Assembly: GCA_964582295.1 (NCBI GenBank)
Contig: CAZOQP010000002.1
Location: 8,563 to 72,562, forward strand
Source of the DNA: an uncultured Candidatus Saccharibacteria bacterium
GTDB taxonomy: Bacteria; Patescibacteriota; Minisyncoccia; Phycocordibacterales; Zambryskibacteraceae
Direction of reading: 5' to 3'
DNA: 64,000 nt
Shown: piece by piece, positions 1-64,000 of the stretch
Layout: each line of letters begins with the position of its first letter
Position numbering within the stretch: position 1 is the stretch's first letter
Notes under the pieces: generated by a model
The model's database searches: none
Seen by the model: only the letters and a program-made list of their open reading frames with translations
What the model was told of the DNA's origin: nothing
Translations under genes and position numbers: made by a program

Positions 1-152
1 AAGGCGGGCAGGCATCTGATGCGTGGTGGAGAATGGTCAATAACAAGATGACGGAAGAGGAGAAAAAACAAACTGCCGAAGATCTAAAAACTTATTGCGG
101 CTTGGATACCCTCGCCATGTACGCTGTGTGGAAACGCCTTTACAACCTGTAG
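1..152 (+). CDS. 3' end of an unidentified CDS entering from upstream of the window (last ~50 codons only)
   Basis: Frame is open from the window edge to TAG at 150-152. A short hairpin lies at 146-170. No family is recognisable from the fragment. Confidence 0.3.
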   Translation, partial: GGQASDAWWRMVNNKMTEEEKKQTAEDLKTYCGLDTLAMYAVWKRLYNL

Positions 153-163
153 ACACGGAGTGT

Positions 164-841
164 CTACAAGAGGGAGCGAAGTTGGACTTTGAGAGCTTCC
201 AAAGGAACTGCGCCGCTTAGCGGTATCTTCTGACCCTTTGGGCCGATAATTATAGAGTAGGGAGTGCCTGTACCACCTGCCGCAACTGCACTTTGGTAAT
301 CGCTCTCCACTCGCGCCGCTGTTCTGCCGCTTGTGGTGCATTCAATGAAATCTGTGCGGGAAATTCCGGCAGCTTCCGCCATTGAAGGAAGAAGTGTTAG
401 GTCTAAAGTATCATTTGATTTTGTAGTAGCGTAAAGATTATTGGTCATCTCCCAGAAAGCGTCGTTGCCGCCGAGAAGTGCCGCGCATTCAAGTGCCTCT
501 GCTTCAGTGCGGGCTTTTTTGTGGAGACTATCAAGAGGGAAATGGCGGTAAACCCACCTCACTTTACCGCTGAATTCTTTGTCTGCTGTAATACTTAAAA
601 GAGTGGAGTGAAAAACTTTGCAGAATGGGCATTCTGTATCTGAATATTCAATGATAGTAACGGCGGCATTGGCAGGCCCCACAGTGTGGTCGTTTTCATC
701 AACTGCTTTCACTGTTATCTCTTTAGGTACGGGTATTTTTTCGGCAGAGGTATTTACAGGTGTTTTAGAAAGATACAGGCCGCCTCCGATGAAAGCTCCC
801 GCAACGATTATAGACCCTGCAAGCACTAGTGTGTTTTTCAT
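164..841 (-). CDS. DsbA-like thiol:disulfide oxidoreductase (thioredoxin fold), N-terminal membrane anchor
   Basis: CPFC (CxxC) active-site motif in a thioredoxin-like context (..YSDTECPFCKVFH..). Hydrophobic N-terminus MKNTLVLAGSIIVAGAFIGGGLY. Confidence 0.75.
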   Translation of the reverse strand: MKNTLVLAGSIIVAGAFIGGGLYLSKTPVNTSAEKIPVPKEITVKAVDENDHTVGPANAAVTIIEYSDTECPFCKVFHSTLLSITADKEFSGKVRWVYRHFPLDSLHKKARTEAEALECAALLGGNDAFWEMTNNLYATTKSNDTLDLTLLPSMAEAAGISRTDFIECTTSGRTAARVESDYQSAVAAGGTGTPYSIIIGPKGQKIPLSGAVPLEALKVQLRSLL

Positions 842-893
842 CCCGTGATTATATCACTCTCGCAATATTACTCACAATCGGGATTTTAAAATC

Positions 894-1298
894 TTAAAAA
901 CGAAGACCCGTCACAGTGACGGGTCTTGGGGGAGCGGCTTTTACGGGCCGGAACTCAAAAATGAAGTTTGGTTCAGTGCCGTGGCGCACCAGGTCGTAGA
1001 GCTCGTTCGGCCTTAGGATTTCGGCAACGAAATTCGGAACAATAGCCCTGATGGGGTGTACACCGGCCGAATCACTTCCCAAGGCCTCCATCTTCACTTC
1101 GGTCATCAGACCATCCCAAGGACGGACAGAAATGATGCGATATTTTCCTGGTTCGAGGGTAAGGGTTGGGTATCTTGGTTGGCTCATGAACCATACCATA
1201 GAGATAAGCCACAAAAGACCGAAACCCCCAAGAAATCCAAGAGTCATACGCTTCTGAAAGCGAGTCCCTACAGGAAGAAGATACGGTGGAACGTGCAT
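894..1298 (-). CDS. hypothetical membrane-anchored protein
   Basis: 134-aa ORF with one N-terminal hydrophobic segment (GFLGGFGLLWLISMVWF). No recognisable motif. Confidence 0.4.
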   Translation of the reverse strand: MHVPPYLLPVGTRFQKRMTLGFLGGFGLLWLISMVWFMSQPRYPTLTLEPGKYRIISVRPWDGLMTEVKMEALGSDSAGVHPIRAIVPNFVAEILRPNELYDLVRHGTEPNFIFEFRPVKAAPPRPVTVTGLRF

Positions 1299-1360
1299 AA
1301 AGCTCCTCGTCTTATTTGTGTGAGAAGGGCCTTTCTGACGATACTATGCCACCAAATGCC

Positions 1361-1936
1361 CTAAAAAGGAAGTGAGTGAGTGAGAGCTGAAGCAGGGGCA
1401 TCTTCCCAACCTTCAGTGCTTACTACGAGCTCGCTTATTCCGTCGCCATGAGGTATTTTCACTTTTTTATGTTTTCGCATGTATTCAAAAAGGTCGCGTG
1501 TTATTTCCACATCCTTGAGGCAATATTCCGTTATAAGATCTATCCGGCCTTCCTTCCACCATTTGATAGCATCAAGACCTTGGCCGGATTTTGAAACGCC
1601 AAGAGTTGCAGAAGCCACATCCTGAAGTTTGATGCGTCTGCCGAGCGAGGCGCTTATGGATTTCATAAGGTCAATACTCCTTATTTTCGTGATGTCTCCA
1701 GGATAATATCTGTTCAAAAGCGGAATATCAAAGTGATCGGAATTGTAGCCCACCAAAGAATCCGCCTTTTCAAAATAGGGCCACATATCTTTGAACTGAT
1801 GCTCCTCAAACGCCCTAAGGGTTTTGGTGGCAGTGTCGTAAATACCTACTATGGAGATGTCTAAAAGAGCCGGGTCGTTTGAGCCGACATCAAAAAATGT
1901 GTTCTTGGTTTCTATATCAAAAATTAACGGAGCCAT
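1361..1936 (-). CDS. 3'-5' exonuclease, DEDD (DnaQ-like/RNase T-like) superfamily
   Basis: Exo I motif (F)DIET directly after MAPLIFDIETKN, plus a YNSDHFDIPLL Exo II-like motif. The ORF track extends to 2116, but that stretch overlaps the upstream gene and precedes the conserved N-terminus, so I place the start at the MAPLIF Met (1936). Confidence 0.6.
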   Translation of the reverse strand: MAPLIFDIETKNTFFDVGSNDPALLDISIVGIYDTATKTLRAFEEHQFKDMWPYFEKADSLVGYNSDHFDIPLLNRYYPGDITKIRSIDLMKSISASLGRRIKLQDVASATLGVSKSGQGLDAIKWWKEGRIDLITEYCLKDVEITRDLFEYMRKHKKVKIPHGDGISELVVSTEGWEDAPASALTHSLPF

Positions 1937-2042
1937 TGCGCAATATTGGTGGAGAGCTCTTTCATGGCTTTGTATTGTAGCAGAAAATGAAAAGGAGCCG
2001 AACGACAATTGTCGTTCGGCTCCCGGTTGAGCAAGAGCCTTT

Positions 2043-2669
2043 CTACAGAAGACCCTTTTTTCTGTTGAACTCCAGAACCCTCTGGAGTTCAACTTTTGGA
2101 GTGCGTGGGTCCTCATCCTGTGTAAACATATCCATGTAGCGCAAGGCGATGGCAGGGTTTCCGCACAAGGTACGGATAACCTGGCGCACAGTCACGTGGT
2201 GGTACCACGGACTTCTGACCTCTTCCATCTGTCGAAGGAGTTTTCCCGCGTCTGTCCAGCGCGGAATTCCCAGGATCTCATCTCCATCCGCTTGTTTCTC
2301 AACTTTAATACAGTCGCGAAGCTTTCCTTGGATCGATACCGACGATGCAAGGAAAGTTTCCTGGAGATGCAAACCTTCCGGATCGTCTTTATCCTTCTTA
2401 CCGACAGGATTGATTGGTGTGTCGAGGAAAAAAGAGATAGAGAACGGCTCCGACTCCTTTGCGAATTCCCCGATCAGGCGACGGATCGTAGCAGACATTT
2501 TTTCGTCTGACTCCCCAGTTTCCATCGGTAAACGCACTGTGGTCCTCTCGTTCTTCGTGTAGTCGAAATTGAGTATCTCGACTTCTCCATCACCTTGTAT
2601 CCGGAGCGGAGCTGCGCAAAGCGCAAAACTAACGAGGGGTTTGATGAGGGTTTGCACGGGAACCTCCAA
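2043..2669 (-). CDS. hypothetical protein (208 aa), co-transcribed with the downstream DEDD exonuclease
   Basis: Intact ORF lying between a consensus sigma70-like promoter and the exonuclease gene. Contains an HHVTV (HxTx-like) segment, but a 2H-phosphoesterase assignment is not supportable by eye. Confidence 0.45.
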   Translation of the reverse strand: MEVPVQTLIKPLVSFALCAAPLRIQGDGEVEILNFDYTKNERTTVRLPMETGESDEKMSATIRRLIGEFAKESEPFSISFFLDTPINPVGKKDKDDPEGLHLQETFLASSVSIQGKLRDCIKVEKQADGDEILGIPRWTDAGKLLRQMEEVRSPWYHHVTVRQVIRTLCGNPAIALRYMDMFTQDEDPRTPKVELQRVLEFNRKKGLL

Positions 2670-2719
2670 AATGTGAAAGAGCTAGAGGGTCGCGTGTTTG
2701 CGAAATCCCTTTGTTTTCT

Positions 2720-2747
2720 ATTATAGCATTTATAGTATAAAAGTCAA
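2720..2747 (-). promoter_or_regulatory. sigma70-type promoter for the 2669-1361 operon (TTGACT, 16-nt spacer, TATAAT)
   Basis: Minus-strand reading is gtacTTGACTtttatactataaatgcTATAATagaaa. The -35 is the reverse complement of agtcaa at 2742-2747 and the -10 is the reverse complement of attata at 2720-2725. Confidence 0.45.
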
Positions 2748-2799
2748 GTACTTTTTACATATCAAAAATAACGCCTAAACAGAGCCGTTTTTGGGTGCC

Positions 2800-4587
2800 T
2801 TATCTCTCGGCTTTTGAGCGGCCTTGCTGAGAGAGGATTTTTTTGCGAAGTCGCACGGATTTCGGAGTAACTTCCATATATTCGTCGTCCTGCATTATTT
2901 CCATCACGCGTTCTATTGAAAGTTTCCATGCTGGCGCTAAAAATATTCCTTCGTCGGAGCCCGAAGCGCGCATGTTGGTCAATTGTTTTCCTTTTGTCGG
3001 GTTCACATACAAGTCTTCGCCTTTTGAAGTGTTGCCGATAACCTGACCTTCATAAACTTCGTCCGATGGTTCCATATACAAAGTTCCTCTCTGCTGAAGA
3101 TTGTCCAAAGAGAAAGCCAAGCACTTGCCGGGCATCATGGATATCATGGCGCCGACCGCCTGACGCTTTATTTCTCCGGCGTAGGCGCGGAATTCAATGA
3201 AGCGGGATGAAAGAATACCGAGGCCTTTGGTGTCTATGATGAATTGGCCGCGAAAACCAAGAAGTCCGCGCGTAGGCATTTCAAATGTGAGGCGTTCCGT
3301 GGTGCCGCCGTGTTCACTTTTTACATTCATAAGAGAGCCGCGCCTTTCTGTCAGTTTGCCGATTATGGTTCCAGACATTTCTTTTGGCACATCTATAACT
3401 ACTTCTTCAAAAGGTTCGAATTTTACTCCGTCACGCTCCTCGGTGATAACTTCCGGTTCCGAGACCTGCAATTCAAAACCCTCGCGGCGCATATTTTCAA
3501 GAAGGATGCCGATGTGAAGTTCTCCGCGACCAGAAACTTTAAAACGGTCGTTCTCTGAAAAATCCACCTTGAGCCCCACGTTTACCTCTAGCTCTTTTTC
3601 AAGTCGATCGCGTATCTGGCGGGAGGTTACAAACTTTCCTTCACGGCCGCCGAAAGGGGAATCGTTCACCAAAAAGAAAAGGGAAATGGTCGGCTCATCT
3701 ATTTTAATGGCAGGCAATTGAGCCGCATTCTCATCAGTGGAAATGCTTTCGCCGATGAAGATGTCTGGAATGCCGGCTATCATCACGATGTCGCCTTCGC
3801 CTGCGTCATTTGTTTCCAGCCGAGAGATGCCTTCAAATGTGAAAAGCTTGGTAATCTTTCCTTTACGGGTAACACCTTCCGGGTTTTTCACGAAAACATC
3901 CTGACCGGTCCTGAATATTCCTTTATGAATGCGGCAGATGGCCATGCGCCCCAGGAAATTGTCATAAGCCAGGTTGAACGGCTGAGCAATGCCCGCTTCC
4001 GTATTTTCTTTTCCGCCAGAGGGTTTTACTTCTTCAATAATAGTATCTAAAAGGGGAGTGAGGTCGTTTGAAGTGTCTTCCATTTTTCTTTTTGCCCAAC
4101 CTTCGCGCCCAACTGCAAAAAGAGTAGTGAAATTGCACTGATCGTCTGTGGCTCCAAGTTCCAGGAAAAGCTCCAACACTTCGTTCTCCACATCTTTTAT
4201 GCGGGCCGCCGGCTTGTCTATTTTATTTATGATGACTATCGGCTTGAGGCCGAGCTCAAGGGATTTTTTCAGTACGAAGCGGGTTTGAGGCATGGGGCCT
4301 TCCTGTGCATCAACAACCAAAAGCACAGTGTCTACCGCACGAAGCACGCGTTCCACTTCAGATCCGAAATCCTGGTGGCCCGGAGTATCTACGATGTTTA
4401 TTTTCGTGTCTTTGTAGCGGATGGAGCAGTTTTTGGAATAAATAGTAATACCGCGCTCTTTTTCTAGGGCGTTTGAGTCCATGGATGTGCCCTCGGCGAC
4501 AGCCCCCGTTTGCTTCAAAATAGCATCGGTAAGGGTGGTCTTTCCGTGGTCCACGTGCGCGATAATTGCAATATTTCTTATTTCCAT
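2800..4587 (-). CDS. typA: translational GTPase TypA/BipA
   Basis: G1 motif [15 protein letters not shown] and NKID motifs; ~596 aa with EF-G-like domain order. Start placed at [18 protein letters not shown] rather than the upstream extension of the ORF track. Confidence 0.9.
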
Positions 4588-4640
4588 AAAAGCGGCGCGC
4601 CCTAAAGCGCGCGAGTCAAGCCGACATACTAACACAAAAA

Positions 4641-4669
4641 TTGTCACCAAGGCAAGTGTGCGGTAAAAT
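4641..4669 (+). promoter_or_regulatory. sigma70-type promoter (TTGTCA, 17-nt spacer, TAAAAT) with the -10 ending 6 nt before the ATG at 4676, implying a leaderless or near-leaderless mRNA
   Basis: ttgtca at 4641-4646 and taaaat at 4664-4669. No room for a Shine-Dalgarno between the -10 and the start codon. Confidence 0.35.
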
Positions 4670-4675
4670 GAATGT

Positions 4676-4906
4676 ATGCCAACAGGAGATATTCTCACCA
4701 TTCCCAATGTTCCAGCCGAGATTATATCTGGAGGGCTGACAGGTTTCTTTATTTTATTTCTGGTTGGATATGCCGTAGTGGCAGCGGTTCTGGTTTACCA
4801 CTGGCAAAAATATGGAGGTAGGACTAGGAGGATATTCATAGTGGAGACTTTATTCATTACCGTCTCCGTTCTTTTCTCCGCTATCGCATTTTTCGCCATA
4901 CCATAA
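4676..4906 (+). CDS. small membrane protein (76 aa, two predicted TM helices)
   Basis: Hydrophobic segments GGLTGFFILFLVGYAVVAAVLV and LFITVSVLFSAIAFFAI. Promoter directly upstream. Confidence 0.4.
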   Translation: MPTGDILTIPNVPAEIISGGLTGFFILFLVGYAVVAAVLVYHWQKYGGRTRRIFIVETLFITVSVLFSAIAFFAIP

Positions 4907-4916
4907 AAGCCAAAAC

Positions 4917-5456
4917 ATGCTCAATCTTGATCCAAATGAAACGATAGTTCTCGAGGTGCATAGGCACTGGTATGTCCTCATGCCGCGCATGTGCCTCGTA
5001 TTTTTCCTTGCTATCGCTCCGGCTATCTTTTCGTCCGTCCTATCCGCGACAACTCCCGTCCATATCTCGGAGCTTCTTTTCTCAAGCAGTACTTTCATTT
5101 ACATGCTCTGGCTGTTGCTTCTCTGGATATCATTCTTCATTACCTGGACCAACTATTATCTTGATGTCTGGTTCGTAACCGAAAAACGCATAATATCTAT
5201 TGATCAGGTTAGTATTTTTCACCGCAGGATCTCGAACTTGCGTTTCGACAAGATCCAGGACGTTTCCATAGAGATGAAGGGCGTCATGCAGACCATGCTC
5301 AAATTCGGAGATATTCACATCAGGACAGCGGGTGATGCCAGTGAGAATTTCTTTTTCAAAAACGCGGAAAATCCAGATGATGTGAGACGTATAATCTTTG
5401 AACATCATGCTGATGCTCTAGATAATACCCGCTCTTCAACCGTTCGCACAGAATAA
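4917..5456 (+). CDS. membrane protein with bacterial PH-like domain (YdbT/DUF304-like)
   Basis: N-terminal MLNLDPNETIVLEVHRHWYVL followed by two TM segments and a C-terminal soluble domain (...FGDIHIRTAG...); pattern typical of bPH_2 proteins. Confidence 0.5.
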   Translation: MLNLDPNETIVLEVHRHWYVLMPRMCLVFFLAIAPAIFSSVLSATTPVHISELLFSSSTFIYMLWLLLLWISFFITWTNYYLDVWFVTEKRIISIDQVSIFHRRISNLRFDKIQDVSIEMKGVMQTMLKFGDIHIRTAGDASENFFFKNAENPDDVRRIIFEHHADALDNTRSSTVRTE

Positions 5457-5474
5457 ACCTGTGCATTTTCCAAA

Positions 5475-6092
5475 ATGTTATTGATTGATAAACCAAAAGG
5501 CATGACGTCTTACGATGTCATACGTGTTCTCAAGAAAAAATATCCGGGACAAAAAATAGGCCACGCCGGAACTCTTGATCCGAACGCTACAGGGCTTCTC
5601 ATTGTTGCAGTGGGGAAGGAGACGAAAGAGCTTACGAAACTTTTGAAGCTTGATAAAGAATATGACGCGGTTATAGAACTGGGAGTAAAAACAGATACGG
5701 GGGACTGCGACGGAAAAATAATCGCCACTGCACCTGTTCCAAAATTAACAATGGATGTGGTGTTGGGGGCCGCGCAAGCTCTAGTGGGGTCTTATGAACA
5801 TGTTGTCCCCATCTTTTCCGCAATTAAGCAGGGAGGGGAGCCGCTGTACAAAAAAGCCAGAAGGGGAGATAATGTAGTGGCGCCGAGGCGAGTGATGAAA
5901 GTTTTCTCGGCAACGCCCGTCGTACTTGATACCCCATGTGTAACGATACGCTTCTCGGTTGCAAGCGGAACGTACATAAGGAGTCTCGCCGAAACATTCG
6001 GTGAGAAGCTCGGAACTTTAGCAACCGTACGAGATCTGCGACGCACCCAAATAGGGGGTTTTCGCGTCACAGAGGCTCAAAATATTCTTTGA
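5475..6092 (+). CDS. truB: tRNA pseudouridine(55) synthase TruB
   Basis: GLLLIDKPKGMTS...GHAGTLDPNATGLL catalytic-Asp motif (205 aa, minimal TruB). Confidence 0.85.
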   Translation: MLLIDKPKGMTSYDVIRVLKKKYPGQKIGHAGTLDPNATGLLIVAVGKETKELTKLLKLDKEYDAVIELGVKTDTGDCDGKIIATAPVPKLTMDVVLGAAQALVGSYEHVVPIFSAIKQGGEPLYKKARRGDNVVAPRRVMKVFSATPVVLDTPCVTIRFSVASGTYIRSLAETFGEKLGTLATVRDLRRTQIGGFRVTEAQNIL

Positions 6093-6214
6093 AAACCGTT
6101 CGATGGTGCTTAAGGCACACCTGACTCTCCGGAGGAAGGTGTGCTTCTGTGTCTCACAAGTTTCCCTGGTCATCTTAATTTTTAGTGTAAGAAAACCCCC
6201 TAACCCACGTCTAT

Positions 6215-6742
6215 ATGCCAAGAAGCAGCGAAGAAAATAACTTTTTAGCCTCCTACGACGCCTACTCGGACGCTATTTTCCGCTTTTGCTATTTCAAAAC
6301 CAGGGAGTATGAACTTGCGAGAGATTTGACCCAGGATACCTTTATGAAGGCCTGGGACTATATCTCCAAAGATAAGGTAGTGGCCAATATGCGGGCATTT
6401 CTTTACCGCATTGCCACCAACCTTGTGATCGACTGGTATCGCAAAGGCAAAACAGAATCTCTTGAGGATCTTGCCGAAACCGGCTTTGATCCGGCCGACC
6501 CGTGCATCAATCAAGCCGACCAGGCGGAAATATCCTGGGCAATGAAGCTTCTTCACAAGCTTCCAGAAGAAGAGCAGACCCTTATCACGCTTCGATACGT
6601 GGAGGGTCTTTCCCCGCGCGAGATCGCAGAGCAGATAGGTGACATCAAAGAAAACGTAGTTTCCGTGCGAATTCACCGTGCCATGAAAAAATTAAAAACC
6701 CTCATTAGCGAAGGAACAAACAACACGCAATATAGCCCATGA
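6215..6742 (+). CDS. RNA polymerase sigma factor, ECF (sigma-70 group 4) family
   Basis: Region 2 (..DTFMKAWDYI...FLYRIATNLVIDWYRK) and region 4 HTH (..LRYVEGLSPREIAEQIGDIKENVVSVRIHRAMKKLK). Confidence 0.8.
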   Translation: MPRSSEENNFLASYDAYSDAIFRFCYFKTREYELARDLTQDTFMKAWDYISKDKVVANMRAFLYRIATNLVIDWYRKGKTESLEDLAETGFDPADPCINQADQAEISWAMKLLHKLPEEEQTLITLRYVEGLSPREIAEQIGDIKENVVSVRIHRAMKKLKTLISEGTNNTQYSP

Positions 6743-6939
6743 ACATAAACACACAAACGCAAACAAACGAAAAAATAGACTCGTACTTTAGAACCCTTCA
6801 GGGGGTTTCTTTTTTATGTAACGATAAAGCGAATGTTCGCAATCGTCTTATCGCAGAGATGCAGATAAATGCACGTAGAGAAGAAGCTTCTTATTTTCCA
6901 GTGCTCAATTTCCTATTTAAGTTTCTTCATAACAAATAG
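6739..6939 (+). CDS. hypothetical small protein translationally coupled to the ECF sigma factor (possible cognate regulator)
   Basis: ATGA start/stop overlap with the sigma gene. 66 aa, not hydrophobic, no recognisable anti-sigma motif. Confidence 0.3.
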   Translation: MNINTQTQTNEKIDSYFRTLQGVSFLCNDKANVRNRLIAEMQINARREEASYFPVLNFLFKFLHNK

Positions 6940-6947
6940 TAAATAAC

Positions 6948-6976
6948 AAAACCCCCAGGATTATCCTGGGGGTTTT
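6948..6976. terminator. bidirectional intrinsic terminator hairpin between convergent genes
   Basis: aaaacccccagga-ttat-cctgggggtttt: perfect 13-bp stem flanked by an A-run and a T-run. Confidence 0.6.
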
Positions 6977-6981
6977 GTTAT

Positions 6982-7143
6982 TTATTCCTGCCGCGCTTCC
7001 TCCCTTGCGTGCTCCGTGTCATTCTTTGCGTCGTCGGCTTCTTTGCGTGCTGCCTCGGCCTCATCTTCTTTCTCGTCCGCTATCACTTCGCGCGCCGCTT
7101 GTATATCTTCTGTGGCCTCCTCTATATTATCTTTGTCTGCCAT
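6982..7143 (-). CDS. unannotated small highly acidic protein (53 aa, predicted helical)
   Basis: ATG at 7143 with GAGGAAG about 11 nt upstream; stop TAA at 6984-6982. Translation: MADKDNIEEATEDIQAAREVIADEKEDEAEAARKEADDAKNDTEHAREEARQE. Shorter than the 60-aa cutoff of the ORF track. The plus-strand ORFs listed here are antisense and low-complexity. Confidence 0.3.
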   Translation of the reverse strand: MADKDNIEEATEDIQAAREVIADEKEDEAEAARKEADDAKNDTEHAREEARQE

Positions 7144-7146
7144 TGT

Positions 7147-7323
7147 TACATTCTTCCTCTTGAGCGGCCGCTCATGCTGCTGTTGCGGCTTGAGCTTGCT
7201 CGTGAGGATGATGAAGAACCTTGACTGCGGGAGGAGCTTCGGCGCCCGTTCCTAGTTGAGGAGGCATTTTTCTTGTTAGTTTTTGAGCGGCTGTCATTGG
7301 AGCTGTTTCTGTTTGATGCCATG
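7147..7323 (-). CDS. unannotated small basic Ser/Arg-rich protein (58 aa), tandem with the acidic protein
   Basis: ATG at 7323, stop at 7149-7147. Translation: MASNRNSSNDSRSKTNKKNASSTRNGRRSSSRSQGSSSSSRASSSRNSSMSGRSRGRM. Weak ribosome-binding site; low-complexity, so a real gene is uncertain. Confidence 0.25.
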
Positions 7324-7410
7324 TGTATTTTTGTACTTTGTTAGCTTATAACTTTCCGCGAATATTGTTTGAGACGATTTCGTTATTTGTTTCTTACAGC
7401 TCTGCAACAC

Positions 7411-8043
7411 TTACACCTCTTCATCAACTCCTACGAATTCCGTAAACACCACTATTCTTTCGTCGTACATTCTTTGTGCCGGCATCCAGTCTCCGGTGCA
7501 AGTAATGAGATTCAGATGCGTTCCGTCTGACGAGAATACTTCTGCAGGTGCATCCTCGTAATCGTAACTTTTCTTTTTGGTTACCTTGAATTGAAAGACC
7601 GTGCCGTCTTCATCCACTATCTTCACAATGTCTCCCTCCACGAGTTTTTCCAGGTCATAGAAGACCGCCCGGGGTGTATTCCTGCCGTCCAGGTGCCCCG
7701 CTAAGACGGCGCTACCTTGTTCTCCGGGTCTCGGCCCCTCTTTGTACCAGGCGACATCCGTGTAGTTGGTTGGTATTCCCATATCTCCGTCCGCGGTGAG
7801 GCCCACATGCTGTACTTTTGTGTCCACTCCTATTTTAGGAATGATGAGCCGGGCGGGGAGGCCGGGCTTCTCTTCGGGATCTATATAACGAGAAGCGAGG
7901 GGCGCTTGAGGCCCCTCGCTTGTCGTTGTGATCTCGCTCCAGCGTGCCTGAAGGATTATGCTTCCTCCGACAGCTGCTACACCGATTACCCCAAGGATGA
8001 GAAGCCGCGCCCAGGATGACTTCACTCTTGAGTATTTTATCAT
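7411..8043 (-). CDS. sortase family transpeptidase
   Basis: N-terminal TM anchor and the catalytic LITCTG (TLxTC) motif near the C-terminus. His in the LAGH context. 210 aa. Confidence 0.8.
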   Translation of the reverse strand: MIKYSRVKSSWARLLILGVIGVAAVGGSIILQARWSEITTTSEGPQAPLASRYIDPEEKPGLPARLIIPKIGVDTKVQHVGLTADGDMGIPTNYTDVAWYKEGPRPGEQGSAVLAGHLDGRNTPRAVFYDLEKLVEGDIVKIVDEDGTVFQFKVTKKKSYDYEDAPAEVFSSDGTHLNLITCTGDWMPAQRMYDERIVVFTEFVGVDEEV

Positions 8044-8076
8044 CGGTTTAGGTCATTGATCGTTCTTTCAACTTTT

Positions 8077-8691
8077 CTATTGTGCTGATGCTCCGCCTCC
8101 AGTGTTTGGAAGACCTGGGATATTTACTACGTTGCCGACGACATTAATCGTACAGCTTGCCGATTCAGAGCCGCTCGTAACTGTGATCATACGGGTTCCT
8201 CCTGACGGGTAGCTTACATTGAAGCTTGTGCCTGTCGGGTTGATGACGACCAAGTTCTGGCCGGACCATGTGTAGAAGCCGTTACCGCCTGATGCGGAGA
8301 AGGTCACTGACTGACCAGCGTTGGCTGTCTGAACAGAAGGGCTGCAGGCTAGAGTGCCTGTGTTGGTGCCTGTGCCTGTCACCACGATGTTACAGGTGGC
8401 TGATTGGGTGCCACTAGCTACAGTGATGGTGTAGTTGCCGGCAGTGGAGTAGCTTACGTTAAGCACTCCGCCGCTAACACTCGACACATTGCCGCCGGGA
8501 GCTGCAAATGTGAATGAGCCGGTGCCGCCTGTGGCGACGATAGTTGCCGTCTGGCCGACGCTCACGGACTGGCCGGGATTACACGAGAGAACAGGTACTG
8601 TCTGCGCGAAGCTGACCGTTCCCACGCTCAACAGAAGTGCGATGGCAATCATCGCCGCTCCGGTCGTAAGGAATCTCTTTTGAGTTATCAT
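8077..8691 (-). CDS. secreted surface protein with two ~70-aa Cys-containing tandem repeat domains and C-terminal LPNTG sortase motif
   Basis: Signal peptide MITQKRFLTTGAAMIAIALLLSVGTVSFAQ. Two internally homologous Ser/Thr/Gly-rich domains, each with two Cys. C-terminus ...NIPGLPNTGGGASAQ then stop, with no hydrophobic tail. Confidence 0.6.
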   Translation of the reverse strand: MITQKRFLTTGAAMIAIALLLSVGTVSFAQTVPVLSCNPGQSVSVGQTATIVATGGTGSFTFAAPGGNVSSVSGGVLNVSYSTAGNYTITVASGTQSATCNIVVTGTGTNTGTLACSPSVQTANAGQSVTFSASGGNGFYTWSGQNLVVINPTGTSFNVSYPSGGTRMITVTSGSESASCTINVVGNVVNIPGLPNTGGGASAQ

Positions 8692-8815
8692 GATTTTCTT
8701 CTTTAATTTACTTGTAATGATTACGGGTATTGCAGAGTTTACCTCTGTATAACGTATGACGAGGTAACAATTTAAAAATTACGGATGAGAGCATGGGGGA
8801 ACACATTAAAAAAGC

Positions 8816-8852
8816 CCCGTACCAGAGCAAAGCTCGGTACGGGGCTTTTTTA
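8816..8852. terminator. bidirectional intrinsic terminator
   Basis: aaaaaagccccgtacc-agagcaaagctc-ggtacggggctttttt. Confidence 0.55.
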
Positions 8853-8862
8853 ATTCTGTTTA

Positions 8863-9048
8863 TTACCTCTTTCTCAAGCCCTGAAATGAAAGGTAGGCAC
8901 CCAGGACTACTGCTACCCAGCTCGCTCCCATCGGGACAAGGGTGTCACCTAAAGCTAAAGGTACGCTTTGCACTATCCTCCACAGGTGGACAAGCGTCAC
9001 CAGAAGAAAAATAACGCCCGCAATCTTTACGAATGTTCTTTGTTCCAT
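8863..9048 (-). CDS. small membrane protein (61 aa)
   Basis: Two hydrophobic helices. A terminator immediately downstream on the minus strand. Confidence 0.35.
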   Translation of the reverse strand: MEQRTFVKIAGVIFLLVTLVHLWRIVQSVPLALGDTLVPMGASWVAVVLGAYLSFQGLRKR

Positions 9049-9063
9049 GATATTTATTTACTT

Positions 9064-9441
9064 CTATGAAAATATTATAGCAAGACAAAGGAGGACTCCT
9101 CCTGCAAAACCAGTGAATATGTCCAGGAGGGAATCGGGGAGTGTCGGGGCGTATATCATTATTTCCGGTATGAGCCGGTTCCAGCCGAATTCCCAAACTT
9201 CCCACAGAAAGCTTCCGAAAGTTGCGGCCGCCACGACGGAGAAATATTTTAAAGCAGCAGAGGAATATTCTGTGCGCCGTGTGAACCACAGAAAAAAACA
9301 TCCGAGCATTACACCGCTTATGATGTGAAGGATGATATCTGTGTACCAGAATGTGTAATAAAGCCCGAGATTTCTCGCCGCGAGGTGCCCCGCGGCGACC
9401 ACTATTGCGAGAATTATGCCTATATACAGATATCGGCGCAT
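9064..9441 (-). CDS. integral membrane protein, unknown function
   Basis: 4 predicted TM segments. Start moved to MRRYLYIG because the longer ORF (to 9501) would run through the terminator of the upstream gene. Confidence 0.4.
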   Translation of the reverse strand: MRRYLYIGIILAIVVAAGHLAARNLGLYYTFWYTDIILHIISGVMLGCFFLWFTRRTEYSSAALKYFSVVAAATFGSFLWEVWEFGWNRLIPEIMIYAPTLPDSLLDIFTGFAGGVLLCLAIIFS

Positions 9442-9481
9442 ATATAAAATGGAGACGAGCTCCGAATACTTTTTTATCTTT

Positions 9482-9516
9482 AAAAAAATCAAACCCGCCA
9501 CTGGGGTGGCGGGTTT
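9482..9516 (-). terminator. intrinsic terminator for the 10336-9530 gene
   Basis: Minus-strand cccgccaccccagtggcggg followed by tttgattttttt. Nearly the same hairpin recurs at 11244-11276. Confidence 0.5.
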
Positions 9517-9529
9517 ATGTACAGAGCTT

Positions 9530-10336
9530 TCACTTTAGATATTGCAGTGCTTCCAAAAAGTAAGCACCTGCAAGGCTCCAGTCAACCGGGTCAAGTGAGT
9601 TTCCGCTCGGCCGGAGTTTGCCTTGAGCGTCAATGCTTATATCGGGAAACTCTTTCGCAAGAGGTCCGACCAAGTCCACCTTACCTGGTCCGAGTCCACC
9701 AGCTGCAACGAGGCCGATACCTGGGAACCTCTCTTGGATAGCTTGTGCGAATGGGAGAAGGAAGGGGGCATCCATACCTTTTCCTTTTCCTCCACTTTTA
9801 TCCAGAAGAACCCGATGAATTATTCCTTCGTAATCTTCCAGTTTCCTGACAACCAAGTCTCTGTCATTTCCTGCCGCATCAAGGGCCTTTTCTCCGACCT
9901 GGAGTATCACTTCTACCTTTTTACGGGATGTATGAACTCCATGTGCGACCTGGCCTGGATCAGGCCACGGCATGTCTAGTTGGATCGCATGGATATTGGT
10001 CCCGCCAAAGGTAATCGCCCTGGCAAGACTTCTCCACACTTCCGGGTCGCAACGGTCGTAATCTGCATAGTGGAGACAGTTGTAAACATTCTTTGAAGCG
10101 AAGATGCTGGCGATATGTTCCTTTGCCGGAAAAGCTTTTGACCACTTCGTATCCAGGCCATGAAGCGTTTTGTAGCTCATCATGACCCCGACATGAAGTA
10201 ATCTTTTGGAGCGATACGTGCGATGCATCTGGAAAATCTTGAGCATGGCCTGCACCTGCTCAAAACTTGTGAAATCGGTGATGCCGATATACGGTCGAAG
10301 GACCATCTTGCTCTCCTTGTTGAGTTCTGAATTCAA
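9530..10336 (-). CDS. TIM-barrel protein of the phosphoribosylanthranilate isomerase (TrpF/PRAI) family
   Basis: C-terminal half aligns by eye to TrpF: VLLDKSGGKGKGMD vs VLDNGQGGSGQRFDW, and LVAAGGLGPGKV vs LLAGGLGADNCV. No other trp genes are in the window. Confidence 0.45.
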   Translation of the reverse strand: MNSELNKESKMVLRPYIGITDFTSFEQVQAMLKIFQMHRTYRSKRLLHVGVMMSYKTLHGLDTKWSKAFPAKEHIASIFASKNVYNCLHYADYDRCDPEVWRSLARAITFGGTNIHAIQLDMPWPDPGQVAHGVHTSRKKVEVILQVGEKALDAAGNDRDLVVRKLEDYEGIIHRVLLDKSGGKGKGMDAPFLLPFAQAIQERFPGIGLVAAGGLGPGKVDLVGPLAKEFPDISIDAQGKLRPSGNSLDPVDWSLAGAYFLEALQYLK

Positions 10337-10397
10337 TACTACCTATTTATATAAACATGTACAATGACCGAAGAGTTTTGTACAAAAGCATTCATCT

Positions 10398-10622
10398 ATG
10401 GGAGGCACCATGTTCGCATTCTTTCGCCGATTGTTCGGCAGGGCTCCGCGCAAACCGGAAACTGATACTGAAAGATTAAAAAGAATTGTGAAGGAATTCA
10501 TTCGCAGACAGCGAAGAGATAGAGACTCGCTTGAGCCGGCTTACAGAGTGGACGGTTGTCAGGTGGTAGTGGGGGAAGCGAGGCCTTTGGCAGACAACTT
10601 CAAAGGAAGTAACGAGATCTGA
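10398..10622 (+). CDS. hypothetical small basic protein
   Basis: ORF with an internal alternative start at 10410 preceded by GGGAGG. Terminator immediately downstream. Confidence 0.3.
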   Translation: MGGTMFAFFRRLFGRAPRKPETDTERLKRIVKEFIRRQRRDRDSLEPAYRVDGCQVVVGEARPLADNFKGSNEI

Positions 10623-10631
10623 AGTAAAGAG

Positions 10632-10669
10632 ACCCGACGAAACTTTAAGTTTCGTCGGGTTGTTTGTTT
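10632..10669 (+). terminator. intrinsic terminator
   Basis: acccgacgaaac-ttta-agtttcgtcgggt followed by tgtttgttt. Confidence 0.6.
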
Positions 10670-10721
10670 ATAAAAAGAAAACCCGCCTCCGCAAGGATTT
10701 GGGTTTCCTTCGCGGGGCGGG

Positions 10722-10961
10722 CTATGAATGGCCATCCCCTTTGAAAATGCGAAGACAGAGGACCAACCTTTCCATGTCCGTTCTCGAGATGAATGGAGGG
10801 AGCACTATGCTAAAGGTGTCTGGTATCGGGCCCCTCTGCACTACGATCCACTCCTTGAGCTCGGTGCTTCGGAAACAGACACCATGTCCATCCTCCATTG
10901 AACGTCTTACCTGGCTTTCGAAAAGTACAGGCTCTCTTTCCTCGAAATCGATATATCCCAT
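10722..10961 (-). CDS. hypothetical protein (79 aa)
   Basis: ORF followed on the minus strand by an imperfect GC hairpin and T-run (10676-10721). Confidence 0.35.
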   Translation of the reverse strand: MGYIDFEEREPVLFESQVRRSMEDGHGVCFRSTELKEWIVVQRGPIPDTFSIVLPPFISRTDMERLVLCLRIFKGDGHS

Positions 10962-10982
10962 ACATGCCTCGGCGAGTTAGAG

Positions 10983-11198
10983 TCATTGGGCGTCGTCAGC
11001 AGCGCATTCATTCGAGCAATAAATCGCTAACTGCGAAGGGGGTATGGGATTCATACACACTTCATTCTCACACAATCTGCCGTGCGGATGTCCATCAGGT
11101 AACCACCCATTGTCGCCACAAATTGAGCAACCATGCCCACCGCAACCGCCACACTGGACCGCATTGCTAGGGAAGTCCTTATTCCTTGGGATATCCAT
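10983..11198 (-). CDS. small Cys-rich (zinc-finger-like) protein
   Basis: 10 Cys in 71 aa, including CGGCGGHGCSICG and CENEVC...CSNEC. Confidence 0.35.
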   Translation of the reverse strand: MDIPRNKDFPSNAVQCGGCGGHGCSICGDNGWLPDGHPHGRLCENEVCMNPIPPSQLAIYCSNECAADDAQ

Positions 11199-11243
11199 CG
11201 TGTCTCCATGTTCGGGTCCACGGTTATCTTACATATTTATCCA

Positions 11244-11276
11244 AAAAACTAAACCCGCCAACTGGATGGCGGGTTC
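11244..11276 (-). terminator. intrinsic terminator for the 11531-11283 gene
   Basis: Minus-strand cccgccatccagttggcggg followed by tttagtttttt. Confidence 0.5.
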
Positions 11277-11282
11277 GTTGGG

Positions 11283-11531
11283 TCAGTCTTGAGCTCTTTT
11301 TCTCTGCCAATTTTGCCATGCAAGAATCCACCAGCCGGAGGAAATAAGTATAAGACTTGCGAAGGTGAAATAGAGCCCGAGTGTCCAAATCACGAATACG
11401 TTGATGGTGAGAATAATCGCCGTCATAAGGCATGTTGCGAGGGCGGGCTTCTCACTACTTGTCATTGAGGGAATCAGGGCGACAAAAAACATTACCTGCC
11501 CAATCCCGAGTATCACATCTTGCCAAGTCAT
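11283..11531 (-). CDS. small membrane protein (82 aa, 3 TM)
   Basis: Hydrophobic throughout. No motif. Confidence 0.4.
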   Translation of the reverse strand: MTWQDVILGIGQVMFFVALIPSMTSSEKPALATCLMTAIILTINVFVIWTLGLYFTFASLILISSGWWILAWQNWQRKRAQD

Positions 11532-11652
11532 GTCGCGCTCCGCTGATAGAGTTTAGAGAACGTCTGTTTTCAGAATGCTCTAATGACCGTTTATTGTCAA
11601 TTACTGGAAGCTAAAAATTGGAAACCGAGTCTCCAATTTTTGGCTGTTTTTC

Positions 11653-14295
11653 CTATGCGGGGCGGATCATGTGCTTGATCTGTGCCTTATCCGAATTACC
11701 TTGTCTGCTCCTAAAGAACCACTTTGCTATCTCTATCAGCCCAATGTTTAAGAGGCCGATCAATGCAACGCCGATCACCCAGATGACAGGTAACGCCACT
11801 GTGTTGAAAACCGTTTGCAGTCCGGGTAAATAGATGGCCAGGGCCATAAGAATAATCCCGACGAGGATACCGCCGTTAAGGTATTTGTTTGAGAACAGCG
11901 GATACGAAAAAATACTTCTGTCCAAACTTCGCACTGAAAGAGCAACCAGCAATGTGTATGTTCCGAACGCCGCAAAGATAAATGTGCGCACGATGGTCTC
12001 GTCGTAGCCGAGTCGCATCAGGGCGTAATAAACAACAAAGAGCAGGGCACTTGTGGAAATGCCAATAACAAGGATAAGGAATTTCATGACCGGATCGAAG
12101 AGTTTTATCTTGCCCCTGTTGAGTGGCTTGTGCGCGAGGCCGTCCGGTTCTTTCTCGAACGCATAAGACATGGCCGGAAAACTATCGGTAAAGAAATTCA
12201 CCCAAAGGATTTGCAGTGCATTAAGTGGTAATGGCAGTCCGGTCAAAAGTGATCCGCCAATAAGAATAAGGCCGTCGGTAACATTAGAGAGCAGGTATAC
12301 GAGCACCTTGCGGATGTTTCCGAGTATCTGCCTACCTTCCTCAATAGCCGCGACAATGGTCTCAAAATTATCATCCAGAAGCACCAAGTCAGCAACACTT
12401 TGTGCCACTTCCGTGCCTGAACCCATAGCTATGCCTACGTCGGCTTGTTTGATGCTTGGTGCGTCGTTTACTCCGTCGCCTGTCATAGCCACTACTTCTC
12501 CCATCTCTTGGTAAAGTTTGGCGATGCGAAGTTTGTCGAACGGCGTGACACGGGAAATAACAGAGAGTTCCGGCAGTCTTTCTCGCAGGGCTTCTTCGGA
12601 CATTTTTGCGAGTTCAGATGCATCTAGTACTGAATGATCACCAAGCTTCATGCCTATTTCTCGGGCAACAGCGAGAGCTGTTCCCCGATGGTCGCCGGTT
12701 AGGATAACTGTTTTAATTCCAGCGTAGCCAACTCTCTCTATGGCGTGCTTGATACCCGGCCGAATAGGATCACGGAATGTAATAAGTCCGTTCCATGATA
12801 GGTGAGATGGTGACAGGTCTTTTGAAAATGAAAAACTCTCTGTGTTAGTAATCTCTTTAGATGCAACGCCGAGGACTCTTTCTCCGGAGAGTGCCAGAGA
12901 ATCAATTTGCAGAAGCATCGCTTCTTTTTCTTTTGCGCCAAGCGATGAATGACCGAGCAGAATATCGGGCGCCCCAAAAAAGACGAGAAGATGTTTGCCC
13001 GATTCCTTGACTAAGGATGCAGAGAATTTTTGTACCGCATTAAACGGCATGCTTTGAAGAACGTGCTCTTTGGCAGTGATATCGGCAAACGTCATTCCTC
13101 TAAGGCCGGCCGAACGAACGAGAGCGGTCTCCATGATCCTGCCATTCATGTGCCACGATTCCGGATCGTCATGCGGATTTTCAATGAGGACATTTGCGTT
13201 CGTCAAAGCTCTATCGAAAAGCTTTTGCTCACTCAACTCAAAAGGGATGATCTTTGACAGCACCATCTTAGCCATCGTCAAGGTTCCGGTTTTATCGGTG
13301 AGTATGATAGTGGCACTACCGAGAGCTTCGGCCGCAACGAGTTTGCGTACTACACCTTTTCGCTTCGCCATTCTCTCCACGCCGACAGCAAGGATAACCG
13401 TCATGGAGATTGGCAGTCCTTCAGGAATAGCAGATACAGCAATAGCAACGGAAGTGAGAAACATCTCAAAACCGGAGTATCCAGCAAGGATACCGATGCC
13501 AAATACAATAAAGGTCAAAACACCGAGTGCGATACTTGAATAGATACTGAAGTTTATGATGGCCTTCTGAAGCGGAGTTTTTTCGTTCTCGGAGATAGCG
13601 ATGAGCGAAGCGATCTTGCCGAGCTCGGTGTTTGAATCTGTACGGCAGACTATGGCGGCACACACTCCTTGGGTGACAAGAGTTCCGGCAAAGATCATGG
13701 AATTCTGATCCGAGAGCCCGGCTGATTCAGGCGATTTATCTGTTGATTTTGATACAGGTAAAGATTCACCGGTAAGCACCGCTTCGTCTACCTGGAAGTC
13801 GTTAATAAACATAACCCGAGCATCCGCTGGTACACGGTCGCCTTGTGCTAGTCGGATGATGTCGCCGGGAACAAGCTCTTCCGCATCAATTTCCCGTTCT
13901 TTGCCATCCCGAATAACTCGTGCTCTTTGTTTGAGGTAGGTTTTAAGTTCCGAAAGCGCACGTTCCGCTTTATTCTCCTGATAGAAGCCCAAGAGGGAAT
14001 TGACGATAACTGCAATGAAAATAAAGGTTGCATCACGGTAGTGCGAAATAGAGAGTGTAATGATACCGGCAACAATAAGAACAAGGATGAGAGGGCTTTT
14101 TAACTGATTTAGAAATATTTTTAATCCAACCGCTTTTTTGGAAGTACTGATAGTATTTTTCCCAAAAACAGAAAGGCGATCCTTAACCTCTTGTGAGGAT
14201 AATCCTTTTTCTGCATCTGTTTCAAATAACCGTGCAGTTTCTTCGGATGATAGATGCCAGAAGTTTTTGTTTTGTATTTGCGTATTTATAAGCAT
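11653..14295 (-). CDS. P-type cation-transporting ATPase (P2-type, Ca2+/Mg2+-like)
   Basis: DKTGTLT phosphorylation motif, the TGDGVNDAPSIKQADVGIAMG hinge motif, ~10 TM segments, 880 aa. Confidence 0.9.
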   Translation of the reverse strand: MLINTQIQNKNFWHLSSEETARLFETDAEKGLSSQEVKDRLSVFGKNTISTSKKAVGLKIFLNQLKSPLILVLIVAGIITLSISHYRDATFIFIAVIVNSLLGFYQENKAERALSELKTYLKQRARVIRDGKEREIDAEELVPGDIIRLAQGDRVPADARVMFINDFQVDEAVLTGESLPVSKSTDKSPESAGLSDQNSMIFAGTLVTQGVCAAIVCRTDSNTELGKIASLIAISENEKTPLQKAIINFSIYSSIALGVLTFIVFGIGILAGYSGFEMFLTSVAIAVSAIPEGLPISMTVILAVGVERMAKRKGVVRKLVAAEALGSATIILTDKTGTLTMAKMVLSKIIPFELSEQKLFDRALTNANVLIENPHDDPESWHMNGRIMETALVRSAGLRGMTFADITAKEHVLQSMPFNAVQKFSASLVKESGKHLLVFFGAPDILLGHSSLGAKEKEAMLLQIDSLALSGERVLGVASKEITNTESFSFSKDLSPSHLSWNGLITFRDPIRPGIKHAIERVGYAGIKTVILTGDHRGTALAVAREIGMKLGDHSVLDASELAKMSEEALRERLPELSVISRVTPFDKLRIAKLYQEMGEVVAMTGDGVNDAPSIKQADVGIAMGSGTEVAQSVADLVLLDDNFETIVAAIEEGRQILGNIRKVLVYLLSNVTDGLILIGGSLLTGLPLPLNALQILWVNFFTDSFPAMSYAFEKEPDGLAHKPLNRGKIKLFDPVMKFLILVIGISTSALLFVVYYALMRLGYDETIVRTFIFAAFGTYTLLVALSVRSLDRSIFSYPLFSNKYLNGGILVGIILMALAIYLPGLQTVFNTVALPVIWVIGVALIGLLNIGLIEIAKWFFRSRQGNSDKAQIKHMIRPA

Positions 14296-14367
14296 TTTTT
14301 ATTTTTCTTGATGCGCTAAGAGCTTTAAGTGCCAGCTCCATGTTATGGATGATGATTAGAACCTGCT

Positions 14368-14535
14368 TTAGTCAGAATTTTTCTTCCTGCTCTTTACTAC
14401 ACCTACAATACCGAGAATAACTATGAAGAGTCCGAGCAATTGCCCTCCGGGGCTATCGTCAATTTCACCATATATAAATAGAAACACACCGAGCGGTATT
14501 GCCATAAAAAAGGACAGCAATCTAATCTTATTCAT
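14368..14535 (-). CDS. unannotated small membrane protein (55 aa)
   Basis: ATG at 14535, stop at 14370-14368. Translation: MNKIRLLSFFMAIPLGVFLFIYGEIDDSPGGQLLGLFIVILGIVGVVKSRKKNSD. Below the ORF-track cutoff. Confidence 0.25.
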   Translation of the reverse strand: MNKIRLLSFFMAIPLGVFLFIYGEIDDSPGGQLLGLFIVILGIVGVVKSRKKNSD

Positions 14536-14601
14536 ACAAAAATATTACCACGACTGTGTGATTAATTAACGGAAATTTGCTCCGACTGACTGCAATAGTA
14601 T

Positions 14602-14650
14602 AAAAAGAAACCGCCCGACCCAGAGAGCCAAGCGGCTTCTGGTCGGGCGG
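14602..14650 (-). terminator. intrinsic terminator of the LysM/M15 gene
   Basis: ccgcccgaccag...ctggtcgggcgg long hairpin, followed on the minus strand by tttcttttt. Confidence 0.5.
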
Positions 14651-14668
14651 TGATATTACTCAAGAACT

Positions 14669-15748
14669 TTAGTTGTCGGCCCCTAGCGGAATCAACAATT
14701 TTTGACCAATCAGGATACGGTATGGCTTGGAGAGGCCATTGACTGCCGCGAGTCGCGCGACGGTGGTCCCGTACGCGTCAGCAAGTGTGGATAAATTATC
14801 ACCCCCAACCACAGCATGTTCTGCCACGGCAGAGATGAACAATCTGTCTCCTTCCCGGATTTCGTTCGGAGAGGAGAGGTTGTTTGCACTTTGAAGCTTG
14901 CGTGTGCTTACTCCATAGCGCTCGGCAATGAGGCTGAGCACCTCGCCGCGCTCCACTCGATGTACCAGCGCCGGAATTCGAAGCTCCTGACCAATGCGAA
15001 TCTGGTCTGAGCGCAGGCTGTTGACGCGTCGAATTGCTGCAACCGAGACGCCGTAGCGTTCGGCAATGAGCGAGAGTGCTTCGCCAGACCGAACGCGATG
15101 CGTAGTCCCAGCCGCCGACACAGGCACTGGCGTCCTAGCCGACGCGCGTACTGTTCCGGCTCGATCAGTTACCACCAATGGCCGACCGTTGAGCCGATTC
15201 ACATAGGCGGCGTACTGCTGCGGGTAAAGTGCCACGTGGTAATGTGGTGGTCTACGCTCGCGCGTCGCATTCAACACTCTTGCACCGTCAAGCGCGAGAA
15301 GTGTTCTCTCAAACCATGTCCTGCACTTGCCGGCTGGGGACAGTCGGAAGTCGACCGCCATTCCGGCCGGATGCACCGAGAGCGGGGAAGCATTGCCGGG
15401 CTGGCGACTGCGCGGCCTTGTGCCGCTGGTGACTACGAGCTTCTGCCTGCATACACTGCGATACTGCTTTGCCAACCGCTCGACAAAAAGCTTGACCTCC
15501 GGGCGTACATAGGGGAATGACACCCTGCCAATAGCGTAGTCTGCATTCCCTGGAAGCCGAACGAGAAGGCCGAGGCGCACAAACCTTGTCACTTCTGCCG
15601 TTGTTTCAAGCAGAGTGAAATCGTGCTCTATCGCGACACGGTGCTGCTCTAGCATTGCCGCGCGCGACCCAATTAAGGTCGCCTGCGCGGGAAGATTGCC
15701 AGCCCAGAAAAGGCAGAGCATGGCAACTGCAATAATGCGGTACAGCAT
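14669..15748 (-). CDS. secreted peptidoglycan hydrolase: M15-type (VanY/LAS-like) zinc peptidase domain fused to three LysM repeats
   Basis: N-terminal signal peptide. SGTRP...VHPAGMAVDF and HYHV (LAS metallopeptidase His ligands). Three LysM units (LSLIAERYGVS twice, STLADAYGTT once). Visibly more GC-rich than its neighbours. Confidence 0.75.
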   Translation of the reverse strand: MLYRIIAVAMLCLFWAGNLPAQATLIGSRAAMLEQHRVAIEHDFTLLETTAEVTRFVRLGLLVRLPGNADYAIGRVSFPYVRPEVKLFVERLAKQYRSVCRQKLVVTSGTRPRSRQPGNASPLSVHPAGMAVDFRLSPAGKCRTWFERTLLALDGARVLNATRERRPPHYHVALYPQQYAAYVNRLNGRPLVVTDRAGTVRASARTPVPVSAAGTTHRVRSGEALSLIAERYGVSVAAIRRVNSLRSDQIRIGQELRIPALVHRVERGEVLSLIAERYGVSTRKLQSANNLSSPNEIREGDRLFISAVAEHAVVGGDNLSTLADAYGTTVARLAAVNGLSKPYRILIGQKLLIPLGADN

Positions 15749-15823
15749 GTTCCACCTCCTAGGCGGTAAACGGTTAGTCAGCGTTTTTAGTTCCTAAATA
15801 ATCAAGGAACAGTACTTTTTTAA

Positions 15824-15852
15824 GTATAGCACCTTTTGATTAAAAAGTCAAG
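15824..15852 (-). promoter_or_regulatory. sigma70-type promoter for the LysM/M15 gene (TTGACT, 17-nt spacer, TATACT)
   Basis: Minus-strand gcTTGACTttttaatcaaaaggtgcTATACTtaaaaa, about 75 nt upstream of the ATG at 15748. Confidence 0.4.
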
Positions 15853-15960
15853 CACCTGTAATGGCTCCGATGATTGGACGAGTTCAGAACTCTCTAGTTG
15901 AGCAGTTCAGGACTCTTAATTGGGTAAATATAGCACAAGAGCTAGAGTTCAGCGGTCTCT

Positions 15961-16302
15961 CTAACCTAGTTTTAAGTAGGTAGTTAGGAAGTCTTTTTCT
16001 TCAACAGGATAGATTGTCAGCTCTGGTATCTTGCTAACTTCAACCCACTCAGGACTATAAGATTGCTTTTCATCCTTGTTATTCGCTTCTACGCTATCTT
16101 TATGAAGCTGTGCTTCGCCTGAGACATATTCACATAGAAATAATGAGTGCTTATCTCCTCTAGGGTCTATAAATTCAAGAAGGTTGTCTTTGAGGTTCGC
16201 TTCTACTGAAGTCTCTTCCTGCAATTCTCTAAGAACCGCTTGATTTAACTCTTCTCCTTCTTCTACTCCGCCACCAGGCAAATACCCAATACTCCTCTCC
16301 AT
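15961..16302 (-). pseudogene. N-terminally truncated NUDIX hydrolase paralogue (113 aa)
   Basis: The Nudix box GGGVEEGEELNQAVLRELQEETS starts at residue 10. The N-terminal beta-strands of the fold are absent, and an in-frame stop lies 6 codons upstream of the ATG. An intact NUDIX gene lies immediately upstream. Confidence 0.4.
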
Positions 16303-16365
16303 TATTGAAACGGTGCATCATCAAAAGTTTACCCTCTCTCAATACGACTGCAGTTGCCCGTGTCC

Positions 16366-16788
16366 TCATTGGAAGTACTTTTCAAGCACATCAAAATAAT
16401 CACTTCCATCATCCACCTCTTTATAATCGTTTTTATCAACCCATCTAAAGTTGTTGTGTTCTTCACTTAAAGAAACTTCACCAGAAAGATATTTAGTCTT
16501 AAAAGCAACCAAATAAACGACCTTTGGATAATTTCGGTGGCTTTTAGGGAACTCGTGATACCAAACAGCAAAGGGATTGAAAACTTCTATCTCAAGACCT
16601 GTTTCTTCTCTAACCTCTCTTTGAAGAGCGGTAATTAGACTAGAAGCATCAGCATCCTTTGCCTCATCTTCTTGAATTTTCCCTCCAGGGAAATCTAGTC
16701 CTTCTACTGGGTCAAACAACACTAGGACCTTTCCGTCTTTTTCAATGAAAGCTTTTTGACCAACACAGAACAAGGCATCATTTTTCAT
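16366..16788 (-). CDS. NUDIX hydrolase
   Basis: Nudix box GGKIQEDEAKDADASSLITALQREVREETGLE. 140 aa. Confidence 0.8.
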   Translation of the reverse strand: MKNDALFCVGQKAFIEKDGKVLVLFDPVEGLDFPGGKIQEDEAKDADASSLITALQREVREETGLEIEVFNPFAVWYHEFPKSHRNYPKVVYLVAFKTKYLSGEVSLSEEHNNFRWVDKNDYKEVDDGSDYFDVLEKYFQ

Positions 16789-17108
16789 ATAAGTTTAAAA
16801 TCTATCATCTTAATAGGCGTATCTAATGAGACCTTATCTCCATAATAACCCCTGTAGTGGTTAAGCATATCTTCTTGGTCCTTATATCCTTCGTGCCCAA
16901 CAAAATCGCTGTCTTCCAGCTCTCCAAGCTTCTTTTCCTTGACCTCAGTTATCTTTCCCTTAGCGAACTCTTCTCCTGTTTCCTTATTAAGCATTAGGAA
17001 GTCATCTCCAACACCAAGACCCTTATCGTCGAACAGTCTCCATGTCGAGGTCTTTTCCCCCGACAGTATCTTTGGAATTAGATGTGGCTTAAACTTCAGA
17101 GTTTTCAT
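16785..17108 (-). CDS. ASCH (PUA-like) domain protein
   Basis: N-terminal ...KPHLIPKILSGEKTSTWR typical of ASCH. ATGA overlap with the NUDIX gene downstream. Confidence 0.55.
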   Translation of the reverse strand: MKTLKFKPHLIPKILSGEKTSTWRLFDDKGLGVGDDFLMLNKETGEEFAKGKITEVKEKKLGELEDSDFVGHEGYKDQEDMLNHYRGYYGDKVSLDTPIKMIDFKLI

Positions 17109-17112
17109 TAAT

Positions 17113-17463
17113 TCAACGCTTAATACCTAGCCTTACTATGGACTTGAAAGAATCAAGTATTTTTCGGTAGATATCCAAAATAAAATTAAAAACAATAATA
17201 AAAAAATAAAAACACATTGATAGTATATAGAATTTGCCTATTGGAGATTTAATTGTTAAATAAATTATACCCGCAATCGGAAATCCATATTTTAGAATGA
17301 AAAGCACTACTACTTTTAGTCTAGAAACTATCTTTTTTGGGTCTGGGTTGTATGTCGTAAAAATTCTGTCAAAAAATGATTTACTAAAGGGCGCAACTAT
17401 CCCGCTGACTATAAAAGTAAAAACTAGAAATATAATTGTTTGTTTATCCATAATAATATACAA
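17113..17463 (-). CDS. integral membrane protein, AT-rich gene of unknown function
   Basis: 3 hydrophobic segments. First gene of the membrane-ASCH-NUDIX operon next to tRNA-Asn. Confidence 0.4.
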   Translation of the reverse strand: MYIIMDKQTIIFLVFTFIVSGIVAPFSKSFFDRIFTTYNPDPKKIVSRLKVVVLFILKYGFPIAGIIYLTIKSPIGKFYILSMCFYFFIIVFNFILDIYRKILDSFKSIVRLGIKR

Positions 17464-17502
17464 ATTTTAATCTAATTTTTAACAGGGTTAAAAAATTAAT
17501 AG

Positions 17503-17574
17503 CTCCCCGGGTAGGATTCGAACCTACGACCAATCGCTTAACAGGCGACTGCGCTACCGCTGCGCCACCGGGGA
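17503..17574 (-). tRNA. tRNA-Asn (anticodon GTT)
   Basis: Cloverleaf folds by hand. Acceptor stem TCCCCGG/CCGGGGA, D-arm GCGC-AGCGGTA-GCGC, anticodon loop CTGTTAA, T-arm GTAGG-TTCGAAT-CCTAC, discriminator G. Confidence 0.85.
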
Positions 17575-17810
17575 ATATTTTTTATGAACTGTCTTCCGCG
17601 ATAACTTTTTAGAGATTTTTCCCTCTTTAATGCGGAAGCTCTGTCGCTATAAACTTCTGAATATATGACTATCCATAAACCGTCATATTGGGAAGTGTAG
17701 CCCTTAAACTTATGTTCGTTATGAAGATCTAATCTTTGGTCTAAATCCTTTGTTTGGCCAATGTAGATCTTATTGTGTTTAGCGTTATGGATTGCGTAAA
17801 CAGTAAACAT
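17538..17810 (-). CDS. GIY-YIG nuclease-superfamily protein (small stand-alone YhbQ/COG2827-like)
   Basis: VYAIHNAKHNKIYIGQTKDLDQRLDLHN... (GIY...YIG motif plus conserved Arg/Glu region). Its 3' end overlaps the first 37 nt of tRNA-Asn. Confidence 0.7.
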   Translation of the reverse strand: MFTVYAIHNAKHNKIYIGQTKDLDQRLDLHNEHKFKGYTSQYDGLWIVIYSEVYSDRASALKREKSLKSYRGRQFIKNIPRWRSGSAVAC

Positions 17811-17825
17811 TTCAATTTACTTATG

Positions 17826-17869
17826 GAACTGCGCTACCTCCGCCAGCTGGCGGAGCGCCACCGGGGGAA
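17826..17869 (-). repeat. partial direct duplicate of the tRNA-Asn 5' end plus ~6 nt of its upstream flank; the D-loop is replaced by a 16-nt perfect palindrome
   Basis: actgcgctacc + [TCCGCCAGCTGGCGGA in place of GCT] + gcgccaccgggg + aatat matches 17547-17580. Cannot form an anticodon arm, so it is not a second tRNA. Confidence 0.6.
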
Positions 17870-17943
17870 TATGTTCTCTTGTGGAGAACAGGGGAAATGA
17901 TAGCAAAAAGGGTAGTTTTTTCACAGCGCGCTAAAATGGAAAG

Positions 17944-18168
17944 ATGCTTATACATGTGAAGGTTTCAGCAGGTGAGAAAAGGGAAAAATTTGAAGAAATT
18001 TCGGATACTCGTTTTGTGATATCTGTGAAGGAAAAAGCGGAAAGGAACATGGCCAACAGGCGCGTGATGGCCATACTGGCCGGACATTTCAAGGTTCCTG
18101 AAAGATCCGTAAGGGTAATAAGTGGTCACCATTCACCGTCTAAAATTATTGAAATAATAGGCAAATGA
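17944..18168 (+). CDS. DUF167 (YggU-like) protein
   Basis: 74 aa; ...VKVSAGEKREKFEEI...FVISVKEKAERNMANRRVMAILAGHFKV pattern characteristic of the YggU family. Confidence 0.55.
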   Translation: MLIHVKVSAGEKREKFEEISDTRFVISVKEKAERNMANRRVMAILAGHFKVPERSVRVISGHHSPSKIIEIIGK

Positions 18169-18180
18169 TATAATCGGGGT

Positions 18181-18591
18181 ATGAAATATTCATCATATGT
18201 GAAGGGGATGGAGAATACGCCGGCCATAGAAGCTTATTTAGATAAACGTTTGAAAGCGCTCCGGAAAGTGGTGAAGGATCCGGCGGCGCATGCGCAGGTG
18301 GAGATAGGGAAGACTACAAATCATCACAAGTCGGGAGACATTTTCCGGGCGGAAATAAAATTGATGATGTCCGGCAAGGAATTTTATGCGGCAGTGGAAA
18401 AGGATGACCTTTACGCGGCCATAGATGAAATGAGGGACGAGATAATCGCGGAGGTTAAAAAATTCAAAGGAAAATCTGAAACAGCTTTTCGTCGCGGCGC
18501 ACGAAGAATGAAAAGTATTTTGAAAGGGCTTGATCCTCGAGATTACAACTACAAGGATTGGAAGTTTTGGGAGAAGTGGCGGAGGAAATAA
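18181..18591 (+). CDS. hpf: ribosome hibernation promoting factor (HPF/RaiA family, long form)
   Basis: ...AIEAYLDKRLKALRKVV...DIFRAEIKLMMSGKEFYAAVEKDDLYAAIDEMRDEI... matches the sigma-54-modulation/S30AE fold signature. Confidence 0.8.
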   Translation: MKYSSYVKGMENTPAIEAYLDKRLKALRKVVKDPAAHAQVEIGKTTNHHKSGDIFRAEIKLMMSGKEFYAAVEKDDLYAAIDEMRDEIIAEVKKFKGKSETAFRRGARRMKSILKGLDPRDYNYKDWKFWEKWRRK

Positions 18592-18595
18592 AAAG

Positions 18596-18737
18596 TCGCT
18601 CGGGGTGTTTCTTGAAAATGAAAAGTACGCACTCGAACACGAAAAGAGACCACTCCGGGGCGTTTGCCCAAGTCTTAGTCTCTTTTCGTGTTCGAGTGCT
18701 TTACTCAAAAAACATTTTCAGGAAACACCCCTCGCTC
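18596..18737. repeat. intergenic palindromic repeat element, family member A (142 bp, bounded by TCGCTC hexamers)
   Basis: Starts 5 nt after the hpf stop. Outer arms gggtgtttcttgaaaatg / cattttcaggaaacaccc; inner perfect 22-bp arms gcactcgaacacgaaaagagac / gtctcttttcgtgttcgagtgc. Shares GAAAAG..GTACGCA with members B and D. Confidence 0.7.
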
Positions 18738-18764
18738 CTAAGTTGAGAAAAAATATAAACAAAG

Positions 18765-18806
18765 AGGCCGCGCGACGGATGTCGCGCGGCCTTACTGTTT
18801 TTTTTA
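18765..18806. terminator. intrinsic terminator (bidirectional)
   Basis: aggccgcgcgac-ggat-gtcgcgcggcct followed by tactgtttttttt. Confidence 0.6.
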
Positions 18807-19274
18807 TCCTATTTTCAATTGAACTCTCTCCTCTTTGCTCAATCTACTCTCCATTAGCTCGGCCGCAGTTTGAGCGAGCTCCGGGTTCCTTGCAATGACA
18901 GCTGCAAAGCGGATTTCAGCCCAACCTCTTTGGAGTTTGCACGTGAAGTAAAAGATGAGGGTTTCTTTATGCTCTGAAGGCAGTACTTCCTCAGGCAACC
19001 GCCCGACTTCCTCCATGAGAATATGTACACCCTCGAGAGCAGTTGCAAGTAGTGGTGGATGCATATTCGCAATTACTTGCTCAAACACGAGGTTGAGACT
19101 GAGCAGGTGTTTCCGATGACGCGGATCTGCCAGGTTCTTCCAAGCTTCAAGCGCTCTGATCAGATCTTCTGAGTCGCGGTTTACCACTCCATGCCTCCGT
19201 CGGCAAAAAGTGAATGTTCGGTTCCTTGAATGTTGTAGCACCCTTTCTCTCAAATCACAACTACATAACTCCAC
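18804..19274 (-). CDS. hypothetical protein (156 aa)
   Basis: Intact ORF starting 14 nt inside the 3' end of fmt. No recognisable motif. Confidence 0.35.
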   Translation of the reverse strand: MELCSCDLRERVLQHSRNRTFTFCRRRHGVVNRDSEDLIRALEAWKNLADPRHRKHLLSLNLVFEQVIANMHPPLLATALEGVHILMEEVGRLPEEVLPSEHKETLIFYFTCKLQRGWAEIRFAAVIARNPELAQTAAELMESRLSKEERVQLKIG

Positions 19275-20109
19275 GCAAAAAGTCCTGCCACGACATTTCT
19301 TTGCGCCCTTCGGGTGTTACGCGGTCTAAAACCAGCACCCCTTCTTTTATATGGGCTTCTTTTATTTTCACCCGCACCTTGCCGTTCTTGGTGCTGTGGA
19401 AAAAATATGCCCCAGGCCATTTTTCAAAGGCGTGTATCTTTCGCAGATTTTTTATCGGCCCGTCATTCATATCCATCTCCGCATCTTCCTTTGATATTTT
19501 TTTTGTGAAAGTGGCGAGGGTGTGATCCTGCGTTTGGGCTTTGATATTTTCATCCATCCAATCGGGAATAACGGATGCGAGAAGTTTTCCGCCTTCACTC
19601 CCTAAAATTTTCTCTGCCTCCGTGTATGCGGGCGGCTCGTCTCCAAAAACAACCGCCTTTTGAGCAAGAATGGGGCCATGATCCATTTCCTCGTCTATCA
19701 AAATTATACTAACCCCCGGTTTTTCTCCGGAAAGGATAGTGCATTGTATAGGGGCCGGCCCGCGCAGTTTCGGTAAAAGAGACGGATGCACGTTCAGGGT
19801 GCCTCGGGTGGGAATATCAAATACTTCCCTGGGAATTATTTTTCCGTATGAAGCTACAACGCCAAGTTGTGGGTTATAAGCTTTAAGTTGCAATACAAAA
19901 TCCGTATCCAATTTCTGCGGCTGAAGCACCGGGATATTGTGTTTGCCAGCCCACACTTTTGCAGGCGGGGGAGTGATGGTGAGGCCGCGCCCCTGCGGAT
20001 TATCCTCGGCACAAACTATCACCACAGGAACGAAGCCCCCTTTTTCAAGTTCATTCAAAACAGGAATAGCTATTGCATCCGATCCAAAAAAAGCAAAACG
20101 TACACTCAT
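19261..20109 (-). CDS. fmt: methionyl-tRNA formyltransferase
   Basis: N-terminal MSVRFAFFGSDAIAIPVLNEL and the GTLNVHPSLLPKLRG formyltransferase motif. Start at MSVRF, which overlaps the def stop by ATGA. Confidence 0.85.
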   Translation of the reverse strand: MSVRFAFFGSDAIAIPVLNELEKGGFVPVVIVCAEDNPQGRGLTITPPPAKVWAGKHNIPVLQPQKLDTDFVLQLKAYNPQLGVVASYGKIIPREVFDIPTRGTLNVHPSLLPKLRGPAPIQCTILSGEKPGVSIILIDEEMDHGPILAQKAVVFGDEPPAYTEAEKILGSEGGKLLASVIPDWMDENIKAQTQDHTLATFTKKISKEDAEMDMNDGPIKNLRKIHAFEKWPGAYFFHSTKNGKVRVKIKEAHIKEGVLVLDRVTPEGRKEMSWQDFLRGVM

Positions 20110-20645
20110 CGCTTTTTGCTTTTTACCGGAACGGGTTTCCACTCATGAAGGTCCGAGGCCTTGTCGGTGAAAAGCACTCCGTCCAAATGGTCACTCTCAT
20201 GCTGAAATATTTGTGCCACCAGGCCGGAAGCCCCGCGGCTGAATTTTTTACCTTTTTCGTCATATGCTTCCAGTTCCACTTTGTCCGAGCGTTTCACTTT
20301 TCCGTAAAGCCAGCGCACCGAAAGACACCCCTCTTCCATGGCTTTTTTAATACGTGAGCTTCTTAGGATCTTGGGATTTATGAAAACTTCGTCCGGATAT
20401 TGCGATTTCGCTTCATCTTCATTCGCAAGAATAGCCCTTACCCGTCCGGAAACCACGAAGATACGCAGAGGCACACCTATTTGGGGCGCGGCAATGGCTA
20501 CTCCGTCGCTTTCACCCTCCAGTGCTTTTTTCATATCTTTAAGTATCTTTTGTATGCGAGAAGAGGGAATTTCCTTCACGGAAACAGGCTCCGCCTTCTG
20601 GCGGAGTACGAGGGTCTCTTCCTCCTGAAAAATCCTGGCAGGCAT
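20106..20645 (-). CDS. def: peptide deformylase
   Basis: PDF motifs GVAIAAPQIG, EGCLSV and HESDHLDG. def-fmt gene order. Confidence 0.85.
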   Translation of the reverse strand: MPARIFQEEETLVLRQKAEPVSVKEIPSSRIQKILKDMKKALEGESDGVAIAAPQIGVPLRIFVVSGRVRAILANEDEAKSQYPDEVFINPKILRSSRIKKAMEEGCLSVRWLYGKVKRSDKVELEAYDEKGKKFSRGASGLVAQIFQHESDHLDGVLFTDKASDLHEWKPVPVKSKKR

Positions 20646-20685
20646 ATATTTAAGCTTACAGGTTCTCTTCTTAAGCTGCTAGTAT

Positions 20686-22566
20686 TTACAAAAGATCTTC
20701 AGGATCCACGGAAACGGCGAATTGCGGAGGCAGGGACATGAGGCGCATTACTGTGGTTTTGTCCGGCCATTCATTTGGCACTTCTATTTTTATAAGCCCG
20801 TGAAAACGATGCAAGCGCCCGCCTGCTCTCACTTTCACAATGTGCACCGTTTCGCCGAAAAGTTCCCGCACCAGTTCACTGTCTTTGGCGGCACGCGAAG
20901 GGCTGCCTTCCCATGCAATTTTTATGAAAAGGGAAAAAGGCGGGAATGCGAATTTTCTTCTTTCATCTATCTCACGCTCAAAGAATGGCAGAAAATTCCC
21001 TTCGGCCGCTGCAGAGAAAACAGGGTTCTCCGGACTCCTTGTTTGGAATATCACTTTCTCTCTACCCAGTGCACGAATGCTTGTAAGGATTGAAAGCAGT
21101 CTTTCATTCACACGAAAATCAGGCATTCCGATAAGCGAATCTGCAGAAACGACCGCCGCTACTTCAACAGGGCTTCTCACATAACGCAAAGCCATCTCGG
21201 TGCCGATAAGGATACCTCCGCGAGTATGTAAAAAATCATCTGCTGTGCGCATGGCTTTTGCTGGTGTAGGGGCGGCATCTTTATTCAGGTGGAAAATGAA
21301 AGGGTGGGGAATAATACGGCGGAGCTCCTTTTCAATAGTTTCAACTCCAATTCCCAAAGTGGCAAGCCGCCAGCCACCGCAATGCGAACACTCGTCTTTT
21401 GCTGGGCGTTTTTCACCGCACTTGTGGCAAAGAAAAAAATGATTGGCGCTCTCGTGAAGCACTAGTGGAGCTCCGCATACCGGGCAGGAGACGACCATTT
21501 CGCAATCACTGCACACAGTGAGAGGTGCCAAGCCTTTGCGGGCGCCAAAAAGGAAAACCCTTTTCCCGGCTTCAACTGCAGAAATAATAGTGCGCTCCAA
21601 ACGGTTAGAGAATATTTTGAAGCCCTCCTCGTCACCCTCTTGCCTTACCATGGAAGAAATGGAAACATCGGCGGTAGTGGGGGAGCGCATGTTCATGTGG
21701 CCCCATTCGTTGTATTCGTTCTCTTTTACTTTGTACAAAGTCTCAACACGCAGTATCTCGCTTCCGTAAATGATGCGGGCGCAATATTCATGTGCGAGCA
21801 TTTTTGCGAATGCCCGAAAATCTAAGAAAGGACGCGAAAGAGTGTTGTATGCGCGTGAGTTCTCTCTTTCGCAGAGAACTGTTTCGGTGTCCTCGCGCAT
21901 AAGGCAAAGGTAGGGAGGAGTGGCGATGATGAGGGCGGGGTGAGTTGGGTCATCCACTATCTTCAGGCGTTTGGTGAGTTCCTTTGCATTGCGAGGCGCT
22001 GGGAAAACAACAGTGAATTCCTCAATGCCGCGCGAAAGCTCTTTGTATGCGTATTCCGCATCCTCGGCCGTCGGTACCAGAAAAAAGAATGAGCGCTTGC
22101 GGGCGAAAGTTTCGCGTATAAGAGAGCGGTATTCAGCAAAGCGCTCCTCCGAGCCTGCCTGGAATGCGCTTACGTCTGCAACAAGCGTGCATTTGGGTTC
22201 AATGGGAACGACATTTCTTTTTGCTTCAAGGACTGCTTGAGGCAAAAGAACACTCAAGATGCTTGCAGTGCTTTGAGCGGAGTATTCCGAAAATGCGTCA
22301 GCCGCACGCAGGAAGGCGCGGCTGACGCACATCTTTCCTGCTGCTCCCGTGATTTTTTTAAGTGCAAAAGGGCCGGAGCGTATTTCCATGCGGGCTTTTT
22401 CCGCAGGATGGGTTTCCACTACCAGAGCCCTTACTGTTCTTGCGCGCAGAGGCACCTTCACGATAGTACCCGGCTCTATATCCGTGCCTGAAAAATAAGT
22501 AAGGGTTTCCGCGCCGGCACCTTTGGCGAAAGTTCTTGTGAGTGGTAATACGGAGACTGTGAACAT
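20686..22566 (-). CDS. priA: primosomal protein N' (PriA) homologue with degenerate helicase ATPase motifs
   Basis: PriA-type N-terminus (VSVLPL...LTYFSGTDIEPGTIVKVPLRARTVRALVVE) and the Cys-rich zinc region CSDCEMVVSCPVCG...CHKCGEKRP...CSHCGG. The positions where GxGKT and DExH are expected read GSEERFAEY and LMREDTE instead. Confidence 0.7.
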   Translation of the reverse strand: MFTVSVLPLTRTFAKGAGAETLTYFSGTDIEPGTIVKVPLRARTVRALVVETHPAEKARMEIRSGPFALKKITGAAGKMCVSRAFLRAADAFSEYSAQSTASILSVLLPQAVLEAKRNVVPIEPKCTLVADVSAFQAGSEERFAEYRSLIRETFARKRSFFFLVPTAEDAEYAYKELSRGIEEFTVVFPAPRNAKELTKRLKIVDDPTHPALIIATPPYLCLMREDTETVLCERENSRAYNTLSRPFLDFRAFAKMLAHEYCARIIYGSEILRVETLYKVKENEYNEWGHMNMRSPTTADVSISSMVRQEGDEEGFKIFSNRLERTIISAVEAGKRVFLFGARKGLAPLTVCSDCEMVVSCPVCGAPLVLHESANHFFLCHKCGEKRPAKDECSHCGGWRLATLGIGVETIEKELRRIIPHPFIFHLNKDAAPTPAKAMRTADDFLHTRGGILIGTEMALRYVRSPVEVAAVVSADSLIGMPDFRVNERLLSILTSIRALGREKVIFQTRSPENPVFSAAAEGNFLPFFEREIDERRKFAFPPFSLFIKIAWEGSPSRAAKDSELVRELFGETVHIVKVRAGGRLHRFHGLIKIEVPNEWPDKTTVMRLMSLPPQFAVSVDPEDLL

Positions 22567-22668
22567 GGTGATAGCTTATAGCTTTTAGCTACTAGCTTCC
22601 AGCTTATTCGGGGTAAAAGAAGGATAACTGGCGGATTATTACAAAAAAGCTTAAGCTGTAGGCCACAA

Positions 22669-23682
22669 ATGGCCTTTTTTACCAAAAAACTAGGTATTGA
22701 TCTCGGCACTACGAGCGTTCTTGTGTATGTGCCGGGAAAGGGGATTATCTTGAATGAACCGTCTGTTGTGGCCGTGTCTGAAGAGGACAGGAAAATTTTG
22801 GCGATAGGTGCGGAGGCAAAAAAAATGATAGGCAAGACGCCTGAAAACATCATTGCTTATCGCCCGATGAAAGACGGAGTCATTGCGGATTATCGTGTGA
22901 CGGAAGCCATGCTCCGATATTTTATCGGCAAAGCTCTCGGTAAATTTTCATTCATAAAGCCGGATGTTTTGATATCCGTTCCCGCTGGTGTTACCTCAAC
23001 TGAAAGGCGGGCTGTCATTGAAGCGGCTGTGAAAGCGGGGGCAAAGAACGCATATGTTGTGAAAGAGCCGATCCTTGCGGCTATCGGCGCAGGTATTCCC
23101 ATTCAGGAGCCGTCGGGCCAAATGATAGTTGATATTGGCGGAGGGACGACCGACGTGGCGGTTATTTCGCTCGGCGGCATCGTGGCTTCTACGTCGGTTA
23201 AGTGTGCTGGCAATAAGATAGATGCAGCTATCACCGACCATATGAAGAAAACTTATAATCTGGCGATTGGTGATCGCACGGCGGAAAATATAAAAATAAA
23301 TATCGGCTCTGCTGTGCCGGTGGAGGAGGAACTTTCAATGCAGGTGAAAGGAAGGGATTACGTTTCGGGTTTGCCCCGCTCGGTTGAAGTGAAAACAAAT
23401 GAGGTGGTGAAGGCCATTGGGAAAGAGCTTCGCGATATGGTGAAAGCTATAAAGGATGTGCTGCAGGAAACTCCGCCAGAACTCGCTTCAGACATTATTG
23501 ATAAAGGAATAGTTATGACAGGCGGCACTTCCCAGCTTCGCCATTTGCCCGAACTCGTTTTTCGCCGCACCGGAGTGAAAGCGGTGATGGCAAAGGATGC
23601 TTTGTATTGTGTGGTGAATGGGACGGGTATAGCACTAGAGCATTTGGATGCTTATAAGAAGGCGGTGATTTCTAAAAGATAA
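22669..23682 (+). CDS. actin-like rod-shape protein, MreB family (paralogue 1, 337 aa)
   Basis: LGIDLGTTSVLVYV, NEPSVVAV, DIGGGTTDVAVISLGGIV motifs. Confidence 0.8.
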   Translation: MAFFTKKLGIDLGTTSVLVYVPGKGIILNEPSVVAVSEEDRKILAIGAEAKKMIGKTPENIIAYRPMKDGVIADYRVTEAMLRYFIGKALGKFSFIKPDVLISVPAGVTSTERRAVIEAAVKAGAKNAYVVKEPILAAIGAGIPIQEPSGQMIVDIGGGTTDVAVISLGGIVASTSVKCAGNKIDAAITDHMKKTYNLAIGDRTAENIKINIGSAVPVEEELSMQVKGRDYVSGLPRSVEVKTNEVVKAIGKELRDMVKAIKDVLQETPPELASDIIDKGIVMTGGTSQLRHLPELVFRRTGVKAVMAKDALYCVVNGTGIALEHLDAYKKAVISKR

Positions 23683-23685
23683 TTT

Positions 23686-23791
23686 TCGCTCGGGGTGATG
23701 ACGAAAAGAGTACGCATAAAAATCTGCTGATTTTTTGCTCACCCTCGCGCCGTCGCGCTGCACAGCCTCTTTTCGTCATCACTCCTCGCTC
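23686..23791. repeat. intergenic palindromic repeat element, family member B (106 bp, TCGCTC-bounded)
   Basis: Starts 4 nt after the mreB-like stop. 19-bp arms gggtgatgacgaaaagag / ctcttttcgtcatcactcc. 105/106 identical to the reverse complement of member C at 32213-32318. Confidence 0.75.
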
Positions 23792-23856
23792 TGAAGTAAA
23801 AGTCGGCTCGCTTCAAAGAAAAAACAATCAATTTGTAAAAAGGGTAAAATGGGGGA

Positions 23857-24558
23857 GTGGGTGAGAACTTAAAAATATTAGAGGTGTTAAATGCTGGGCT
23901 TCATTCGCCACGCTCTTATTTGGTAAGGGGAGAAGAGGGGGTGGCTTTGGCAGTGCTTGCGGATGCCATACAGAATTCTTGGGGGATAACTTTTGCGGGG
24001 AACCCAAACATTTCTTTTTTCCGCGGAGTGGTTGGGGTAGATGAAGCGCGGGAACTTACAGATATCGCCGGCCGCTCCGCTTTTGGTGAAGATAGTCTGA
24101 GTATCATTTTTCTTGCTGCATCGCGGCTCACACATGAAGCCCAGAATGCTCTTTTGAAGATAACAGAGGAACCTAAATCATCACTTCGTATGTTTGTGGT
24201 GGTTGATAACGATGTAGAGCTTTTGCCGACACTTCTTTCGCGCCTTGAAGATATTACAGACGCGTTTGGACACCGGGTGTCCAAAACGGGAAATGCAGAG
24301 GCGGAGAAATTTGTTTCTTCAGGACTCAAGGAGCGTTTGAAAGTGGCAGAAAAAATAGCTAAAGATGAGGAGACTCATGTGTTTGAAGAATTCTTAAGGA
24401 ATATTGAAAAATTTGTGTGGCACTCCAAGTTTAAACACGAAGGGGAGCGGAAAACTGCCTTGAATGCCGTTGCCTTTGCAAAAAAACAGGCATCCTTTCA
24501 AAGTCGTCCCAAAAGGATGGTTCTTGAGGCCCTCGCCATTTCCTTGCCAGTGTTGTAA
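23857..24558 (+). CDS. DNA polymerase III clamp-loader delta-prime-like subunit (HolB-like, no Walker A)
   Basis: ALLKITEEP sensor motif typical of clamp-loader subunits, 233 aa, no P-loop. Confidence 0.5.
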   Translation: MGENLKILEVLNAGLHSPRSYLVRGEEGVALAVLADAIQNSWGITFAGNPNISFFRGVVGVDEARELTDIAGRSAFGEDSLSIIFLAASRLTHEAQNALLKITEEPKSSLRMFVVVDNDVELLPTLLSRLEDITDAFGHRVSKTGNAEAEKFVSSGLKERLKVAEKIAKDEETHVFEEFLRNIEKFVWHSKFKHEGERKTALNAVAFAKKQASFQSRPKRMVLEALAISLPVL

Positions 24559-24571
24559 TCTTTGAATATAT

Positions 24572-25087
24572 ATGGTGCTTTCAGTACATACGCTTGTGGG
24601 GGGAGCTCTAGGCGCAGCGATGAATGTTTCGCCGGCGCTCTCTTTGTTTGTGGGAATTATCTCGCACTTTGCTTTGGATGCTATACCTCATGCGGATTAT
24701 CCTCTGCATTCAATAGAAAAAGACGGCAACGGAAAAGGTACTCTTGTGAAAGACAGGCGCTTTGTACGGGATTTGGCAGTGTACGGTTTGGATCTGATAG
24801 TCGGCTTTACAGTACTTTTCCTTTTTACGCATGGCTCGCCAAATTTTTGGGCGGTTTTGGCGGGAGCTGTCGGCGGATGCATTCCCGACGGCCTGCAATT
24901 CCTGCATCTTCTTTTTCCTAAAATAAAAGGTCTTGGTGCTTTTCAAAAACTTCATGATTCAATTCACACCCCCAGGCGCATCTCTCTATATGTAGAAAAA
25001 CATGCCGCTCTGGCTTTTCTCACTCAGGCCTCTATCGTCGTTTTCGCTCTGTATTCACTTTCACATGTAGTACGAGCCTCATCTTAA
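24572..25087 (+). CDS. membrane-bound metal-dependent hydrolase-like protein (DUF457/YdjM-like)
   Basis: 4 TM segments with conserved His pattern (..HTLVGG...HFALDAIPH..) reminiscent of the YdjM family. Confidence 0.4.
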   Translation: MVLSVHTLVGGALGAAMNVSPALSLFVGIISHFALDAIPHADYPLHSIEKDGNGKGTLVKDRRFVRDLAVYGLDLIVGFTVLFLFTHGSPNFWAVLAGAVGGCIPDGLQFLHLLFPKIKGLGAFQKLHDSIHTPRRISLYVEKHAALAFLTQASIVVFALYSLSHVVRASS

Positions 25088-25106
25088 GATTTTATAAATA
25101 GCCATT

Positions 25107-25175
25107 ACAAAGGTTTATCCTTTGGCAAAGGATAAACCTTTGTACGTAGGACAGTCCTACGTAGATTTTGATTTT
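25107..25175 (+). promoter_or_regulatory. two consecutive perfect palindromes between the DUF457 gene and frr (candidate operator and/or terminator)
   Basis: acaaaggtttatcctttg-g-caaaggataaacctttgt (18-bp perfect arms), then acgtaggac-a-gtcctacgt, then gattttgattttt. Confidence 0.3.
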
Positions 25176-25202
25176 TGGTCATAAGTCGTTTATTCTTCTC
25201 CT

Positions 25203-25751
25203 ATGTACGATTTTTCTCACTTTAAAAAACAGGCGAAGGAGACGGTTGAATGGTTCAAGCGCGAGCTTTCAACCATCCGCACAGGCCGTGCCGCACCGGC
25301 CATTTTGGATGGGGTAACCGCTGAATGCTACGGCTCAAAGATGACACTTAAGGAAGTGGCGTCCGTCAACATTGAAGATGCCCGGTCTCTCCGGGTAGCC
25401 CCGTGGGATATGTCCCAGGCGAAGAATATTGAGAAAGGTATCGTTCTTGCAGACCTTGGTGTGTCGGTAACCGTTGATGACAAGGGGCTTCGTGTGATCT
25501 TTCCGGAGCTTTCTTCAGAAAGGCGGGTATCACTTATGAAAGTGGCGCGCCAGAAGCTTGAGGATGCACGTGTTGCTATTCGCGGTGAACGCGAAAAAGT
25601 GAAGGAAGATATTGACGCGAAAAAGAAAGCCGGCACTGTCGGAGAAGATGACAAATTCCGCTTTATGGATGAATTGCAGAAACAAGTGGAGACGTTCAAT
25701 AAGGAACTTGAAGCGGCTTTTGAGAGGAAAGAAAAAGAAATAGGAGAATAA
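25203..25751 (+). CDS. frr: ribosome recycling factor
   Basis: ...LSTIRTGRAAPAILDGVTAECYGSKMTLKEVASVNIEDARSLRVAPWD... canonical RRF. Confidence 0.9.
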   Translation: MYDFSHFKKQAKETVEWFKRELSTIRTGRAAPAILDGVTAECYGSKMTLKEVASVNIEDARSLRVAPWDMSQAKNIEKGIVLADLGVSVTVDDKGLRVIFPELSSERRVSLMKVARQKLEDARVAIRGEREKVKEDIDAKKKAGTVGEDDKFRFMDELQKQVETFNKELEAAFERKEKEIGE

Positions 25752-26851
25752 TGCTTACAGTAATAATATTTTTGGTCATATTGAGCGTGCTCGTGGCAGT
25801 GCACGAGGGTGGCCACTTCGCGGCCGCGAAGTGGGCCGGCGCGCGCGTCAAAGAATACGCTATCGGTTTTCCGCCGCGTATTTTTTCCCGTCGCAAGGGA
25901 CACACTCTTTATAGTTTAGGCGCGGTGCCATTCGGAGGTTTTGTGGCTATTGCCGGGGAAGAGGGTGAGGATGAGGAAGGTGAAGAGAAGATACCTATTG
26001 AAGAAAAACTTTCGGCCAAGCATCCTTTCAAAAAAATACTGGTTCTTGCGGCGGGTGTAACGGCCAATGTGGTTTTTGCTTGGTTCCTCCTTTCTATTAC
26101 TCTTGCGATGGGAACTTACGAGCCGGTGGCTGCCGGAGCGCCAGTACCCGAGAATGCAGAAGTGCTTTTGGTTTCCATCACTCCGCAGTCGCCCGCATCT
26201 GAAGCTGGCCTTTCCGCGGGAGACAGAGTTCTCAAACTCACATCTCTCAACGATACAGTGATCCCGAAAACTGCCGAGGATATGGTGGATTTTCTTTCAC
26301 GTCATCAGAACGACAAGATATCTCTTAATGTCTTGAGTGCCGGAGTAGAAAAAAATATTTCCGGAATATCCGCGGTAGAAGGAATAGCTGAAGGTAAAAA
26401 AGCGCTTGGTGTGGGAGTGAGTACTGCTGTAAAACGCTCATATTCTCTGCCTGTGGCTTTTGTGAAAGGAGTGAGTGTAACAGGGCAAACCCTTGAAATG
26501 ATCACTGTCGGTACCGGGCATGCATTGTGGGAAATAATCCATGGTCGCGGAGGGTTCCAGGATATTTCAGGACCTGTCGGTATCGGGAAAATAGTGGGGG
26601 AGGCGAGAACTCTTGGGCTGGTTTCTGTCATAACTTTTGCGGCGTTCATTTCTTTAAACCTTGCCATCATAAATATATTGCCGTTCCCTGCGCTTGATGG
26701 CGGACGTATTCTTTTCACGATATTTGAATGGATAACGGGCAAGCCAGTGTCCACCAAGATCTCGCGCGCTGTGCATGGTGCGGGCTTCGCATTTTTGATA
26801 TTTCTTATGCTCATCGTGACAGTTCACGACATCTCCCGTCTGTTTTCTTGA
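25751..26851 (+). CDS. rseP: RIP zinc metalloprotease RseP (site-2 protease, M50 family, with PDZ domain)
   Basis: HEGGH zinc motif in the first TM, a PDZ segment, and the C-terminal LNLAIINILPFPALDGG motif. Confidence 0.85.
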   Translation: MLTVIIFLVILSVLVAVHEGGHFAAAKWAGARVKEYAIGFPPRIFSRRKGHTLYSLGAVPFGGFVAIAGEEGEDEEGEEKIPIEEKLSAKHPFKKILVLAAGVTANVVFAWFLLSITLAMGTYEPVAAGAPVPENAEVLLVSITPQSPASEAGLSAGDRVLKLTSLNDTVIPKTAEDMVDFLSRHQNDKISLNVLSAGVEKNISGISAVEGIAEGKKALGVGVSTAVKRSYSLPVAFVKGVSVTGQTLEMITVGTGHALWEIIHGRGGFQDISGPVGIGKIVGEARTLGLVSVITFAAFISLNLAIINILPFPALDGGRILFTIFEWITGKPVSTKISRAVHGAGFAFLIFLMLIVTVHDISRLFS

Positions 26852-26923
26852 CCAAACTAAACCTCTGTTTCAGGCCTTTTGTTTTAGCCCTCTTTTTGGA
26901 GTACAATTCGGGGACTTATATTT

Positions 26924-28174
26924 ATGAAGCAGTCCCGGCTTTTTAGTAAAACCCGTCGCGAGGGTCCAAAAGATGAGGTATCAAAAAACGCCCTGCTTTT
27001 GACCCGTGCCGGATATGTCCATAAAGAAATGGCGGGGGTGTATTCTTTCCTGCCGCTTGGCCTTCGTGTGATAGAGAATATAAAAAAAGTGGTGCGAGAG
27101 GAGATGGATGCTATTGGCGGGGAAGAGCTTCACTTGTCGGCCCTTCAGGATCCGGAGGTTTGGATGAAGAGCGAACGCTGGAATGATTCCGTTCTTGATG
27201 TGTGGTTCAAAACGAAACTCAAGAACGACTCCGAGCTCGGTTTTGCGACCACTCATGAGGAGCCGCTGACGCGCATCATGCTTCAGAACATCCGCTCCTA
27301 CAAAGACCTCCCTGTTTATACATACCAATTCCAGACAAAGTTCAGGAATGAACTGCGCGCAAAATCGGGTATCCTCCGCGGACGCGAATTCCTGATGAAA
27401 GACCTGTATTCGTTCAACCGCTCACAGGAGGATCTAGATGCTTTTTATGAAAAAACAGCGGTTGCATACGAAAAAATCTGGGAGCGATTGGGGATAGGCG
27501 AGCGCACCTACAAAACTTTCTCGTCAGGAGGCGCCTTTTCAAAATGGAGCCATGAATATCAGACGATATGCGATTCCGGCGAAGACACCATTTATGTTGA
27601 TGAGAAAAAGCGCATAGCTGTCAACAGGGAAGTGAACACCCCTGAAATTCTGGAAGAGCTTGGTCTCAAGCAAACTGATCTGACGGAGAAGAAAGCGATA
27701 GAGGTCGGTAATATTTTCAAGCTAGGCACACGTTTTTCAGTACCTTTGGAGCTCAATTATCAGGATGAGGATGGTGTGATGAAGCCGGTCGTAATGGGCT
27801 CATATGGCATCGGTATTACCCGGCTCATGGGGGCATTGGTTGAAGTATTTGCAGATGAGAAAGGTATCGTATGGCCGAAAGAAGCAGCCCCTTATGAAGT
27901 ACATCTTGTATATATCCCGACAGATGATGCATCTGTAAAGCAAAAAGCCGACGATATGTATGAAAAACTTACCGCACGCGGCGTTCAGGTGCTTTATGAT
28001 GATCGAGATATCCGTGCAGGGGAGAAATTCGCCGAAAGCGATCTCTTAGGTATCCCGACAAGGGTCATCGTGAGTGAACGCTCTCTTAAGGAAGGCGAAG
28101 TTGAAGTGGTGGACAGGCAGACTGGAGAAACCAAAAAGATGCCTCTTGAAAAAGTGGCAGAAAAAATCTCGTAA
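26924..28174 (+). CDS. proS: prolyl-tRNA synthetase (short form lacking the editing insertion)
   Basis: Class II motifs (..FRNELRAKSGILRGREFLMKD.., ..GSYGIGITR..) and a C-terminal anticodon-binding domain. 416 aa. Confidence 0.8.
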   Translation: MKQSRLFSKTRREGPKDEVSKNALLLTRAGYVHKEMAGVYSFLPLGLRVIENIKKVVREEMDAIGGEELHLSALQDPEVWMKSERWNDSVLDVWFKTKLKNDSELGFATTHEEPLTRIMLQNIRSYKDLPVYTYQFQTKFRNELRAKSGILRGREFLMKDLYSFNRSQEDLDAFYEKTAVAYEKIWERLGIGERTYKTFSSGGAFSKWSHEYQTICDSGEDTIYVDEKKRIAVNREVNTPEILEELGLKQTDLTEKKAIEVGNIFKLGTRFSVPLELNYQDEDGVMKPVVMGSYGIGITRLMGALVEVFADEKGIVWPKEAAPYEVHLVYIPTDDASVKQKADDMYEKLTARGVQVLYDDRDIRAGEKFAESDLLGIPTRVIVSERSLKEGEVEVVDRQTGETKKMPLEKVAEKIS

Positions 28175-28185
28175 AAAATTCTTAT

Positions 28186-29259
28186 ATGGCAGAACGGAAG
28201 AAATTGACGCTTAGGGAAAGAATAAGGCGGTCGCTCTCAAACGACATCGGTATTGACCTTGGGACAGCGAACACGCTGGTCTTCGTGAAAGGTCGCGGAG
28301 TCGTTATCAACGAGCCGTCGGTGGTTGCTATCAACCAGAAAACCGGAGCGGTGGTGGCGGTAGGGAAGGAAGCACGTGACATGCTTGGCCGCACGCCCGG
28401 ACACATTATCGCTGTAAGGCCGGTCGTTGATGGTGTGATATCGGACTTTGAAGTAACAGAGGAAATGATCTCCTATCTTCTTTCGCGGGCGCAGGAAGGA
28501 CACAGGAAAATGCTCGGGCCGCGCGTGGTAGTTGGGGTGCCGTCGGGTATTACGAATGTGGAGATAAGGGCCGTTCGCGATGCTTGCCAGAACGCAGGGG
28601 CTAGCGAAGTGCATATCGTGGAAGAACCAATGGCGGCGGCTATCGGCATGCGCTTACCAGTGAAAGAGCCGGTCGGAAGCATGGTGATAGATATAGGCGG
28701 AGGTACTACGGACATCGCCGTCATTTCTCTTTCAGGTATCGTGCGTGCAAAAAATATACGTCTTGCGGGAGATGCTTTCAATGAGAACATCGCATCTTAT
28801 GTGCGGAATGAATTCAAAATATTAGTAGGAGAAAAAACGGCGGAGGAAGTGAAAATGTCTATCGGCTCGGTGCTTCCGGATGGGGAGTCGGCTGAAGCAG
28901 TGGTAAGAGGGAGGGATTTGGTGACCGGTTTACCGAGAGAGGTTGCTGTGACGGATGCGGATATCCGCGAGGCCATCGGTATTTCAGTCGGCAGCATAAT
29001 AGAAGGTGCGCGGGAAGTTTTGGAAACCACTCCGCCTGAAATTCTTTCGGACATCATGCACAGGGGAGTGTATCTTGCGGGCGGCGGTGCTATCTTCAAA
29101 GGATTGCCGGAACTTTTAGAGCATGAATTGAAGATACCGGTTCATGTGCCGCCTGACCCTCTGCTTGCAGTAGTTCGTGGCACCGCCGCCATCCTTGACG
29201 ATATTGATTACTGGAAAGATATTTTAATCGTCAACGAAGATGATATATCGGCCTCATAA
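28186..29259 (+). CDS. mreB: rod shape-determining protein MreB (paralogue 2, heads the mreBCD-mrdA operon)
   Basis: IGIDLGTANTLVFV, NEPSVVAI, DIGGGTTDIAVISLSGIV motifs. Followed by mreC. Confidence 0.9.
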   Translation: MAERKKLTLRERIRRSLSNDIGIDLGTANTLVFVKGRGVVINEPSVVAINQKTGAVVAVGKEARDMLGRTPGHIIAVRPVVDGVISDFEVTEEMISYLLSRAQEGHRKMLGPRVVVGVPSGITNVEIRAVRDACQNAGASEVHIVEEPMAAAIGMRLPVKEPVGSMVIDIGGGTTDIAVISLSGIVRAKNIRLAGDAFNENIASYVRNEFKILVGEKTAEEVKMSIGSVLPDGESAEAVVRGRDLVTGLPREVAVTDADIREAIGISVGSIIEGAREVLETTPPEILSDIMHRGVYLAGGGAIFKGLPELLEHELKIPVHVPPDPLLAVVRGTAAILDDIDYWKDILIVNEDDISAS

Positions 29260-30001
29260 AAACAGAAAAAATACTCCGAACTTCAGAGTGGTAATCGTTC
29301 TGGTGGTTGCTCTTTGCTTGGGGTTTATTCCGTTCATCCGCAATTTAGTTATAACAGCTTACGCACATAGCGCCTGGTTCGTGCGGGAATTCACGGTCCA
29401 TACTTTAGAAAAAGTCGCTTATCCGTGGAGGGAGGACAAGTCAAATACAGAGGATGAACCCCGTCAGGAAGTGGAGAGCGCGGAGCTCTCCTTGCTTAGA
29501 AAAGAGAATGAAGACCTGAAGGAGCTTCTTGGCCGCAAACCGACAGGGGCGGCTGTCCTCAGCCGTGTGCTCCTGAAGCCGCCCCAGGCCCCCTACGATG
29601 AGCTAGTGCTTGATGTGGGGCAGGATGAGGGGGTGGCCGATGGTGCGGAGCTTTACGACAAAAGCGGGGCTATCGTCGGAGTTGTTACATCAGCTGCGGA
29701 TTCCTTTTCTAGGGCACGCCTTTTCACCTCTCCCGGCGAAACTATAGAGGCAGAGCTTCTCTCAAGCGGCATCGTACTTCCTCTTTTAGGGTATGGCGAC
29801 GGAACATTCAAAGTGGAAGTGCCACGCGGGTTCGCAGTATCCGTCGGAGATGTGTTTGTGCTCCCCGGTCTCAAGAGCCATCCGCTCGCAAGTGTTGCAA
29901 GTATTGAAGAAGAGACTGGCGGCTCTTTCAAAACAATTTTTGCTCGTGGTGTTTTTGAACCCCGCCGCCTCACTTGGGTTTTTGTAGAGACGAAAAAATA
30001 A
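29240..30001 (+). CDS. mreC: rod shape-determining protein MreC
   Basis: N-terminal TM, coiled-coil LLRKENEDLKELL, then the PYDELVLDVG beta domain. Operon position after mreB. Confidence 0.75.
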   Translation: MIYRPHKNRKNTPNFRVVIVLVVALCLGFIPFIRNLVITAYAHSAWFVREFTVHTLEKVAYPWREDKSNTEDEPRQEVESAELSLLRKENEDLKELLGRKPTGAAVLSRVLLKPPQAPYDELVLDVGQDEGVADGAELYDKSGAIVGVVTSAADSFSRARLFTSPGETIEAELLSSGIVLPLLGYGDGTFKVEVPRGFAVSVGDVFVLPGLKSHPLASVASIEEETGGSFKTIFARGVFEPRRLTWVFVETKK

Positions 30002-30005
30002 AGAT

Positions 30006-30257
30006 ATGAGAAAAAATTATTGGTTGCGGGGTATTATTTTTGCGGGAGTTTTAATACTTTCTTTTTTCGTACCGTGGCAGCTGACGGCTCTTTTAGTAAT
30101 TCTCGCTTCTCTTGCTGTGCCATACCCACTAGAATACGCGATTATCACTATAGGGGTGTTTGGCATCGGCTTGTTATTCTATTTATTCTTGACGACGGCT
30201 CTTTTGGGCGGCTTCGTGAGGTCTCGTACTCGTATCGGAAGTCTCTTGCCGCTATAA
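30006..30257 (+). CDS. mreD: putative MreD (small polytopic membrane protein)
   Basis: 83 aa, fully hydrophobic, sitting between mreC and mrdA. Confidence 0.45.
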   Translation: MRKNYWLRGIIFAGVLILSFFVPWQLTALLVILASLAVPYPLEYAIITIGVFGIGLLFYLFLTTALLGGFVRSRTRIGSLLPL

Positions 30258-30265
30258 TTGCGGGC

Positions 30266-32002
30266 ATGAGGTTTTCCTTCAAAAATTTATTCAAAAAGCG
30301 TGGTCCCGGCCACGAAATTGCTCCGGAAGAAATATTGGCGGACGCTTCAAACCTCATCCATACAGACACCGGTAACATGGAGGGACACCTTATTCTTCCT
30401 ATAGAAAGGTCCTCATACGTTCTCCTTGTTGCTGTTCTTGTGTTTTTGACCCTCTTTGCGACAGTGCGCCTTTTTAATCTTCAGGTAGTGCGCGGGCAGG
30501 AGCTCGCTAAAAGGAGCGCCACCAACTCTTTGGATAAAACGATTGTCTTTGCGAACCGCGGGCTTATTTTTGACAGAACAGGTGAAGTGGTGGCAGGAAA
30601 TGCACCAGCTCAAAGATGGAGTGAAAGAAAATATTTGCCTCTCCCCGGTCTTTCGGTTATGGTCGGATATGTGGGATATCCGAAATCAGATTCAAGCGGC
30701 AATTTATACGACACAGCACTTGCCGGACGCGATGGGCTTGAAGAATATTTTGATGATGTACTTGCCGGAAGGAACGGCACTCTCATACGCGAAACAAATG
30801 CTTTGGGGGAGCTTGTTTCTGAAAGCACTGTGGAGAATCCGCGTGATGGGGTGAACATTACTCTCTCAATAGATGCGAAAGTTACCAGCCAGCTTTTCAC
30901 AGAACTCAAGGCACTTGCGGAGGAAAGAGGGTACGCGGGCGGAGCTGGTATTGTGATTGATATAGAGACCGGAGAAGTACTCGCTCTCACTTCATATCCT
31001 GAATACGACCACCAGGTGATGGTAGATGGAAAAGATAACAATGCCATTTCGGCATTTCTCGGGAATAAGAATAATCCTTTCCTTGACCGTGCATCCCAGG
31101 GTCTTTACATCCCGGGTTCTATCATGAAGCCCTACATGGCAGTAGGTGCGCTTGAGGAGAATATTGTTGATCCGCTTAAAAATTTCATGGCGAACGGAGA
31201 GATACGTGTTCCTAATCCTTATGATCCTAAGAACCCGACTATTTTCAAAGACTGGAAAGTGCACGGAATGGTTGATATGCGGAGGGCGCTTGCTGTTTCT
31301 TCAAACGTTTATTTTTTCACAATTGGTGCCGGCTATGAGGGGCAGAGGGGATTAGGTATTTCCAAGATAGAAGAATATATGCGCATGTTCGGATTCGGAG
31401 AAAAAACTGGTATTGAAATAGATGGAGAGGAAGAGGGTAACGTGCCGAGCCCCGAATGGAAGGAGGAAACTTTTCCGGATGATACTACCTGGCGCCTCGG
31501 AGATACTTACAATAGTTCTATCGGGCAATACGGATTTTCGATAACACCCATTCAGGCCGTACGGGCGACAGCGGCCCTCGCGAACGGCGGGTTTTTAGTG
31601 ACACCTACTCTTATAAAAGATGACGAGCAAAATCAGGATCTCCAAAAAGTGCTTTCCCAAAAAGGGGTGGAGTTAAAAAGAGAAAAAGAAACTGTTCCTG
31701 TGGCCCGTGAAAATATTCGCATAGTGCAGGAGGGAATGAGAAAGGCCGTGCTTGAGGGAACCGCTTCCGGATTGAATATTCCTGCCGTCGCCGTGGCCGC
31801 CAAGACGGGTACTGCAGAGCTTGGTGTTACCAAGCAGGCCGTCAACTCATGGGTTATGGGATATTTCCCTTATCAAAATCCGCGTTATGCATTTGCTATT
31901 GCCATGGAAAAGGGGAGCCGCTCAAACACTGTGGGTGCCACTTATGCCATGCGCCGCCTTCTTGAATGGATGGCTATTTATGCGCCGGAATATTTAAAAT
32001 AA
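30266..32002 (+). CDS. mrdA: penicillin-binding protein 2 (class B transpeptidase)
   Basis: SxxK (GSIMKP), SxN (SSNVYF) and KTGTA motifs. Start at MRFSF (30266); the longer ORF from 30020 overlaps mreD out of frame. Confidence 0.85.
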   Translation: MRFSFKNLFKKRGPGHEIAPEEILADASNLIHTDTGNMEGHLILPIERSSYVLLVAVLVFLTLFATVRLFNLQVVRGQELAKRSATNSLDKTIVFANRGLIFDRTGEVVAGNAPAQRWSERKYLPLPGLSVMVGYVGYPKSDSSGNLYDTALAGRDGLEEYFDDVLAGRNGTLIRETNALGELVSESTVENPRDGVNITLSIDAKVTSQLFTELKALAEERGYAGGAGIVIDIETGEVLALTSYPEYDHQVMVDGKDNNAISAFLGNKNNPFLDRASQGLYIPGSIMKPYMAVGALEENIVDPLKNFMANGEIRVPNPYDPKNPTIFKDWKVHGMVDMRRALAVSSNVYFFTIGAGYEGQRGLGISKIEEYMRMFGFGEKTGIEIDGEEEGNVPSPEWKEETFPDDTTWRLGDTYNSSIGQYGFSITPIQAVRATAALANGGFLVTPTLIKDDEQNQDLQKVLSQKGVELKREKETVPVARENIRIVQEGMRKAVLEGTASGLNIPAVAVAAKTGTAELGVTKQAVNSWVMGYFPYQNPRYAFAIAMEKGSRSNTVGATYAMRRLLEWMAIYAPEYLK

Positions 32003-32006
32003 AAAG

Positions 32007-32194
32007 TCGCTCAGATAACACCCTTTTTCAAACAGCTGCCGCTCCGGCGGTTACGAAATCATAGTCGTCTCATAACGTAAAATGGGCAACTCGTCGGCAC
32101 AATCCGCCTCCTCAAACACTCCCATTTTCCTACTCAACTCCTTGATTTCTAAAACCACCTCCCGCTTGTGTGAAAAAGGGTATTATCTTCGCTC
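32007..32194. repeat. intergenic palindromic repeat element, family member C1 (188 bp, TCGCTC-bounded)
   Basis: Starts 4 nt after the mrdA stop. Terminal arms agataacaccctttttcaaacag / ctt(g)tgtgaaaaagggtattatct. Starts aaaagtcgctc like member A. Confidence 0.6.
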
Positions 32195-32212
32195 CTTAAG
32201 GATTATAACTTA

Positions 32213-32318
32213 GAGCGAGGGGTGATGACGAAAAGAGGCTGTGCAGCGCGACGGCGCGAGGGTGAGCAAAAAATCAGCAGATTTTTATGCGTACTCTTTT
32301 CGTCATCACCCCGAGCGA
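32213..32318. repeat. intergenic palindromic repeat element, family member C (inverted copy of B; GAGCGA-bounded)
   Basis: 105/106 identical to the reverse complement of 23686-23791. Flanks outside the hexamers are unrelated between the two copies. Lies 18 nt after member C1. Confidence 0.75.
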
Positions 32319-32399
32319 CTACTGTTTGAAAAATGCTGCATTTTGAGCGGTCTTCATTGACAGGACGCCCCTTTACTCTATAATGCCGAGGAATTAAAT

Positions 32400-32867
32400 A
32401 TGAAGGAAGAAGGCACATACCTCACCAAAGAAAAATTTGATGAGTTCAAGACGGAACTCGATCACCTTACTCATGTAAGGCGCAAAGAAGTTGCTGAAAG
32501 TTTGGAATACGCAAAAGCTTTGGGAGATCTTTCGGAGAATGCAGAGTATCACGAAGCCCGCGATATGCAGGCGTCAATTGAAGACAGGATAGCCAAACTG
32601 GAGCAGATATTGAAATCCGCCGTCATTATAAAAGACCACGATACTGCCAAGGCATCTATTGGCTCACAGGTCACCATCCGCAAGGAAGGCGAAAAAGAAA
32701 AGAAGGTCTTCACTTTGGTGAGCCCGGAAGAAGCCGATCCGCGCGAAGGCAAGATCTCTATAAAATCTCCATTAGGCGGGGCAATGTTTGAAAAGAAGAA
32801 AGGGGAATCTTTTTCCTTCAAAACTCCGTCAGGCATCATGACCTACGAAATTCTTGGTATAGAATAG
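32400..32867 (+). CDS. greA: transcription elongation factor GreA
   Basis: N-terminal coiled coil (...LTHVRRKEVAESLEYAKALGDLSENAEYHEARD...) and C-terminal FKBP-like domain. 155 aa. Confidence 0.9.
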   Translation: MKEEGTYLTKEKFDEFKTELDHLTHVRRKEVAESLEYAKALGDLSENAEYHEARDMQASIEDRIAKLEQILKSAVIIKDHDTAKASIGSQVTIRKEGEKEKKVFTLVSPEEADPREGKISIKSPLGGAMFEKKKGESFSFKTPSGIMTYEILGIE

Positions 32868-32874
32868 AGAGAGT

Positions 32875-34368
32875 ATGGCTTCCATAGAAGAGATAAGAGA
32901 AGGGAGACTGGAGAAATTAAAACATCTCAACTCCAAGGGTATGAATCCGTACCCTATTTCTTCGCGCCAGGAATACACCTGCGTGCAGGCGGTAGAGAAT
33001 TTTGAAAAATTATCTCAGTCCGGAAAATCAATAAGTATGGTGGGTAGAATAATGTCTATCCGCGCCCAAGGGAAAATAACTTTCTTCCACTTTGATGATG
33101 GTACAGGGCGTTTTCAGGCACTCCTTAAATCAGGAGAGGGAATAGATGAGGAAGGTTTTGAACTTTTTGAAAGAGCTTTTGATATCGGTGATTTCATAGA
33201 GGTTAAAGGCACTTTGTTCCTTACAAAAAAAGGGGAACAAACCATTCTTGGAGAATCCGTGAAAATGCTTTCTAAATCTTTGCGTCCACTGCCTGAAAAA
33301 TGGCACGGCCTTCAGGATGTAGAAGAGCGTTTCAGAAAAAGATATCTGGATCTTGTGTCCAACCCGGAGGTCAAAGCAAGGTTCACTATGCGTTCAAAGA
33401 TCATTTCAAACATCAGGTTATTCCTAGACGAGGCGGGGTATTTAGAGGTGGAAACACCCGTTCTTCAACCTCAATACGGAGGAGCTACAGCCGAGCCATT
33501 CATTACCCACCACAACGCCATGGATATTGACCTGTTTTTGCGGATATCGGATGAGCTATATCTCAAAAGACTTCTCATTGGCGGATTTCCGAAAATATAT
33601 GAGATATCAAAAGATTTCAGGAATGAAGGCATTGATATGACCCACTGGCCGGAATTCACAATGCTTGAATATTACGAAGCGTATTCTGATGCGGAGAAGC
33701 AGAGGGATTTCGTGGAAAAAATGATGAAGTCTTTGTCAAAGATTACATCCGAAAGCGGAGTTATTAATTTTGAAGGAAAGGAAATAGATTTCAATAAAAA
33801 GTTTGAGGTCAAGAAATATTCAGACGCTATTTCTGAATTCACTGAATTAAAGGATCCTCTAAATACTCCTCATGGAGATCTTTTGAAGGAGGCCGAAAGG
33901 GTGGGGGCAAAAGTGAACCCTTCCGACAGCCCTGTAAAGATCATAGATGGAATATTCAAAAAAGCTGTCAGGCCGAATCTGTGGAGCCCTGTTTTTCTTG
34001 TTGATTACCCGATAGACTATCTGCCTCTTACCAAAAAGAAAGAAGACAATCCGAAGCTCGTAGACGCTTTCCAATTTTATGCAGGAGGGATAGAGCTTGT
34101 GAAAGCATTTTCTGAATTGAATGACCCGATAGATCAGAGGGAAAGATTCATGGGCCAGGAAAAAGTTTTAGAAAAAGGCGAGAAAGATGCTCAGCGCCTG
34201 GATGAAGAATTCCTTGAAGCTATGGAATACGGAATGCCACCGGCGGGTGGAGTGGGTATAGGCATTGATCGTCTAGCAATGTTAATGACCGACGTAAGGA
34301 ATATAAAAGAAGTCATTCTTTTCCCCACGATGAGACCTCGTTCGAAGGATCAAAACCAAGACTTGTAA
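32875..34368 (+). CDS. lysS: lysyl-tRNA synthetase (class II)
   Basis: OB anticodon-binding domain then the class II core (..FRNEGIDMTHWPEFTMLEYYEAY.., ..GGVGIGIDRLAMLM..). Confidence 0.9.
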   Translation: MASIEEIREGRLEKLKHLNSKGMNPYPISSRQEYTCVQAVENFEKLSQSGKSISMVGRIMSIRAQGKITFFHFDDGTGRFQALLKSGEGIDEEGFELFERAFDIGDFIEVKGTLFLTKKGEQTILGESVKMLSKSLRPLPEKWHGLQDVEERFRKRYLDLVSNPEVKARFTMRSKIISNIRLFLDEAGYLEVETPVLQPQYGGATAEPFITHHNAMDIDLFLRISDELYLKRLLIGGFPKIYEISKDFRNEGIDMTHWPEFTMLEYYEAYSDAEKQRDFVEKMMKSLSKITSESGVINFEGKEIDFNKKFEVKKYSDAISEFTELKDPLNTPHGDLLKEAERVGAKVNPSDSPVKIIDGIFKKAVRPNLWSPVFLVDYPIDYLPLTKKKEDNPKLVDAFQFYAGGIELVKAFSELNDPIDQRERFMGQEKVLEKGEKDAQRLDEEFLEAMEYGMPPAGGVGIGIDRLAMLMTDVRNIKEVILFPTMRPRSKDQNQDL

Positions 34369-34425
34369 TAATCCTAGCTTTATTGTATGGTATGAAAGGA
34401 ACCTTTTCTCTTACGGGAGGAGGGA

Positions 34426-34515
34426 ATGAAAAACACTTGGACTGTTTTGGTCGCCATCGGGACATTCCTGAATACATTCGTTGAAGTAGTTGTGCTCGGA
34501 AAAAGAACCCAGTAG
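34426..34515 (+). CDS. unannotated 29-aa hydrophobic peptide with strong SD
   Basis: GGAGGAGGG sits 5 nt upstream of the ATG. Translation: MKNTWTVLVAIGTFLNTFVEVVVLGKRTQ, one TM-length helix. Confidence 0.3.
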   Translation: MKNTWTVLVAIGTFLNTFVEVVVLGKRTQ

Positions 34516-34545
34516 TAAAAAGTATTCAACCCGACGGAGGAGCGA

Positions 34546-34713
34546 ATGCAAACATGCGCGAAGTGTGGCCGGAAAGCACGAGGGTTTGAGGAAGCTTGTT
34601 CCGGGTGTGGTTCGGCACTGATGGCGGCCACGGTGTCTGACCAAGGGGAACTACCCCCAACAAGGGAATCGGATTTGCAGCACCGGTCCGACCCGGATCA
34701 CCTATCAATTTGA
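34546..34713 (+). CDS. unannotated 55-aa zinc-ribbon protein with strong SD
   Basis: GGAGGAG sits 5 nt upstream of the ATG. Translation: MQTCAKCGRKARGFEEACSGCGSALMAATVSDQGELPPTRESDLQHRSDPDHLSI (CxxC-x11-CxxC). Terminator follows. Confidence 0.35.
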   Translation: MQTCAKCGRKARGFEEACSGCGSALMAATVSDQGELPPTRESDLQHRSDPDHLSI

Positions 34714-34736
34714 CATCCGTACAGGATGAAGAAAAT

Positions 34737-34770
34737 ACCGCCCCGACATCGTGTCTGGGCGGTTTTTTTA
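34737..34770 (+). terminator. intrinsic terminator after the small-ORF pair
   Basis: accgccc-cgacatcgtgtct-gggcggt then ttttttt. Confidence 0.5.
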
Positions 34771-34785
34771 TTTATAAACCATAAA

Positions 34786-34862
34786 GTGGGAGGGTGTGGA
34801 TAACTCTGGGGTGTAGTGGGATAAAGTGGCATATACTTATATACAAGTGGGAAAAAGTGGGA
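34786..34862 (+). promoter_or_regulatory. array of six GTGGN direct repeats with 10-bp phasing upstream of mraZ (putative MraZ operator in the dcw promoter)
   Basis: GTGGG 34786, GTGGA 34796, GTGGG 34816, GTGGC 34826, GTGGG 34847, GTGGG 34857. Three pairs spaced 10 bp, pairs about 30 bp apart. Confidence 0.5.
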
Positions 34863-34882
34863 CACCCACCAAAAAGAGAAGA

Positions 34883-35317
34883 ATGCTTATCGGAGAATTC
34901 ACTCATGCTCTCGACGACAAAAAAAGAATCTCGCTGCCATCAAGATTCCGAAAAGAAGTCGGGGCAAAAATCGTTGTCACGTACGGGCTAGATAAGTGCC
35001 TTTGGCTTTTTCCGATGAAAGCCTGGGAAAAGATTTCCGACAAGCTCGCGAATTTGGGACTGGGGCAGGGCGGTAATCGCCAATTCACCAGAGCCATGTT
35101 CGGAGGAGCGGGGGAAATAGAAGTGGATTCCGCAGGAAGGATCCTACTGCCTGAATATCTCTGCGATCATGCAGATCTCAAAAGCAAGGTGGTCTTCGTA
35201 GGAATTCACGACAGGGTGGAGTTGTGGAATGAAAGACAGTGGCTCATGCACAAGAAGGGAGCCCTCAAGCAGGCCGAAGCGTTAGCGGAAAAACTCGGCG
35301 GCTTGGGCATCCTCTAA
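34883..35317 (+). CDS. mraZ: transcriptional regulator MraZ
   Basis: Two MraZ repeats (...LDDKKRISLP... and ...VDSAGRILLP...). Start at MLIGEF rather than the longer ORF, which would overlap the repeat array. Confidence 0.85.
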   Translation: MLIGEFTHALDDKKRISLPSRFRKEVGAKIVVTYGLDKCLWLFPMKAWEKISDKLANLGLGQGGNRQFTRAMFGGAGEIEVDSAGRILLPEYLCDHADLKSKVVFVGIHDRVELWNERQWLMHKKGALKQAEALAEKLGGLGIL

Positions 35318-35326
35318 ACCGCATGT

Positions 35327-36229
35327 ATGTCAGCTGAACTTGAAACCACACACATATCAGTTCTTTTACAGGAAACCATAGAACTTTTAGCGCTCGCGCC
35401 GGGCCAGACAGTGCTAGACGGCACAGCTGGGGGAGGAGGGCATGCGGAGGCCATTGCGAAAGCAATTTCACCCTCAGGCACCCTTATTGCGCTTGATGTT
35501 GATCCATATGCGCTCGAGAGAGCTGAAGCACGTCTGAAAGGTACGGGAGTAAAGCTTCTCACGGAGAATACGAATTTTCGTGAGACATCCCGAGCGCTCT
35601 CTCGTCTCGGTATCTCTCATGTGGATCGCATTCTTCTTGATCTCGGCTTCTCAAGCGATCAGATGGATTCATCCGGCAGGGGATTCTCATTCAAGGGGGA
35701 TGAACCACTCTTCATGACATTGAAGCCCAATGCGCAAACGACCGCCATGGATTTCGTGAATACAGAAAGCGAAGAGGAGATAAGGCGGGCGTTAAAAGAA
35801 TATGGGGAAGAATCTTTTGCTAGGGCTATTGCAGAGGAGATAGTGAAAACACGGAAGAACGGCATCATAAGCCGCACAGGAGAGCTTGTAGATGTGGTTA
35901 TGCGGGCGACGCCAAGCTGGTATCACAAAAAGAAGATACATCCGGCCACCAAAACCTTCCAAGCCATCCGCATTGCTGTGAACGATGAGCTAGGGGCGCT
36001 TGAAAGCTTTCTTTCTTCGGCGCCCGCACTCCTTTCGTCTCACGGGCGGCTCGCTATCATCACCTTCCATTCGCTTGAAGACAGGATAGTCAAAAAAGAA
36101 TTCGCTAAGTGGGAAGAAGAGGGCAAGGTAAAGCTCATAAATAAGAAAGTGGTAACGCCTAGTCGCGAGGAGATCCTTAAAAACCGACGGTCGAGAAGTG
36201 CGAAGCTCCGAGTGTGCGAGTTCATTTAA
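35327..36229 (+). CDS. rsmH: 16S rRNA (cytosine1402-N4)-methyltransferase RsmH (MraW)
   Basis: HISVLLQE...VLDGTAGGGGHA SAM-binding motif. dcw position after mraZ. Confidence 0.9.
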   Translation: MSAELETTHISVLLQETIELLALAPGQTVLDGTAGGGGHAEAIAKAISPSGTLIALDVDPYALERAEARLKGTGVKLLTENTNFRETSRALSRLGISHVDRILLDLGFSSDQMDSSGRGFSFKGDEPLFMTLKPNAQTTAMDFVNTESEEEIRRALKEYGEESFARAIAEEIVKTRKNGIISRTGELVDVVMRATPSWYHKKKIHPATKTFQAIRIAVNDELGALESFLSSAPALLSSHGRLAIITFHSLEDRIVKKEFAKWEEEGKVKLINKKVVTPSREEILKNRRSRSAKLRVCEFI

Positions 36230-36233
36230 AACA

Positions 36234-36569
36234 ATGACAAAAGCAATTGTAGCTATACAACATTCAGTCAGGCATTCAAGAGCGTTTGGAAGCTATATGC
36301 TTGTTTTTGCGGCGGCTTTTTTGATGCTTTATGTCTCCTCCATCTTTTCCATAGTCAAGAACACAGCTATCCGCCAGCAGGCAGAGGCCGAGAGCACCCG
36401 GCTTTCAAGTGTGGTAGGGGATCTTGAATTTTCATACATCGCTCTTAAGGGAAGTATTAGCCCCGAGAGTGTTTCTGTGGCTGGCCTCTCTCCGGTTACA
36501 GAACTTTCATATGTATCACGCGCATCCCTTCAAACAGCTCTCGCCATCCCTACTTCTCGCGCGCAATAA
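36234..36569 (+). CDS. ftsL: putative cell division protein FtsL-like (single TM plus coiled coil)
   Basis: Position between rsmH and ftsI. One TM (LVFAAAFLMLYVSSIF) followed by a short helical region. Start chosen at MTKAIV downstream of the rsmH stop. Confidence 0.4.
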   Translation: MTKAIVAIQHSVRHSRAFGSYMLVFAAAFLMLYVSSIFSIVKNTAIRQQAEAESTRLSSVVGDLEFSYIALKGSISPESVSVAGLSPVTELSYVSRASLQTALAIPTSRAQ

Positions 36570-36584
36570 TGAGATAATAGGAAA

Positions 36585-38297
36585 ATGCTTTCGTACAAAG
36601 GAAGGATAAGACTCTTTTCTATCCTAATTTTCTGCTTCGCTCTGCTTTTGATAGGCCGTCTTTACATCGTCCAGATCGTGAACGGAAGTGATTTTCTATC
36701 GCAGGCGGACAGGCAGTATGTGCGCTCCACTTACGATTATTATGATCGCGGTTCCATATTTTTTGAGACCAAGGATGGCGATATTGTTTCTGCCGCCACT
36801 CTCAAGAGCGGTTTTATTTTGACCGTTCACCCCGATGAAGCGGGAGATGCCACTGCGACATGCCTGGTTTTGGAAGGTATTGTTTCCTTGGATCGTACGG
36901 AATGCATTTCAAAAGTTTCTAAAAAAGGCGACCCGGAGGAACGCCTGGCGAACCGTCTTAACAAAGATACCGCAGATAAAATAAGCGCTTTAGGTCTGCC
37001 TGGCATTCACTTGGTTCAGGAGCGCTGGCGCTTTTACCCGGGAGGGGAAGCTGCAGCCCATGCCGTGGGCTTCATCGGCTACGACAAGAACGATGATGTA
37101 TCAGGACGCTACGGCCTTGAGCGCTTTTATGAAGATACTCTCGGCCGAAACAACAAAGAGGTTTATGCGAATTTTTTCGTGGAAGTTTTCAGCGGCATTA
37201 AAAAAGTGCTTTCAAGCGAAGAAGAACTTGAGGGAGATATCGTGACGACTATAGAGCCGTCGGTTGAATCTTTCCTGGAGAAAAAACTTGGAGAAGTGCA
37301 GGCCGCATATTCATCCGATTACTCGGGCGGGATAATTATGGATCCTTATACGGGTGAGATATATGCAATGGCTATCGTCCCTACATTTGACCCGAACGAC
37401 CTGAAGAAAGAAAAGTCAGTTGATGTTTTTCAGAACAAGTTGGTGGAGAACGTTTTTGAAATGGGCTCTATCATAAAACCGCTCACCATGGCCGCGGCCC
37501 TTGATGTTGGGGCGATAACTCCTAAAACCACTTATTACGATGCCGGCTCTGTTGTTTTGGACGGTAAAAAAATATCCAACTTTGACGGCAGGGGCCGCGG
37601 CACCGCAACAATGCAGGATGTTCTCAATAATTCATTGAACACAGGGATGGTTTTTGTGATGCAGAAGATGGGCTCTAAAACATTTGCTGAATATATGAAA
37701 AATTATGGCCTGGGACAGGAAACGGGAATTGACCTGCCCAATGAAATTCACGGCCTCATTGATAACCTCAACAGCCCCCGGGAAGTTGAATATGCCACAG
37801 CCGCTTTCGGCCAAGGTATTGCCCTTACTCCTTTTGCAACTATCCGCGCCTTAGCTGCACTCGGCAATGGCGGTGTATTACCCGACCCTCATTTGGTGAA
37901 GAAAATAAATTACCGCCTGGGAGGGGGTAAAAGTGTCACTCCTAATCCGGAGAACCGGGTGTTGAAAACAGAAACATCTGAAACCATCACCGGCATGCTC
38001 GTGAAAGTGGTGGACGAAGCGCTTTTAGGAGGAAGCGTGAAGATACCAGATCATTCGGTGGCAGCAAAAACAGGTACTGCCCAAGTGGTGAAAGACGGCT
38101 CGTATTCCGAAGATCGCTATCTCCACTCTTTTTTCGGATATTTTCCGGCGTATCATCCGCGTTTTATAGTTTTTCTTTTCACTATGCATCCGAAAGGAGT
38201 TAAATATGCTTCGGAAACCCTCACTCATCCGTTTATGGATATAACCAAATTCCTGATAAACTACTACGAAATACCTCCCGATCGTGGAACCATATAA
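36585..38297 (+). CDS. ftsI: penicillin-binding protein, class B transpeptidase (FtsI/PBP3-like)
   Basis: N-terminal TM, SxxK (GSIIKP), SxN (SLNTG), KTGTAQ. dcw position. Confidence 0.85.
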   Translation: MLSYKGRIRLFSILIFCFALLLIGRLYIVQIVNGSDFLSQADRQYVRSTYDYYDRGSIFFETKDGDIVSAATLKSGFILTVHPDEAGDATATCLVLEGIVSLDRTECISKVSKKGDPEERLANRLNKDTADKISALGLPGIHLVQERWRFYPGGEAAAHAVGFIGYDKNDDVSGRYGLERFYEDTLGRNNKEVYANFFVEVFSGIKKVLSSEEELEGDIVTTIEPSVESFLEKKLGEVQAAYSSDYSGGIIMDPYTGEIYAMAIVPTFDPNDLKKEKSVDVFQNKLVENVFEMGSIIKPLTMAAALDVGAITPKTTYYDAGSVVLDGKKISNFDGRGRGTATMQDVLNNSLNTGMVFVMQKMGSKTFAEYMKNYGLGQETGIDLPNEIHGLIDNLNSPREVEYATAAFGQGIALTPFATIRALAALGNGGVLPDPHLVKKINYRLGGGKSVTPNPENRVLKTETSETITGMLVKVVDEALLGGSVKIPDHSVAAKTGTAQVVKDGSYSEDRYLHSFFGYFPAYHPRFIVFLFTMHPKGVKYASETLTHPFMDITKFLINYYEIPPDRGTI

Positions 38298-38302
38298 AGA
38301 AA

Positions 38303-39607
38303 ATGCTGAAAGATATATTTAAGAGGATAGTGGTGTGGAAGCTCACATGGCTTGCAAAAAAAGTCCTTGCAAAATACAACCCCAGGATAATTGCCGTTAC
38401 CGGCTCGGTGGGAAAGACGGGGACCAAGGACGCTATTTTCGCAGCTATTGCGCCGCGTTTTAATGTGCGGAAGAGCGAAAAAAGCTTCAACAGTGAGATA
38501 GGTATTCCTCTGACTATTCTCGGATGCGGCAATGCCTGGGCCAATCCGATATTGTGGATAGATAATTTTTTGCACGGCCTGCATCTTCTTCTTGTGCGAG
38601 CCGATTACCCGGACTGGCTGGTACTTGAAGTGGGGGCAGACAGGCCAGGTGATATTCAAAGTGTTTCCGAATGGCTTGCTCCGGATATAGTGGTCATTAC
38701 CCGTATTCCCAAAGTGCCTGTGCATGTGGAATATTTTTCATCACCCTTTGATGTTTCTCGCGAGAAAATGTTCCTTGCGAAAGCCTTGAAGCAAGACGGT
38801 GTTTTAATACTTAATGCGGATGACGAAGATGTGATGCTTCTGGGTGCGGAAATTGAAAGAAAAAAAGTAACGTACGGGGTTTTTAAAGACGCGGATGTTG
38901 AAGCGGGGGATATTCTGGTGAGATCTGAAGTAATAAATAAAGCGGACCTACCTACTGGTATTACCTTTGAAATAAGAACTGGCGGGGGAAGGGCCGATGT
39001 TTCCGTGAACGGCGTGGTAGGGGCTCAAACACCCCTTTCCGCGGCCGCGGCGGCTGCTGTAGGCATAGAGATGGGGCTTTCTCTTGGAGAGGTAGCAGAC
39101 AATTTGAAAGGACTTGAAACTCCTACAGGAAGAATGCGGATTATACGGGGCGTAAAAGACACTACGATAATAGATGATACGTATAATTCCTCTCCTTCGG
39201 CAGTTGAAGCAGCACTTGAAGCTTTAAATGCTATAACTGTGAGCGGTAGAAAAATAGCGGTGCTCGGGGATATGCTTGAGCTCGGAAGATTTTCCATAGA
39301 TGAGCATAAACGCATCGGTGCGGAGGTTGCGAAAATAGCGGACATCCTTGTAACGATCGGCGTACGTGCGCGCGGTATGGCAGAGGGGGCTCTTCAGTCC
39401 CGCAGAGCCGGGAAAAAAATATTTCAATATGAAGATCCGAGGGCGGCAGGAAGGGAGATTGAGCAGATGCTCAAAGCCGGTGACATCATTTTAGTGAAAG
39501 GTTCCCAAGGTGCCCGCACGGAAAAATTTGTTGAAGAGATAATGGCAGAACCCGAGCGAAAAGGAGAACTCTTGGTCCGTCAATCTAAAGAGTGGGTTTA
39601 TCGCTAG
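38303..39607 (+). CDS. murF: Mur ligase family protein, most likely UDP-MurNAc-tripeptide--D-Ala-D-Ala ligase MurF
   Basis: P-loop IIAVTGSVGKTGTKDAI and the DDTYNSSPSAVEAAL C-terminal domain motif. I cannot exclude murE by eye. Confidence 0.7.
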   Translation: MLKDIFKRIVVWKLTWLAKKVLAKYNPRIIAVTGSVGKTGTKDAIFAAIAPRFNVRKSEKSFNSEIGIPLTILGCGNAWANPILWIDNFLHGLHLLLVRADYPDWLVLEVGADRPGDIQSVSEWLAPDIVVITRIPKVPVHVEYFSSPFDVSREKMFLAKALKQDGVLILNADDEDVMLLGAEIERKKVTYGVFKDADVEAGDILVRSEVINKADLPTGITFEIRTGGGRADVSVNGVVGAQTPLSAAAAAAVGIEMGLSLGEVADNLKGLETPTGRMRIIRGVKDTTIIDDTYNSSPSAVEAALEALNAITVSGRKIAVLGDMLELGRFSIDEHKRIGAEVAKIADILVTIGVRARGMAEGALQSRRAGKKIFQYEDPRAAGREIEQMLKAGDIILVKGSQGARTEKFVEEIMAEPERKGELLVRQSKEWVYR

Positions 39608-39665
39608 GTGGGTTTTACAGGCCCGAGGGAGAGTGATAGGGTGATGCCAGAACACCCTATTTAGG

Positions 39666-42600
39666 GTGATGGTTATTTGTAAACCACTTAAGAAAACACA
39701 CAAAAAGGAGCTTCACGTGCTTACTCGTTTGTATCGTCAGATGAAGGATGGCCTGGAGTACTGTTTCTATATTGAGACAGAGGAAGGGTTGTCTGCAGAA
39801 ATGTTGGAAAAGATCACCTGGCTTATCCAGGAGACGTTCGAACCATTGTCAGCTAGACCGCTATCATTTTTTGCTTCAGAAGAAAAAGTGGTGGAAATAG
39901 GTCCTCGGATTTCGATCGAAACGCCTCTCTCTTCTAACGCAGTTTCGATCTGCCGTGCAATGGGAATCCCGCAGATAACTCGTATTGAGCGTTCTCGCCG
40001 CCATGCTGTTCGTAAAAATGGGGTTGAGCCCGTTATGGACCGCATGACAGAAGAAATATACACGTGCGGGCTCGAGAACTTTGATACCGGTATTACGCCG
40101 GAAGGTGTTAGGACGATCAATGTCATGAGGCGTGGAAAAACCGCTCTTGAAGAGATCAACACTGCCCTTGGGCTCGGGATGGATGCTCACGACATTGAGT
40201 ATTACTATCGTCTCTTTTCAGAAGTTCTGAAAAGAGATCCGACCGATGTTGAACTGTTCCAACTCGGCAATGCTAACAGCGAGCACAGCCGGCACTGGTA
40301 TTTCAAGGGACAAATTGTCATTGATGGAGTAGAGATGGATCGGACTCTCATGGATATAGTCCAAAGTCCGCTCCAGAGTATGGAAAATCTAGGATGTAGT
40401 CTGGTTGCCTTCCGAGACAATGCGGGGGTCATTATTGGCCCCACACCCGTGGTGACTGTTCTTGTACCGGAAATACCCGGCAAATGTTCGGAGCTTGTAC
40501 TCCACAGGAGGATCGTGGATATCACCTGTACTGCAGAGACGCATAACCATCCGACGTTCGTTGCACCTTTTCCAGGCGCCCAAACGGGTTCCGGTGGAAG
40601 GATACGCGACAACACTGCGGTTGGTCGCGGCGGCATTACAGGGATAGGTGCTGCCGGATATTTTGTAGGCAATCTTTTCATTCCTGGATATGAAATTCCG
40701 GGAGAAGTTGTCGGCAAAGACAAGCCATCTAGATACGCTTCGCCCCTCTCTATTCTCATTGAGGGTTCAAACGGCGTATCAAGCTACGGCAACCAGTTCG
40801 GAGAACCGCTTACTTTGGGGTTCACCAGAACTTTCGGGCAGATGGTGGATGGTGAGTGGCGCGAACCACGCAAACCCATCCTCTATAGTGGCGGTGTCGG
40901 TCATTTGTTTGGCGAACACGTCACGAAGGAGGCACCTGAAGTCGGAATGCTTATCGTACGTATTGGTGGCCCCGCATATCCTATTGGGGTAGGCGGAGGC
41001 AGCGCATCAAGCATGATGCAAGGTCAAAATACCGAAGCGCTTGATTTCAATTCCGTTCAGCGTGGAAATGCTGAGATGGAAAATCGAGCTAATCGGGTTA
41101 TTCGGGCCTGTGCGGAAATGGGAAATGAAAATCCTATTTCAAGCATTCACGATCAAGGTGCGGGTGGTCCAAGCAATGTTTTGACGGAACTCATGGAGCC
41201 GCTTGGCGGTACCATAGATATCTGGAAAATCGTTCTTGGCGACAAAACGATGTCGGTACTGCAGATATGGAGTGCTGAATTCCAGGAAGGATACGGACTG
41301 CTGGTGAGGCCGGAAAATATCGGACTCTTTCAGTCAGTCTGTAAGAGAGAACGTGTCAATTGCGAAGTTCTGGGAGTCATAGATGGCGGCGGAAAAGTTG
41401 TCGTTGAAGACTCTCAAAATGGAACAAAGCCCGTCGATCTCAATCTGGAGCAAATTCTCACGAATATGCCCCGGAAAACATTCAAGACAAACTGGCGTCT
41501 GAGAGATCTCAAACCTCTGGCTCTGCCGGAAATGGGTGTGGGGGAAGCGATAGAAAAAGTTTTCAAACTCCCCTCGGTAGGTTCAAAAGGATTCCTTGTC
41601 CATAAAGTGGACAGGAGCGTGACTGGTCTTGTCGCACAGCAGCAATGCTGCGGTATTGCTCAGATCCCGATATCGAATGTGAGCATCAATGCGCAGAGTC
41701 ATTTCGATATGACTGGAGCGGCAAGTGCACTCGGCGAGCAGCCAATCAAGATGCTCATTGATCCGAAAGCTGGAGCCAGAATGGCGGTAGGAGAAATGCT
41801 TACCAATATGGCTTCCGCTAGGATAACGGATATCGTTGATATCCGTTGCCGTGCGAACTGGATGTGGCCCGCGAAGCTTCCTCACGAAGGCGCCCTCCTC
41901 TATGATGCCGCAGTTGCGATGTCCGATCTTATGATCGAACTTGGTATTGCGGTTGACGGAGGAAAGGACAGTCTTTCAATGGCCGCGGATGTATCGGGAG
42001 AAATTGTAAAAGCTCCTGGCAGTCTTGTGGTCAAGGGATACGCGCCTGTTGCTGATATCATAAAAAAGCTTACACCCGACATTAAAAAAGCGGGGCAGAG
42101 CTTGCTTGTACTGTTAGATCTCGGGCAGGGTAAAAATCGCCTTGGCGGTTCAGCCCTCGCCCAAGCATTTGATCAGCTTGGCAACGAAACACCCGATGTT
42201 GATACTCCAAGGCTCCTCAAGAATGCATTTCTTGCGGTGCAAAGGATGATAGACGAAGGATTAGTACTTGCTTTGCATGACAGAAGCGACGGGGGTCTCA
42301 TAACTGCCGTTGCCGAGATGTGTATGGCGAGCCGGTGCGGGTTTTCTCTCCGGGTATCAACTCGTGAAAATGTGCTAACGGAGTTGTTTTCCGAGGAACT
42401 GGGTTTTGTCATGGAGGTGGAGAAAGGATGTTATTCGCAACTTGAAAATGTTGCGGATGCTTTCGATCTCCAAATGACAATAATCGGCCAGACTGTGAGT
42501 AATTCGCTTTGCACTATCAGCACAGAGAAAGAATCGTTGTTCCAGAGTGTTATAACGGAACTGCGATATTGGTGGGAATCCACAAGTGCAAAAATTGAAG

Positions 42601-43547
42601 AACTCCAGATGGATCCCGGATGTGCGAAGGCAGAGTATTGCCGGCATCAAAGTCAGCTTTATCGGGATGGTAATACTGCTCCATCGTACAAGCTCACCTT
42701 TGAGCCGATATGGACTTCCCCGGAAATTCTGAATGCTTCGGATAACCCACGCGTGGCAATTGTGCGCGAGGAAGGAACGAACGGAGATAGGGAAATGTCG
42801 TCTGCTTTCAAGGCGGCAGGACTTCGTCCTTACGACATCAATATGGAAGATCTCCTGTCGGGCGACGCGAATCTGGATACATTCCAGGGCATCGTTTTTC
42901 CCGGAGGGTTCTCCTATATGGATGTATGTGACAGCGCCAAAGGCTGGGCCGGAGCCATCCGCTTCAATGACAAGCTCCGTCGAATGTTCGACCGTTTCTG
43001 TGCAAGAGAGGATACTTTCTCGCTCGGTGTGTGCAATGGTGCACAGCTCATGGCGTTACTCGGATGGGTTCCGCAGAAGGGGATTGAGGAGGAAAAACAA
43101 CCGAGATTCATTCATAATGTTTCCGGCAGGTTTGAATCCCGGTGGGCACAGGTAGAAATCCTGCCGAGCCCAGCCATCCTTTTTTCTGGGATGGAAGGGT
43201 CACGGCTCGGTGTGTGGGTGGCACATGGTGAAGGTCAACTAGTCTATCCTGATCAGTTGATCGGGGAAGAGGTGATGAAGAATAACCTTGCACCACTCGC
43301 CTACATAGACCCGCATGGTAATCCGACAGGGGAGTATCCGTACAACCCGAACGGTTCACCAGGAGGGATAACGGCACTCTGTTCGCCGGACGGCCGTCAT
43401 CTTGCGATGATGCCCCATCCGGAAAGATGTTTTCTCAAGTGGCAGTGGCCGTATATGCCACAAGAGTGGAATGATCGCCTGGAGACTTCTCCATGGCTCA
43501 AGATGTTTCAGAATGCCCGAAGTTGGGCACTGGCGCATCGGGGCTAA
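39666..43547 (+). CDS. purL: phosphoribosylformylglycinamidine synthase, single-chain large form (PurL with C-terminal glutaminase domain)
   Basis: 1293 aa. Duplicated PurM-like AIRS domains and a C-terminal class I glutamine amidotransferase region (..GVCNGAQLM.., ..HPER). Confidence 0.9.
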   Translation: MMVICKPLKKTHKKELHVLTRLYRQMKDGLEYCFYIETEEGLSAEMLEKITWLIQETFEPLSARPLSFFASEEKVVEIGPRISIETPLSSNAVSICRAMGIPQITRIERSRRHAVRKNGVEPVMDRMTEEIYTCGLENFDTGITPEGVRTINVMRRGKTALEEINTALGLGMDAHDIEYYYRLFSEVLKRDPTDVELFQLGNANSEHSRHWYFKGQIVIDGVEMDRTLMDIVQSPLQSMENLGCSLVAFRDNAGVIIGPTPVVTVLVPEIPGKCSELVLHRRIVDITCTAETHNHPTFVAPFPGAQTGSGGRIRDNTAVGRGGITGIGAAGYFVGNLFIPGYEIPGEVVGKDKPSRYASPLSILIEGSNGVSSYGNQFGEPLTLGFTRTFGQMVDGEWREPRKPILYSGGVGHLFGEHVTKEAPEVGMLIVRIGGPAYPIGVGGGSASSMMQGQNTEALDFNSVQRGNAEMENRANRVIRACAEMGNENPISSIHDQGAGGPSNVLTELMEPLGGTIDIWKIVLGDKTMSVLQIWSAEFQEGYGLLVRPENIGLFQSVCKRERVNCEVLGVIDGGGKVVVEDSQNGTKPVDLNLEQILTNMPRKTFKTNWRLRDLKPLALPEMGVGEAIEKVFKLPSVGSKGFLVHKVDRSVTGLVAQQQCCGIAQIPISNVSINAQSHFDMTGAASALGEQPIKMLIDPKAGARMAVGEMLTNMASARITDIVDIRCRANWMWPAKLPHEGALLYDAAVAMSDLMIELGIAVDGGKDSLSMAADVSGEIVKAPGSLVVKGYAPVADIIKKLTPDIKKAGQSLLVLLDLGQGKNRLGGSALAQAFDQLGNETPDVDTPRLLKNAFLAVQRMIDEGLVLALHDRSDGGLITAVAEMCMASRCGFSLRVSTRENVLTELFSEELGFVMEVEKGCYSQLENVADAFDLQMTIIGQTVSNSLCTISTEKESLFQSVITELRYWWESTSAKIEELQMDPGCAKAEYCRHQSQLYRDGNTAPSYKLTFEPIWTSPEILNASDNPRVAIVREEGTNGDREMSSAFKAAGLRPYDINMEDLLSGDANLDTFQGIVFPGGFSYMDVCDSAKGWAGAIRFNDKLRRMFDRFCAREDTFSLGVCNGAQLMALLGWVPQKGIEEEKQPRFIHNVSGRFESRWAQVEILPSPAILFSGMEGSRLGVWVAHGEGQLVYPDQLIGEEVMKNNLAPLAYIDPHGNPTGEYPYNPNGSPGGITALCSPDGRHLAMMPHPERCFLKWQWPYMPQEWNDRLETSPWLKMFQNARSWALAHRG

Positions 43548-43563
43548 AGGCGATGCTTTACTA

Positions 43564-43596
43564 AAAGCTCCCGTTCTAGTGAACGGGAGCTTTTTC
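43564..43596 (+). terminator. intrinsic terminator of purL
   Basis: aaagctcccgttc-tagtg-aacgggagcttt then ttcg. Confidence 0.6.
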
Positions 43597-43599
43597 GTG

Positions 43600-43635
43600 C
43601 AACAAAACAGCTCGTCGCGAGTAGCGACGAGCTGT
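43600..43635 (-). terminator. intrinsic terminator of purM (convergent)
   Basis: cagctcgtcgc-gagta-gcgacgagctg, followed on the minus strand by ttttgttg. Confidence 0.5.
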
Positions 43636-43650
43636 GAACAATACGAACGT

Positions 43651-44784
43651 TTAACGCACGGCGAGTGTTTCGGCGGAGAATTCCAGATTTTCCGGTCGAA
43701 TGACAACTTTCTTCACTTTACTCTTCTCAATGTAGCCAGCATGTGTAACGGCATACTCAAATCCGGCAGTCTCACGGGCAACCCTCAATACTTTTTTGAC
43801 GTCTCGTGCGGGAACATAAAGTGCAAAACCTGCTCCCATATTGAAGTTCCCGTACATCTCCCTGTTACTGATCCGCCCGCTCTTTTGAATGAATCGAAAA
43901 ATATGCAGATCTGGTGGCATCTTTTCGATTACATAAGAGAAACTCCCGGGAGCTCGCATGAGCTTTCGCCATCCGTGACCAGTTATATTCACGGCATAGT
44001 GTATGTTCACCCCTGCTGTCAGACAATTTTCAACAAGAGGAACATAGATGCGAGTGGGTTTCAGAAGCACTTCCCCGTAGGTACCCCCGTCGCTGAATGG
44101 GGTCAGATATTTCTTGGGAAGTTTTTCCGCGATCTCTCGTGCGAGAGTCAGGCCATTTGCATGAATGCCCGAACTTTCTACAAGAAGGATCGCATCACCG
44201 TCCCGAATATTTGCAGGGTTGATTAGCCGCTTTTTATCAGTGATGATCCCAACAGTTGCGCCTGCAAGGTCTGCTGTTCCGGGAACGATGATGCCCTTGA
44301 GTGTGGGTGTTTCTCCACCACCCCACACTGCGCCAGCTATATCACATGCGTTTCGAGTGCCATTGATCAGACTCTGCCCCCGGCCTTTATCATCGAACCA
44401 TTCTGATTCTCCGACGGCCAGATACTGGCCGTATATGAGTGGAGAGGCGCCAACAGTGATGAGATCGTTGAAGGCCATAGCGGCATTACATTGCGCCACA
44501 TTGTAGTAAAGAGATCTACCATGGCTTCCTTTCATCTGCATTGCCAGTTGGTAGGCATCGGCAACCAAGTTTTTGGTACCCAATCCTTCAGTGACAAAGG
44601 CAAGGTAGCCGAGCGGTGTCTCCACAACAAAGGCACTTTCTCCTCTGCTCCAAGGAAGGACAGAGCATCCAAACCGGTGTGCATGGTGATTGGTCTCAGT
44701 GGCGGCTTGTTGCGCGTCTGTTTTGAAAGGGTCCATAGAGTTGTAGTCAACTCCAGCTCCTGCATACGTCATCCTTTTTGTCAT
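43651..44784 (-). CDS. purM: phosphoribosylformylglycinamidine cyclo-ligase (AIR synthetase) PurM-like
   Basis: AIRS/PurM-family signatures (..AGAGVDY.., GGGETPTLKG, NITGHGW, EMYGNFNMGAGF). Other AIRS-family members (HypE, SelD, ThiL) are not fully excluded. Confidence 0.7.
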   Translation of the reverse strand: MTKRMTYAGAGVDYNSMDPFKTDAQQAATETNHHAHRFGCSVLPWSRGESAFVVETPLGYLAFVTEGLGTKNLVADAYQLAMQMKGSHGRSLYYNVAQCNAAMAFNDLITVGASPLIYGQYLAVGESEWFDDKGRGQSLINGTRNACDIAGAVWGGGETPTLKGIIVPGTADLAGATVGIITDKKRLINPANIRDGDAILLVESSGIHANGLTLAREIAEKLPKKYLTPFSDGGTYGEVLLKPTRIYVPLVENCLTAGVNIHYAVNITGHGWRKLMRAPGSFSYVIEKMPPDLHIFRFIQKSGRISNREMYGNFNMGAGFALYVPARDVKKVLRVARETAGFEYAVTHAGYIEKSKVKKVVIRPENLEFSAETLAVR

Positions 44785-44876
44785 TTCCGTTGCCTCTGCT
44801 TAGTATTGTGAGAAGTGCTGTTCCAGCGCCGATACTAAAGAAAAATCCCTAAAAAGCAAATTATTAAAAACAACAA

Positions 44877-44906
44877 CGCCTCGTGACCATAAGTGGTCAC
44901 GAGGCG
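44877..44906 (-). terminator. perfect 12-bp-stem hairpin overlapping the stop of the 45289-44897 gene, upstream of purM
   Basis: cgcctcgtgacc-ataagt-ggtcacgaggcg, with ttgttgttttt on the minus strand after it. Confidence 0.4.
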
Positions 44907-45289
44907 TACAAATATGGCTTGAGCGAGTACAGACCTCTTTGAAATCGTGCGGTTGAGAGGAATCGTTCATAGTACCTCTCCCATTCCGGATCGAACTCCC
45001 GGACACAGACGATGAGACCCATGGATTTTCTGATTCTCCGGAGCTCCAGATAATACTGAAGGTCAAGGAGGGTTCTTTTGGATATTCCGAAGATCCCGAA
45101 GTCGTCACATACCTCTATGAGCTTGTGTCGAACCTGCTCTGTTCTTTCTTTTCCCATACACCCTTTTTCGTAGAACTCATAGGGGAGTGCCCGAAACGGA
45201 TTGATGGGGGCATTTCCCTGCGAGGCCACGAACTTCATGATGTCGTCGGTTCGATTAGCCAGGCGCGAAGGAGTGGATGTATAAACCAC
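44897..45289 (-). CDS. hypothetical protein (130 aa)
   Basis: Intact ORF. No recognisable motif. Confidence 0.35.
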   Translation of the reverse strand: MVYTSTPSRLANRTDDIMKFVASQGNAPINPFRALPYEFYEKGCMGKERTEQVRHKLIEVCDDFGIFGISKRTLLDLQYYLELRRIRKSMGLIVCVREFDPEWERYYERFLSTARFQRGLYSLKPYLYAS

Positions 45290-45372
45290 TCTAGGCTCGT
45301 GTACTACTGATTGAAGCGTTCAGGCTCCGGTTAAAGTCCGCGGCTCATCTTATAGAAATTATGAAAAAGTGT

Positions 45373-45699
45373 CTATTTTCGTACCACGAATGAATCCACC
45401 TTTACTGCTCCGTTATCATCTGTTGAGTAGGTAAAATCTGCCACATAAGCTACATGGCCATCTTCATATGCGACGGTACCCGTGCCTGCGTTCGCTTCCA
45501 CTTCCGTTACATAGAATTTGCCCCCGAGCACTTCTTTTTCGGGAGATAATTCTGAAATATTTTGCTTCACATACTCTTCAATGCTTACTCCCTGCAAGGC
45601 CGACTTTGCTTCTCCAGTAAAATTATTCGAAAGAGAAAGGGCATACCCGACAATTCCCGCTATCAGAAGAATCACAGCAATTAAAATAACTTTTTTCAT
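45373..45699 (-). CDS. secreted or membrane-anchored hypothetical protein (108 aa)
   Basis: N-terminal signal/anchor MKKVILIAVILLIAGIVGYA. Confidence 0.4.
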   Translation of the reverse strand: MKKVILIAVILLIAGIVGYALSLSNNFTGEAKSALQGVSIEEYVKQNISELSPEKEVLGGKFYVTEVEANAGTGTVAYEDGHVAYVADFTYSTDDNGAVKVDSFVVRK

Positions 45700-45839
45700 A
45701 TATTCATTATAAACAACGGCGAAAGAAGGTTTGTCTTACTTATACATTAATAGAAAGGGAGTAAATTGAGAAAGACAACAGAAAACCCGCTGCCGATACA
45801 GCCGACAGAAAGTTTCTGTTAGTGGCTCGGGAGCGGGCG

Positions 45840-46163
45840 TTACTTTGATTCGAGAATTTTTCGAAGCGCTTTCCAGGTACGATCAATCCGGTTGACCAGT
45901 CTGTAGATTTGCTGACCTTTGTCAGAAAGATTGAATTGTCGGTTGTCCCAGAGAGTGCTAGTCCGCGGCTGCGTTTCGACGATCAAACTCTTCTCTTTGA
46001 GCTTGTTAATCAAATTGAACCGCGTCTTACCACCGCCAGCCTTGAAGATGGACGACGGCCCGATGAGATCTCCAATTTGAGAGGTATCGAGAGTGCCATG
46101 CTTTCCAAGCACTTCAATCACTCGAAGCTCACCTGTGGAGAGCAATTTTCCTTCAGATTCCAT
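45840..46163 (-). CDS. putative winged-helix DNA-binding protein
   Basis: 107 aa; the ...ELRVIEVLGKHGTLDTSQIGDLIG... segment resembles an HTH recognition region. Family not assignable. Confidence 0.35.
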   Translation of the reverse strand: MESEGKLLSTGELRVIEVLGKHGTLDTSQIGDLIGPSSIFKAGGGKTRFNLINKLKEKSLIVETQPRTSTLWDNRQFNLSDKGQQIYRLVNRIDRTWKALRKILESK

Positions 46164-46225
46164 TTAAAATCCTCCTTGAAGTTCTTAGGGTTTAATATCA
46201 TGTTATATAGACTGTGTCAATGGTG

Positions 46226-46297
46226 TGACCCTACCGGGAATCGAACCCGGGTTTGAAGCTTGAGAAGCTTCCGTCCTAGCCGCTAGACGATAGGGCC
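46226..46297 (-). tRNA. tRNA-Glu (anticodon CTC)
   Basis: Hand-folded cloverleaf. Acceptor GGCCCTA/TAGGGTC with one G-U pair, 3-bp D-stem typical of tRNA-Glu, anticodon loop TTCTCAA, T-arm CCGGG-TTCGATT-CCCGG. Confidence 0.8.
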
Positions 46298-46324
46298 GTG
46301 CTTTGGCAGAATAACGAATAAAGA

Positions 46325-46597
46325 ATGACGAATCAAGAAACATTTTTCACTCGCTCGGTTATAAAAGTCGTAAAATCGATTCCTAAAGGCAAAACACTTT
46401 CATATGGAGAGGTCGCTCGTCGCGCGGGTAATCCAGGTGCGGCGAGAGCCGTGGGAAGCATTATGAAAAATAATCACGATAAAAAAGTTCCGTGTCATCG
46501 TGTGATACATTCAGACGGCAGGGTGGGGGATTACAACGGTGGCGGAGAAAAACAAAAGCGCGCACTTCTCGTGAAAGAAGGCGCGCTTACCGGTTGA
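46325..46597 (+). CDS. methylated-DNA--protein-cysteine methyltransferase, stand-alone C-terminal (catalytic, DNA-binding) domain
   Basis: PCHRV active-site motif (..KKVPCHRVIHSDGRVGDY..) in a 90-aa protein. Confidence 0.7.
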   Translation: MTNQETFFTRSVIKVVKSIPKGKTLSYGEVARRAGNPGAARAVGSIMKNNHDKKVPCHRVIHSDGRVGDYNGGGEKQKRALLVKEGALTG

Positions 46598-46607
46598 TCC
46601 CGGCGGG

Positions 46608-46964
46608 TTAGCAGTTTATGTACGGGCTGCCATCGTAGCGGCGGCCGACAAAGAGGTCGTTCTGCCGCTCGCCATAAAAGGAGCATTGCTGCTGAGTTCG
46701 TCCATATCGCGTAGTGGCGACAACCAGTCCCTGCCAGTATGCCGGGCAAGAGCTCGTAGAATACGAGCAGTCCTCGCTCGGCAGGTTGAGAGGATCCATC
46801 TCAGCTTTGGCGTAGGGCGGCATCAGGACCCGCTTGGGTCCGATGTCGATCGTGACACTGTCGGCATCACTGTACGCGATGATGAAGAACGAACGATCGG
46901 TGAGCATGGTGTCGCCGCACCCGATAAGGGAAATTGCGATGAGCACTTTGATGAACTTTTTCAA
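46608..46964 (-). CDS. putative lipoprotein
   Basis: Signal peptide ending in the lipobox-like LIGC. 7 Cys in the mature part. Confidence 0.45.
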   Translation of the reverse strand: MKKFIKVLIAISLIGCGDTMLTDRSFFIIAYSDADSVTIDIGPKRVLMPPYAKAEMDPLNLPSEDCSYSTSSCPAYWQGLVVATTRYGRTQQQCSFYGERQNDLFVGRRYDGSPYINC

Positions 46965-47041
46965 TGGCGTCTCCGGTTGAGGTTGGCTGTGTCTATATAC
47001 AGTATAGCATATACTAGTATTTTGTCAAGGGGATAAAAAGC

Positions 47042-47323
47042 TTGATTTTGAGGCCTATAAAAGCGACGATAAGGAAGCAGGATTTAACCGATAATAATAA
47101 AAAATTCATGGCTCTAGATATGCCGCAGGATATGCCTGAACAGACACCTCAACAGGCAGAAGTTACGATGACAGCCGAGGAACTGGAATTACTAAGACGA
47201 GACATGCAGCCCGGGGCTGAGCCTTACAGGGTAGAAGTTAGGGAAGATAATCAATATCGTGTGTTCCGTACAAAGGACGAGTACGACGCGTATCTCGAAG
47301 GCAAACGCGAAAATTCTAGATAA
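47042..47323 (+). CDS. hypothetical small acidic protein upstream of the large ATPase
   Basis: 93 aa. Ends 37 nt before the ATPase start codon; likely co-transcribed. Confidence 0.35.
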   Translation: MILRPIKATIRKQDLTDNNKKFMALDMPQDMPEQTPQQAEVTMTAEELELLRRDMQPGAEPYRVEVREDNQYRVFRTKDEYDAYLEGKRENSR

Positions 47324-47359
47324 ATTAATATCAAAAGCTTTAACTGCTTTTGATATACT

Positions 47360-50107
47360 GTGAGAATGGAAACAGCTCCTACAAAAGAGCGGATGCTCGT
47401 GGCTGAAGAAGAGCTTGCGTATTTGCGCGGGCAATTTGAAAAGCAAAAACAAGAGAATATTTCTTCCGCAAAAATGGGAGACGAAAAAACTCTCTCTCAT
47501 GCAGTAGTGCGTTCCTATGCGGAAGCTCACCCGAGAGAACTTTGGGGTGCTGGGCACACTGCGGCTGAAACAGTAATTGCGGGGCTAGCTTTAAAGATCG
47601 CGCCTGAACCTCATGATGTTCGCATGGAAGAGCTTTACAGGGTTATTCAGACGAAAGGAATATACACAGCTCTTAAGGTGGTAGAGAAAATGAATGACCC
47701 TCATTTGGAGGACGATTTCCACCGCTTCGTGGCTGAGCTTGTGCGTGGAGCACATGGCGTAAAGGGACTAAAGGAAAAAACAGAGCTTTCCCGTTCTGTA
47801 TCGCGAGTACTTTTTGAGATATCCCTTTCACGGAATAAAGATGAAGGAGATAAGGGGGGCTCTGGGCAGGGGCTTCGCGAGCTTGTCTCAAAAATGGAGA
47901 GCATTTATGCCATTCTTCAGGGTCATGAGAAAGACAGGGAAACTATAGTTTTGGAACTTGCAAATTCTGCGGGAAATTCGGAACTGGTTTTTTATGCGGC
48001 GGTTCCCGGAACATGGGCAAACCGTTTTGAAAATGAGATACGTACTGTATATCCGGAAGCGCGGGTGAACGAACGACCGGATGATTACAATGTTTTTGCT
48101 CAAGGCGGCCACATCGCGCTTTCATCTGCAAAGCTCTCTCGTTCTGCAGCTTTGCCGCTTAAAACATTTGAGACTTTTGAGCACGACCCCATGAATCTCC
48201 TAATTGGTGCTTTCGGAAAACTTCATCATGAAAATGAAGGGGCATTAGTTCAGATAGTGGTGGGCGCAGCTTCATCTTCTTTTGAAAAAACAGTGCGAGG
48301 TAAAAAAAGTGCCATAGAAAAAGGTGCTGACCCGAAGGAAGTGCTTGCCGAAAGGGGAGTATTAAGTGAGATATTCGGCATGTTCGGAGATATGTTCAAA
48401 AATTCGGGTGGAAAAAAGAAAGAGGAGAAAGAAAGTTCACTTCAAAAACATGCAGCAGTTCTACAAAAACTTGAGAGTAAATTGGCAAGGCCTATAAGCA
48501 CTGTGTGGATGCGCGTCGCGGCATCCGCCGCGACGCGCGAGCGCGCGGAAGCCATTGGACGCGACATTGAATCCTCTTTCAGACAATTCAGCGAACCCAC
48601 AGGCAATGAAATAATTTTCAAAAAAGTGCGCCCAAGGGAAATGCGCCGCGCCGTGAGGGCCATTTCCTTTCGGTTGCCGTCTTTTGGCGACGCTTTGTAT
48701 TTGAACACTGCTGAACTTGCAACCATTTTCCATTTTGAAAGCGCCGGCCTTACAGCATCCCCAACCCTCAAAACAGCGCAGTCTGTTTCCCATGCCGCAC
48801 CCCTTGATGTTCCAAAAGAGGGAATACTTATGGGGGTGAACGGAACGGCCCCCGATCAGAAAGAAATTTTCCTTGCAGACACAGATCGCCTGCGCCATTT
48901 GTATGTCATAGGCCAGACAGGAACCGGAAAATCAACGCTTCTTAAAAACATAGTTATTCAGGATGTGGAGCGCGGTCATGGCGTGTGCTTCATAGACCCG
49001 CATGGTTCGGATATTGAAGAAATACTTTCCCGTATTCCGCCTGAACGCCAAAAAGATGTCATTTATTTTGACCCAGCCAATCTTGAATATCCGATAGCCC
49101 TCAACATGCTTGAATACGATGCACGTTTTCCTGAACAAAAAACTTTCGTAGTGAACGAGCTCTTCGCAATATTCCAGAAATTGTACGGAGCTGTCCCTGA
49201 ATCAATGGGGCCCATGTTTGAGCAGTATTTCAGGAATGCTACTCTGCTTACTATTGAAGATCCTGAATCCGGCTCAACACTTCTTCATGTGTCACGAGTG
49301 CTTGCAGACAAGGCGTATCGCGAACATAAACTATCCAGATGCAAAAACCCAGTAGTGGTTTCTTTCTGGAAGGAAATAGCTGCAAAAGCGGGAGGGGAGG
49401 CCTCACTTGCGAATATCGTTCCCTATATCACTTCTAAATTTGATGTCTTCCTTGCGAACGACTATATGCGCCCTATCATCTCTCAAGAAAAGTCGTCTCT
49501 TCGTTTCCGCGAGATAATAGATGAAAAGAAAATTCTTTTAGTGAACCTTTCCAAGGGCCGCCTGGGCGAGATAAATAGCAATCTTCTTGGTCTTATTATC
49601 GTTGGCAAACTTCTGATGGCCGCTCTTTCACGTGTTGACGTTTCAGCAGATACGCGAAATCCTTTCCATTTGGTGATAGATGAATTCCAGAATGTTACGA
49701 CAGATTCCCTAGCGACTATTTTTTCCGAGGCCAGGAAATACGCGCTGTCTCTTACAGTCGCACATCAATACATCGCCCAACTGACGGAAAATATCAGCAA
49801 AGCGGTTTTTGGCAACGTGGGAACACTGGCGATCTTCCGAGTAGGCACGGATGATGCAGAGTATTTGGAAAAACAATTATCTCCGGCTTTTGGGGCGGCA
49901 GACCTGGCGAATCTTCCGAACGGCATGGCGGCATTGAAAATATTAGCGAACGGCATACCCCTTCCGCCTTTTGATATTCATACCTTCGGATTTGCGAAAG
50001 GGAATAGCGACGGGCAGGCGCTCAAAGAAGCATCTGCACATAAATATGGCACTCCACGAGAGGAGGTTGATAAGATCATAAACTCGTCTTTCACCCCTGC
50101 TTCTTAA
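47360..50107 (+). CDS. large soluble P-loop NTPase of the FtsK/HerA/TraG-VirD4-VirB4 superfamily with an unrecognised ~500-aa N-terminal region
   Basis: Walker A YVIGQTGTGKSTLL at about residue 520, CFIDPHG, Walker B HLVIDEFQNV, then ...SLTVAHQYIAQL... No TM segments. N-terminal half has no motif I can assign. Confidence 0.6.
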   Translation: MRMETAPTKERMLVAEEELAYLRGQFEKQKQENISSAKMGDEKTLSHAVVRSYAEAHPRELWGAGHTAAETVIAGLALKIAPEPHDVRMEELYRVIQTKGIYTALKVVEKMNDPHLEDDFHRFVAELVRGAHGVKGLKEKTELSRSVSRVLFEISLSRNKDEGDKGGSGQGLRELVSKMESIYAILQGHEKDRETIVLELANSAGNSELVFYAAVPGTWANRFENEIRTVYPEARVNERPDDYNVFAQGGHIALSSAKLSRSAALPLKTFETFEHDPMNLLIGAFGKLHHENEGALVQIVVGAASSSFEKTVRGKKSAIEKGADPKEVLAERGVLSEIFGMFGDMFKNSGGKKKEEKESSLQKHAAVLQKLESKLARPISTVWMRVAASAATRERAEAIGRDIESSFRQFSEPTGNEIIFKKVRPREMRRAVRAISFRLPSFGDALYLNTAELATIFHFESAGLTASPTLKTAQSVSHAAPLDVPKEGILMGVNGTAPDQKEIFLADTDRLRHLYVIGQTGTGKSTLLKNIVIQDVERGHGVCFIDPHGSDIEEILSRIPPERQKDVIYFDPANLEYPIALNMLEYDARFPEQKTFVVNELFAIFQKLYGAVPESMGPMFEQYFRNATLLTIEDPESGSTLLHVSRVLADKAYREHKLSRCKNPVVVSFWKEIAAKAGGEASLANIVPYITSKFDVFLANDYMRPIISQEKSSLRFREIIDEKKILLVNLSKGRLGEINSNLLGLIIVGKLLMAALSRVDVSADTRNPFHLVIDEFQNVTTDSLATIFSEARKYALSLTVAHQYIAQLTENISKAVFGNVGTLAIFRVGTDDAEYLEKQLSPAFGAADLANLPNGMAALKILANGIPLPPFDIHTFGFAKGNSDGQALKEASAHKYGTPREEVDKIINSSFTPAS

Positions 50108-50112
50108 AGAAT

Positions 50113-50150
50113 TGTGTCATTCCAACATTCTCAAGAATGTTGGAATGACA
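50113..50150. repeat. perfect 18-bp-arm palindrome immediately after the ATPase stop codon
   Basis: gtgtcattccaacattct-ca-agaatgttggaatgacac. No T-run on the plus strand. Confidence 0.5.
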
Positions 50151-50160
50151 CTTGTATACA

Positions 50161-50204
50161 ATAAAAACAGGCAAAACAAAACGGAGGGGTTGTTTTCCCT
50201 CCGT
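50161..50204 (-). terminator. intrinsic terminator for the 50505-50215 gene
   Basis: acggaggg-gttgtttt-ccctccgt, followed on the minus strand by tttgttttgcctgttttt. Confidence 0.5.
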
Positions 50205-50214
50205 CTCTGTTCCT

Positions 50215-50505
50215 TCATCTGTTGCAGAGGGCGATTGCCTCCTGCACGTACTTCTCGCGGCGAGCCGGAACAACTTCCTTCTCCGCCCTTCGCATATTCT
50301 CATCAAACATCTGAAGCATTGCACCTGTGACAATCTCGTCGTGAGTGTCGCTTCCATCAGGGAAACCCATGAGCTCCTCTACCGCGCGCGGTAGAGCAGT
50401 GATTTCCTCATGCGAGCTTCTTGCGCTGGCGAGTTTTTCCCGTGCCAGCTTCTTCACCCTTTCTTTCGTAACCTCGTCGAGGGCAGTCCACGCCGTCGTG
50501 GTCAT
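50215..50505 (-). CDS. hypothetical protein (96 aa)
   Basis: Intact ORF with a terminator downstream. No motif. Confidence 0.35.
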   Translation of the reverse strand: MTTTAWTALDEVTKERVKKLAREKLASARSSHEEITALPRAVEELMGFPDGSDTHDEIVTGAMLQMFDENMRRAEKEVVPARREKYVQEAIALCNR

Positions 50506-50619
50506 ATTCTCCTCCGGTTCAGGTGTAATGTCGTGCGGGAGCTTTCTAGATGAGTACTATACACCCCTAGCATGTATTTGTCAAGTGAAAAATAGGAATT
50601 TTATAAAAAATAGCTTACT

Positions 50620-51078
50620 TTAGCTCTGAAATAGGGACTCCACTACCACTTTTACGTCTGAACCGTCCGCACTACCCTTAGTTTCTTTCATTACTGCACC
50701 CATAAGTATCCCCATTTTTGTTTTGTCTGTAATACCAAGCTCTTGTTTCTTCGCTTCGGCTATTTTAATGATCTCTTCGCGGCTCATTTGAGCTGGAAGA
50801 TAGGAAGAAATTATATCCAATTCCTTTTTCTCGGCGTCGGCTAGATCGGCTCGGCCGGCTTTGGAGAATTGCTCTAAGGAATCTTTTCGCTGATTTGCAA
50901 GGCGCTTCATCACTGTGAGAGCGATGTCGTCTGGCACAGCTTCATTTGGCTTCTTTCCTTTTGACACTAGTTCGTTAGTGAACCCCGCAATGAGACTGCG
51001 AAGAGTGGTGGTTCGCATGGAATCTTTGGAGCGCATGGCCTCCAAAAGGTCACTTTTTATCCTTTCTTCAAATGTCAT
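50620..51078 (-). CDS. GatB/YqeY domain protein
   Basis: ...IKSDLLEAMRSKDS...LRSLIAGF... N-terminus and overall 150-aa helical pattern of the YqeY family. Confidence 0.65.
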   Translation of the reverse strand: MTFEERIKSDLLEAMRSKDSMRTTTLRSLIAGFTNELVSKGKKPNEAVPDDIALTVMKRLANQRKDSLEQFSKAGRADLADAEKKELDIISSYLPAQMSREEIIKIAEAKKQELGITDKTKMGILMGAVMKETKGSADGSDVKVVVESLFQS

Positions 51079-51112
51079 ATGGGCATTTTAGCATATTTGA
51101 TATAATGACCGT

Positions 51113-52156
51113 ATGACGACGCTTCTTATTACGCTCGTGGGACTAATGCTTCTCATTCAGCTCGCGGTTTTTTGGCGAATGTCGCAAGGAAAAAAAGATG
51201 CGGGGCCGGAGGGGTTGATGCTTCTTCAAAACCAGCTTTCCCATCTCACTAAATCTATAGATGAACGCCTTTCCGATTCTGCCCGCACGATGTTTGACAC
51301 AGTGGAAAAGCAGACCGACCAATCCATGAAAATAATCCGTGATGTAACGGAGCGCTTGACGAAGATAGATGAGACAAGTAAGCAGTTCACATCTTTTGCC
51401 GCGCAACTTCAGGACCTGCAGGATGTTCTGAAGAACCCGAAGCAGAGGGGGATTTTAGGGGAATATTATCTGGAAACTCTTTTGAAAAATGTTCTGCCAC
51501 CAGATGGATATGCCATGCAGTACGCTTTCAAGGACGGCACGGTGGTTGATGCGGCGGTTTTCGTGAAGGAAAGGATAATTCCTGTTGACTCAAAATTTTC
51601 GCTCGACAACTACCGCAGGGTGCTTGAGGAAAAGGACGAAAACCGCCGCAAGGAGCTTGAAAAACTTTTTGTGAACGATCTCAAGCTTCGCATCAGCGAA
51701 ACTGCAAAATACATAAAGCCGGCCGAAGGCACCATGGATTTTGCTTTCATGTTTATTCCACATGAAGCTATTTATTACGATCTCCTGGTGAATAAAGTGG
51801 GGGAGATAACAGAAGAAACAGAAAATCTCATAGAACGGGCAGCGCGCAAATATCACGTTATCATCGTCTCGCCGACATCATTCCTTGCATACCTTCAGAC
51901 CGTTCTTCAGGGATTACGCTCGCTTCAGGTGGAGGAGACGGCGAAAGAGATAATAAAAAATGTGGACGATTTGCGGAAGCACCTTGCGGCTTATTCCGAA
52001 TATCACAACAAGCTCGGAGTAGCTTTGGGAACTGTGGTGAACCACTACGGAAAATCCTCAAGCGAGTTCAAAAAGATAGACAAGGACGTTTTGCGTATTA
52101 CCGAAGAGCGTATAGGTATTACTTTGCCTGAAATAGAAAGGCCGGAAGTGGAGTAA
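51113..52156 (+). CDS. rmuC: DNA recombination protein RmuC
   Basis: N-terminal TM, long coiled coil, and the C-terminal RmuC nuclease-like domain (..FMFIPHEAIYYDLL..). Confidence 0.75.
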   Translation: MTTLLITLVGLMLLIQLAVFWRMSQGKKDAGPEGLMLLQNQLSHLTKSIDERLSDSARTMFDTVEKQTDQSMKIIRDVTERLTKIDETSKQFTSFAAQLQDLQDVLKNPKQRGILGEYYLETLLKNVLPPDGYAMQYAFKDGTVVDAAVFVKERIIPVDSKFSLDNYRRVLEEKDENRRKELEKLFVNDLKLRISETAKYIKPAEGTMDFAFMFIPHEAIYYDLLVNKVGEITEETENLIERAARKYHVIIVSPTSFLAYLQTVLQGLRSLQVEETAKEIIKNVDDLRKHLAAYSEYHNKLGVALGTVVNHYGKSSSEFKKIDKDVLRITEERIGITLPEIERPEVE

Positions 52157-52160
52157 GAAG

Positions 52161-52267
52161 GCGCTCGGCGTGTTGCCGAAAAGGGTACGCATAAAAATCT
52201 GCTGATTTTTTGCTCACTCTCAAACCGTCGTTTTCCGAGAGCCCCTTTTCGGCAGCACCCCTCGCTT
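52161..52267. repeat. intergenic palindromic repeat element, family member D (about 107 bp, CGCTC/TCGCT-bounded)
   Basis: Starts 5 nt after the rmuC stop. The central 35 nt (gtacgcataaaaatctgctgattttttgctcac) are identical to member B. The arms differ from B but remain mutually complementary (ggcgtgttgccgaaaaggg / cccttttcggcagcacccc). Confidence 0.7.
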
Positions 52268-52359
52268 CAAATCAAAGATACGTACAGTACCCTAAATCTG
52301 CCATAAGTGGCGGATTGAGGGGTTGTTTTTATGGGGGATTTGTGTAGAATAATCGTCCT

Positions 52360-52731
52360 ATGTCAGAGATTAAAAAGACAGCTAAAAAGACCCCAAAAGC
52401 AGCCCGTAAGCCGGTAGGTGTGGGTGCATTTGCTGTTGTGGAGACGGGAGGGAAGCAGTATATCGTCCGTTCCGGGCAGACTCTAAAGATAGAGAAACTT
52501 GAAGCGAAGGAAGGGGATAAAGTCACTTTTGATAATGTACTTCTCCATTCCGATGGCGCTGCTGTTTCCGTGGGTGCTCCTCATGTAACGGGTGTGAAAG
52601 TGGAAGCTACTGTGCTCGGTCAGGGGCGTGCAAAGAAAATTTTGGTAATGAAATACAGACCGAAGTCTCGCTATATGAAAAGGAATGGGCATCGTCAACC
52701 TTTCACTGAAGTAGAGATCACTACTGTTTAA
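52360..52731 (+). CDS. rplU: 50S ribosomal protein L21 (bL21) with a basic N-terminal extension
   Basis: ...FAVVETGGKQYIVRSGQTLKIEKLEAKEGDKVTFDNVLL...KKILVMKYRPKS... Confidence 0.9.
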   Translation: MSEIKKTAKKTPKAARKPVGVGAFAVVETGGKQYIVRSGQTLKIEKLEAKEGDKVTFDNVLLHSDGAAVSVGAPHVTGVKVEATVLGQGRAKKILVMKYRPKSRYMKRNGHRQPFTEVEITTV

Positions 52732-52816
52732 TAGTCTCCATAAATGCATAATCCCCAACCGAAGTAGGGGATTATGCATTTATATTAACGACAGAACTCT
52801 CTTTTTCTTACAATCA

Positions 52817-53032
52817 CTATGCGGCTCTCTGCTGGTCAGGATTTTCGTCAAGATTTGCAGTGATTCTGTTCGCTATTATGTCTTCCTCTATTCTTATTTG
52901 ATCCTCACTTACTCCTCTCTTTTGCATTTCGGCCCTTTTTTGTTCATCAAAGCGAAAACGCCTTTTGTTGGGCTGTTCACTAAATGGAATATTGTCCGGA
53001 GGCAAGCCTTCAAATGGTTGTTCTATAGCCAT
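52817..53032 (-). CDS. hypothetical small acidic protein downstream of recR
   Basis: 71 aa. Starts 10 nt after the recR stop. Confidence 0.35.
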   Translation of the reverse strand: MAIEQPFEGLPPDNIPFSEQPNKRRFRFDEQKRAEMQKRGVSEDQIRIEEDIIANRITANLDENPDQQRAA

Positions 53033-53041
53033 GCCTTTATT

Positions 53042-53662
53042 TTACCTCACTGATCTTCGCCCTGCAATTGCATTTTTCAGGGTCTCCGGATCAGCATATT
53101 CAAGCTCTGTACCTGTGGAAAGTCCTCGGCCGAGGGAGGTCATCTTGAGGTCGGGGAATTCGGCCTTCAGGCGGCCTGCGAGCCATCCTATAGTGAAGTC
53201 ACCATCTGGTGTGAGGTCTGAAGCCAGGATGATCTCTAAAAGGCCGGGACCAAGGCCTTTTACACGCTCTATAAGCTCCCGCAGGCGCACTTTTCTCTCC
53301 GGGGTGTCATCGAGCACAGAAAGAGTGTTGCCGAGTATGAAATAAAGACCTTTATATGCGCCACTTCCTTCTAAGTGCAAAAAGTCGCTGTCGCGTGGGA
53401 CCACGAGAAGGGAAGTCTTATCGCGTGAATCGTCGGCACAGGTGCGGCATATGATTTTTTCCCGGGTACCGGAAATAGGGAAGATCCGAAAACACTGACT
53501 ACAGGTTCCGAGTCCTGCTTTAAGGTCGTTTATATGAGATGCGAGGCGGGAAAGAAATTGAGGAGATTCATGTGCCAGGAAATATGCGAAGCGCTTGGCC
53601 TGCTTGGGGCCTATGCCGGGGAATTTGCGAAACATTTCTTCCAGGTCTTCAAAGGGGCTCAT
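53042..53662 (-). CDS. recR: recombination protein RecR
   Basis: HhH N-terminus, C4 zinc finger (CSQC...CRTC), and a Toprim domain. Confidence 0.9.
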   Translation of the reverse strand: MSPFEDLEEMFRKFPGIGPKQAKRFAYFLAHESPQFLSRLASHINDLKAGLGTCSQCFRIFPISGTREKIICRTCADDSRDKTSLLVVPRDSDFLHLEGSGAYKGLYFILGNTLSVLDDTPERKVRLRELIERVKGLGPGLLEIILASDLTPDGDFTIGWLAGRLKAEFPDLKMTSLGRGLSTGTELEYADPETLKNAIAGRRSVR

Positions 53663-53673
53663 AAGGAGCTATT

Positions 53674-55062
53674 TTACATTGTTTCGAACTCTTCTTCCGC
53701 CCCTCCGTAATTAGCGCGGTCTATTTCCACAAAAGATGTTTTCTGGTTATCAAACTGCATAAGCACAGAACCCACAGGACCGTTTCGGTGCTTGGCGATA
53801 ATTATTTTCTTTTCTGTCATTTGCTCGCGTCGGTTGTGCTCATCTTTCTTATCATCTCCGTGAATGAACATCACCACGTCAGCATCTTGTTCAATGGAAC
53901 CTGAATCGCGGAGGTCTGAAAGGCGCGGCTCGCCGCCTCTTTTTTCCACATCACGGGAAAGCTGGGAAAGGGCAAGGATGGGAATGTGCAATTCACGTGC
54001 CAAATGTTTGAGTGAGCGGGATATTTCCGTTACCTGTTGAACAAGTGAATCATGAGCGCGTGCATTGCCGGGCACCATAAGTTGAAGGTAATCAACAATG
54101 AGGAGCTTCAGGTCTTTTTCCATTTTCAATTTTCGAGCGGCCGAGCGCATACGCATTATGGTGTTGCCCGGCTGATCATCTATGTAAATGGGGGCATTGG
54201 AGAGTTCGCCGAGAGCATTTCGGAGGGCCACGAACTGGTCTCCTTTTATGCGCCCACGGCGAAGCATCCATGAATCCAGGCGAGATTGGGCGGCCATGAT
54301 GCGGTCCACAAGCTGATGTGAGCTCATTTCAAGAGAGAATATGCCGACAGATGTGCCGTGCTCCACGGCGGTGCGACGGGCGATATCCAAAGCAAGTGAT
54401 GTTTTACCGACCGATGGTCTTGCGGCGAGTATTATGAGGTCTGAAGGCTGGAAGCCGGCCAGGAGATTATCAAGACCTTTGAAGCCGGTTGGAACACCGC
54501 GCAATTCCTGGGGCGAATTAGATAGATGTTCAAGGCGTTCATATGCCTGATGAAGGAGGGGGCGGAGTTCTTTGAAATTTTGATTTAGGGAATATTTTTG
54601 AGTAACATCAAAAACTCTTTTCTCTGCTTCGTCCAAGAGACTTTCAAGCTCCGCCGCTTCGTCAAAGCCAAGACGCGTCACATGGTCGGCGGCTTCTATG
54701 AGAAGGCGCATCAAATGTTTCTTCTGGATTATCTCCGCATAGTGACGCGCATTCGCGGCAGTGGGAACACCTTGGGATATTTCACCGAGATAATGCCTGC
54801 CGCCTATGGCTTCCAGAAATCCTTTACTCTCAAGCCGTTCGGAAAGGGAAATGAGGTCAATAGGTTCGCGCTTGTTCATTAGTTCAAGCATCATTTCAAA
54901 AATGCGCGCGTGCTTATCGGCATAAAAAGAAGCAGGAGTAACAAGATCTATTATTTCGTAAAGAGCTTCAGGCCGCAGGAACACCGAACCGATAAGGGCT
55001 CTTTCCGCATCAAGAGATTGAGGGGGCACTCGCACGAATTGAGGACTATCTGCCATGTGCAA
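53674..55062 (-). CDS. dnaB: replicative DNA helicase DnaB
   Basis: N-terminal DnaB domain. Walker A ARPSVGKTSLALDIA, Walker B LLIVDYLQLM, and the arginine finger region. Confidence 0.9.
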   Translation of the reverse strand: MHMADSPQFVRVPPQSLDAERALIGSVFLRPEALYEIIDLVTPASFYADKHARIFEMMLELMNKREPIDLISLSERLESKGFLEAIGGRHYLGEISQGVPTAANARHYAEIIQKKHLMRLLIEAADHVTRLGFDEAAELESLLDEAEKRVFDVTQKYSLNQNFKELRPLLHQAYERLEHLSNSPQELRGVPTGFKGLDNLLAGFQPSDLIILAARPSVGKTSLALDIARRTAVEHGTSVGIFSLEMSSHQLVDRIMAAQSRLDSWMLRRGRIKGDQFVALRNALGELSNAPIYIDDQPGNTIMRMRSAARKLKMEKDLKLLIVDYLQLMVPGNARAHDSLVQQVTEISRSLKHLARELHIPILALSQLSRDVEKRGGEPRLSDLRDSGSIEQDADVVMFIHGDDKKDEHNRREQMTEKKIIIAKHRNGPVGSVLMQFDNQKTSFVEIDRANYGGAEEEFETM

Positions 55063-55138
55063 ACTATAAATGAAGGTAAGACCCTAGCAAAGCCGTTAAA
55101 AGTGGGGAAGGTGTGCGTAGGATGGGGAAAGCCCGGCT

Positions 55139-56494
55139 TTAAAGATTTTTTAGAGCTTTCGTTCCTGTGGGGGTGTCAAAAATGGAGTATTGAGCGGAAA
55201 TAATCTCGTCGCGGAGACGGTCGGAGGCGGAGTAATCACTCTTTTCACGTGCAGCGTTTCTTTCGGAGATCTTAGCTTCAATTTCAGGTGAAATGTTCTT
55301 AGCTTCTTCCGCGAGTTTCGTGATGGGCAACCCGAGGACTTTTTCCGCAAATTCAACATCTATATTTTCCATGGCCGCAATTGCTTGGGGAGTGTTCAGG
55401 TCATCCGCTATGTATTTCAAAAGTTCAGGATCCGCTTTTGTTTCTCCTGTTAGCGCATATTGATGTACTACTCTCTGGAGTGCAGCTTGAGCGGCTTCTA
55501 ATGCTTCCCAGGTGAAATCTACCGGAGTTTTGTAATGAGCAGTGAGAAAAAGATAACGAAGTGATAGGGGATTAAACCCTCGTTCCAAAACATCTCGCAT
55601 ACGCACGATATCGCCCTCAGATTTGGCCATTTTATCGCCGCCGAAATTCAAAAATGCCGAGTGCATGAAAAATCGCGCAAAAGGCTTGCCGGTAGCACCT
55701 TCGGATTGTGCTATCTCGTTGTTGTGATGAATAGGCGCGAGATCAATGCCTCCGGTGTGGATGTCTAAAGTCTCTGTCTGAAGAGTTCGCATAGACATAG
55801 CCGAGCATTCAATGTGCCAGCCAGGAAAACCTTTGCCATACGGACTTTCAAAACCGATCTCTGAATTCTTTTTCCAAAGGGCGAAATCACGCGAATTCTT
55901 TTTATTGGTGTTAGATGTACTTAAAAGTTCCTCTGGTTTTGGCAAGCCCGGTAATTTTCCGTAATCAGGGAATTGCTCGGTATCAAAATAGATACCATCT
56001 GCCGTTTCATAGGCAAGGCCTTTCGCCAAAAGTTTTTGGATAATATTCAGATCCTCACTTATATACACAGAATCAGATGCACGGGGCATGTGGTGAGGTT
56101 TCAAGATATTCAAGGTTGCAAGATCTTCTTTGAAAGCATTCATATATCTGGTGGCGAGGTCGTGCATCGCGGAAAGTGTCAAGGGTTGGTTCTCCCGCAC
56201 CAGAGCTTTTGTCATCTTGTCTTCACCCTCTGCATTGTCCCCTGAAAGGTGCCCTACATCTGTGATATTCATGCTTTGTTCCACTTGGAAACCCGTTGCC
56301 TCAAGTGCGCGGCGCAAGGTGTCTGCAAAAACGAAAGAGCGAAGGTTACCCACATGCACATAGTCGTAAACGGTAGGGCCACAATGGTAAAGAGTGACGC
56401 GGGGAGGCCCGCCTGATGACGAGGCAGGGGTCAATGGCTCAAAGGTTTCTTTCCGCCCTGTCAGGGAGTTGAAGAATTTCAGAGTATTGGGCAT
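55139..56494 (-). CDS. cysS: cysteinyl-tRNA synthetase
   Basis: HIGH-class motifs (..CGPTVYDYVHVGN..) and KMSKS-like KMAKSEG. 451 aa. Confidence 0.9.
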   Translation of the reverse strand: MPNTLKFFNSLTGRKETFEPLTPASSSGGPPRVTLYHCGPTVYDYVHVGNLRSFVFADTLRRALEATGFQVEQSMNITDVGHLSGDNAEGEDKMTKALVRENQPLTLSAMHDLATRYMNAFKEDLATLNILKPHHMPRASDSVYISEDLNIIQKLLAKGLAYETADGIYFDTEQFPDYGKLPGLPKPEELLSTSNTNKKNSRDFALWKKNSEIGFESPYGKGFPGWHIECSAMSMRTLQTETLDIHTGGIDLAPIHHNNEIAQSEGATGKPFARFFMHSAFLNFGGDKMAKSEGDIVRMRDVLERGFNPLSLRYLFLTAHYKTPVDFTWEALEAAQAALQRVVHQYALTGETKADPELLKYIADDLNTPQAIAAMENIDVEFAEKVLGLPITKLAEEAKNISPEIEAKISERNAAREKSDYSASDRLRDEIISAQYSIFDTPTGTKALKNL

Positions 56495-56554
56495 TTATGG
56501 CGCGATTATATCATGAGCTATTCAGATGGATTTGATGCGGTGCGTATGAGATAA

Positions 56555-57802
56555 TTGGCACTTATGAATGGATTTGACGGAACGAAAGCAAAGCGCATTG
56601 CCGTTGGCGTGCTCCTTGTCTTCATTGGTTTTTATATTGGGCTCAATGCCGGAGAAAGAAAATCTGGCCAGGCCGCTATTGATCTTATAAATACCGAGGT
56701 GGGGAAACCTGCAGGTGTTGATTTTGCTCCTTTCTGGCAGGCCTGGAAGCTTCTTGAAGAGAAATTCGTTCCCACAAGCTCTACCACTGTTGCTAAGAAC
56801 GAAGATAAGGTTTGGGGAGCCATAAAAGGTCTCGCAGATTCATACGGCGATCCGTACACAGTTTTTCTGCCGCCAGTTGAATCGGAGATATTTGAAGCCG
56901 ATGTCCGAGGTAATTTTGAAGGAGTTGGAATGGAAGTGGGGATGAGAGATAACACCCTCACGGTTATAGCGCCGTTAAAAGATACGCCCGCTTATCGAGC
57001 AGGAATAAAAGCGGGGGACATGATAATCCGCATTGACGGAGATTCCATCTCCGGATTTTCGACAGAGCAGTCCATTGCCATTATTCGGGGGGAGAAAGGC
57101 ACGCCTGTCACATTTACCATTGCCCGCGAGGGTGTGGCCGAACCTCTTGAAATAACCGTATATCGCGACACTATTTCCATTCCAACCATAAACACAGAAC
57201 GTCTTTCAAATGGGGTATTTGTGATAAGTCTTTACAATTTCTCATCTGTTTCGCCGGAGCTTTTCCGCCAGGCCCTACGTGAATTCATAGAATCCCGCAC
57301 CGATAAGCTCATTTTGGATTTACGCGGAAATCCGGGTGGATATTTGGAAGCATCTATTGATATGGCAAGCTGGTTCCTGCCTTTGGGGAGGCCTATAGTG
57401 ACAGAAGACTTTGCCGGAAAGGAAGAAAATATTGTGTACAGAAGCCGGGGCTATGATGTTTTCAACGACAAACTGAAAATGGTTATATTGGTTGACGGAG
57501 GTTCGGCGAGCGCATCGGAAATTCTAGCAGGAGCACTGCATGAGCACGGCATCGCGGTACTTGTGGGCGAAAAAACTTACGGCAAGGGATCCGTTCAGGA
57601 ATTAATGCATATCACTGCAGATACCTCGCTAAAGGTGACGGTGGCGCGCTGGCTGACACCAAAAGGGCTTTCAATATCTTTGAACGGTATTGCTCCAGAT
57701 TTTGCGGTAGTGAATGACAAAAAGGGGATAGACAGCCAGCGCGCCAAAGCCGAATCTCTGCTTCTGGATAACGATTATTGGGAGACTAGAAAATCACAAT
57801 GA
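56555..57802 (+). CDS. carboxyl-terminal processing protease (S41 family) with PDZ domain
   Basis: PDZ segment and S41 catalytic region (..DLRGNPGGYLEASIDMASWF.., ..VDGGSASASEILAGAL.., ..KTYGKGSVQ..). Confidence 0.8.
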   Translation: MALMNGFDGTKAKRIAVGVLLVFIGFYIGLNAGERKSGQAAIDLINTEVGKPAGVDFAPFWQAWKLLEEKFVPTSSTTVAKNEDKVWGAIKGLADSYGDPYTVFLPPVESEIFEADVRGNFEGVGMEVGMRDNTLTVIAPLKDTPAYRAGIKAGDMIIRIDGDSISGFSTEQSIAIIRGEKGTPVTFTIAREGVAEPLEITVYRDTISIPTINTERLSNGVFVISLYNFSSVSPELFRQALREFIESRTDKLILDLRGNPGGYLEASIDMASWFLPLGRPIVTEDFAGKEENIVYRSRGYDVFNDKLKMVILVDGGSASASEILAGALHEHGIAVLVGEKTYGKGSVQELMHITADTSLKVTVARWLTPKGLSISLNGIAPDFAVVNDKKGIDSQRAKAESLLLDNDYWETRKSQ

Positions 57803-58242
57803 AAGTCATACTTCTAAAAGATGTTCCGAAAGTAGGGAGGAGGTACGAGCTTAAAGAAGTCTCAGACGGTTTTGCAGCCAATTTTCTTTTCCCGCGCGGG
57901 CTTGCGGAAAAGGCCACTCCCACTGGTATTTCAGAACTTCAGAAAAAAATGGAGGCAGAAAAAGCATCTACAGAAGTTCAGGAAGAATTATTGAAAAAGA
58001 ATTTTGCAACGCTCAAGACATCGTCAATTGAATTAGCGAGACCTGCAGATGAAAAGGGGCACCTTTTCGCAGGTGTGCGAACGGCCGATATTTCAAAGGT
58101 CATAAATGAAAAACTCGGGATGAGTGTTCCCGAACATATGATAATACTTGAACACCCATTGAAAACGGTAGGGGAGCATGATGTAAAAATAGAATCCGGA
58201 GAGAACAAAACGAATTTGAAAGTAAGTATTGTGGGGCAATAA
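57799..58242 (+). CDS. rplI: 50S ribosomal protein L9 (bL9)
   Basis: MKVILLKDVPKVGRRYELKEVSDGFAANFLFPRGLA... ATGA overlap with the upstream protease gene. Confidence 0.85.
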   Translation: MKVILLKDVPKVGRRYELKEVSDGFAANFLFPRGLAEKATPTGISELQKKMEAEKASTEVQEELLKKNFATLKTSSIELARPADEKGHLFAGVRTADISKVINEKLGMSVPEHMIILEHPLKTVGEHDVKIESGENKTNLKVSIVGQ

Positions 58243-58260
58243 AAAGATAACCGCCACTCC

Positions 58261-58476
58261 CTAGTCGGGAAATGGCGGTTCACCTTTGTCTGGAATTATA
58301 GAGTTTTTTTGTTCCTGTGTCGGCTTGCGAGTGCATTTTGCTACGTGCTCGTCGTAAAAAGCTATCACTATGTTACCTCCACAGTGAGGACACTTTTCGC
58401 AACACGGCATTATGTGTACGACTGACGGATCTGTATGGCACTCGCAGTCACAGATTTCAAAATCACGAGCAGACAT
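58261..58476 (-). CDS. small Cys-rich (zinc-finger-like) protein
   Basis: 9 Cys in 71 aa (CDCEC, PCCEKCPHCGG). Confidence 0.3.
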   Translation of the reverse strand: MSARDFEICDCECHTDPSVVHIMPCCEKCPHCGGNIVIAFYDEHVAKCTRKPTQEQKNSIIPDKGEPPFPD

Positions 58477-58521
58477 TTTTATTCCTCCCGAGGATGGAAT
58501 TCTATTCAGAGAGTACCACAG

Positions 58522-58800
58522 TTACTGTGGGATGACATCAAAAACTTTCTTGGATTTGGAGACGCCGTTGAAGTGAGTTTTCCTTTTGGAACGCACATGG
58601 AGAGTACCGGCAACGAGGGCAAAAAGAGTGCGATCGGAGCCCATGCCTACATTGTGGCCGGGAATGATAAGGGTGCCACGCTGACGCACCAAAACAGCTC
58701 CTGGAAGCACTTTGGCTCCCGGATTGACCTTGACCCCAAGATATTGAGGACCCGAATCTCTGCCGTTTTTACTTTGGCCGGCTGCCTTCTTATGTGCCAT
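58522..58800 (-). CDS. rpmA: 50S ribosomal protein L27 (bL27)
   Basis: [16 protein letters not shown]...VRQRGT...[14 protein letters not shown]... Confidence 0.9.
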
Positions 58801-59206
58801 ATCGGTATAATGTTACAGCCAATGAGTATAATCAAAAACCTGACCGAGCGCAAGGAGTTGCGGGCGATAACGGAGAAAGACTGGAGATATTCTATATCTG
58901 TGGTTATTTTGGCATTTTCACTCGTTTTAGGGCTTATTTTCCTTATGAAAGGGCTGTCATCTCGGCCGGATGTGAAGATTTACACCGATCTTTCAGTCTA
59001 GGCAGGGCAGGGGACCACCAGCTTGCTAAAAGGCCAAAAAGTGGCCTGATGAATTTATGAAATATACGGCTACATAAAGCCATTTAATATGCTGTTTTCA
59101 GCGTAAAACACTTGACACAGCTATTCAAGTATGATATCATATACATAGCTCAGGAAACCCCTGAGTTTTTCGTTTGGCGTCGTTTCCGATCTAACGACAG
59201 TAGTGA

Positions 59207-59701
59207 TTGAAACCACTCGACGCTAATTACAAACTAACAAAAAGGCTTATCTTATCTTTGACAACCCTTGGTTTACTTGCGACAGCGGGCATGGGTATGA
59301 ATCCCTCCGTTCTCTCTGTGGACGCAAGCTCCGTTCCGGAGCATCCGGCCATAGTGATGCCAAAAGCAGGAAACAAGACTAAGACCGTTCGTGAACAGGT
59401 AGAGGAGTATTTTAAAGATATCCCTATCATGGTAAAGGTGGCACAGTGCGAATCCCGCATTCGCCACTTCCACAAGGACGGTTCTGTAATTCGCGGTGAG
59501 CTCACCCCAGCAGACGTTGGAGTGATGCAGGTGAATGAGGGTTACCATTTGGAAACCTCTCGTAAGCTTGGGATAAATATCCACACCCTGGAGGGAAACT
59601 TGGCATATGCCCGTTACCTCTATGAACGCGAAGGTCTTCGCCCGTGGATGTCGTCCTCTCATTGTTGGGCGAAAAACTCGGAACTTGCTCGCGCTAAGTA
59701 A
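59207..59701 (+). CDS. secreted protein with lysozyme-like (lytic transglycosylase/GH23-like) catalytic motif
   Basis: Signal peptide. ..VAQCESRIRHF..(n)..ADVGVMQVN.. resembles the E-S...GLMQ motif of SLT domains. Confidence 0.4.
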   Translation: MKPLDANYKLTKRLILSLTTLGLLATAGMGMNPSVLSVDASSVPEHPAIVMPKAGNKTKTVREQVEEYFKDIPIMVKVAQCESRIRHFHKDGSVIRGELTPADVGVMQVNEGYHLETSRKLGINIHTLEGNLAYARYLYEREGLRPWMSSSHCWAKNSELARAK

Positions 59702-59712
59702 AACTAATTAAC

Positions 59713-59750
59713 AAAAAACCGCCCCCGTAAAAAGGGGCGGTTTTTTGTTT
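59713..59750. terminator. bidirectional intrinsic terminator between convergent genes
   Basis: aaaaaa-ccgcccc-gtaaaaa-ggggcgg-tttttt. Confidence 0.6.
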
Positions 59751-60178
59751 TATACGCTCATTATTCTTTTTTGTTTTTTACGATGAAAAAGAGCGGTCCC
59801 GAAGAATAGGGTAGTGATGAGCGCGGAAAAGATGCAATAGAGGCACCAAGCGTAGAGCACGAATGCCTGTATGTATGTGAAATAAAGAGAAGCATGGAAG
59901 CCGATGCCAGACACAACGGTGATAGCCAAAATAATTTTCTGTGATTGCGGTTTTTCTAAAAACATCAATGAGCCGACAAAAAGAAAGAGGTAATAAGCCA
60001 GACCGAGATAGGGAAGGGGAATGCCGAAAATAACGGAGTAGGAACTTGTGGTCACTACATCGCACTGGAAGCCTTCCGTGCAGGGCGGAATAACACCTCT
60101 AAAATGCTCAACGGATAGAAAAAGAGTATCAAGGAACCCAAGGCCTGAAAGAATGACGAGAAGAATACGTGCGCGCAT
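59750..60178 (-). CDS. vitamin K epoxide reductase (VKOR) family membrane protein
   Basis: 4-5 TM segments. A loop Cys pair (PPCTEGFQCD) and a CLYC (CxxC) in the last TM region. Confidence 0.65.
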   Translation of the reverse strand: MRARILLVILSGLGFLDTLFLSVEHFRGVIPPCTEGFQCDVVTTSSYSVIFGIPLPYLGLAYYLFLFVGSLMFLEKPQSQKIILAITVVSGIGFHASLYFTYIQAFVLYAWCLYCIFSALITTLFFGTALFHRKKQKRIMSV

Positions 60179-60181
60179 GAT

Positions 60182-60856
60182 CTATTGAGACGTACCAGCT
60201 TCTACAGCTTGCAATGTATCGTCAATGACTTTTTGGAATTCTCCACCTGTCTGGGGTAGGGGAATGAGCTTGCCGTTCACGAAAAGGGAAGGCGTACCGG
60301 AGAGGTTGAGGGCCTTGGCATTCTCCCTGTCGGTCCTTATGACATTCTCTGCGGCCTGGGAACTTAGGTCTGTGTTGAATTTTTCCACATCAAGACCCAG
60401 GGTTCTTGCATAAGATGCAAACAATATTTCAGGAGTTGCCGATGTGGCCCACTCTTCCTGATTCAGATAAAGGAGGTCGTGCATCTCAAAGAATTTATCC
60501 TGTGCACCGGCAGCTTCCGCCGCTTTTGAAGAAATGAGTGCGTGAGGATGGATTTCTATAAGAGGGTAGTGCCTGAAGACCACAGCAAGTTCTTCTCCGT
60601 AAATCGCCTCGGCTTGCGTGAGAAGTGATGCGTATGATTTGCAAGCGGGGCACTGGAAGTCGCCATACTCAACAACTACTACTTTGGCCTTTGAAAGGTC
60701 TCCTCTTATATGGTCATTTTCTGTTACCGGATATGAGGAAAGGTCGCCTTCAATATTTAATGCACCCGGCCCTTTTTGAGAGGTGAGGCCTATTACCACG
60801 AGCGACCCAACCAGGAGCACTACTATCCAAATCCACATTTTTTTCATATTCCGCAT
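60182..60856 (-). CDS. DsbA-like thiol:disulfide oxidoreductase (periplasmic partner of VKOR)
   Basis: N-terminal anchor. CPAC active site in a thioredoxin fold. Stop 4 nt upstream of the VKOR start. Confidence 0.8.
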   Translation of the reverse strand: MRNMKKMWIWIVVLLVGSLVVIGLTSQKGPGALNIEGDLSSYPVTENDHIRGDLSKAKVVVVEYGDFQCPACKSYASLLTQAEAIYGEELAVVFRHYPLIEIHPHALISSKAAEAAGAQDKFFEMHDLLYLNQEEWATSATPEILFASYARTLGLDVEKFNTDLSSQAAENVIRTDRENAKALNLSGTPSLFVNGKLIPLPQTGGEFQKVIDDTLQAVEAGTSQ

Positions 60857-61154
60857 TATACGCTTTTTGCTGCTTTATTGAATAGGGAAGGGCTTCTGTA
60901 TCTTTAGGAGTACGTCGCACAATATATCTTTCGGTAAGTAACCTAGGGCAGACCTGTCCCCCTCCGTTAAAAATAATTTTTAGACCAATCATTAAATAAA
61001 TGGATTAAATTAATCTGCGAGGGTTTAATCCAGAAGTTTTTCCCACCACTCACCCGTCAAATTAAGCAGCACATATGCTGAACCGTAAATTGGCAACAAT
61101 ATTAGAAATAGGATTTTCTTTACCATTTTGGATTTCTTACGAACTAGTACTTAT

Positions 61155-61400
61155 TCACTGATTAGGCCCCGGTGATACAGCCCCGCCTATCTGCCTAAAG
61201 GCCTCAAGAAGGAATGGCTTCACGTGCTCGCTCCAGATGTCTCCCAGGATGGAGAAGAAGCGGATAACAGTGTCTTTAAGGCCGTCTTCCTTAACGCTTT
61301 GTATGACGTCAAAATCGAAAACGTATTTTAAAAGAAGCCAGGCCACCACAAGAAGGAGTAAGAACGGGATGAATCCCCTCTGATGAGAATTTTCTTTCAT
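61155..61400 (-). CDS. small membrane protein (81 aa)
   Basis: One N-terminal TM (FIPFLLLLVVAWLLL). Confidence 0.35.
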   Translation of the reverse strand: MKENSHQRGFIPFLLLLVVAWLLLKYVFDFDVIQSVKEDGLKDTVIRFFSILGDIWSEHVKPFLLEAFRQIGGAVSPGPNQ

Positions 61401-61445
61401 CGGGCTCTATTATATCAAATGAAGCTCTTGCGGGCGAGCGAATAA

Positions 61446-62732
61446 TTATATGGACGGCAAGTATACGAGCGGATCAAGATAAGCTGCTGGAGGCGCTATG
61501 GGTATTGAGATGTTCTGGCAAAAGCGGCTGGAGAGATATCTTTCAACTTTCACGCCGTCTGATGCAAAGATGCCGAGATGGAGGTGTGGGCCTGTGGAAA
61601 ACCCTGAGCCAGATGCTCCCGGCTGGCCGCCTGTGAAGCCGATAGTTTCTCCTGTGGCAACGGTAGCACCCTGCCCCACCTTGAGGCCTGAAAGATGGGC
61701 GTAGAGGGAAGAAAGGCCGTTATTGTGCCTTATGAGAGCCCAGCGGCCGTAAGAGTAGCATCCCCTCTGATCATCTGTGTTCCCCACCGCCACCACGACG
61801 CCTGCAAGTACGGCCTTTACTGGCGTTCCCACAGCCGCCCGGAAATCAATGCCGTTGTGGGTTCCGGAAACATAAAGACGTTTTGCAGATACGGTTGCTC
61901 CGAAGCGCTGGGTGAGAAATACAGATGCAAGAGGCCACTGTAAAATGCCTGGTCTTTGAGACGGGAGTTTACTCGGGTCAATAGTCCTTTCAAGTTGTGC
62001 TTCGTATTCAAAAATCTCTTTTTCAAATTGTTTGCCGAGTTCAATATTTGCCTTTAATTGTTTCTGATATTCGGATTCCTGGCTTTTAGTTTCCACTAAA
62101 AGTTTAGTTTTGGCGGCTTGGTTCTCTAAAACTATTTTTTGTTGAGTATTCAAAGTGCTCTGAAGATTTTGTAGCTCGCCTTTCTTTTGGCGAGATTCCT
62201 CCTGCTCCTTAGTGAATTCTTCCTTGGCTTCGCTTAATATCGTTATGTGGCCTCTCAGGGTTTCATTGAGCTGTTTCATTTCCTCAACTTCATTCCATGC
62301 GTCAGCCAGGGTTTTTTCCGCAAGAATGCTCGTCATCAGACTTTCCCGGTCTGAGGCGGCTATGTTCCGGAGAGACTCGGCAAGTGCTTCTCTACCATGA
62401 ACTATTTTCTGGCCGGCATCCCGTATGTTGAGACCTAATTTTTCTATTTCATATTGAGTGGCGCTTATATTGGTTTTGGTTGAATTGAGGTCATTCCCCA
62501 GTTTCTTAGCATTCTGATCAAGAGATTTTACGGCCGTTTGAAGAGTGGCTGCCTGCATTTGAGTTCTTCCTATCTCTTCCGTAAGGCGTTTATTTTCCTC
62601 TTCTATCCTTTGTTGTTCCGCCCTTTTTTGGTCTATAAGTTTTTGAAGTTCAGCTGGTGTCAGAGCAAAGGAAAACACAGGAGTGAGGATAAAAATACAC
62701 AATATAGATGCAAAAAAGTTTTTCAGGTTCAT
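61446..62732 (-). CDS. M23 (LytM) family peptidase with long N-terminal coiled coil (EnvC-like)
   Basis: Signal peptide MNLKNFFASILCIFILTPVFSFA, roughly 250-aa coiled coil, and the C-terminal M23 domain (HNGIDF, ...YAHL). The ATG overlaps the gltX stop (TAATG). The longer ORF-track start is a GTG inside gltX. Confidence 0.75.
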   Translation of the reverse strand: MNLKNFFASILCIFILTPVFSFALTPAELQKLIDQKRAEQQRIEEENKRLTEEIGRTQMQAATLQTAVKSLDQNAKKLGNDLNSTKTNISATQYEIEKLGLNIRDAGQKIVHGREALAESLRNIAASDRESLMTSILAEKTLADAWNEVEEMKQLNETLRGHITILSEAKEEFTKEQEESRQKKGELQNLQSTLNTQQKIVLENQAAKTKLLVETKSQESEYQKQLKANIELGKQFEKEIFEYEAQLERTIDPSKLPSQRPGILQWPLASVFLTQRFGATVSAKRLYVSGTHNGIDFRAAVGTPVKAVLAGVVVAVGNTDDQRGCYSYGRWALIRHNNGLSSLYAHLSGLKVGQGATVATGETIGFTGGQPGASGSGFSTGPHLHLGIFASDGVKVERYLSSRFCQNISIPIAPPAAYLDPLVYLPSI

Positions 62733-64000
62733 TATTTTTGTAAAAGTGAAAGTGCTTCTTTGAGGCGTGTGAGAGTTTCTTGTTTTCCGAAATAAATCAT
62801 GAGGGAAACAGGGTCTGGCGACCTTTCTTTCCCGGATAAAGCGACCCGAAGCGGCCAGAAGAAGCTTCCGGGGCCAATTTTTTGTGCTTCTGTGTCTAGT
62901 GCGGTTTTTAGAGAAGTTTTTTCCCACACGGATGCATCCAAATTTTCTATCACAGAAATTATAGTATTCATATTTTCAACAGTCTTTGCAGTATCGTCCC
63001 CGCCCGACTGAACGGTGTCAGTCGTTCGGGCGGGTTTTTTCCATATAAGCATTGATGGCTCACATATCGGCTTTTGGAAAAGGTAATCCCACTCCCCTCT
63101 TTCAAATTCATCCCGCAGTTCCTGGGCTAGTGAAATACGTTCCGAAAATAAAAACCCGGTCTTTCGTAGATCTTCTTCTTTGACATCTAATTCTTTTGCG
63201 TGTGAAGAAGAAAGAATGGCATTTGCTATGTATTCATTGGTGAATTCCTCACCTTTTATTTTGAGATATTCCTTGTTCATCCAGGAAAGTTTTTTCTCGT
63301 CAAAAATAGCACCTCCTTTTTGCACTCTGGAAATATCAAATATCTTCACAAGTTCATCAAGGGTAAAAATTTCCTGGTCTGTGCCGGGATTAAACCCTAA
63401 AAGTGCCAGAAAATTAAGCATGGCTTCGGGCAGAAAACCACGCTCTTTGTATTCGGTGAGGGAGACAGTTCCGTGGCGCTTTGAAAGTTTGGAGCGGTCG
63501 GGTCCGAGGATAAGCGGCAAATGGGCATAAACGGGCCTGGGTGCGCCCATTGCTTCCTGAATAAGTATCTGGCGGGGAGTGTTTGAAATATGATCCTCCC
63601 CTCTAATGACGTGCGTGACTCCGGACAGAAAATCGTCAACTACCACAGCAAAATGGTAAAGAGGTTCTGTTTTACTCTTGGCTATCACGAAATCACCAAG
63701 CTCTGTAGTATCAAATGAAACCTCCCCGCGTATTTCGTCGTGGAAAGTTACTCTTTTATTCGGATTTTTGAAACGAATAACCTCCGCTCTGTCCCCTTCT
63801 TTTTCTTGTTTTTCCTGGGATACGTAAACAGAACCGTTCTCAATAAGTTTGTTGAGCTCGCCTTCATAAATACTCGTTCTCTCTGACTGGCGATACATCT
63901 CATCCCACGAAAGCCCGAGCCATGAAAGCCCATCCAGGATATTTTTTTCAAATTCTTGAGTACTTCTTTCCTTGTCTGTATCCTCTATACGCAGAAGAAA
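62732..64000 (-). CDS. gltX: glutamyl-tRNA synthetase, 5' end beyond the window
   Basis: Catalytic-core and anticodon-binding regions. The frame stays open upstream of the listed Met through ...LRIEDTDKERS... to the window edge, so the N-terminus is missing. Confidence 0.8.
   Translation of the reverse strand, partial: FLLRIEDTDKERSTQEFEKNILDGLSWLGLSWDEMYRQSERTSIYEGELNKLIENGSVYVSQEKQEKEGDRAEVIRFKNPNKRVTFHDEIRGEVSFDTTELGDFVIAKSKTEPLYHFAVVVDDFLSGVTHVIRGEDHISNTPRQILIQEAMGAPRPVYAHLPLILGPDRSKLSKRHGTVSLTEYKERGFLPEAMLNFLALLGFNPGTDQEIFTLDELVKIFDISRVQKGGAIFDEKKLSWMNKEYLKIKGEEFTNEYIANAILSSSHAKELDVKEEDLRKTGFLFSERISLAQELRDEFERGEWDYLFQKPICEPSMLIWKKPARTTDTVQSGGDDTAKTVENMNTIISVIENLDASVWEKTSLKTALDTEAQKIGPGSFFWPLRVALSGKERSPDPVSLMIYFGKQETLTRLKEALSLLQK

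Follow-up and report, generated by a model that had tools for sequence, protein, structure and literature searches.

A tRNA-Asn gene in the 64-kb stretch of DNA analysed here (the window) probably carries a selfish cassette of the homing type, in which a GIY-YIG nuclease gene has inserted in the 5′ part of the tRNA gene and repairs its own damage. The window cassette is one member of a large conserved class and not a singular event, and literature searches found no published description of it. The components of the locus occupy the following window positions:

17502–17574, minus strand: functional tRNA-Asn(GTT) (ARAGORN; Rfam RF00005, 70.4 bits).
17538–17810, minus strand: GIY-YIG nuclease ORF, 273 nt, 90 aa, catalytic domain only (Pfam PF01541).
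17811–17827, minus strand: spacer TCCATAAGTAAATTGAA between the pseudo-fragment and the ATG, read from the sequence and not conserved between loci.
17828–17838, minus strand: right arm of the displaced 5′ tRNA fragment, tRNA nucleotides 17–27, GGTAGCGCAGT (exact 11-nt match).
17839–17854, no strand: conserved 16-nt GC-rich palindrome or hairpin TCCGCCAGCTGGCGGA, replacing D-loop nucleotides 14–16.
17855–17868, minus strand: left arm of the displaced 5′ tRNA fragment, tRNA nucleotides 1–13 with one extra C (exact 12-nt match).
17869–17924, minus strand: native tRNA-Asn leader and promoter-like site (promoter scan; syntenic relatives).

The spare copy of the tRNA 5′ part spans 17828–17868 and matches the tRNA in two exact, collinear blocks, with tRNA nucleotides 2–13 at 17866–17855 and nucleotides 17–27 at 17838–17828; the intervening nucleotides 14–16 (AGC on the tRNA strand, GCT on the plus strand) are swapped for the palindrome. 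The initial annotation had described a second tRNA 5′ copy in which a perfect palindrome replaces the D-loop GCT. The replacement is exactly as described and the collinear blocks stand, but the copy carries an additional C in its acceptor strand (TCCCCCGG versus TCCCCGG in the tRNA), its tRNA homology stops at nucleotide 27, and the shared 'atat' 5′ flank is generic and was rejected as part of the duplication, the flanks of cassette-free tRNA-Asn genes likewise ending in (A/C)AT. The overlap of the 90-aa ORF with the first 37 nt of the tRNA is also confirmed, by ARAGORN, Rfam and Pfam. The final 12 codons and the stop codon of the ORF are encoded by tRNA nucleotides 1–38, and the stop is the UAA of the anticodon loop, to which the ORF reads on because the tRNA has G9 and hence no UAG at nucleotides 8–10. 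Upstream of the fragment, the promoter-like site has a −35 element GTGAAA at 17924–17919 and a −10 element TGcTATCAT at 17902–17897. In our model the left arm (17855–17868) is the original start of the tRNA gene and the first ~16 nt of the functional tRNA are the copy delivered by the cassette; we infer that the native promoter would now drive fragment, ORF and tRNA as a single transcript. An Rfam search of window positions 17300–18100 with E up to 1 returned the tRNA alone, with no intron model, RF00028 or known motif.

The encoded protein matches PF01541 over residues 2–69 (60.5 bits against a cut-off of 22.6; E = 2e-16), no further Pfam domain was found in it, and an exact-protein look-up shows it not to be on record. 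A DNA-binding module like those of I-TevI and the Seg proteins is absent, and typical relatives are catalytic domains of 82–83 aa. In an alignment of 25 sequences that are about 60% identical (A1), residues Y5, Y16, G18, R26, H30 and E64 are invariant, and by analogy with I-TevI these would provide the catalytic-type tyrosines of the GIY and YIG motifs, arginine, histidine and glutamate, roles that we assume to carry over from that enzyme. The AF2 model (pLDDT 88.9) is a confident GIY-YIG α/β fold for which Foldseek searches of the PDB gave meaningful matches only to UPF0213, Slx1, I-TevI and UvrC N-terminal domains (top match 1ZG2, E = 1e-3; Slx1 6SEH, E = 1.2e-3; 1YWL also matched). Similarity in sequence is weak (profile against PDB: 1YWL, E = 0.0017; I-TevI 1MK0, E = 0.0037; 1ZG2, E = 0.0063), and the sole NCBIfam match, TIGR01453, lies under its cut-off. 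By modelled fold the protein appears nearest to the UPF0213/YhbQ (COG2827) and Slx1 branch, which supplies its nearest solved structures, and not to I-TevI. To our knowledge UPF0213 proteins have no link to tRNA genes or mobility, and Slx1 works with Slx4 on branched DNA. The dN/dS of the ORF (0.04–0.18) indicates strong purifying selection, and together with the invariant catalytic-type residues and the model fold it points to an intact nuclease gene that is predicted to be functional.

The profile matches 740 protein clusters at E up to 1e-10, and 375 relatives lie in genome contigs. Counts out of 80 loci refer to the best 80 of these 375, which come from many Patescibacteria classes and were ranked by a query that included the tRNA-encoded tail and so favours tRNA-Asn contexts. 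In 77 of these 80 loci the same hairpin precedes the ORF start by no more than 150 nt, and among the loci parsed it lies almost always within a copy of the 5′ part of the same genome's tRNA-Asn. Singly, the two repeat blocks of the window are each marginally significant (blastn-short E = 0.19 and 0.77 in 64 kb); the arrangement is nevertheless not due to chance, because it recurs in this way across the related loci. The ORF ends inside the tRNA in 74 of the 80 loci, and in 63 the stop is a UAG from tRNA nucleotides 8–10, whereas spacer length and sequence differ across loci, with TATAAT-like boxes frequent. Across loci, the fragment matches the local tRNA with an identity of 0.87 or more over nucleotides 17–25, and the match drops to background level by nucleotide 28; this profile indicates that the fragment simply stops near nucleotide 27, and a foreign source for its right arm was mostly rejected. 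Acceptor nucleotides 1–7 of the fragment equal those of the local tRNA in 49 of 61 loci (399 of 427 nt, against a between-locus identity of 0.71), and in four loci (L058, L026, L051 and L070) the anticodon-stem or acceptor part of the fragment is unlike the resident tRNA.

The design extends to other tRNA genes. Two tRNA-Lys(UUU) loci (L114 and L116) and a tRNA-Lys(CUU) locus (L117) have the same cassette organization, with the same 16-mer beside relatives of the window nuclease, and a tRNA-Gln locus (L113) combines it with a different palindrome and a more distant nuclease lineage. Relatives that carry the nuclease gene at the tRNA without a duplicated tRNA segment, and a repeat that is a common promoter element of tRNA genes, would both have spoken against an insertion; neither was found, the duplicated segment being nearly always present in the 80 loci.

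Comparison with syntenic relatives supports insertion at tRNA-Asn. In alignment A2 the window sequence that precedes the fragment proves to be the orthologue of the native tRNA-Asn flank in three relatives (L107, L081 and L109), where a TATCATT...AAGAG..ATAT block is kept immediately upstream of tRNA-Asn. Two of these (L107 and L081) have no cassette, and their native promoter and leader adjoin the functional tRNA; in the window the same promoter and leader adjoin the hairpin-bearing fragment instead. In the third (L109) the ORF has been lost, and a degenerate fragment with hairpin lies 12 nt from the tRNA with the native leader adjoining the fragment. These relatives with empty or scarred sites are distant and not sister strains, their Fmt being 58–63% identical to that of the window (63% for L107). 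They provide the empty sites sought by the initial annotation and uphold its reading of the locus as an insertion footprint at a tRNA gene, although no site-specific recombinase is involved. None of 11 metagenome loci with an identical 73-nt tRNA has the ORF or cassette.

Several features of the class point to a mobile element. One locus (L054) has two tandem ORFs that are 60% identical, another (L026) an ORF remnant, a third (L075) ORF-less tandem units of fragment and hairpin, and in a fourth (L043) the fragment flanks the ORF on both sides. ORF GC content is below that of the flanks in 77 of 79 loci, by a mean of 8 points (0.34 versus about 0.48 in the window), and ORF dS is well under flank dS in the pairs L046/L059 and L052/L078. 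Near-identical cassettes in clearly unrelated genomes were not found, nor were relatives on viral contigs, and carriage by phage was rejected. As an interpretation of these sequence patterns, the earlier suggestion that the GIY-YIG protein is a plausible mobility nuclease gains support.

The same data bear on an alternative in which the locus is an old tRNA-Asn operon passed on by vertical descent. The GIY-YIG protein would then work for the host, perhaps in repair or processing at this site, the hairpin fragment would be a regulatory leader and absences would be losses. Strong purifying selection, together with the partial agreement of ORF clades with tRNA acceptor types and hairpin position classes, also fits long vertical residence or host benefit. 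The fragment and hairpin are conserved across classes, the nearest fold relatives are UPF0213 proteins that are usually held to be housekeeping, and the ORF of one close pair (L024/L040) has diverged further than its flanks and so is no younger than they are. A neighbour-joining tree of the 78-aa proteins is poorly resolved and too weak for a test of congruence. We nevertheless think an operon of this kind unlikely: in syntenic relatives the native promoter sits right at the tRNA with nothing of the module between them, a single tRNA bears divergent tandem cassettes, ORF remnants and ORF-less scars are found, ORF GC is systematically under flank GC, two pairs have discordant dS, and different tRNA genes host the same design.

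The tRNA duplication could also have arisen in place, through staggered cuts tens of bases apart and fill-in, so that both 5′ copies are host-derived, the cassette carries no tRNA sequence and the hairpin came later. Within a genome the fragment and tRNA are usually identical, the duplicated block of one tRNA-Lys locus (L116) takes in 13 nt of 5′ flank and extends to tRNA nucleotide 59, and hairpins also occur at sites without tRNA homology (intron loops, the hairpin's own loop and a terminator loop), all of which such a target-site duplication would accommodate. It is made quite unlikely by the ORF end: the last codons and stop are always built from tRNA nucleotides 1–10 in one fixed frame, which suggests that the ORF moves jointly with the tRNA 5′ part. 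In addition, in L070 and L023 the fragment and the resident tRNA disagree at several positions of the acceptor and the D-stem, and the presence of the hairpin in essentially every fragment, including each tandem unit, would require a separate, saturating insertion process.

The hairpin itself is a perfect palindrome with a sole exact copy in the window. Its 6-bp stem is paired in 100% of 50 sequences, with the central 4 nt free to vary, and it shows compensatory double changes at three of the six pairs and single changes at none. Folded as single-stranded DNA it stacks on the D-stem (−10.7 kcal/mol). Because it is conserved in the class and is found at tRNA-Lys genes too, we regard it as a sequence-conserved hallmark of the class; of the initial suggestion that it might be a processing scar, a random scar no longer fits. 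Copies away from tRNA-Asn loci are few in about 600 kb of relatives, and the extra ones cluster at the tRNA locus. Seven loci have nested hairpins (L007, L011, L014, L016, L053, L066 and L071), and others have hairpins within group I intron hairpin loops (L034 and L043), within a terminator loop (L036) or within degenerate tRNA-Asn copies downstream of the tRNA (L022). Hairpin-like 16-mers in def of the window (20590–20605; LRQKAE) and in fmt of L075 (IRQLAD) are ordinary coding sequence and were treated as coincidence. A separate alignment (A4) represents a noncoding 'GGTGGAGTGAG' element and is uninformative.

These nested and displaced hairpins suggest a further reading, in which the hairpin is a self-contained small palindromic element, comparable to mitochondrial GC clusters, that settles in hairpin loops able to tolerate it and plays no part in the cassette, the dead fragment being the nearest permissive site. 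We consider this decidedly unlikely, as the hairpin is not dispersed, with one true copy in 64 kb, and occupies almost all of the best-matching loci at clade-specific positions. Moreover, the same 16-mer tracks related nucleases, to tRNA-Lys genes as well, and a different palindrome tracks the distant lineage, which argues for a partnership between nuclease and hairpin. A palindrome–nuclease pair of the REP/RAYT kind was rejected, many dispersed copies being expected there against one exact copy here.

Highly improbable, finally, is that the repeat is the attachment-site scar of an integrase-driven genomic island at tRNA-Asn. In relatives this gene is a hot spot for islands, and large serine recombinases and restriction-modification systems directly follow the tRNA there; in the window, a low-GC block is found downstream. 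Such islands, however, are located 3′ of the tRNA and the cassette is on its 5′ side; nothing but the 273-nt ORF is found between the repeats, with no recombinase; the duplicated part is the tRNA 5′ end, and no tRNA-Asn 3′ fragment was found elsewhere in the 64-kb window; and downstream islands vary where the upstream context and cassette are constant.

We therefore return to a homing-type cassette as the favoured reading. On the minus strand, native promoter and leader are followed by original tRNA nucleotides 1–13, the 16-nt hairpin, tRNA nucleotides 17–27 and the spacer, and then by the GIY-YIG ORF and a fresh tRNA 5′ copy that continues into the rest of the resident tRNA. The original 5′ end, now displaced, would persist as a dead fragment, and the tRNA remains functional. 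Spread would occur by homing-type recombination, in which a break in a cassette-free tRNA gene, or alternatively simply incoming DNA, leads to repair from a cassette-bearing copy, and the two tRNA-derived segments, a left one of nucleotides 1–13 and a right one comprising the entire tRNA, would act as portable homology arms. The ORF would be transcribed from the tRNA promoter, and RNase P cleavage at tRNA +1 would remove its stop codon, which may keep nuclease expression low.

This arrangement shares features with several known systems. In T4-like phages, Seg and Mob are encoded by free-standing GIY-YIG homing endonuclease genes, with SegB in a tRNA gene cluster, and their spread is thought to involve break-induced repair with co-conversion of flanks. 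Like the cassette, these genes lie outside introns beside conserved genes, including tRNA genes; unlike the cassette, their proteins have DNA-binding domains, the target gene is not known to be split and rebuilt, and no duplicated fragment or conserved palindrome is known there. Some mobile endonuclease ORF elements of fungal mitochondria, the Allomyces atp6 ORF element among them, supply a substitute for the end of a gene. There, too, an ORF enters an essential gene and restores its terminus, and the native terminus is left as a pseudo-fragment beside the ORF, but the host gene is protein-coding and its 3′ end is replaced, whereas the cassette concerns a tRNA gene, its 5′ end and a conserved hairpin. 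Integrative elements that target tRNA genes similarly keep the tRNA functional through a duplicated segment that generates direct repeats; they use tyrosine or serine recombinases, usually duplicate the 3′ end and span kilobases, in contrast to about 330 bp, no recombinase and a duplicated 5′ end here.

Two papers concern selfish elements of the same phylum. Nakagawa et al. (2026, PMC13011429) describe group I introns at position 35/36 of tRNA-Asn in Patescibacteria, with a background frequency of 15 in 95 genomes, and Tsurumaki et al. (2024, PMC11270868) describe non-intron GIY-YIG insertions in the rRNA genes of bacteria of the candidate phyla radiation (CPR); the cassette, the duplicated tRNA part and the palindrome appear in neither. 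The introns have the tRNA-Asn target in common with the cassette, which is itself not an intron and has no RF00028 match around the ORF. In the relatives, group I introns sit in the anticodon loop, apart from the ORF, and are confirmed in 9 and probable in up to 13 of the 80 cassette loci (11–16%). Because this frequency equals the published background, cassette and intron are independent, and collaborative homing between them was rejected.

Three considerations count against homing in its simplest form or leave part of the locus unaccounted for. The rebuilt tRNA is identical to the naive target, so that avoidance of self-cleavage is not obvious; the protein is only a catalytic domain of ~82 aa, without the DNA-binding domain of known GIY-YIG homing enzymes; and homing by itself leaves the near-invariant hairpin sequence unexplained. 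Our preferred guess is that the small Slx1-like nuclease binds or cuts the hairpin as its cognate site; alternatively, the hairpin insert would protect the displaced fragment from cleavage and hinder its recombination with the functional copy. A pure analogy is offered by the autorepression operator of I-TevI, which resembles the homing site but cannot be cleaved and precedes the gene of the enzyme itself; an uncuttable target copy would likewise lie just upstream of the nuclease ORF. Doubtful at this stage is the larger proposal of a novel type of mobile system made up of the GIY-YIG protein and the 16-nt hairpin, in which the ~82-aa Slx1-like nuclease would act on its own hairpin and not on the tRNA, and tRNA-derived arms would give targeting. 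If that were true, the cassette would be a natural gene-targeting construct that enters tRNA genes of distantly related Patescibacteria, and a switch of target between Asn, Lys and Gln would require swapped arms only.

If the homing-type reading is right, these elements of about 330 bp would constitute a widespread and overlooked class of selfish element in one of the largest bacterial phyla, entering essential tRNA genes from the 5′ side and then rebuilding them. They would account for the ORF calls that read through tRNA genes and for the stray 5′ tRNA fragments in these genomes. The finding raises the directly testable question of how an 82-residue nuclease without a DNA-binding domain achieves target specificity, and the answer could be of practical interest should that specificity come from the hairpin or from the homology arms. 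The finding would also provide the first clue to the function of small GIY-YIG proteins of the UPF0213/Slx1 type that consist of the catalytic domain only.

The GIY-YIG ORF ends within the 5′ part of the tRNA-Asn gene and lies downstream of a displaced copy of that part which carries a palindrome. The features in the window are:

17502-17574, minus strand: tRNA-Asn(GTT) (ARAGORN; Rfam tRNA, 70.4 bits)
17538-17810, minus strand: GIY-YIG ORF, 90 aa (PF01541, 60.5 bits)
17811-17827, minus strand: 17-nt spacer upstream of the ATG
17828-17838, minus strand: GGTAGCGCAGT, tRNA nt 17-27 (exact 11-nt match)
17839-17854: perfect palindrome TCCGCCAGCTGGCGGA, single copy in the window
17855-17868, minus strand: TCCCCCGGTGGCGC, tRNA nt 1-13 plus one extra C (exact 12-nt match)

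The 3′ end of the ORF enters tRNA-Asn by 37 nt and its stop is the UAA of the anticodon loop, while in the upstream fragment the D-loop nt 14-16 (AGC) are replaced by the palindrome (hereafter the hairpin). Because the tRNA-like blocks are exact and no second copy of the palindrome exists in the window, the initial annotation was accurate in describing a second tRNA-Asn 5′ copy with a palindrome beside a GIY-YIG ORF. A hairpin-like palindrome at 20590-20605 (TCCGCCTTCTGGCGGA) lies within the peptide deformylase gene; it reads as coding sequence (LRQKAE) and was judged a coincidence rather than a true copy.

The source is a Patescibacteria MAG. Its formyltransferase (Fmt) matches P0121 at 100% identity and the next relatives at no more than 63%. 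We compared four syntenic loci with the gene order Fmt, hibernation factor, tRNA-Asn. A -10-like TATCAT and leader block (TATCATT..CCC.T..TC.TC..AAGAG.A.ATAT) is kept in all of them (alignment A2), and a promoter scan detects it in the window at 17897-17924. In the relatives L107 and L081 this block directly adjoins the functional tRNA, but in the window it adjoins the hairpin-bearing fragment, which argues that the fragment is the original start of the gene. On this comparison the cassette (ORF plus hairpin-bearing fragment) would sit within the old gene, with the second 5′ part serving the functional tRNA. In a further relative, L109, the block adjoins a degenerate fragment and hairpin 12 nt from the tRNA, without an ORF. 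Eleven metagenome loci have a 73-nt tRNA identical to that of the window, and none of them has the ORF.

All protein homologues come from Patescibacteria (CPR, the candidate phyla radiation), with a typical length of 82-83 aa; the window ORF is longer because G9 of its tRNA abolishes the UAG at nt 8-10. Longer homologue calls have a C-terminal tail (..IPxWRSGSA..C) that is the translated tRNA-Asn 5′ end, and others an N-terminal extension (PVALRQLAEVAQ or SPPAGGGRAV) that is the translated palindrome-bearing fragment. A scan at one genome per species gave 375 relatives, and our locus counts rest on the best 80. Among these, a TCCGCC-N4-GGCGGA hairpin lies at most 150 nt upstream of the ATG in 77, and 74 have an ORF whose end falls within a tRNA-Asn gene (the ranking query contained the tRNA-encoded tail and is thus biased toward tRNA-Asn contexts), 63 of which use the UAG of tRNA nt 8-10 as stop. 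At almost all hairpin-bearing loci the hairpin is embedded in a copy of the same genome's tRNA-Asn 5′ part. Identity between fragment and local tRNA is 0.87-1.0 at nt 1-14 and 17-25 and is down to background by nt 28 at one end and past nt -2 at the other; at 49 of 61 loci the fragment and the resident tRNA have the same acceptor nt 1-7, and between genomes identity at these positions is only 71%. These comparisons indicate that the arrangement in the window belongs to a module that recurs, rather than being a scar.

The hairpin is nearly invariant, with the exact 16-mer present in 39 of 56 simple cases. Its 6-bp arms are fully paired in 50 of 50 aligned sequences, which show compensatory double changes at three of the six stem pairs (variants include TCCGCTGTACAGCGGA, TCCGGCAACTGCCGGA and CCCGCCAGCTGGCGGG), single changes at none of the six, and free variation in the central four bases. 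The replaced triplet differs among genomes (AGC, AGT, AAT, AAC and others), arguing that the hairpin was inserted and did not arise by rearrangement of the local sequence. It occupies nt 14-16 at most loci, nt 9-11 at nine and nt 4-6 at one, and these position classes track clades of the protein tree. Further copies are nested in the hairpin's own loop (for example, TCCGCC[TCCGCCAGTTGGCGGA]TGGCGGA; loci L007, L011, L014, L016, L053, L066 and L071), or lie in hairpin loops of group I introns (L034 3337-3352; L043 ~1140-1155), in a terminator-like loop (L036 730-745) and, in L022 (3388-3403 and 3556-3571), inside degenerate copies of tRNA-Asn lying downstream of the tRNA, which suggests that the hairpin has some local mobility of its own. 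As single-stranded DNA it is computed to stack on the D-stem (-10.7 kcal/mol). Candidate roles are a cognate binding or cleavage site of the nuclease, a means of rendering the displaced fragment uncleavable while interrupting the direct repeat and so preventing cassette deletion, and an RNA-level element of the 5′ leader.

When 1.84 billion cluster representatives were searched with the profile, 740 clusters matched at E up to 1e-10, and many of their ORF calls run through the hairpin. The contexts retrievable for profile matches include loci of the same design at other tRNA genes:

L114 2540-2935: tRNA-Lys(UUU); hairpin in place of nt ~22-30; stop is tRNA nt 8-10
L116 1520-1935: tRNA-Lys(UUU); duplicated block -13 to +59; hairpin in place of nt 24-33
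L117 1440-1831: tRNA-Lys(CUU); hairpin in place of the D-loop triplet; stop is tRNA nt 8-10
L113 2300-3400: tRNA-Gln; at least 4 tandem pseudo-tRNA-Gln units with a different palindrome, TCCCGACTAGTCGGGA, and an ORF after each

Locus L111 (1-480) was also counted with this group. At the tRNA-Lys(UUU) and tRNA-Lys(CUU) loci a pseudo 5′ piece with the identical 16-nt hairpin is followed by the GIY-YIG ORF and the intact tRNA; the fragment in L116 has a promoter of consensus sequence, TTGACT-17-TATAAT, upstream of it. That the same 16-mer accompanies the nuclease family whatever the tRNA argues that the hairpin belongs with the nuclease rather than with the target.

Several observations suggest that the cassette is mobile and turns over. 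Locus L054 holds two tandem cassettes, their ORFs only 60% identical and each preceded by its own hairpin-bearing fragment. Elsewhere a second ORF is reduced to its last ~20 codons (L026), fragment-plus-hairpin units stand in tandem without an ORF (L075), or fragments flank the ORF on both sides (L043). The tandem ORFs of L054 (3001-3531) are fused in frame via the hairpin-bearing fragment, and several database proteins likewise have two GIY-YIG domains (P0249, P0260, P0285 and P0362).

GC content is lower in the ORF than in its flanks at 77 of 79 loci (mean gap 8 points; regression slope 0.47), and in the window the ORF region is at 0.34 versus ~0.48 for the genome. Synonymous divergence of ORF and flanks is discordant in three locus pairs, the ORF values being noisy owing to its shortness: dS is 0.59 in the ORF and 1.0-1.6 in the flanks for L046/L059, 0.43 and saturated for L052/L078, and 0.93 and 0.50-0.59 for L024/L040. 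The ORF dN/dS of 0.04-0.18 reflects purifying selection and points clearly to a functional ORF. No relatives of the ORF were found on viral contigs.

The protein is a GIY-YIG catalytic domain alone, in which Y5, Y16, R26, H30 and E64 are invariant in the homologue alignment. The nearest solved folds to its confident AF2 model (pLDDT 88.9) are UPF0213 proteins (1ZG2 and 1YWL) and the structure-specific nuclease Slx1, followed by I-TevI and UvrC; sequence profiles match UPF0213 and I-TevI, weakly in both cases. Characterised GIY-YIG homing enzymes have a DNA-binding module, whereas the cassette protein does not, and this is a defining difference.

Other elements occur around tRNA-Asn. Of the 80 cassette loci, 9 confirmed cases, and up to 13 with probable ones, have a group I intron after U35 (L005 3261-3522; L062 3262-3467; L013, L014, L033, L039, L040, L043 and L050), as does the cassette-free relative L107 (7785-8012). 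Introns at tRNA-Asn position 35/36 in Patescibacteria are already published (PMC13011429), in a paper that makes no mention of GIY-YIG genes, duplication or palindromes; because their frequency at cassette loci equals the published background, intron and cassette look independent. A conserved noncoding element of ~170-190 nt, beginning GGTGGAGTGAG and including an anticodon-arm-like ..GCCTGTAAGGC.. motif, takes the usual place of the ORF, with a 5′ tRNA-Asn piece on one side and the intact tRNA on the other (L084 ~1260-1456; L020 3270-3455; upstream of tRNA-Asn in L087, with two tandem copies, and in L088). Rfam gives no match to it at E up to 0.1; it may be a relative that is non-autonomous, or some other element.

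Downstream of tRNA-Asn, three loci have a second, distant small GIY-YIG family (YYVYIL..GFT.DLKRR..EHNSG; L001 3300-3760, L065 3300-3640, L062 3600-3850), preceded in L001 and L065 by the palindrome CCCTGTACC-N4-GGTACAGGG and a tRNA 3′-end repeat (CGGAGCC). In the window, a low-GC block just downstream of tRNA-Asn (16000-17500; 0.34-0.39 versus ~0.48), probably an island, has genes for two proteins of the NUDIX family, one ASCH protein and one small membrane protein. It adjoins a LysM-repeat peptidase-like ORF (14669-15748) with a GC of 0.57-0.60 versus ~0.48 for the genome; the locus is compositionally patchy. In other species (L092-L106) the islands found on the 3′ side of tRNA-Asn vary, and they carry large serine recombinases as well as restriction-modification systems. 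Contigs end at most 300 nt after the ORF in 16 of the best 80 loci and at most 300 nt before it in 2.

The comparisons establish the anatomy of the cassette, its insertion relative to the native promoter, its recurrence, decay products and tandem invasions, and that the ORF is under purifying selection. For its spread we propose homing-type recombination with two homology arms, which would be nt 1-13 in the left fragment and, on the right, the whole tRNA. Few sequences are conserved between distant genomes, and a tRNA is among them. Two crossovers, one left of the hairpin and the other in the tRNA, would bring in the hairpin, the ORF and the new 5′ part, yielding the observed structure, tandem arrays included. 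The tRNA promoter would drive ORF expression and, since the tRNA contains the stop codon, processing by RNase P would produce a non-stop ORF mRNA and may thereby limit nuclease levels.

Literature searches limited to open-access papers and bioRxiv found no description of the tRNA cassette, which at that scope is not proof of novelty. GIY-YIG ORFs have been noted in non-intron insertions of CPR rRNA genes (PMC11270868). Free-standing homing-endonuclease elements that restore their target are already known; new here are the side of the target, the hairpin hallmark and the minimal nuclease.

Follow-up and report, generated by a model that had tools for sequence, protein, structure and literature searches.

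Genomes of the Patescibacteria, or candidate phyla radiation (CPR), are very small, and repeats and mobile DNA are considered scarce in them. MITEs of the Correia, ERIC, and RUP types are intergenic elements of 100 to 160 bp that have terminal inverted repeats of about 20 to 26 bp and contain no ORF. Correia-type MITEs are co-transcribed as long hairpins, which makes cuts by RNase III or altered mRNA stability possible, and the Correia elements of Neisseria insert at TA and duplicate it. Miniature elements derived from IS200/IS605 (PATEs) move in a strand-specific manner by "peel and paste," using hairpins and short single-stranded motifs; IS200/IS605 insertion occurs next to a fixed motif of 4 to 5 nt that resembles the motif at the other end, without a true duplication, and the elements form a separate subterminal hairpin at either end and lack a long terminal inverted repeat. 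Integron attC sites, such as the Vibrio cholerae repeats, are imperfect hairpins of 60 to 140 nt located right past ORF stops, which recombine in the form of a folded single strand; their apex is variable and in some cases branched, and they can be highly similar within a chromosome. Rickettsia palindromic elements are selfish hairpin repeats of 100 to 150 bp that have proliferated in a reduced genome and are typically inserted in frame inside genes. A REP unit is an imperfect palindrome of 20 to 40 nt that carries a GTAG or CGTC tag, and a pair of inverted units makes up a REPIN (PMC3733652, PMC3116915), both being mobilized by RAYTs, the REP-associated tyrosine transposases (Bertels & Rainey, PMC3116915; Di Nocera et al., PMC3733652). 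Correia (CREE), ERIC/IRU, and RUP elements have been reviewed as bacterial MITEs (PMC3184786), and TIGR arrays, which involve box C/D guide RNAs, are composed of tandem units whose loops contain the conserved box C (RUGAUGA) and box D (CUGA), with an adjoining Tas gene (PMC12045711). The literature searched contained no report of a REP-, MITE-, or Correia-like family from Patescibacteria/CPR.

The DNA analyzed here, referred to as the window, is a stretch of 64 kb from a Minisyncoccia bacterium (Patescibacteria, CPR). The best matches of its MrdA protein are from Minisyncoccia/Patescibacteria, the closest being 64 to 69% identical, besides one 100% match in the Logan assembly of SRR6868922, which derives from the same sample. 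A first-pass annotation of the sequence had described five hairpins, each bounded on both sides by the hexamer TCGCTC, as a family located at gene 3' ends, and this plan is largely borne out. The five elements are 106 to 188 nt in size and occur on both strands. Their parts are as follows, with bit scores given for the covariance model R1.

18596..18737 (+): element A, 142 nt, a diverged family member
18596-18601 and 18732-18737 (+): hexamers of A, exact TCGCTC
18602-18620 pairing with 18713-18731: outer stem P1 of A
18625: start of the conserved junction GTAC-GCA of A
18629-18650 with 18678-18699: inner stem of A, a long, perfect P2 of 22 bp, closed by GCA/TGC, then TTTACTCA
18764-18803 (+): canonical, bidirectional intrinsic terminator between hpf/A and the convergent gene at 18804-19274, listed as context and not as part of the family
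23686..23791 (+): element B, 106 nt, 127.6 bits
23686-23691 and 23786-23791 (+): hexamers of B, exact TCGCTC
23692-23710 pairing with 23767-23785: P1 of B
23711-23713 and 23739-23741: junctions of B, TAC and TCA(C), respectively
23714-23738: P2 of B, with GCA, a bulged T, 7 bp, and the loop TGCT
23742-23765: P3 of B
23797..23817 (+): putative remnant of a D-type copy that lacks the hairpin, 5 nt past the end of B, reading TAAAAG-TCGG-CTCGCTTCAAA
32007..32194 (+): element C1, 188 nt, with exact TCGCTC hexamers at 32007-32012 and 32189-32194
32013-32034 with 32167-32188: arms of C1, about 22 to 25 bp, ~81% complementary and unrelated to the other copies
32213..32318 (-): element C, 106 nt, an inverted copy, 131.4 bits
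32318-32313 (left) and 32218-32213 (right) (-): hexamers of C, exact TCGCTC (GAGCGA on the + strand)
32294-32312 and 32219-32237: P1 arms of C
32319..32349 (+): second, diverged copy of the C1 right arm, complementary to the C1 left arm, including CGCTCA/TGAGCG
52161..52267 (+): element D, 107 nt, a separate subfamily, 134.8 bits
52161-52166 and 52262-52267: hexamer variants of D, GCGCTC and TCGCTT, with one mismatch each
52167-52185 pairing with 52243-52261: P1 of D

The hexamers annotated at both ends of all five elements are thus exact, on the strand of the element, in A, B, C1, and C, and imperfect in D. The neighboring genes had been correctly assigned as hpf, mreB, mrdA, and rmuC (RmuC by a Pfam match with an E value of 1.8e-50), and the other flanking genes include greA and that of ribosomal protein L21. 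Each element had also been placed 3 to 12 nt past a stop codon, which holds for A, B, C1, and D, starting 4, 3, 4, and 4 nt past the TAA stops of hpf (18589-18591), mreB (23680-23682), mrdA (32000-32002), and rmuC (52154-52156), respectively, with D lying 92 nt upstream of rplU. It fails for C, which is inverted and located 18 nt from C1, 210 nt past the mrdA stop, and 81 nt upstream of greA, with no gene's stop codon adjoining it. In agreement with the annotation, all five elements form long hairpins that fold far better than shuffled sequences, with z-scores of -6 to -15; element A, whose ends read TCGCTC, GGGGTG... and ...CACCCC, TCGCTC, reaches -80.5 kcal/mol (z = -14.8). As had also been noted, no T-tract follows any of the five, and a terminator scan called none of them but did call the separate canonical terminator past A. 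A promoter scan revealed none that was convincing within the elements, and greA has its own perfect promoter downstream of C.

The bodies of the elements had been described as different, which does not hold for B, C, and D. Elements B and C, 8.4 kb apart and in opposite orientations, share 105 of 106 bases, and the identity between B and D is 81%, so that B, C, and D, judged by their sequences, are one repeat family. Element A is only ~55% identical to the other members and scores 44 bits with R1, through its ends only; it lacks P3 and retains the two hexamers, the outermost 6 bp of the stem, the GAAAAG-TAC-GCA block, the closing TGC, and a TGCT..CTCA motif, and it is a diverged relative of B, C, and D. 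The body of C1 alone is unrelated. It folds poorly and lacks the GTACGCA core, and C1 has only the hexamers and the outer flanks in common with A (TAA-AAAG on the left and C(T)TAAG on the right), which leaves its membership in the core family uncertain. The left arm of C1 is also complementary to the second right arm beyond C (32008-32047 versus 32310-32349, 40 nt, 75%); element C is therefore flanked by two C1-type right arms, which suggests a nested or tandem insertion history.

The 11-mer CTCGCTTCAAA, comprising the right hexamer of D and the 4 nt beyond it, occurs exactly at two places in the window only, at D and 16 nt after B. At B it forms the last 11 nt of the stretch listed above, identical to the right end and flank of D (52261-52271), and is preceded by TAAAAGTCGG, which resembles the left flank of A and C1; the first part of the stretch is similar to that flank (TAAAAAG-TCGCTCGG). 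We read this sequence, from these similarities, as a probable remnant of a D-type copy that has lost its hairpin.

The alignment of B, C, and D with a homologue from another genus, found at 4585-4691 of L009 in the Minisyncoccia MAG GCA_049304335.1, supports a three-way junction. Its parts are, in order, P1 of 19 bp, UAC, P2, UCAC, P3, and a single C before P1 closes, and P2 is made up of GCA, a bulged U, 7 bp, the loop UGCU, and a closing UGC. The outer stem starts with GGGGTG and ends with CACCCC, and the hexamers are (T/G)CGCTC on the left and TCGCT(C/T) on the right; the 19-bp inverted arms are 89 to 100% complementary in A, B, C, D, and L009. P2 of D is identical to that of B, and P3 of D consists of two stems, CTCTC/GAGAG on the outside and AAAC/GTTT within. 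In the three-way-junction alignment, 96% of the cells are paired, double-sided (compensatory) changes are present in 13 of the 38 base pairs, none of 500 shuffles matched the observed values, and slid registers came nowhere near them. RNAalifold, run independently, recovered the same helices. The unpaired nucleotides, GUAC, GCA-U-(P2 hairpin)-UGC, UCAC, and, past the P3 hairpin, the C, are nearly invariant; variable columns number 32 of 76 among the paired positions versus 3 of 30 among the unpaired positions, hexamers included (Fisher p = 0.0013). In addition, GCA/TGC closes P2 in all lineages, around four different stems. A lack of secondary-structure conservation across copies was one of the outcomes that the first-pass annotation had named as contradicting a family, and the conservation observed is strong.

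Neither the fold energy, which is equal on both strands, nor the ratio of G-U to A-C mismatches (~4 versus 2, counted by eye) allows a strand to be inferred. In a search of the window against Rfam 15 in gathering mode, only two tRNAs passed and no family fit the elements, and in E-value mode the best matches of D were plant microRNA models with E values of >2. The GUGAUGA...GAAA sequence of B raised the possibility of a hammerhead or a box C/D (TIGR) RNA, and both readings were rejected because these bases are paired and are not conserved in D, L009, or the L109-type homologue described below. Unlike TIGR arrays, the copies are dispersed rather than in tandem, with GUGAUGA present in B and C only and fully paired inside P1, and no match to a Nop domain was found among the ~58 window ORFs with Pfam or NCBIfam.

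In the window, R1 detected B, C, D, and A and nothing more, and ~8 kb further out in the same organism contained no new copy, giving a total of five copies in about 72 kb. Short-read Logan contigs from the same sample break off inside A, C1, and D and at perfect palindromes. The synteny around the window copies is conserved in four related genomes, in 136 kb of whose syntenic DNA R1 detected nothing. The mrdA-greA spacer is 44 to 47 nt long in L100 and L103 versus 397 nt here, where it holds C1 and C; in other relatives, a DoxX gene follows mrdA and separates it from greA. The C1 body was considered as a remnant of that DoxX gene, to which it has no similarity. A scan for the two ends in a genome collection that does not contain the window's own genome returned 84 matching stretches, and among the 80 listed, nearly all were in G+C-rich genomes; of the two CPR records, L027 is a chance match and L009 the true homologue. 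The L009 copy lies 3 nt after the TAA of a murJ-like gene that is convergent with lepA, and this position indicates that it is not orthologous to any window copy. It is 73 to 78% identical to the window copies, a level not far above the genome background and one with which vertical persistence without mobility in other lineages is also compatible.

Among relatives of the L009 genome, a diverged homologue is present right after the murJ stop in L109, L110, and L111 (MurJ, 84% identical), so that each of the two homologues from other genera, the L009 and L109 types, lies directly 3' of a murJ stop. In the L109 type, P1 is formed by G-UAAUAUUCUCCGGCGAAC paired with GUUCGGCGGAGAAUAUUA-C and includes the stop codon, and the core reads GC-GCA-U-AAAUUCGCC-AGC-GGCGAAUUU-UGC-UAUGCUCAG; P3 is long, P1 differs from that of the other copies, and the CGCTC hexamers are absent. 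The murJ-lepA sites of L112 (82%), L114 (76%), and L113 (71%) carry no family member. R1 is blind to the L109 type and, with its filters off, picks up generic hairpins only. Since MAFFT failed to align A and L109 structurally, a custom, generalized structural scan (GCA, P2, and TGC inside a P1 of at least 18 pairs) was used, which recovered only A, B, C, D, L009, and L109 from ~420 kb of Minisyncoccia DNA. A metagenome scan with the P2 core gave 11 chance matches and no homologue, two viral-contig scans gave one chance match in the first and none in the second, and BLAST searches of phages and plasmids returned nothing real. In all, six or seven copies from about four lineages were found, a distribution indicating that the family is old, sparse, and patchy in relatives and has expanded in this genome.

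A stop-like triplet lies 0 to 4 nt to the left of the left hexamer in all six copies, and TAA occurs at an offset of -1 to +2 past the right hexamer in four of the six, against a background of 0.08 (p ~ 5e-4). TA or TAA is present on both sides in four to five of the six copies, and the edges of B show no clean duplication (TTT on the left and TGA on the right). The mreB and mrdA reading frames stop at the same residue as in relatives, which identifies the left TAA as the native stop codon. Five of the six copies are sense to the upstream gene and start 0 to 4 nt past its TAA. The intergenic DNA of the window totals 9,060 nt, with ~65 genes that offer two such positions each, from which we calculate a chance of ~1e-8 that four of five copies would land at such positions. 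Beyond the hexamers, the flanks of B and C have nothing in common, which indicates that the moved unit extends from hexamer to hexamer, give or take one base. The GC skew of the window switches near 20 kb, and the copies are too few to test a replication-linked orientation bias.

The elements are best explained, with a probability of about 0.5, as copies of a nonautonomous, hairpin-forming mobile element that is mobilized in trans and has recently multiplied in this genome. They have the MITE features of terminal inverted repeats, small size, lack of a transposase ORF, and several dispersed copies. Mobility is supported by the near-identical copies at unrelated loci in both orientations and by the variation of the murJ-lepA site, which carries the hexamer type, the hexamer-less type, or no element in different relatives. 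Insertion in the present genome may be inferred from the comparison with distant relatives, the nearest MrdA being 64 to 69% identical. Searches of the ~58 window ORFs revealed no transposase, integrase, or HUH (single-strand DNA nuclease) protein, which counts against this explanation, and no RAYT, TnpA, TnpB, or intI gene was seen in the window. The unit would be copied or mobilized by an enzyme whose gene lies elsewhere in the genome. This enzyme may recognize a folded single strand through the foot of the hairpin, the same-strand CGCTC on both sides, the junction, and the loops, which would explain why the stems have drifted in a compensatory manner while the unpaired bases and hexamers stayed fixed. 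Fixed unpaired bases and a direct, same-strand motif at the feet are expected from such recognition by REP/RAYT or IS200/IS605-type enzymes, and recognition of a folded single strand is considered the most likely mechanism. TA or TAA may be the insertion target and be duplicated, in which case the upstream stop would be the left target copy and remain intact, a stop codon being regenerated; given the edges of B, this is put forward as a proposal. Together with selection in a very compact genome, insertion at TA(A) would explain the placement 3 to 4 nt past TAA. Once inserted, the element would be co-transcribed as a 3'-UTR stem-loop, and a 19-bp perfect stem ~10 nt past a stop would be a substrate for RNase III and a barrier to 3' exonucleases. 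Such an exonuclease barrier or RNase III site is probably the most that the element provides, as a side effect and not as the reason for its existence.

Compared with the described systems, the element appears, by analogy, to work most like REPINs and Correia- or ERIC-type MITEs. Like REPs and REPINs, the copies are extragenic, multicopy, and hairpin forming, often lie just past genes, keep their hairpin by compensatory changes, carry a conserved single-stranded tag at the foot, and persist within a lineage, with mobilization in trans by a single-copy enzyme being proposed here. They differ in that the arm GGGGTGATGACGAAAAGAG is not self-complementary and thus does not make a doublet of inverted REPs, in that the ends lack a GTAG/CGTC tag and have CGCTC on the same strand at both feet instead, and in that conserved loops and a three-way junction make up the interior; the 64 kb plus flanks revealed no RAYT gene. 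The size, terminal repeats, absence of an ORF, and dispersal are shared with Correia-type MITEs, which the possible TA(A) flanks also match. In contrast to those MITEs, however, the 6-nt end block is repeated directly, not in inverted orientation, and exceeds the inverted repeats in conservation, the stems covary around fixed loops, where neutral MITE decay predicts otherwise, the elements almost always lie 3 to 4 nt past a stop, and the host belongs to the CPR. The constant same-strand CGCTC at both ends is what insertion of the IS200/IS605 type would give, whereas a single long hairpin is formed from both ends, and the hexamer variants covary with the subfamily and appear to be element borne on both sides. 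The attC inverse core RYYYAAC (5') and core GTTRRRY (3') are absent, the ends being (T/G)CGCTCGGGGTG and CACCCCTCGCT(C/T), and, unlike attC sites, the elements neighbor core housekeeping genes in conserved synteny rather than cassettes, form no array, are accompanied by no intI in the window, and include one inverted copy. All copies are extragenic, unlike the Rickettsia palindromic elements.

Alternatively, the elements may be a host-selected, cis-acting 3'-UTR RNA module, a three-way junction right behind the stop, to which a host protein or nuclease would bind by way of the invariant loops, the junction, and the UCGCUC flanks; such a module would control the stability or processing of mRNA 3' ends or the terminating ribosome, and occasional duplicates would be kept by selection. 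The conservation of the loops, junction, and hexamers while the stems covary and the sense orientation of five of the six copies, 0 to 4 nt past the upstream TAA, fit a selected cis-acting RNA equally well as a mobile element. In addition, the stop codon itself is paired within P1 of L109, and homologues persist in at least three genera. Other unique long hairpins without a T-tract also follow genes directly in the window (25106-25144, 50114-50151, and 52740-52783), which suggests that the position is a functional niche. We nevertheless regard this alternative as doubtful, because C is a 99% identical copy that is antisense and lies behind no gene, the host genes hpf, mreB, mrdA, rmuC, and murJ have no common function, the element is missing behind the same genes in related genomes, the remnant and the nested copies point to turnover, and no strand is favored by the mismatch counts or the fold energy. 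The first-pass annotation had also raised a role as terminators or mRNA-stabilizing hairpins, which the sequence leaves possible; bearing on it are the absence of U-tracts, the terminator of its own that adjoins A, and the antisense position of C relative to its neighbors. Intrinsic terminators require a GC-rich stem with a U-tract, which none of the five elements has.

Two stronger forms of these readings, a new mobile hairpin recognized as a single strand, as the CPR counterpart of REPIN-RAYT, or a new Minisyncoccia class of 3'-UTR RNA with a host factor, are considered unlikely. In the former, the putative enzyme would recognize and cleave the element by means of CGCTC at both feet and the three-way junction, and the element would home onto TAA, leaving the host gene with its stop.

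A classical MITE, moved by a DDE-type transposase acting on double-stranded terminal repeats and flanked by TCGCTC as a 6-bp target-site duplication, would account for the 19-bp terminal inverted repeats directly flanked by identical hexamers in A, B, and C and for the same hexamers around the different body of C1. The first-pass annotation had left open whether the hexamer is a target duplication or part of the element ends, and the evidence from the sequences favors the latter, in which case the hexamers would be subterminal parts of the mobile element. Elements D and L009, from unrelated, nonorthologous loci of different genera, share the unequal pair GCGCTC/TCGCTT, which cosegregates with interior subfamily characters such as the CTCTC/GAGAG outer stem of P3, and the right end of D with 4 flanking nt recurs in the remnant beside B; the sharing of the hexamer variants by D, L009, and the remnant indicates that the hexamers travel with the element. 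The hexamer is nonpalindromic and, in six of six copies, is oriented the same way with respect to the asymmetric interior, which is unexpected for a symmetric transposase, and it is absent from the L109 homologue. Across the window, TCGCTC occurs at chance frequency (40 matches against 36 +/- 5.5 expected), and no free TAA-N3-4-TCGCTC target sites were seen. Among the 13 intergenic matches, however, 8 are the exact boundaries of four of the hairpins. The proposed search for hexamers around a dyad, run as a structural scan (CGCT[CT], stem, TCGCT[CT]) over the window and five related loci, returned just the five elements and one homologue in another genome. The fixed unpaired bases and the direct, same-strand motif at the feet are likewise a misfit with a transposase that binds double-stranded terminal repeats, and this explanation is judged improbable. 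That the elements are ordinary 3' hairpins, terminators or mRNA stabilizers, which evolved independently and are alike by convergence, is very improbable in spite of the unique hairpins behind other window genes and the hairpins of other sequence at the post-mreB position of L098 and L100, as the identities of 99% (B/C), 81% (B/D), and 73 to 78% (to another genus) point to homology and effectively refute convergence, on sequence grounds, for B, C, D, and L009. In addition, U-tracts are missing from all elements, a real terminator follows A, and B, C1/C, and D lie within co-directional gene strings in which termination is not obviously wanted.

The family, which has no match in Rfam and for which no published description was found, is previously undescribed and looks like miniature mobile elements rather than a signal essential for gene control. 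It combines four features: strict conservation of the motif that lies on the same strand at each hairpin foot, a three-way junction with covariation, persistence in several genera, and placement a few bases past stops. If it is just another MITE family, it would be a modest addition to the catalogue. The repeats and the neighboring perfect palindromes break short-read assemblies of such genomes. Beyond this, the family would offer a tractable case for learning how such small selfish hairpins manage to move and persist where genomes are extremely compact and whether they may become 3'-UTR signals.

Four long, perfect palindromes without a T-tract, each unique, are present in the window.

Unique perfect palindromes of the window
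6940-6984, arms of 22 bp, without T-tract
25106-25144, arms of 19 bp, without T-tract
50114-50151, arms of 18 bp, without T-tract
52740-52783, arms of 20 bp, without T-tract

Their loops span only 1 to 4 nt, and comparison with the gene map places the start of three of them (25106-25144, 50114-50151, and 52740-52783) 6 to 18 nt past a stop codon. As a rule, this genome appears to have hairpins right behind its stop codons. Some of the four palindromes are also break points of short-read contigs from the same organism, one of which (L106) begins within 25106-25144.

Short matches to an end of the hexamer-bounded repeats occur at two further places in the window. Immediately 3' of element B, the segment 23797-23817 (TAAAAG-TCGG-CTCGCTTCAAA) shares an exact 11-mer with the right end of element D (52261-52271), and because of this match it looks like a scar, devoid of a hairpin, of a D-type element. 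A short hairpin, AGCGAGGGGC...GCCCCTCGCT (7887-7927), lies within the sortase gene (7411-8043, minus strand) and contains the 10-mer CCCCTCGCTT, which is also found at the right ends of D and of the family copy behind murJ in L009, a stretch of a Minisyncoccia genome of another genus; this 10-mer could be a chance occurrence (about 0.1 expected) or a fragment. The body of element C1 (32035-32166) contains a minus-strand ORF of 24 codons (MGVFEEADCADELPILRYETTMIS) with AAGGAG upstream, and the edge of element C carries a promoter-like site on the same strand (32231 to 32202, TCGTCA-18-TATAAT) that is directed at this ORF; both may be due to chance.

Element A lies close to a possible origin region. 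The cumulative GC skew is lowest near 20 kb, and genes are mostly on the minus strand up to about 22.6 kb and mostly on the plus strand beyond it; the region at about 17 to 23 kb could be a replication origin region. Among the other genes, 47360-50107 encodes a large protein with TraG-D_C and AAA domains that is related to the TraG/VirD4 coupling-protein family, and its conserved neighborhood also includes, at 46325-46597, a small MGMT-like DNA-binding gene, an arrangement that is the same in the related locus L103. The gltX ORF as listed (62732-63898) lacks the N-terminal portion of the catalytic domain, with its Pfam match beginning at profile position 135. The gltX product called on a same-organism Logan contig has 462 aa, and therefore either translation truly begins upstream of the ORF as listed or the window sequence has a frame problem.

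The genome bearing the L009 homolog contains a second family of hairpin repeats, with arms (G)TAGTGAAAAATGGC... (L009 6781-6913 and L104 6106-6228). In several relatives, the murJ-lepA spacer holds a conserved, structured-looking stretch with a terminator at its end, which is probably a small RNA gene.

Conserved murJ-lepA stretch
L009, about 4830-4990
L112, about 2900-3090
L113, about 11990-12120

Hairpins were also found in two related genomes. The L100 hairpin behind mreB (3286-3362) ends in ...ATTCTCGCTCTAAGTT, and 12 nt of it, TCGCTCTAAGTT, recur at element C, where they span the right end and adjoining flank; the interior of the L100 hairpin is unrelated. The second locus, L098, from a Minisyncoccia genome, contains several hairpins, one behind mreB and two or three between greA and lysS.

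Hairpins of L098
3287-3356
12870-12938
near 12800-12860 and 12950-13000, degenerate units

The 25-nt loop (CACGGAGAGATATACCGCGCTCCTA) and the top 6 bp are the same in these hairpins, but the perfect 16-bp outer stems beneath them are wholly unrelated to each other, which suggests a small element inserting at the tips of palindromes that were already in place or another process that makes stems from local sequence.

Follow-up and report, generated by a model that had tools for sequence, protein, structure and literature searches.

PriA proteins devoid of helicase function have already been described (Lopper, Boone & Morrow 2015, PMC4504706). PriA of D. radiodurans shows neither ATPase nor helicase activity and binds ssDNA, forks and DnaB, and throughout Deinococcus-Thermus the PriA sequences match the consensus of motifs I and II poorly, the lysine of GKT being changed to arginine (PMC4504706). 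In E. coli, the product of the priA300 allele (K230R) is dead as an ATPase, as a helicase and as a translocase; nevertheless primosomes are assembled and growth is close to that of the wild type, restart proceeding through the interaction between PriA and PriB (PMC5778457). It has also been reported that in E. coli a duplex lagging arm has to be unwound to trigger the movement of the cysteine-rich region (CRR) that admits PriB (PMC13594977).

Here we analysed a 64-kb stretch of DNA, in the following called the window, carrying on its reverse strand an ORF that encodes a protein of 626 amino acids (Table 1). An earlier note, made from the sequence alone, had called this protein a PriA homologue, and several comparisons bear this out. 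Among the NCBIfam models, TIGR00595 matched it with 190.2 bits (E 5.6e-56), without reaching the cut-off of 230.35 bits, and PRK05580 models matched it at E 1.6e-55, while the scores for all NF0040xx and NF0114xx models were far under their cut-offs. PriA chains of the PDB were matched by phmmer over residues 190-554 (E 1.8e-33), and hhalign aligned the family with E. coli PriA at a probability of 99.9%. The AF2 model of the protein (pLDDT 89.2, pTM 0.88) gave the same answer, since in a Foldseek search against the PDB ranks 1 to 9 were all occupied by PriA chains (TMq 0.63-0.79, the best being 8fak_H with 0.79), aligned over the full length, and the next family, Mfd, followed at a TMq of 0.40. 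Because of these sequence and structural matches, of the conserved holB-mreB-priA-def-fmt neighbourhood and of the presence of a single PriA-like gene in the 64 kb, we consider it probable (roughly three chances in four) that the protein is the PriA orthologue of this organism, turned into a pseudohelicase still able to recognise abandoned forks and to recruit DnaB.

Table 1. Position of the priA-like gene, of the parts of its product and of the genes discussed in the text; coordinates are those of the window
Feature	Coordinates	Strand	Evidence or remark
priA-like gene, probable PriA pseudohelicase	20686..22566	-	626 aa; NCBIfam, Pfam, PDB, hhalign, AF2, Foldseek
3' DNA-end-binding domain (3'BD), residues 1-115	22222..22566	-	Pfam PF17764
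Short variable linker, residues 116-130	22177..22221	-	Winged-helix position of E. coli PriA
Former helicase lobe 1, RecA-like fold, residues 131-292	21691..22176	-	Catalytic motifs lost; strand/helix alternation, high pLDDT
Former Walker A region, Q136-S159	22090..22161	-	P-loop replaced by 2-residue turn, then conserved helix
Former motif II / Walker B, E233-R234-E235-N236	21859..21870	-	Opposite E. coli D320-E321-E322-H323
Former motif III, S269-E270-I271	21754..21762	-	Opposite E. coli SAT
Former helicase lobe 2, residues 293-545, including CRR insertion	20932..21690	-	phmmer, hhalign against PriA lobe 2
Cysteine-rich region (CRR), residues 350-400	21367..21519	-	Four CxxC pairs, two predicted zinc sites
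Former motif VI region, T495-E503	21058..21084	-	5-residue deletion opposite E. coli QVAGRAGR
C-terminal domain, residues 546-626 and stop codon	20686..20931	-	hhalign, Foldseek
def (peptide deformylase)	20106..20645	-	PF01327; immediately downstream of the priA-like gene
fmt (methionyl-tRNA formyltransferase)	19261..20142	-	PF00551 and PF02911; downstream of def
dnaB, replicative helicase, presumed client	53674..55062	-	Pfam DnaB_C 319.7 bits and DnaB N-terminal domain; 31 kb away

The motifs that bind or hydrolyse ATP, namely I, II, III and VI, are all lost from this protein. A pattern scan of the whole 626-aa sequence found no [AG]xxxxGK[ST], GK[ST] or DExH, in agreement with the earlier note, which had reported neither GKT/GKS nor DExH in it; no intact P-loop lies elsewhere in the protein. 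The Walker A site had been placed at G138-Y146 (GSEERFAEY), and this is where the alignments put it: a two-residue turn, A137-G138, is followed by SEERF, and the GSGKT of E. coli falls opposite SEERF or a gap, so that the Walker A lysine K230 is paired with E141 or with a gap according to the aligner. In the AF2 model, strand 132-136 runs straight into helix 139-155, and where an 8-residue P-loop should be found the connection is only 2 residues long (pLDDT at least 95). Concerning motif II, HMMER, MAFFT and hhalign agree in setting EREN opposite DEEH; the segment previously read as Walker B, LMREDTE (222-228), has to be abandoned, as it aligns to TPFKNLG of E. coli, about 8 residues upstream of EREN. 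The Pfam models DEAD, ResIII and Helicase_C, all three of which match E. coli PriA, gave no match in the query (for DEAD and ResIII none even at E<=10). In the other P-loop proteins of the window (DnaB, TypA and a TraG-like ATPase) GK[ST] is preserved. Judging from these sequence features, the 626-aa protein is expected to be devoid of ATPase activity. [quoted passage not shown]

The remaining architecture of PriA is largely recognisable. The N-terminal 3'-end-binding signature claimed for the protein was recovered by PF17764 (PriA_3primeBD) over residues 21-109, with 24.6 bits against a cut-off of 22.7, and hhalign set the 3'BD opposite E. coli residues 14-105, with E20-Y24 (ETLTY) opposite R14-Y18 (RTFDY). 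In the family G33 of this domain is invariant and Y24, P39 and R41 are nearly so. The counterpart of E. coli D17 in the same alignment is T23, which is not conserved; this counts against reading the protein as a PriA scaffold, and the recognition of the 3' end may therefore differ. The eight cysteines that had been noticed in the CRR (C352, C355, C361, C364, C380, C383, C393 and C396) are all present and invariant in 120 homologues, the arrangement of four CxxC pairs occurs in 362 of 372, and the Zn_ribbon_PriA model (PF18319) matches weakly, with 16.6 bits against a cut-off of 26. In lobe 2 the GTEMAL and QTR segments are conserved. In the C-terminal part the hhalign alignment reaches E. coli residue 697; the Pfam PriA_C model had no significant match in the query. 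As to the RecA-like fold, whose retention had been proposed as a matter for structure prediction, both lobes are present in the model, which matches the solved PriA structures. The statement that the DNA-binding regions are intact holds for the 3'BD and fails for the winged-helix domain: PF21213, which scores 105.6 bits on E. coli PriA, has no match in the query at E<=10, and hhalign leaves E. coli residues ~110-226 without a counterpart, only about 15 linker residues remaining at this place. This linker (residues 116-130) is the least conserved segment of the protein, and in some homologues it contains low-complexity insertions. The absence of the winged helix is a further observation that counts against a PriA scaffold.

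To follow these features across relatives, we used the nearest 372 proteins collected, 268 of which were aligned to E. coli PriA; a second homology search was seeded with P0153, which of all family members comes closest to E. coli PriA. The Walker A loop is missing in 372/372 homologues and DExH at motif II in 371/372, SAT is missing in all of the 268 aligned proteins, and all motif VI patterns listed for these 268 show the deletion. The lone exception, P0204, reads DEEH where motif II properly lies and is without motifs I, III and VI. In the family the motif II site reads [DE][KRH]E[NS], with Lys, Arg or His usually occupying the position of the catalytic Glu, and the motif III consensus is G-D-x-L. 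In the former Walker A region, Q136, R142, Y146, R151, E152, F154 and S159 are invariant in 120 homologues. The GK[ST] and DExH strings scattered in some homologues were discarded, since they stand at non-homologous positions (a 'FAxGKS' turn after helix 1 and an 'E-x-H-P' before the motif Ib strand). A search of metagenome contigs for an intermediate peptide combining GKT with the family-type helix (GKT-xx-Y[KR]S..RE) gave 5 chance matches, none of them PriA.

Relatives of the protein are encoded in 539 GTDB species-representative genomes, as counted with patterns derived in part from the altered motif regions. Among clusters formed at 50% identity, the 150 ranked best in a profile search are without exception full length, with scores of at least 683 bits. 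Pfam annotations of the homologues from the two homology searches consist of PF17764 only, plus PF18074 in two proteins, and several homologues are deposited as 'hypothetical protein'. Pairwise dN/dS values are between 0.03 and 0.11 overall and between 0.026 and 0.086 in lobe 1, which is not relaxed; in this lobe 39/162 positions are at least 90% conserved, a level of conservation like that of the CRR and lobe 2. The loss of the helicase motifs is clade-wide, with the fold kept and under purifying selection.

These data also bear on the possibility that the altered motifs come from a sequencing or assembly artefact or from a decaying pseudogene, which we regard as practically negligible: the ORF is intact, an independent assembly, from run SRR6868922, contains the identical protein, the same motif state recurs across the 372 homologues and the 539 genomes, dN/dS is low and the other P-loop genes of the window are normal. 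The earlier note had argued, from the uninterrupted ORF, for a maintained and ATPase-dead scaffold as opposed to a pseudogene, and the full-length homologues, their selection regime and the retained fold all speak for it; the relatives, in which canonical motifs might have been met, show the same losses. Another explanation is that the protein binds a nucleotide without hydrolysing it and acts as a ligand-controlled switch. Both RecA-like lobes and the cleft between them are retained, and most members have an acidic residue at the first and third positions of the former motif II. However, with a two-residue turn in place of the phosphate-binding loop, the arginine-finger segment of motif VI deleted and a basic residue usual at the catalytic Glu position, a switch of this kind seems distinctly unlikely.

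Concerning the genomic context, of 80 related loci 54 show the order priA-def-fmt. This is relevant to the hypothesis of a neofunctionalised PriA paralogue, according to which the protein would serve some purpose unconnected with replication restart, a canonical PriA being encoded elsewhere in the genome. Such a hypothesis could account for scores under every NCBIfam PriA equivalog cut-off, for the missing winged helix and for the new invariant residues in the former ATP site, and the count of PriA-like genes covers 64 kb of a contig of ~209 kb. Nevertheless, we consider it unlikely, although less so than the other alternatives, because the gene position is held, the PriA-specific 3'BD, CRR and CTD are kept in a full-length structural match, and the genomes are small (one complete chromosome that carries a relative, OY970290.1, measures 682 kb). 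Moreover, neither the two homology searches nor the exhaustive profile search, in its best 150 matches, brought up a canonical PriA among the nearest 372 proteins, and proteins of the pseudohelicase type fill all the best matches listed, including those of the search seeded with the member closest to E. coli PriA.

The DnaB encoded in the window has an intact Walker A (ARPSVGKT), and by analogy with D. radiodurans PriA, which binds DnaB (PMC4504706), it may well be the partner of the 626-aa PriA. PriB, DnaT, DnaD, DnaI and DciA were searched for in the 64-kb window and none was seen. The absence of PriA partners or DciA from the window counts against a role as PriA scaffold; to our knowledge, PriB and DnaT are not partners to be expected in the Patescibacteria lineage. 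A replication origin at the point where priA and mreB diverge, which the switch of both gene orientation and GC skew at this point could indicate, was considered and rejected, as no DnaA-box cluster is present.

With the protein read as the PriA of the organism, it is possible to outline what it would do. By analogy with the inactive PriA proteins already described, it would carry out the helicase-independent part of the PriA job, recognising abandoned forks or D-loops via the 3'BD and the surfaces of lobes and CRR, holding the lagging-strand template and serving as a platform that returns DnaB to DNA, either directly or via a loader such as DciA. Since a PriA of this kind would have no helicase activity, restart would rely on something else, for example on direct DnaB loading, as the earlier note had suggested. 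[quoted passage not shown] A bolder version, which we put forward only tentatively and hold to be rather doubtful as a whole, is that the loss of the PriA helicase is ancient and class-wide or wider (in the Paceibacteria/Minisyncoccia branch of the Candidate Phyla Radiation), that the ATP site has been re-used as an interaction surface and that DnaB is loaded directly. The re-used surface would consist of the invariant Q136, R142, Y146, R151-E152 and F154 together with the [DE][KR]E triad, and through it the minimal PriA would load DnaB without PriB, DnaT, DnaD or unwinding of the fork. If true, this would be a stripped-down restart pathway, fitting the tiny genomes of episymbionts.

No relevant publication came up in a literature search on PriA of the Patescibacteria/CPR and of the Actinobacteria. 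The family described here represents a second, much larger and more radical exception among PriA proteins, with relatives, as counted with the patterns based on the altered motifs, in at least 539 species-level genomes of ultra-small and mostly uncultured Patescibacteria; it comprises more than 150 clusters at 50% identity, and the ATP-binding motifs have been lost in every member examined, under strong purifying selection. It supports the idea that PriA is indispensable for recognising the fork and nucleating the primosome and not for unwinding, and it offers a naturally minimal PriA, without winged helix and presumably without ATPase, for structural study of helicase-independent restart. A dedicated profile would improve the annotation of this lineage, because the family scores under the NCBIfam cut-offs and is often deposited as hypothetical.

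UniProt entries of mycobacterial and other actinobacterial PriA carry a caution that helicase domains are undetectable; if this caution is correct, these proteins would be another natural lineage of pseudohelicases. The actinobacterial PriA models (PRK14873) match our query much more weakly than PRK05580 does, the best giving E 1.6e-16 over residues 288-571 versus E 1.6e-55, and the query is therefore placed outside the actinobacterial group. The E. coli and K. pneumoniae PriA structures (8FAK, 4NL4, 6DGD) share with the 626-aa protein the 3'BD, the two RecA-like lobes, the 4xCxxC CRR in lobe 2 and the CTD, with Foldseek TMq values of 0.64-0.79; they are only 18-26% identical to it and longer (732 vs 626 aa), and they possess the motifs I, II, III and VI and the winged helix that it has lost. 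The same domain composition is found in an E. coli PriA from which the winged helix was deleted (PDB 6DCR), the second-best structural match (TMq 0.70), but in this engineered construct the helicase motifs are intact.

For a PriA working as a scaffold only, as we read the natural 626-aa protein, priA300 provides the genetic proof of principle; however, it is a PriB-dependent laboratory point mutant, whereas the natural protein has lost far more. The best functional analogue is the PriA of Deinococcus-Thermus, which is likewise an orthologue with degenerate motifs I and II throughout its lineage. Compared with the state of that protein, as it is given in the text of PMC4504706, the present one has neither the loop nor motif III nor a winged helix, and its motif VI is deleted; the change of the Walker A lysine to arginine is not shared, the loop itself being absent. 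The Patescibacteria PriA is a second and more extreme case of a pseudohelicase of the Deinococcus type, and since the Patescibacteria/Minisyncoccota lineage is unrelated to Deinococcus, the two losses are most likely independent.

The 626-residue product of the priA-like gene is a PriA homologue by several lines of evidence: it matches NCBIfam TIGR00595 (E 5.6e-56, 190 bits), the Pfam model PriA_3primeBD above its gathering score and, with phmmer, the solved PriA proteins of Klebsiella and E. coli (E ~2e-33), and the profile of its family aligns with E. coli PriA at 99.9% probability over 564 columns (hhalign). Its score lies under every curated NCBIfam equivalog cut-off and, because of such low scores, several homologues have been deposited as "hypothetical protein"; the names of the relatives (Paceibacterota, Parcubacteria, Taylorbacteria, Zambryskibacteria, Paceibacter, Minisyncoccia) belong to the Patescibacteria/CPR. 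The reading frame is uninterrupted, as an earlier note on this DNA had claimed.

Features of the window
Feature	Position	Strand	Remark
Second DsbA-like gene	164..841	-	window start
Low-GC stretch	15749..18237		GC 0.378 vs ~0.47 in window
tRNA-Asn	17502..17574	-	adjoins low-GC stretch
fmt	19261..20142		downstream of priA
def	20106..20645		downstream of priA
priA-like gene	20686..22566	-	intact ORF, 626 aa
Rod-shape set	22669..23682 (+), 28186..29259 (+), 29240..30001, 30020..32002, 36585..38297
holB-like gene	23857..24558	+	DNA polymerase III delta'
PurL (FGAM synthase)	39666..43547	+	single-chain, 1293 aa
PurM-like, AIRS family	43651..44784	-	convergent with adjoining PurL
Possible element remnant	44785..50107
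tRNA-Glu	46225..46297	-
TraG/VirD4-like P-loop ATPase	47360..50107	+	915 aa
RmuC-family gene	51113..52156	+	near dnaB and recR
dnaB	53674..55062	-	candidate DnaB for reloading
dnaB and recR	53042..55062	-	recR immediately after dnaB
VKOR homologue, DsbA-like thioredoxin	59750..60178, 60182..60856	-	adjoining
M23 peptidase, Glu/Gln-tRNA synthetase-like	61446..62927, 62732..63898	-	overlap ~200 bp

E. coli PriA was aligned with this protein and its homologues by MAFFT, HMMER and hhalign. None of the three places a lysine opposite K230, while all agree on the placement of motif II, where the position of the catalytic glutamate is usually occupied by Lys or Arg in the family. The absence of DExH claimed in the earlier note stands, but the string that it quoted as Walker B, LMREDTE (222-228), belongs to the loop preceding the motif II strand, ~8 residues off, which leaves the conclusion unchanged.

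Helicase motifs in E. coli PriA, the protein studied here and its family
Motif	E. coli	This protein	Family
I (Walker A)	G224-VTGSGKT-231	SEERF or gap, by aligner	Q-x5-R-x3-Y-[KR]-S-x-[IV]-R-E-x-F-A
II (Walker B)	D320-E-E-H323	E233-R234-E235-N236	[DE][KRH]E[NS]
III	S-A-T	S269-E270-I271	G-D-x-L
VI	QVAGRAGR	5-residue deletion	5-residue deletion

E. coli PriA, used as a control, matches the Pfam models for the 3' DNA-end-binding domain (3'BD), PriA-like_WH, DEAD, ResIII, Helicase_C, Zn_ribbon_PriA and PriA_C, whereas the protein studied here, even at E<=10, matches only 3'BD and, weakly, the model of the cysteine-rich region (CRR). The winged-helix (WH) domain is absent, and the 3'BD is joined to lobe 1, the first of the two former helicase lobes, by ~15 variable residues; at this site longer homologues carry low-complexity insertions with no WH fold. 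The eight CRR cysteines reported from the sequence are all present and are invariant in the family. In the former ATP site the family has gained new invariant positions. Walker A is normal in other genes of the window (DnaB, TypA and the TraG-like ATPase).

The AlphaFold2 model (pLDDT 89.2, pTM 0.88; 120-sequence alignment) was compared with the PDB by Foldseek. The first nine ranks are PriA chains, led by 8fak_H (TMq 0.79) and the E. coli WH-deletion protein 6dcr (TMq 0.70), and Mfd is the next family (0.40), from which it follows that the RecA-like lobes, the CRR and the C-terminal domain are kept in the predicted structure. In the model only a turn of two residues (pLDDT >=95) separates strand 132-136 from helix 139-155, where P-loop NTPases have an 8-residue loop.

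We also evaluated whether these losses reflect a sequencing artefact or a decaying gene. No Walker A occurs at the homologous site in any of the 372 homologues collected, and in the 268 aligned to E. coli PriA SAT is missing and the motif VI deletion is present. A single member, P0204, has DEEH at motif II, yet lacks motifs I, III and VI; its DEEH is either an ancestral relic or a reversion. Relatives are encoded in 539 genomes of a GTDB scan (one genome per species) whose peptide patterns were drawn largely from the altered motif regions, and when 1.84 billion cluster representatives were searched exhaustively with a profile, the best 150 matches were all full length (>=683 bits). Conservation within the family is similarly high in lobe 1, lobe 2 and the CRR, and lower in the 3'BD and the C-terminal domain; dN/dS ranges from 0.03 to 0.11 over the whole gene and from 0.026 to 0.086 in lobe 1 (Nei-Gojobori; 13 pairs at 81-96% identity). 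An identical protein occurs in an independent Logan assembly (run SRR6868922). The homologues, the genomes, the low dN/dS and this assembly rule out both artefact and decay, so that the gene is maintained, as had been proposed.

E. coli PriA K230R, devoid of ATPase, helicase and translocase activities, still supports restart via the PriA-PriB route (PMC5778457), and D. radiodurans PriA, with no ATPase or helicase activity, keeps binding to ssDNA, forks and DnaB (PMC4504706). By analogy, the most likely role of the protein studied here would be to recognise abandoned forks or D-loops and to nucleate DnaB reloading. [quoted passage not shown] No such helper was identifiable in the 64-kb window, nor was a dciA, dnaC or dnaI-like loader detected among the ORFs scanned there.

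Divergently upstream of priA lie an mreB paralogue and the holB-like gene, which lacks Walker A, as is normal for delta'. The order priA-def-fmt is found in 54 of 80 related loci, extended to holB-mreB-priA-def-fmt in 33. The second mreB paralogue is followed by mreC; the two mreB genes, mreC and two PBP2-type transpeptidases make up a complete rod-shape/elongasome set, in a genome of Patescibacteria type. At the priA/mreB divergence (~22.6 kb) gene orientation changes from mostly minus to mostly plus and GC skew from about zero to positive; since no DnaA-box cluster was found there, it is probably not the origin.

Elsewhere in the window, the large PurL and the PurM-like gene are unexpected, because the lineage is usually regarded as unable to synthesise nucleotides de novo. 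The low-GC stretch has ORFs for an ASCH-domain protein and two small NUDIX proteins and is possibly a small islet of acquired DNA. The TraG/VirD4-like gene, preceded by 2.6 kb with only small unassigned ORFs and tRNA-Glu, may be part of what is left of a conjugative or type IV secretion element. VKOR and the two DsbA-like genes look like an extracytoplasmic disulfide-bond system, and for the M23 peptidase the upstream GTG probably places the start too early.

A 2015 paper on Deinococcus-Thermus put forward the idea of a PriA pseudohelicase (PMC4504706), and a 2017 review gives Deinococcus as the sole exception (PMC5778457). Our literature search found no published description of the present family, which belongs to an unrelated phylum. 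Actinobacterial PriA is reportedly flagged in UniProt for having no detectable helicase domains; if this is true, PriA pseudohelicases arose at least three times. In Deinococcus-Thermus the Walker A lysine is replaced by arginine, whereas here the loop itself is removed, motifs III and VI have gone as well, the WH domain is absent and the ATP site has new invariant residues; this family is more degenerate than the Deinococcus-Thermus pseudohelicase.
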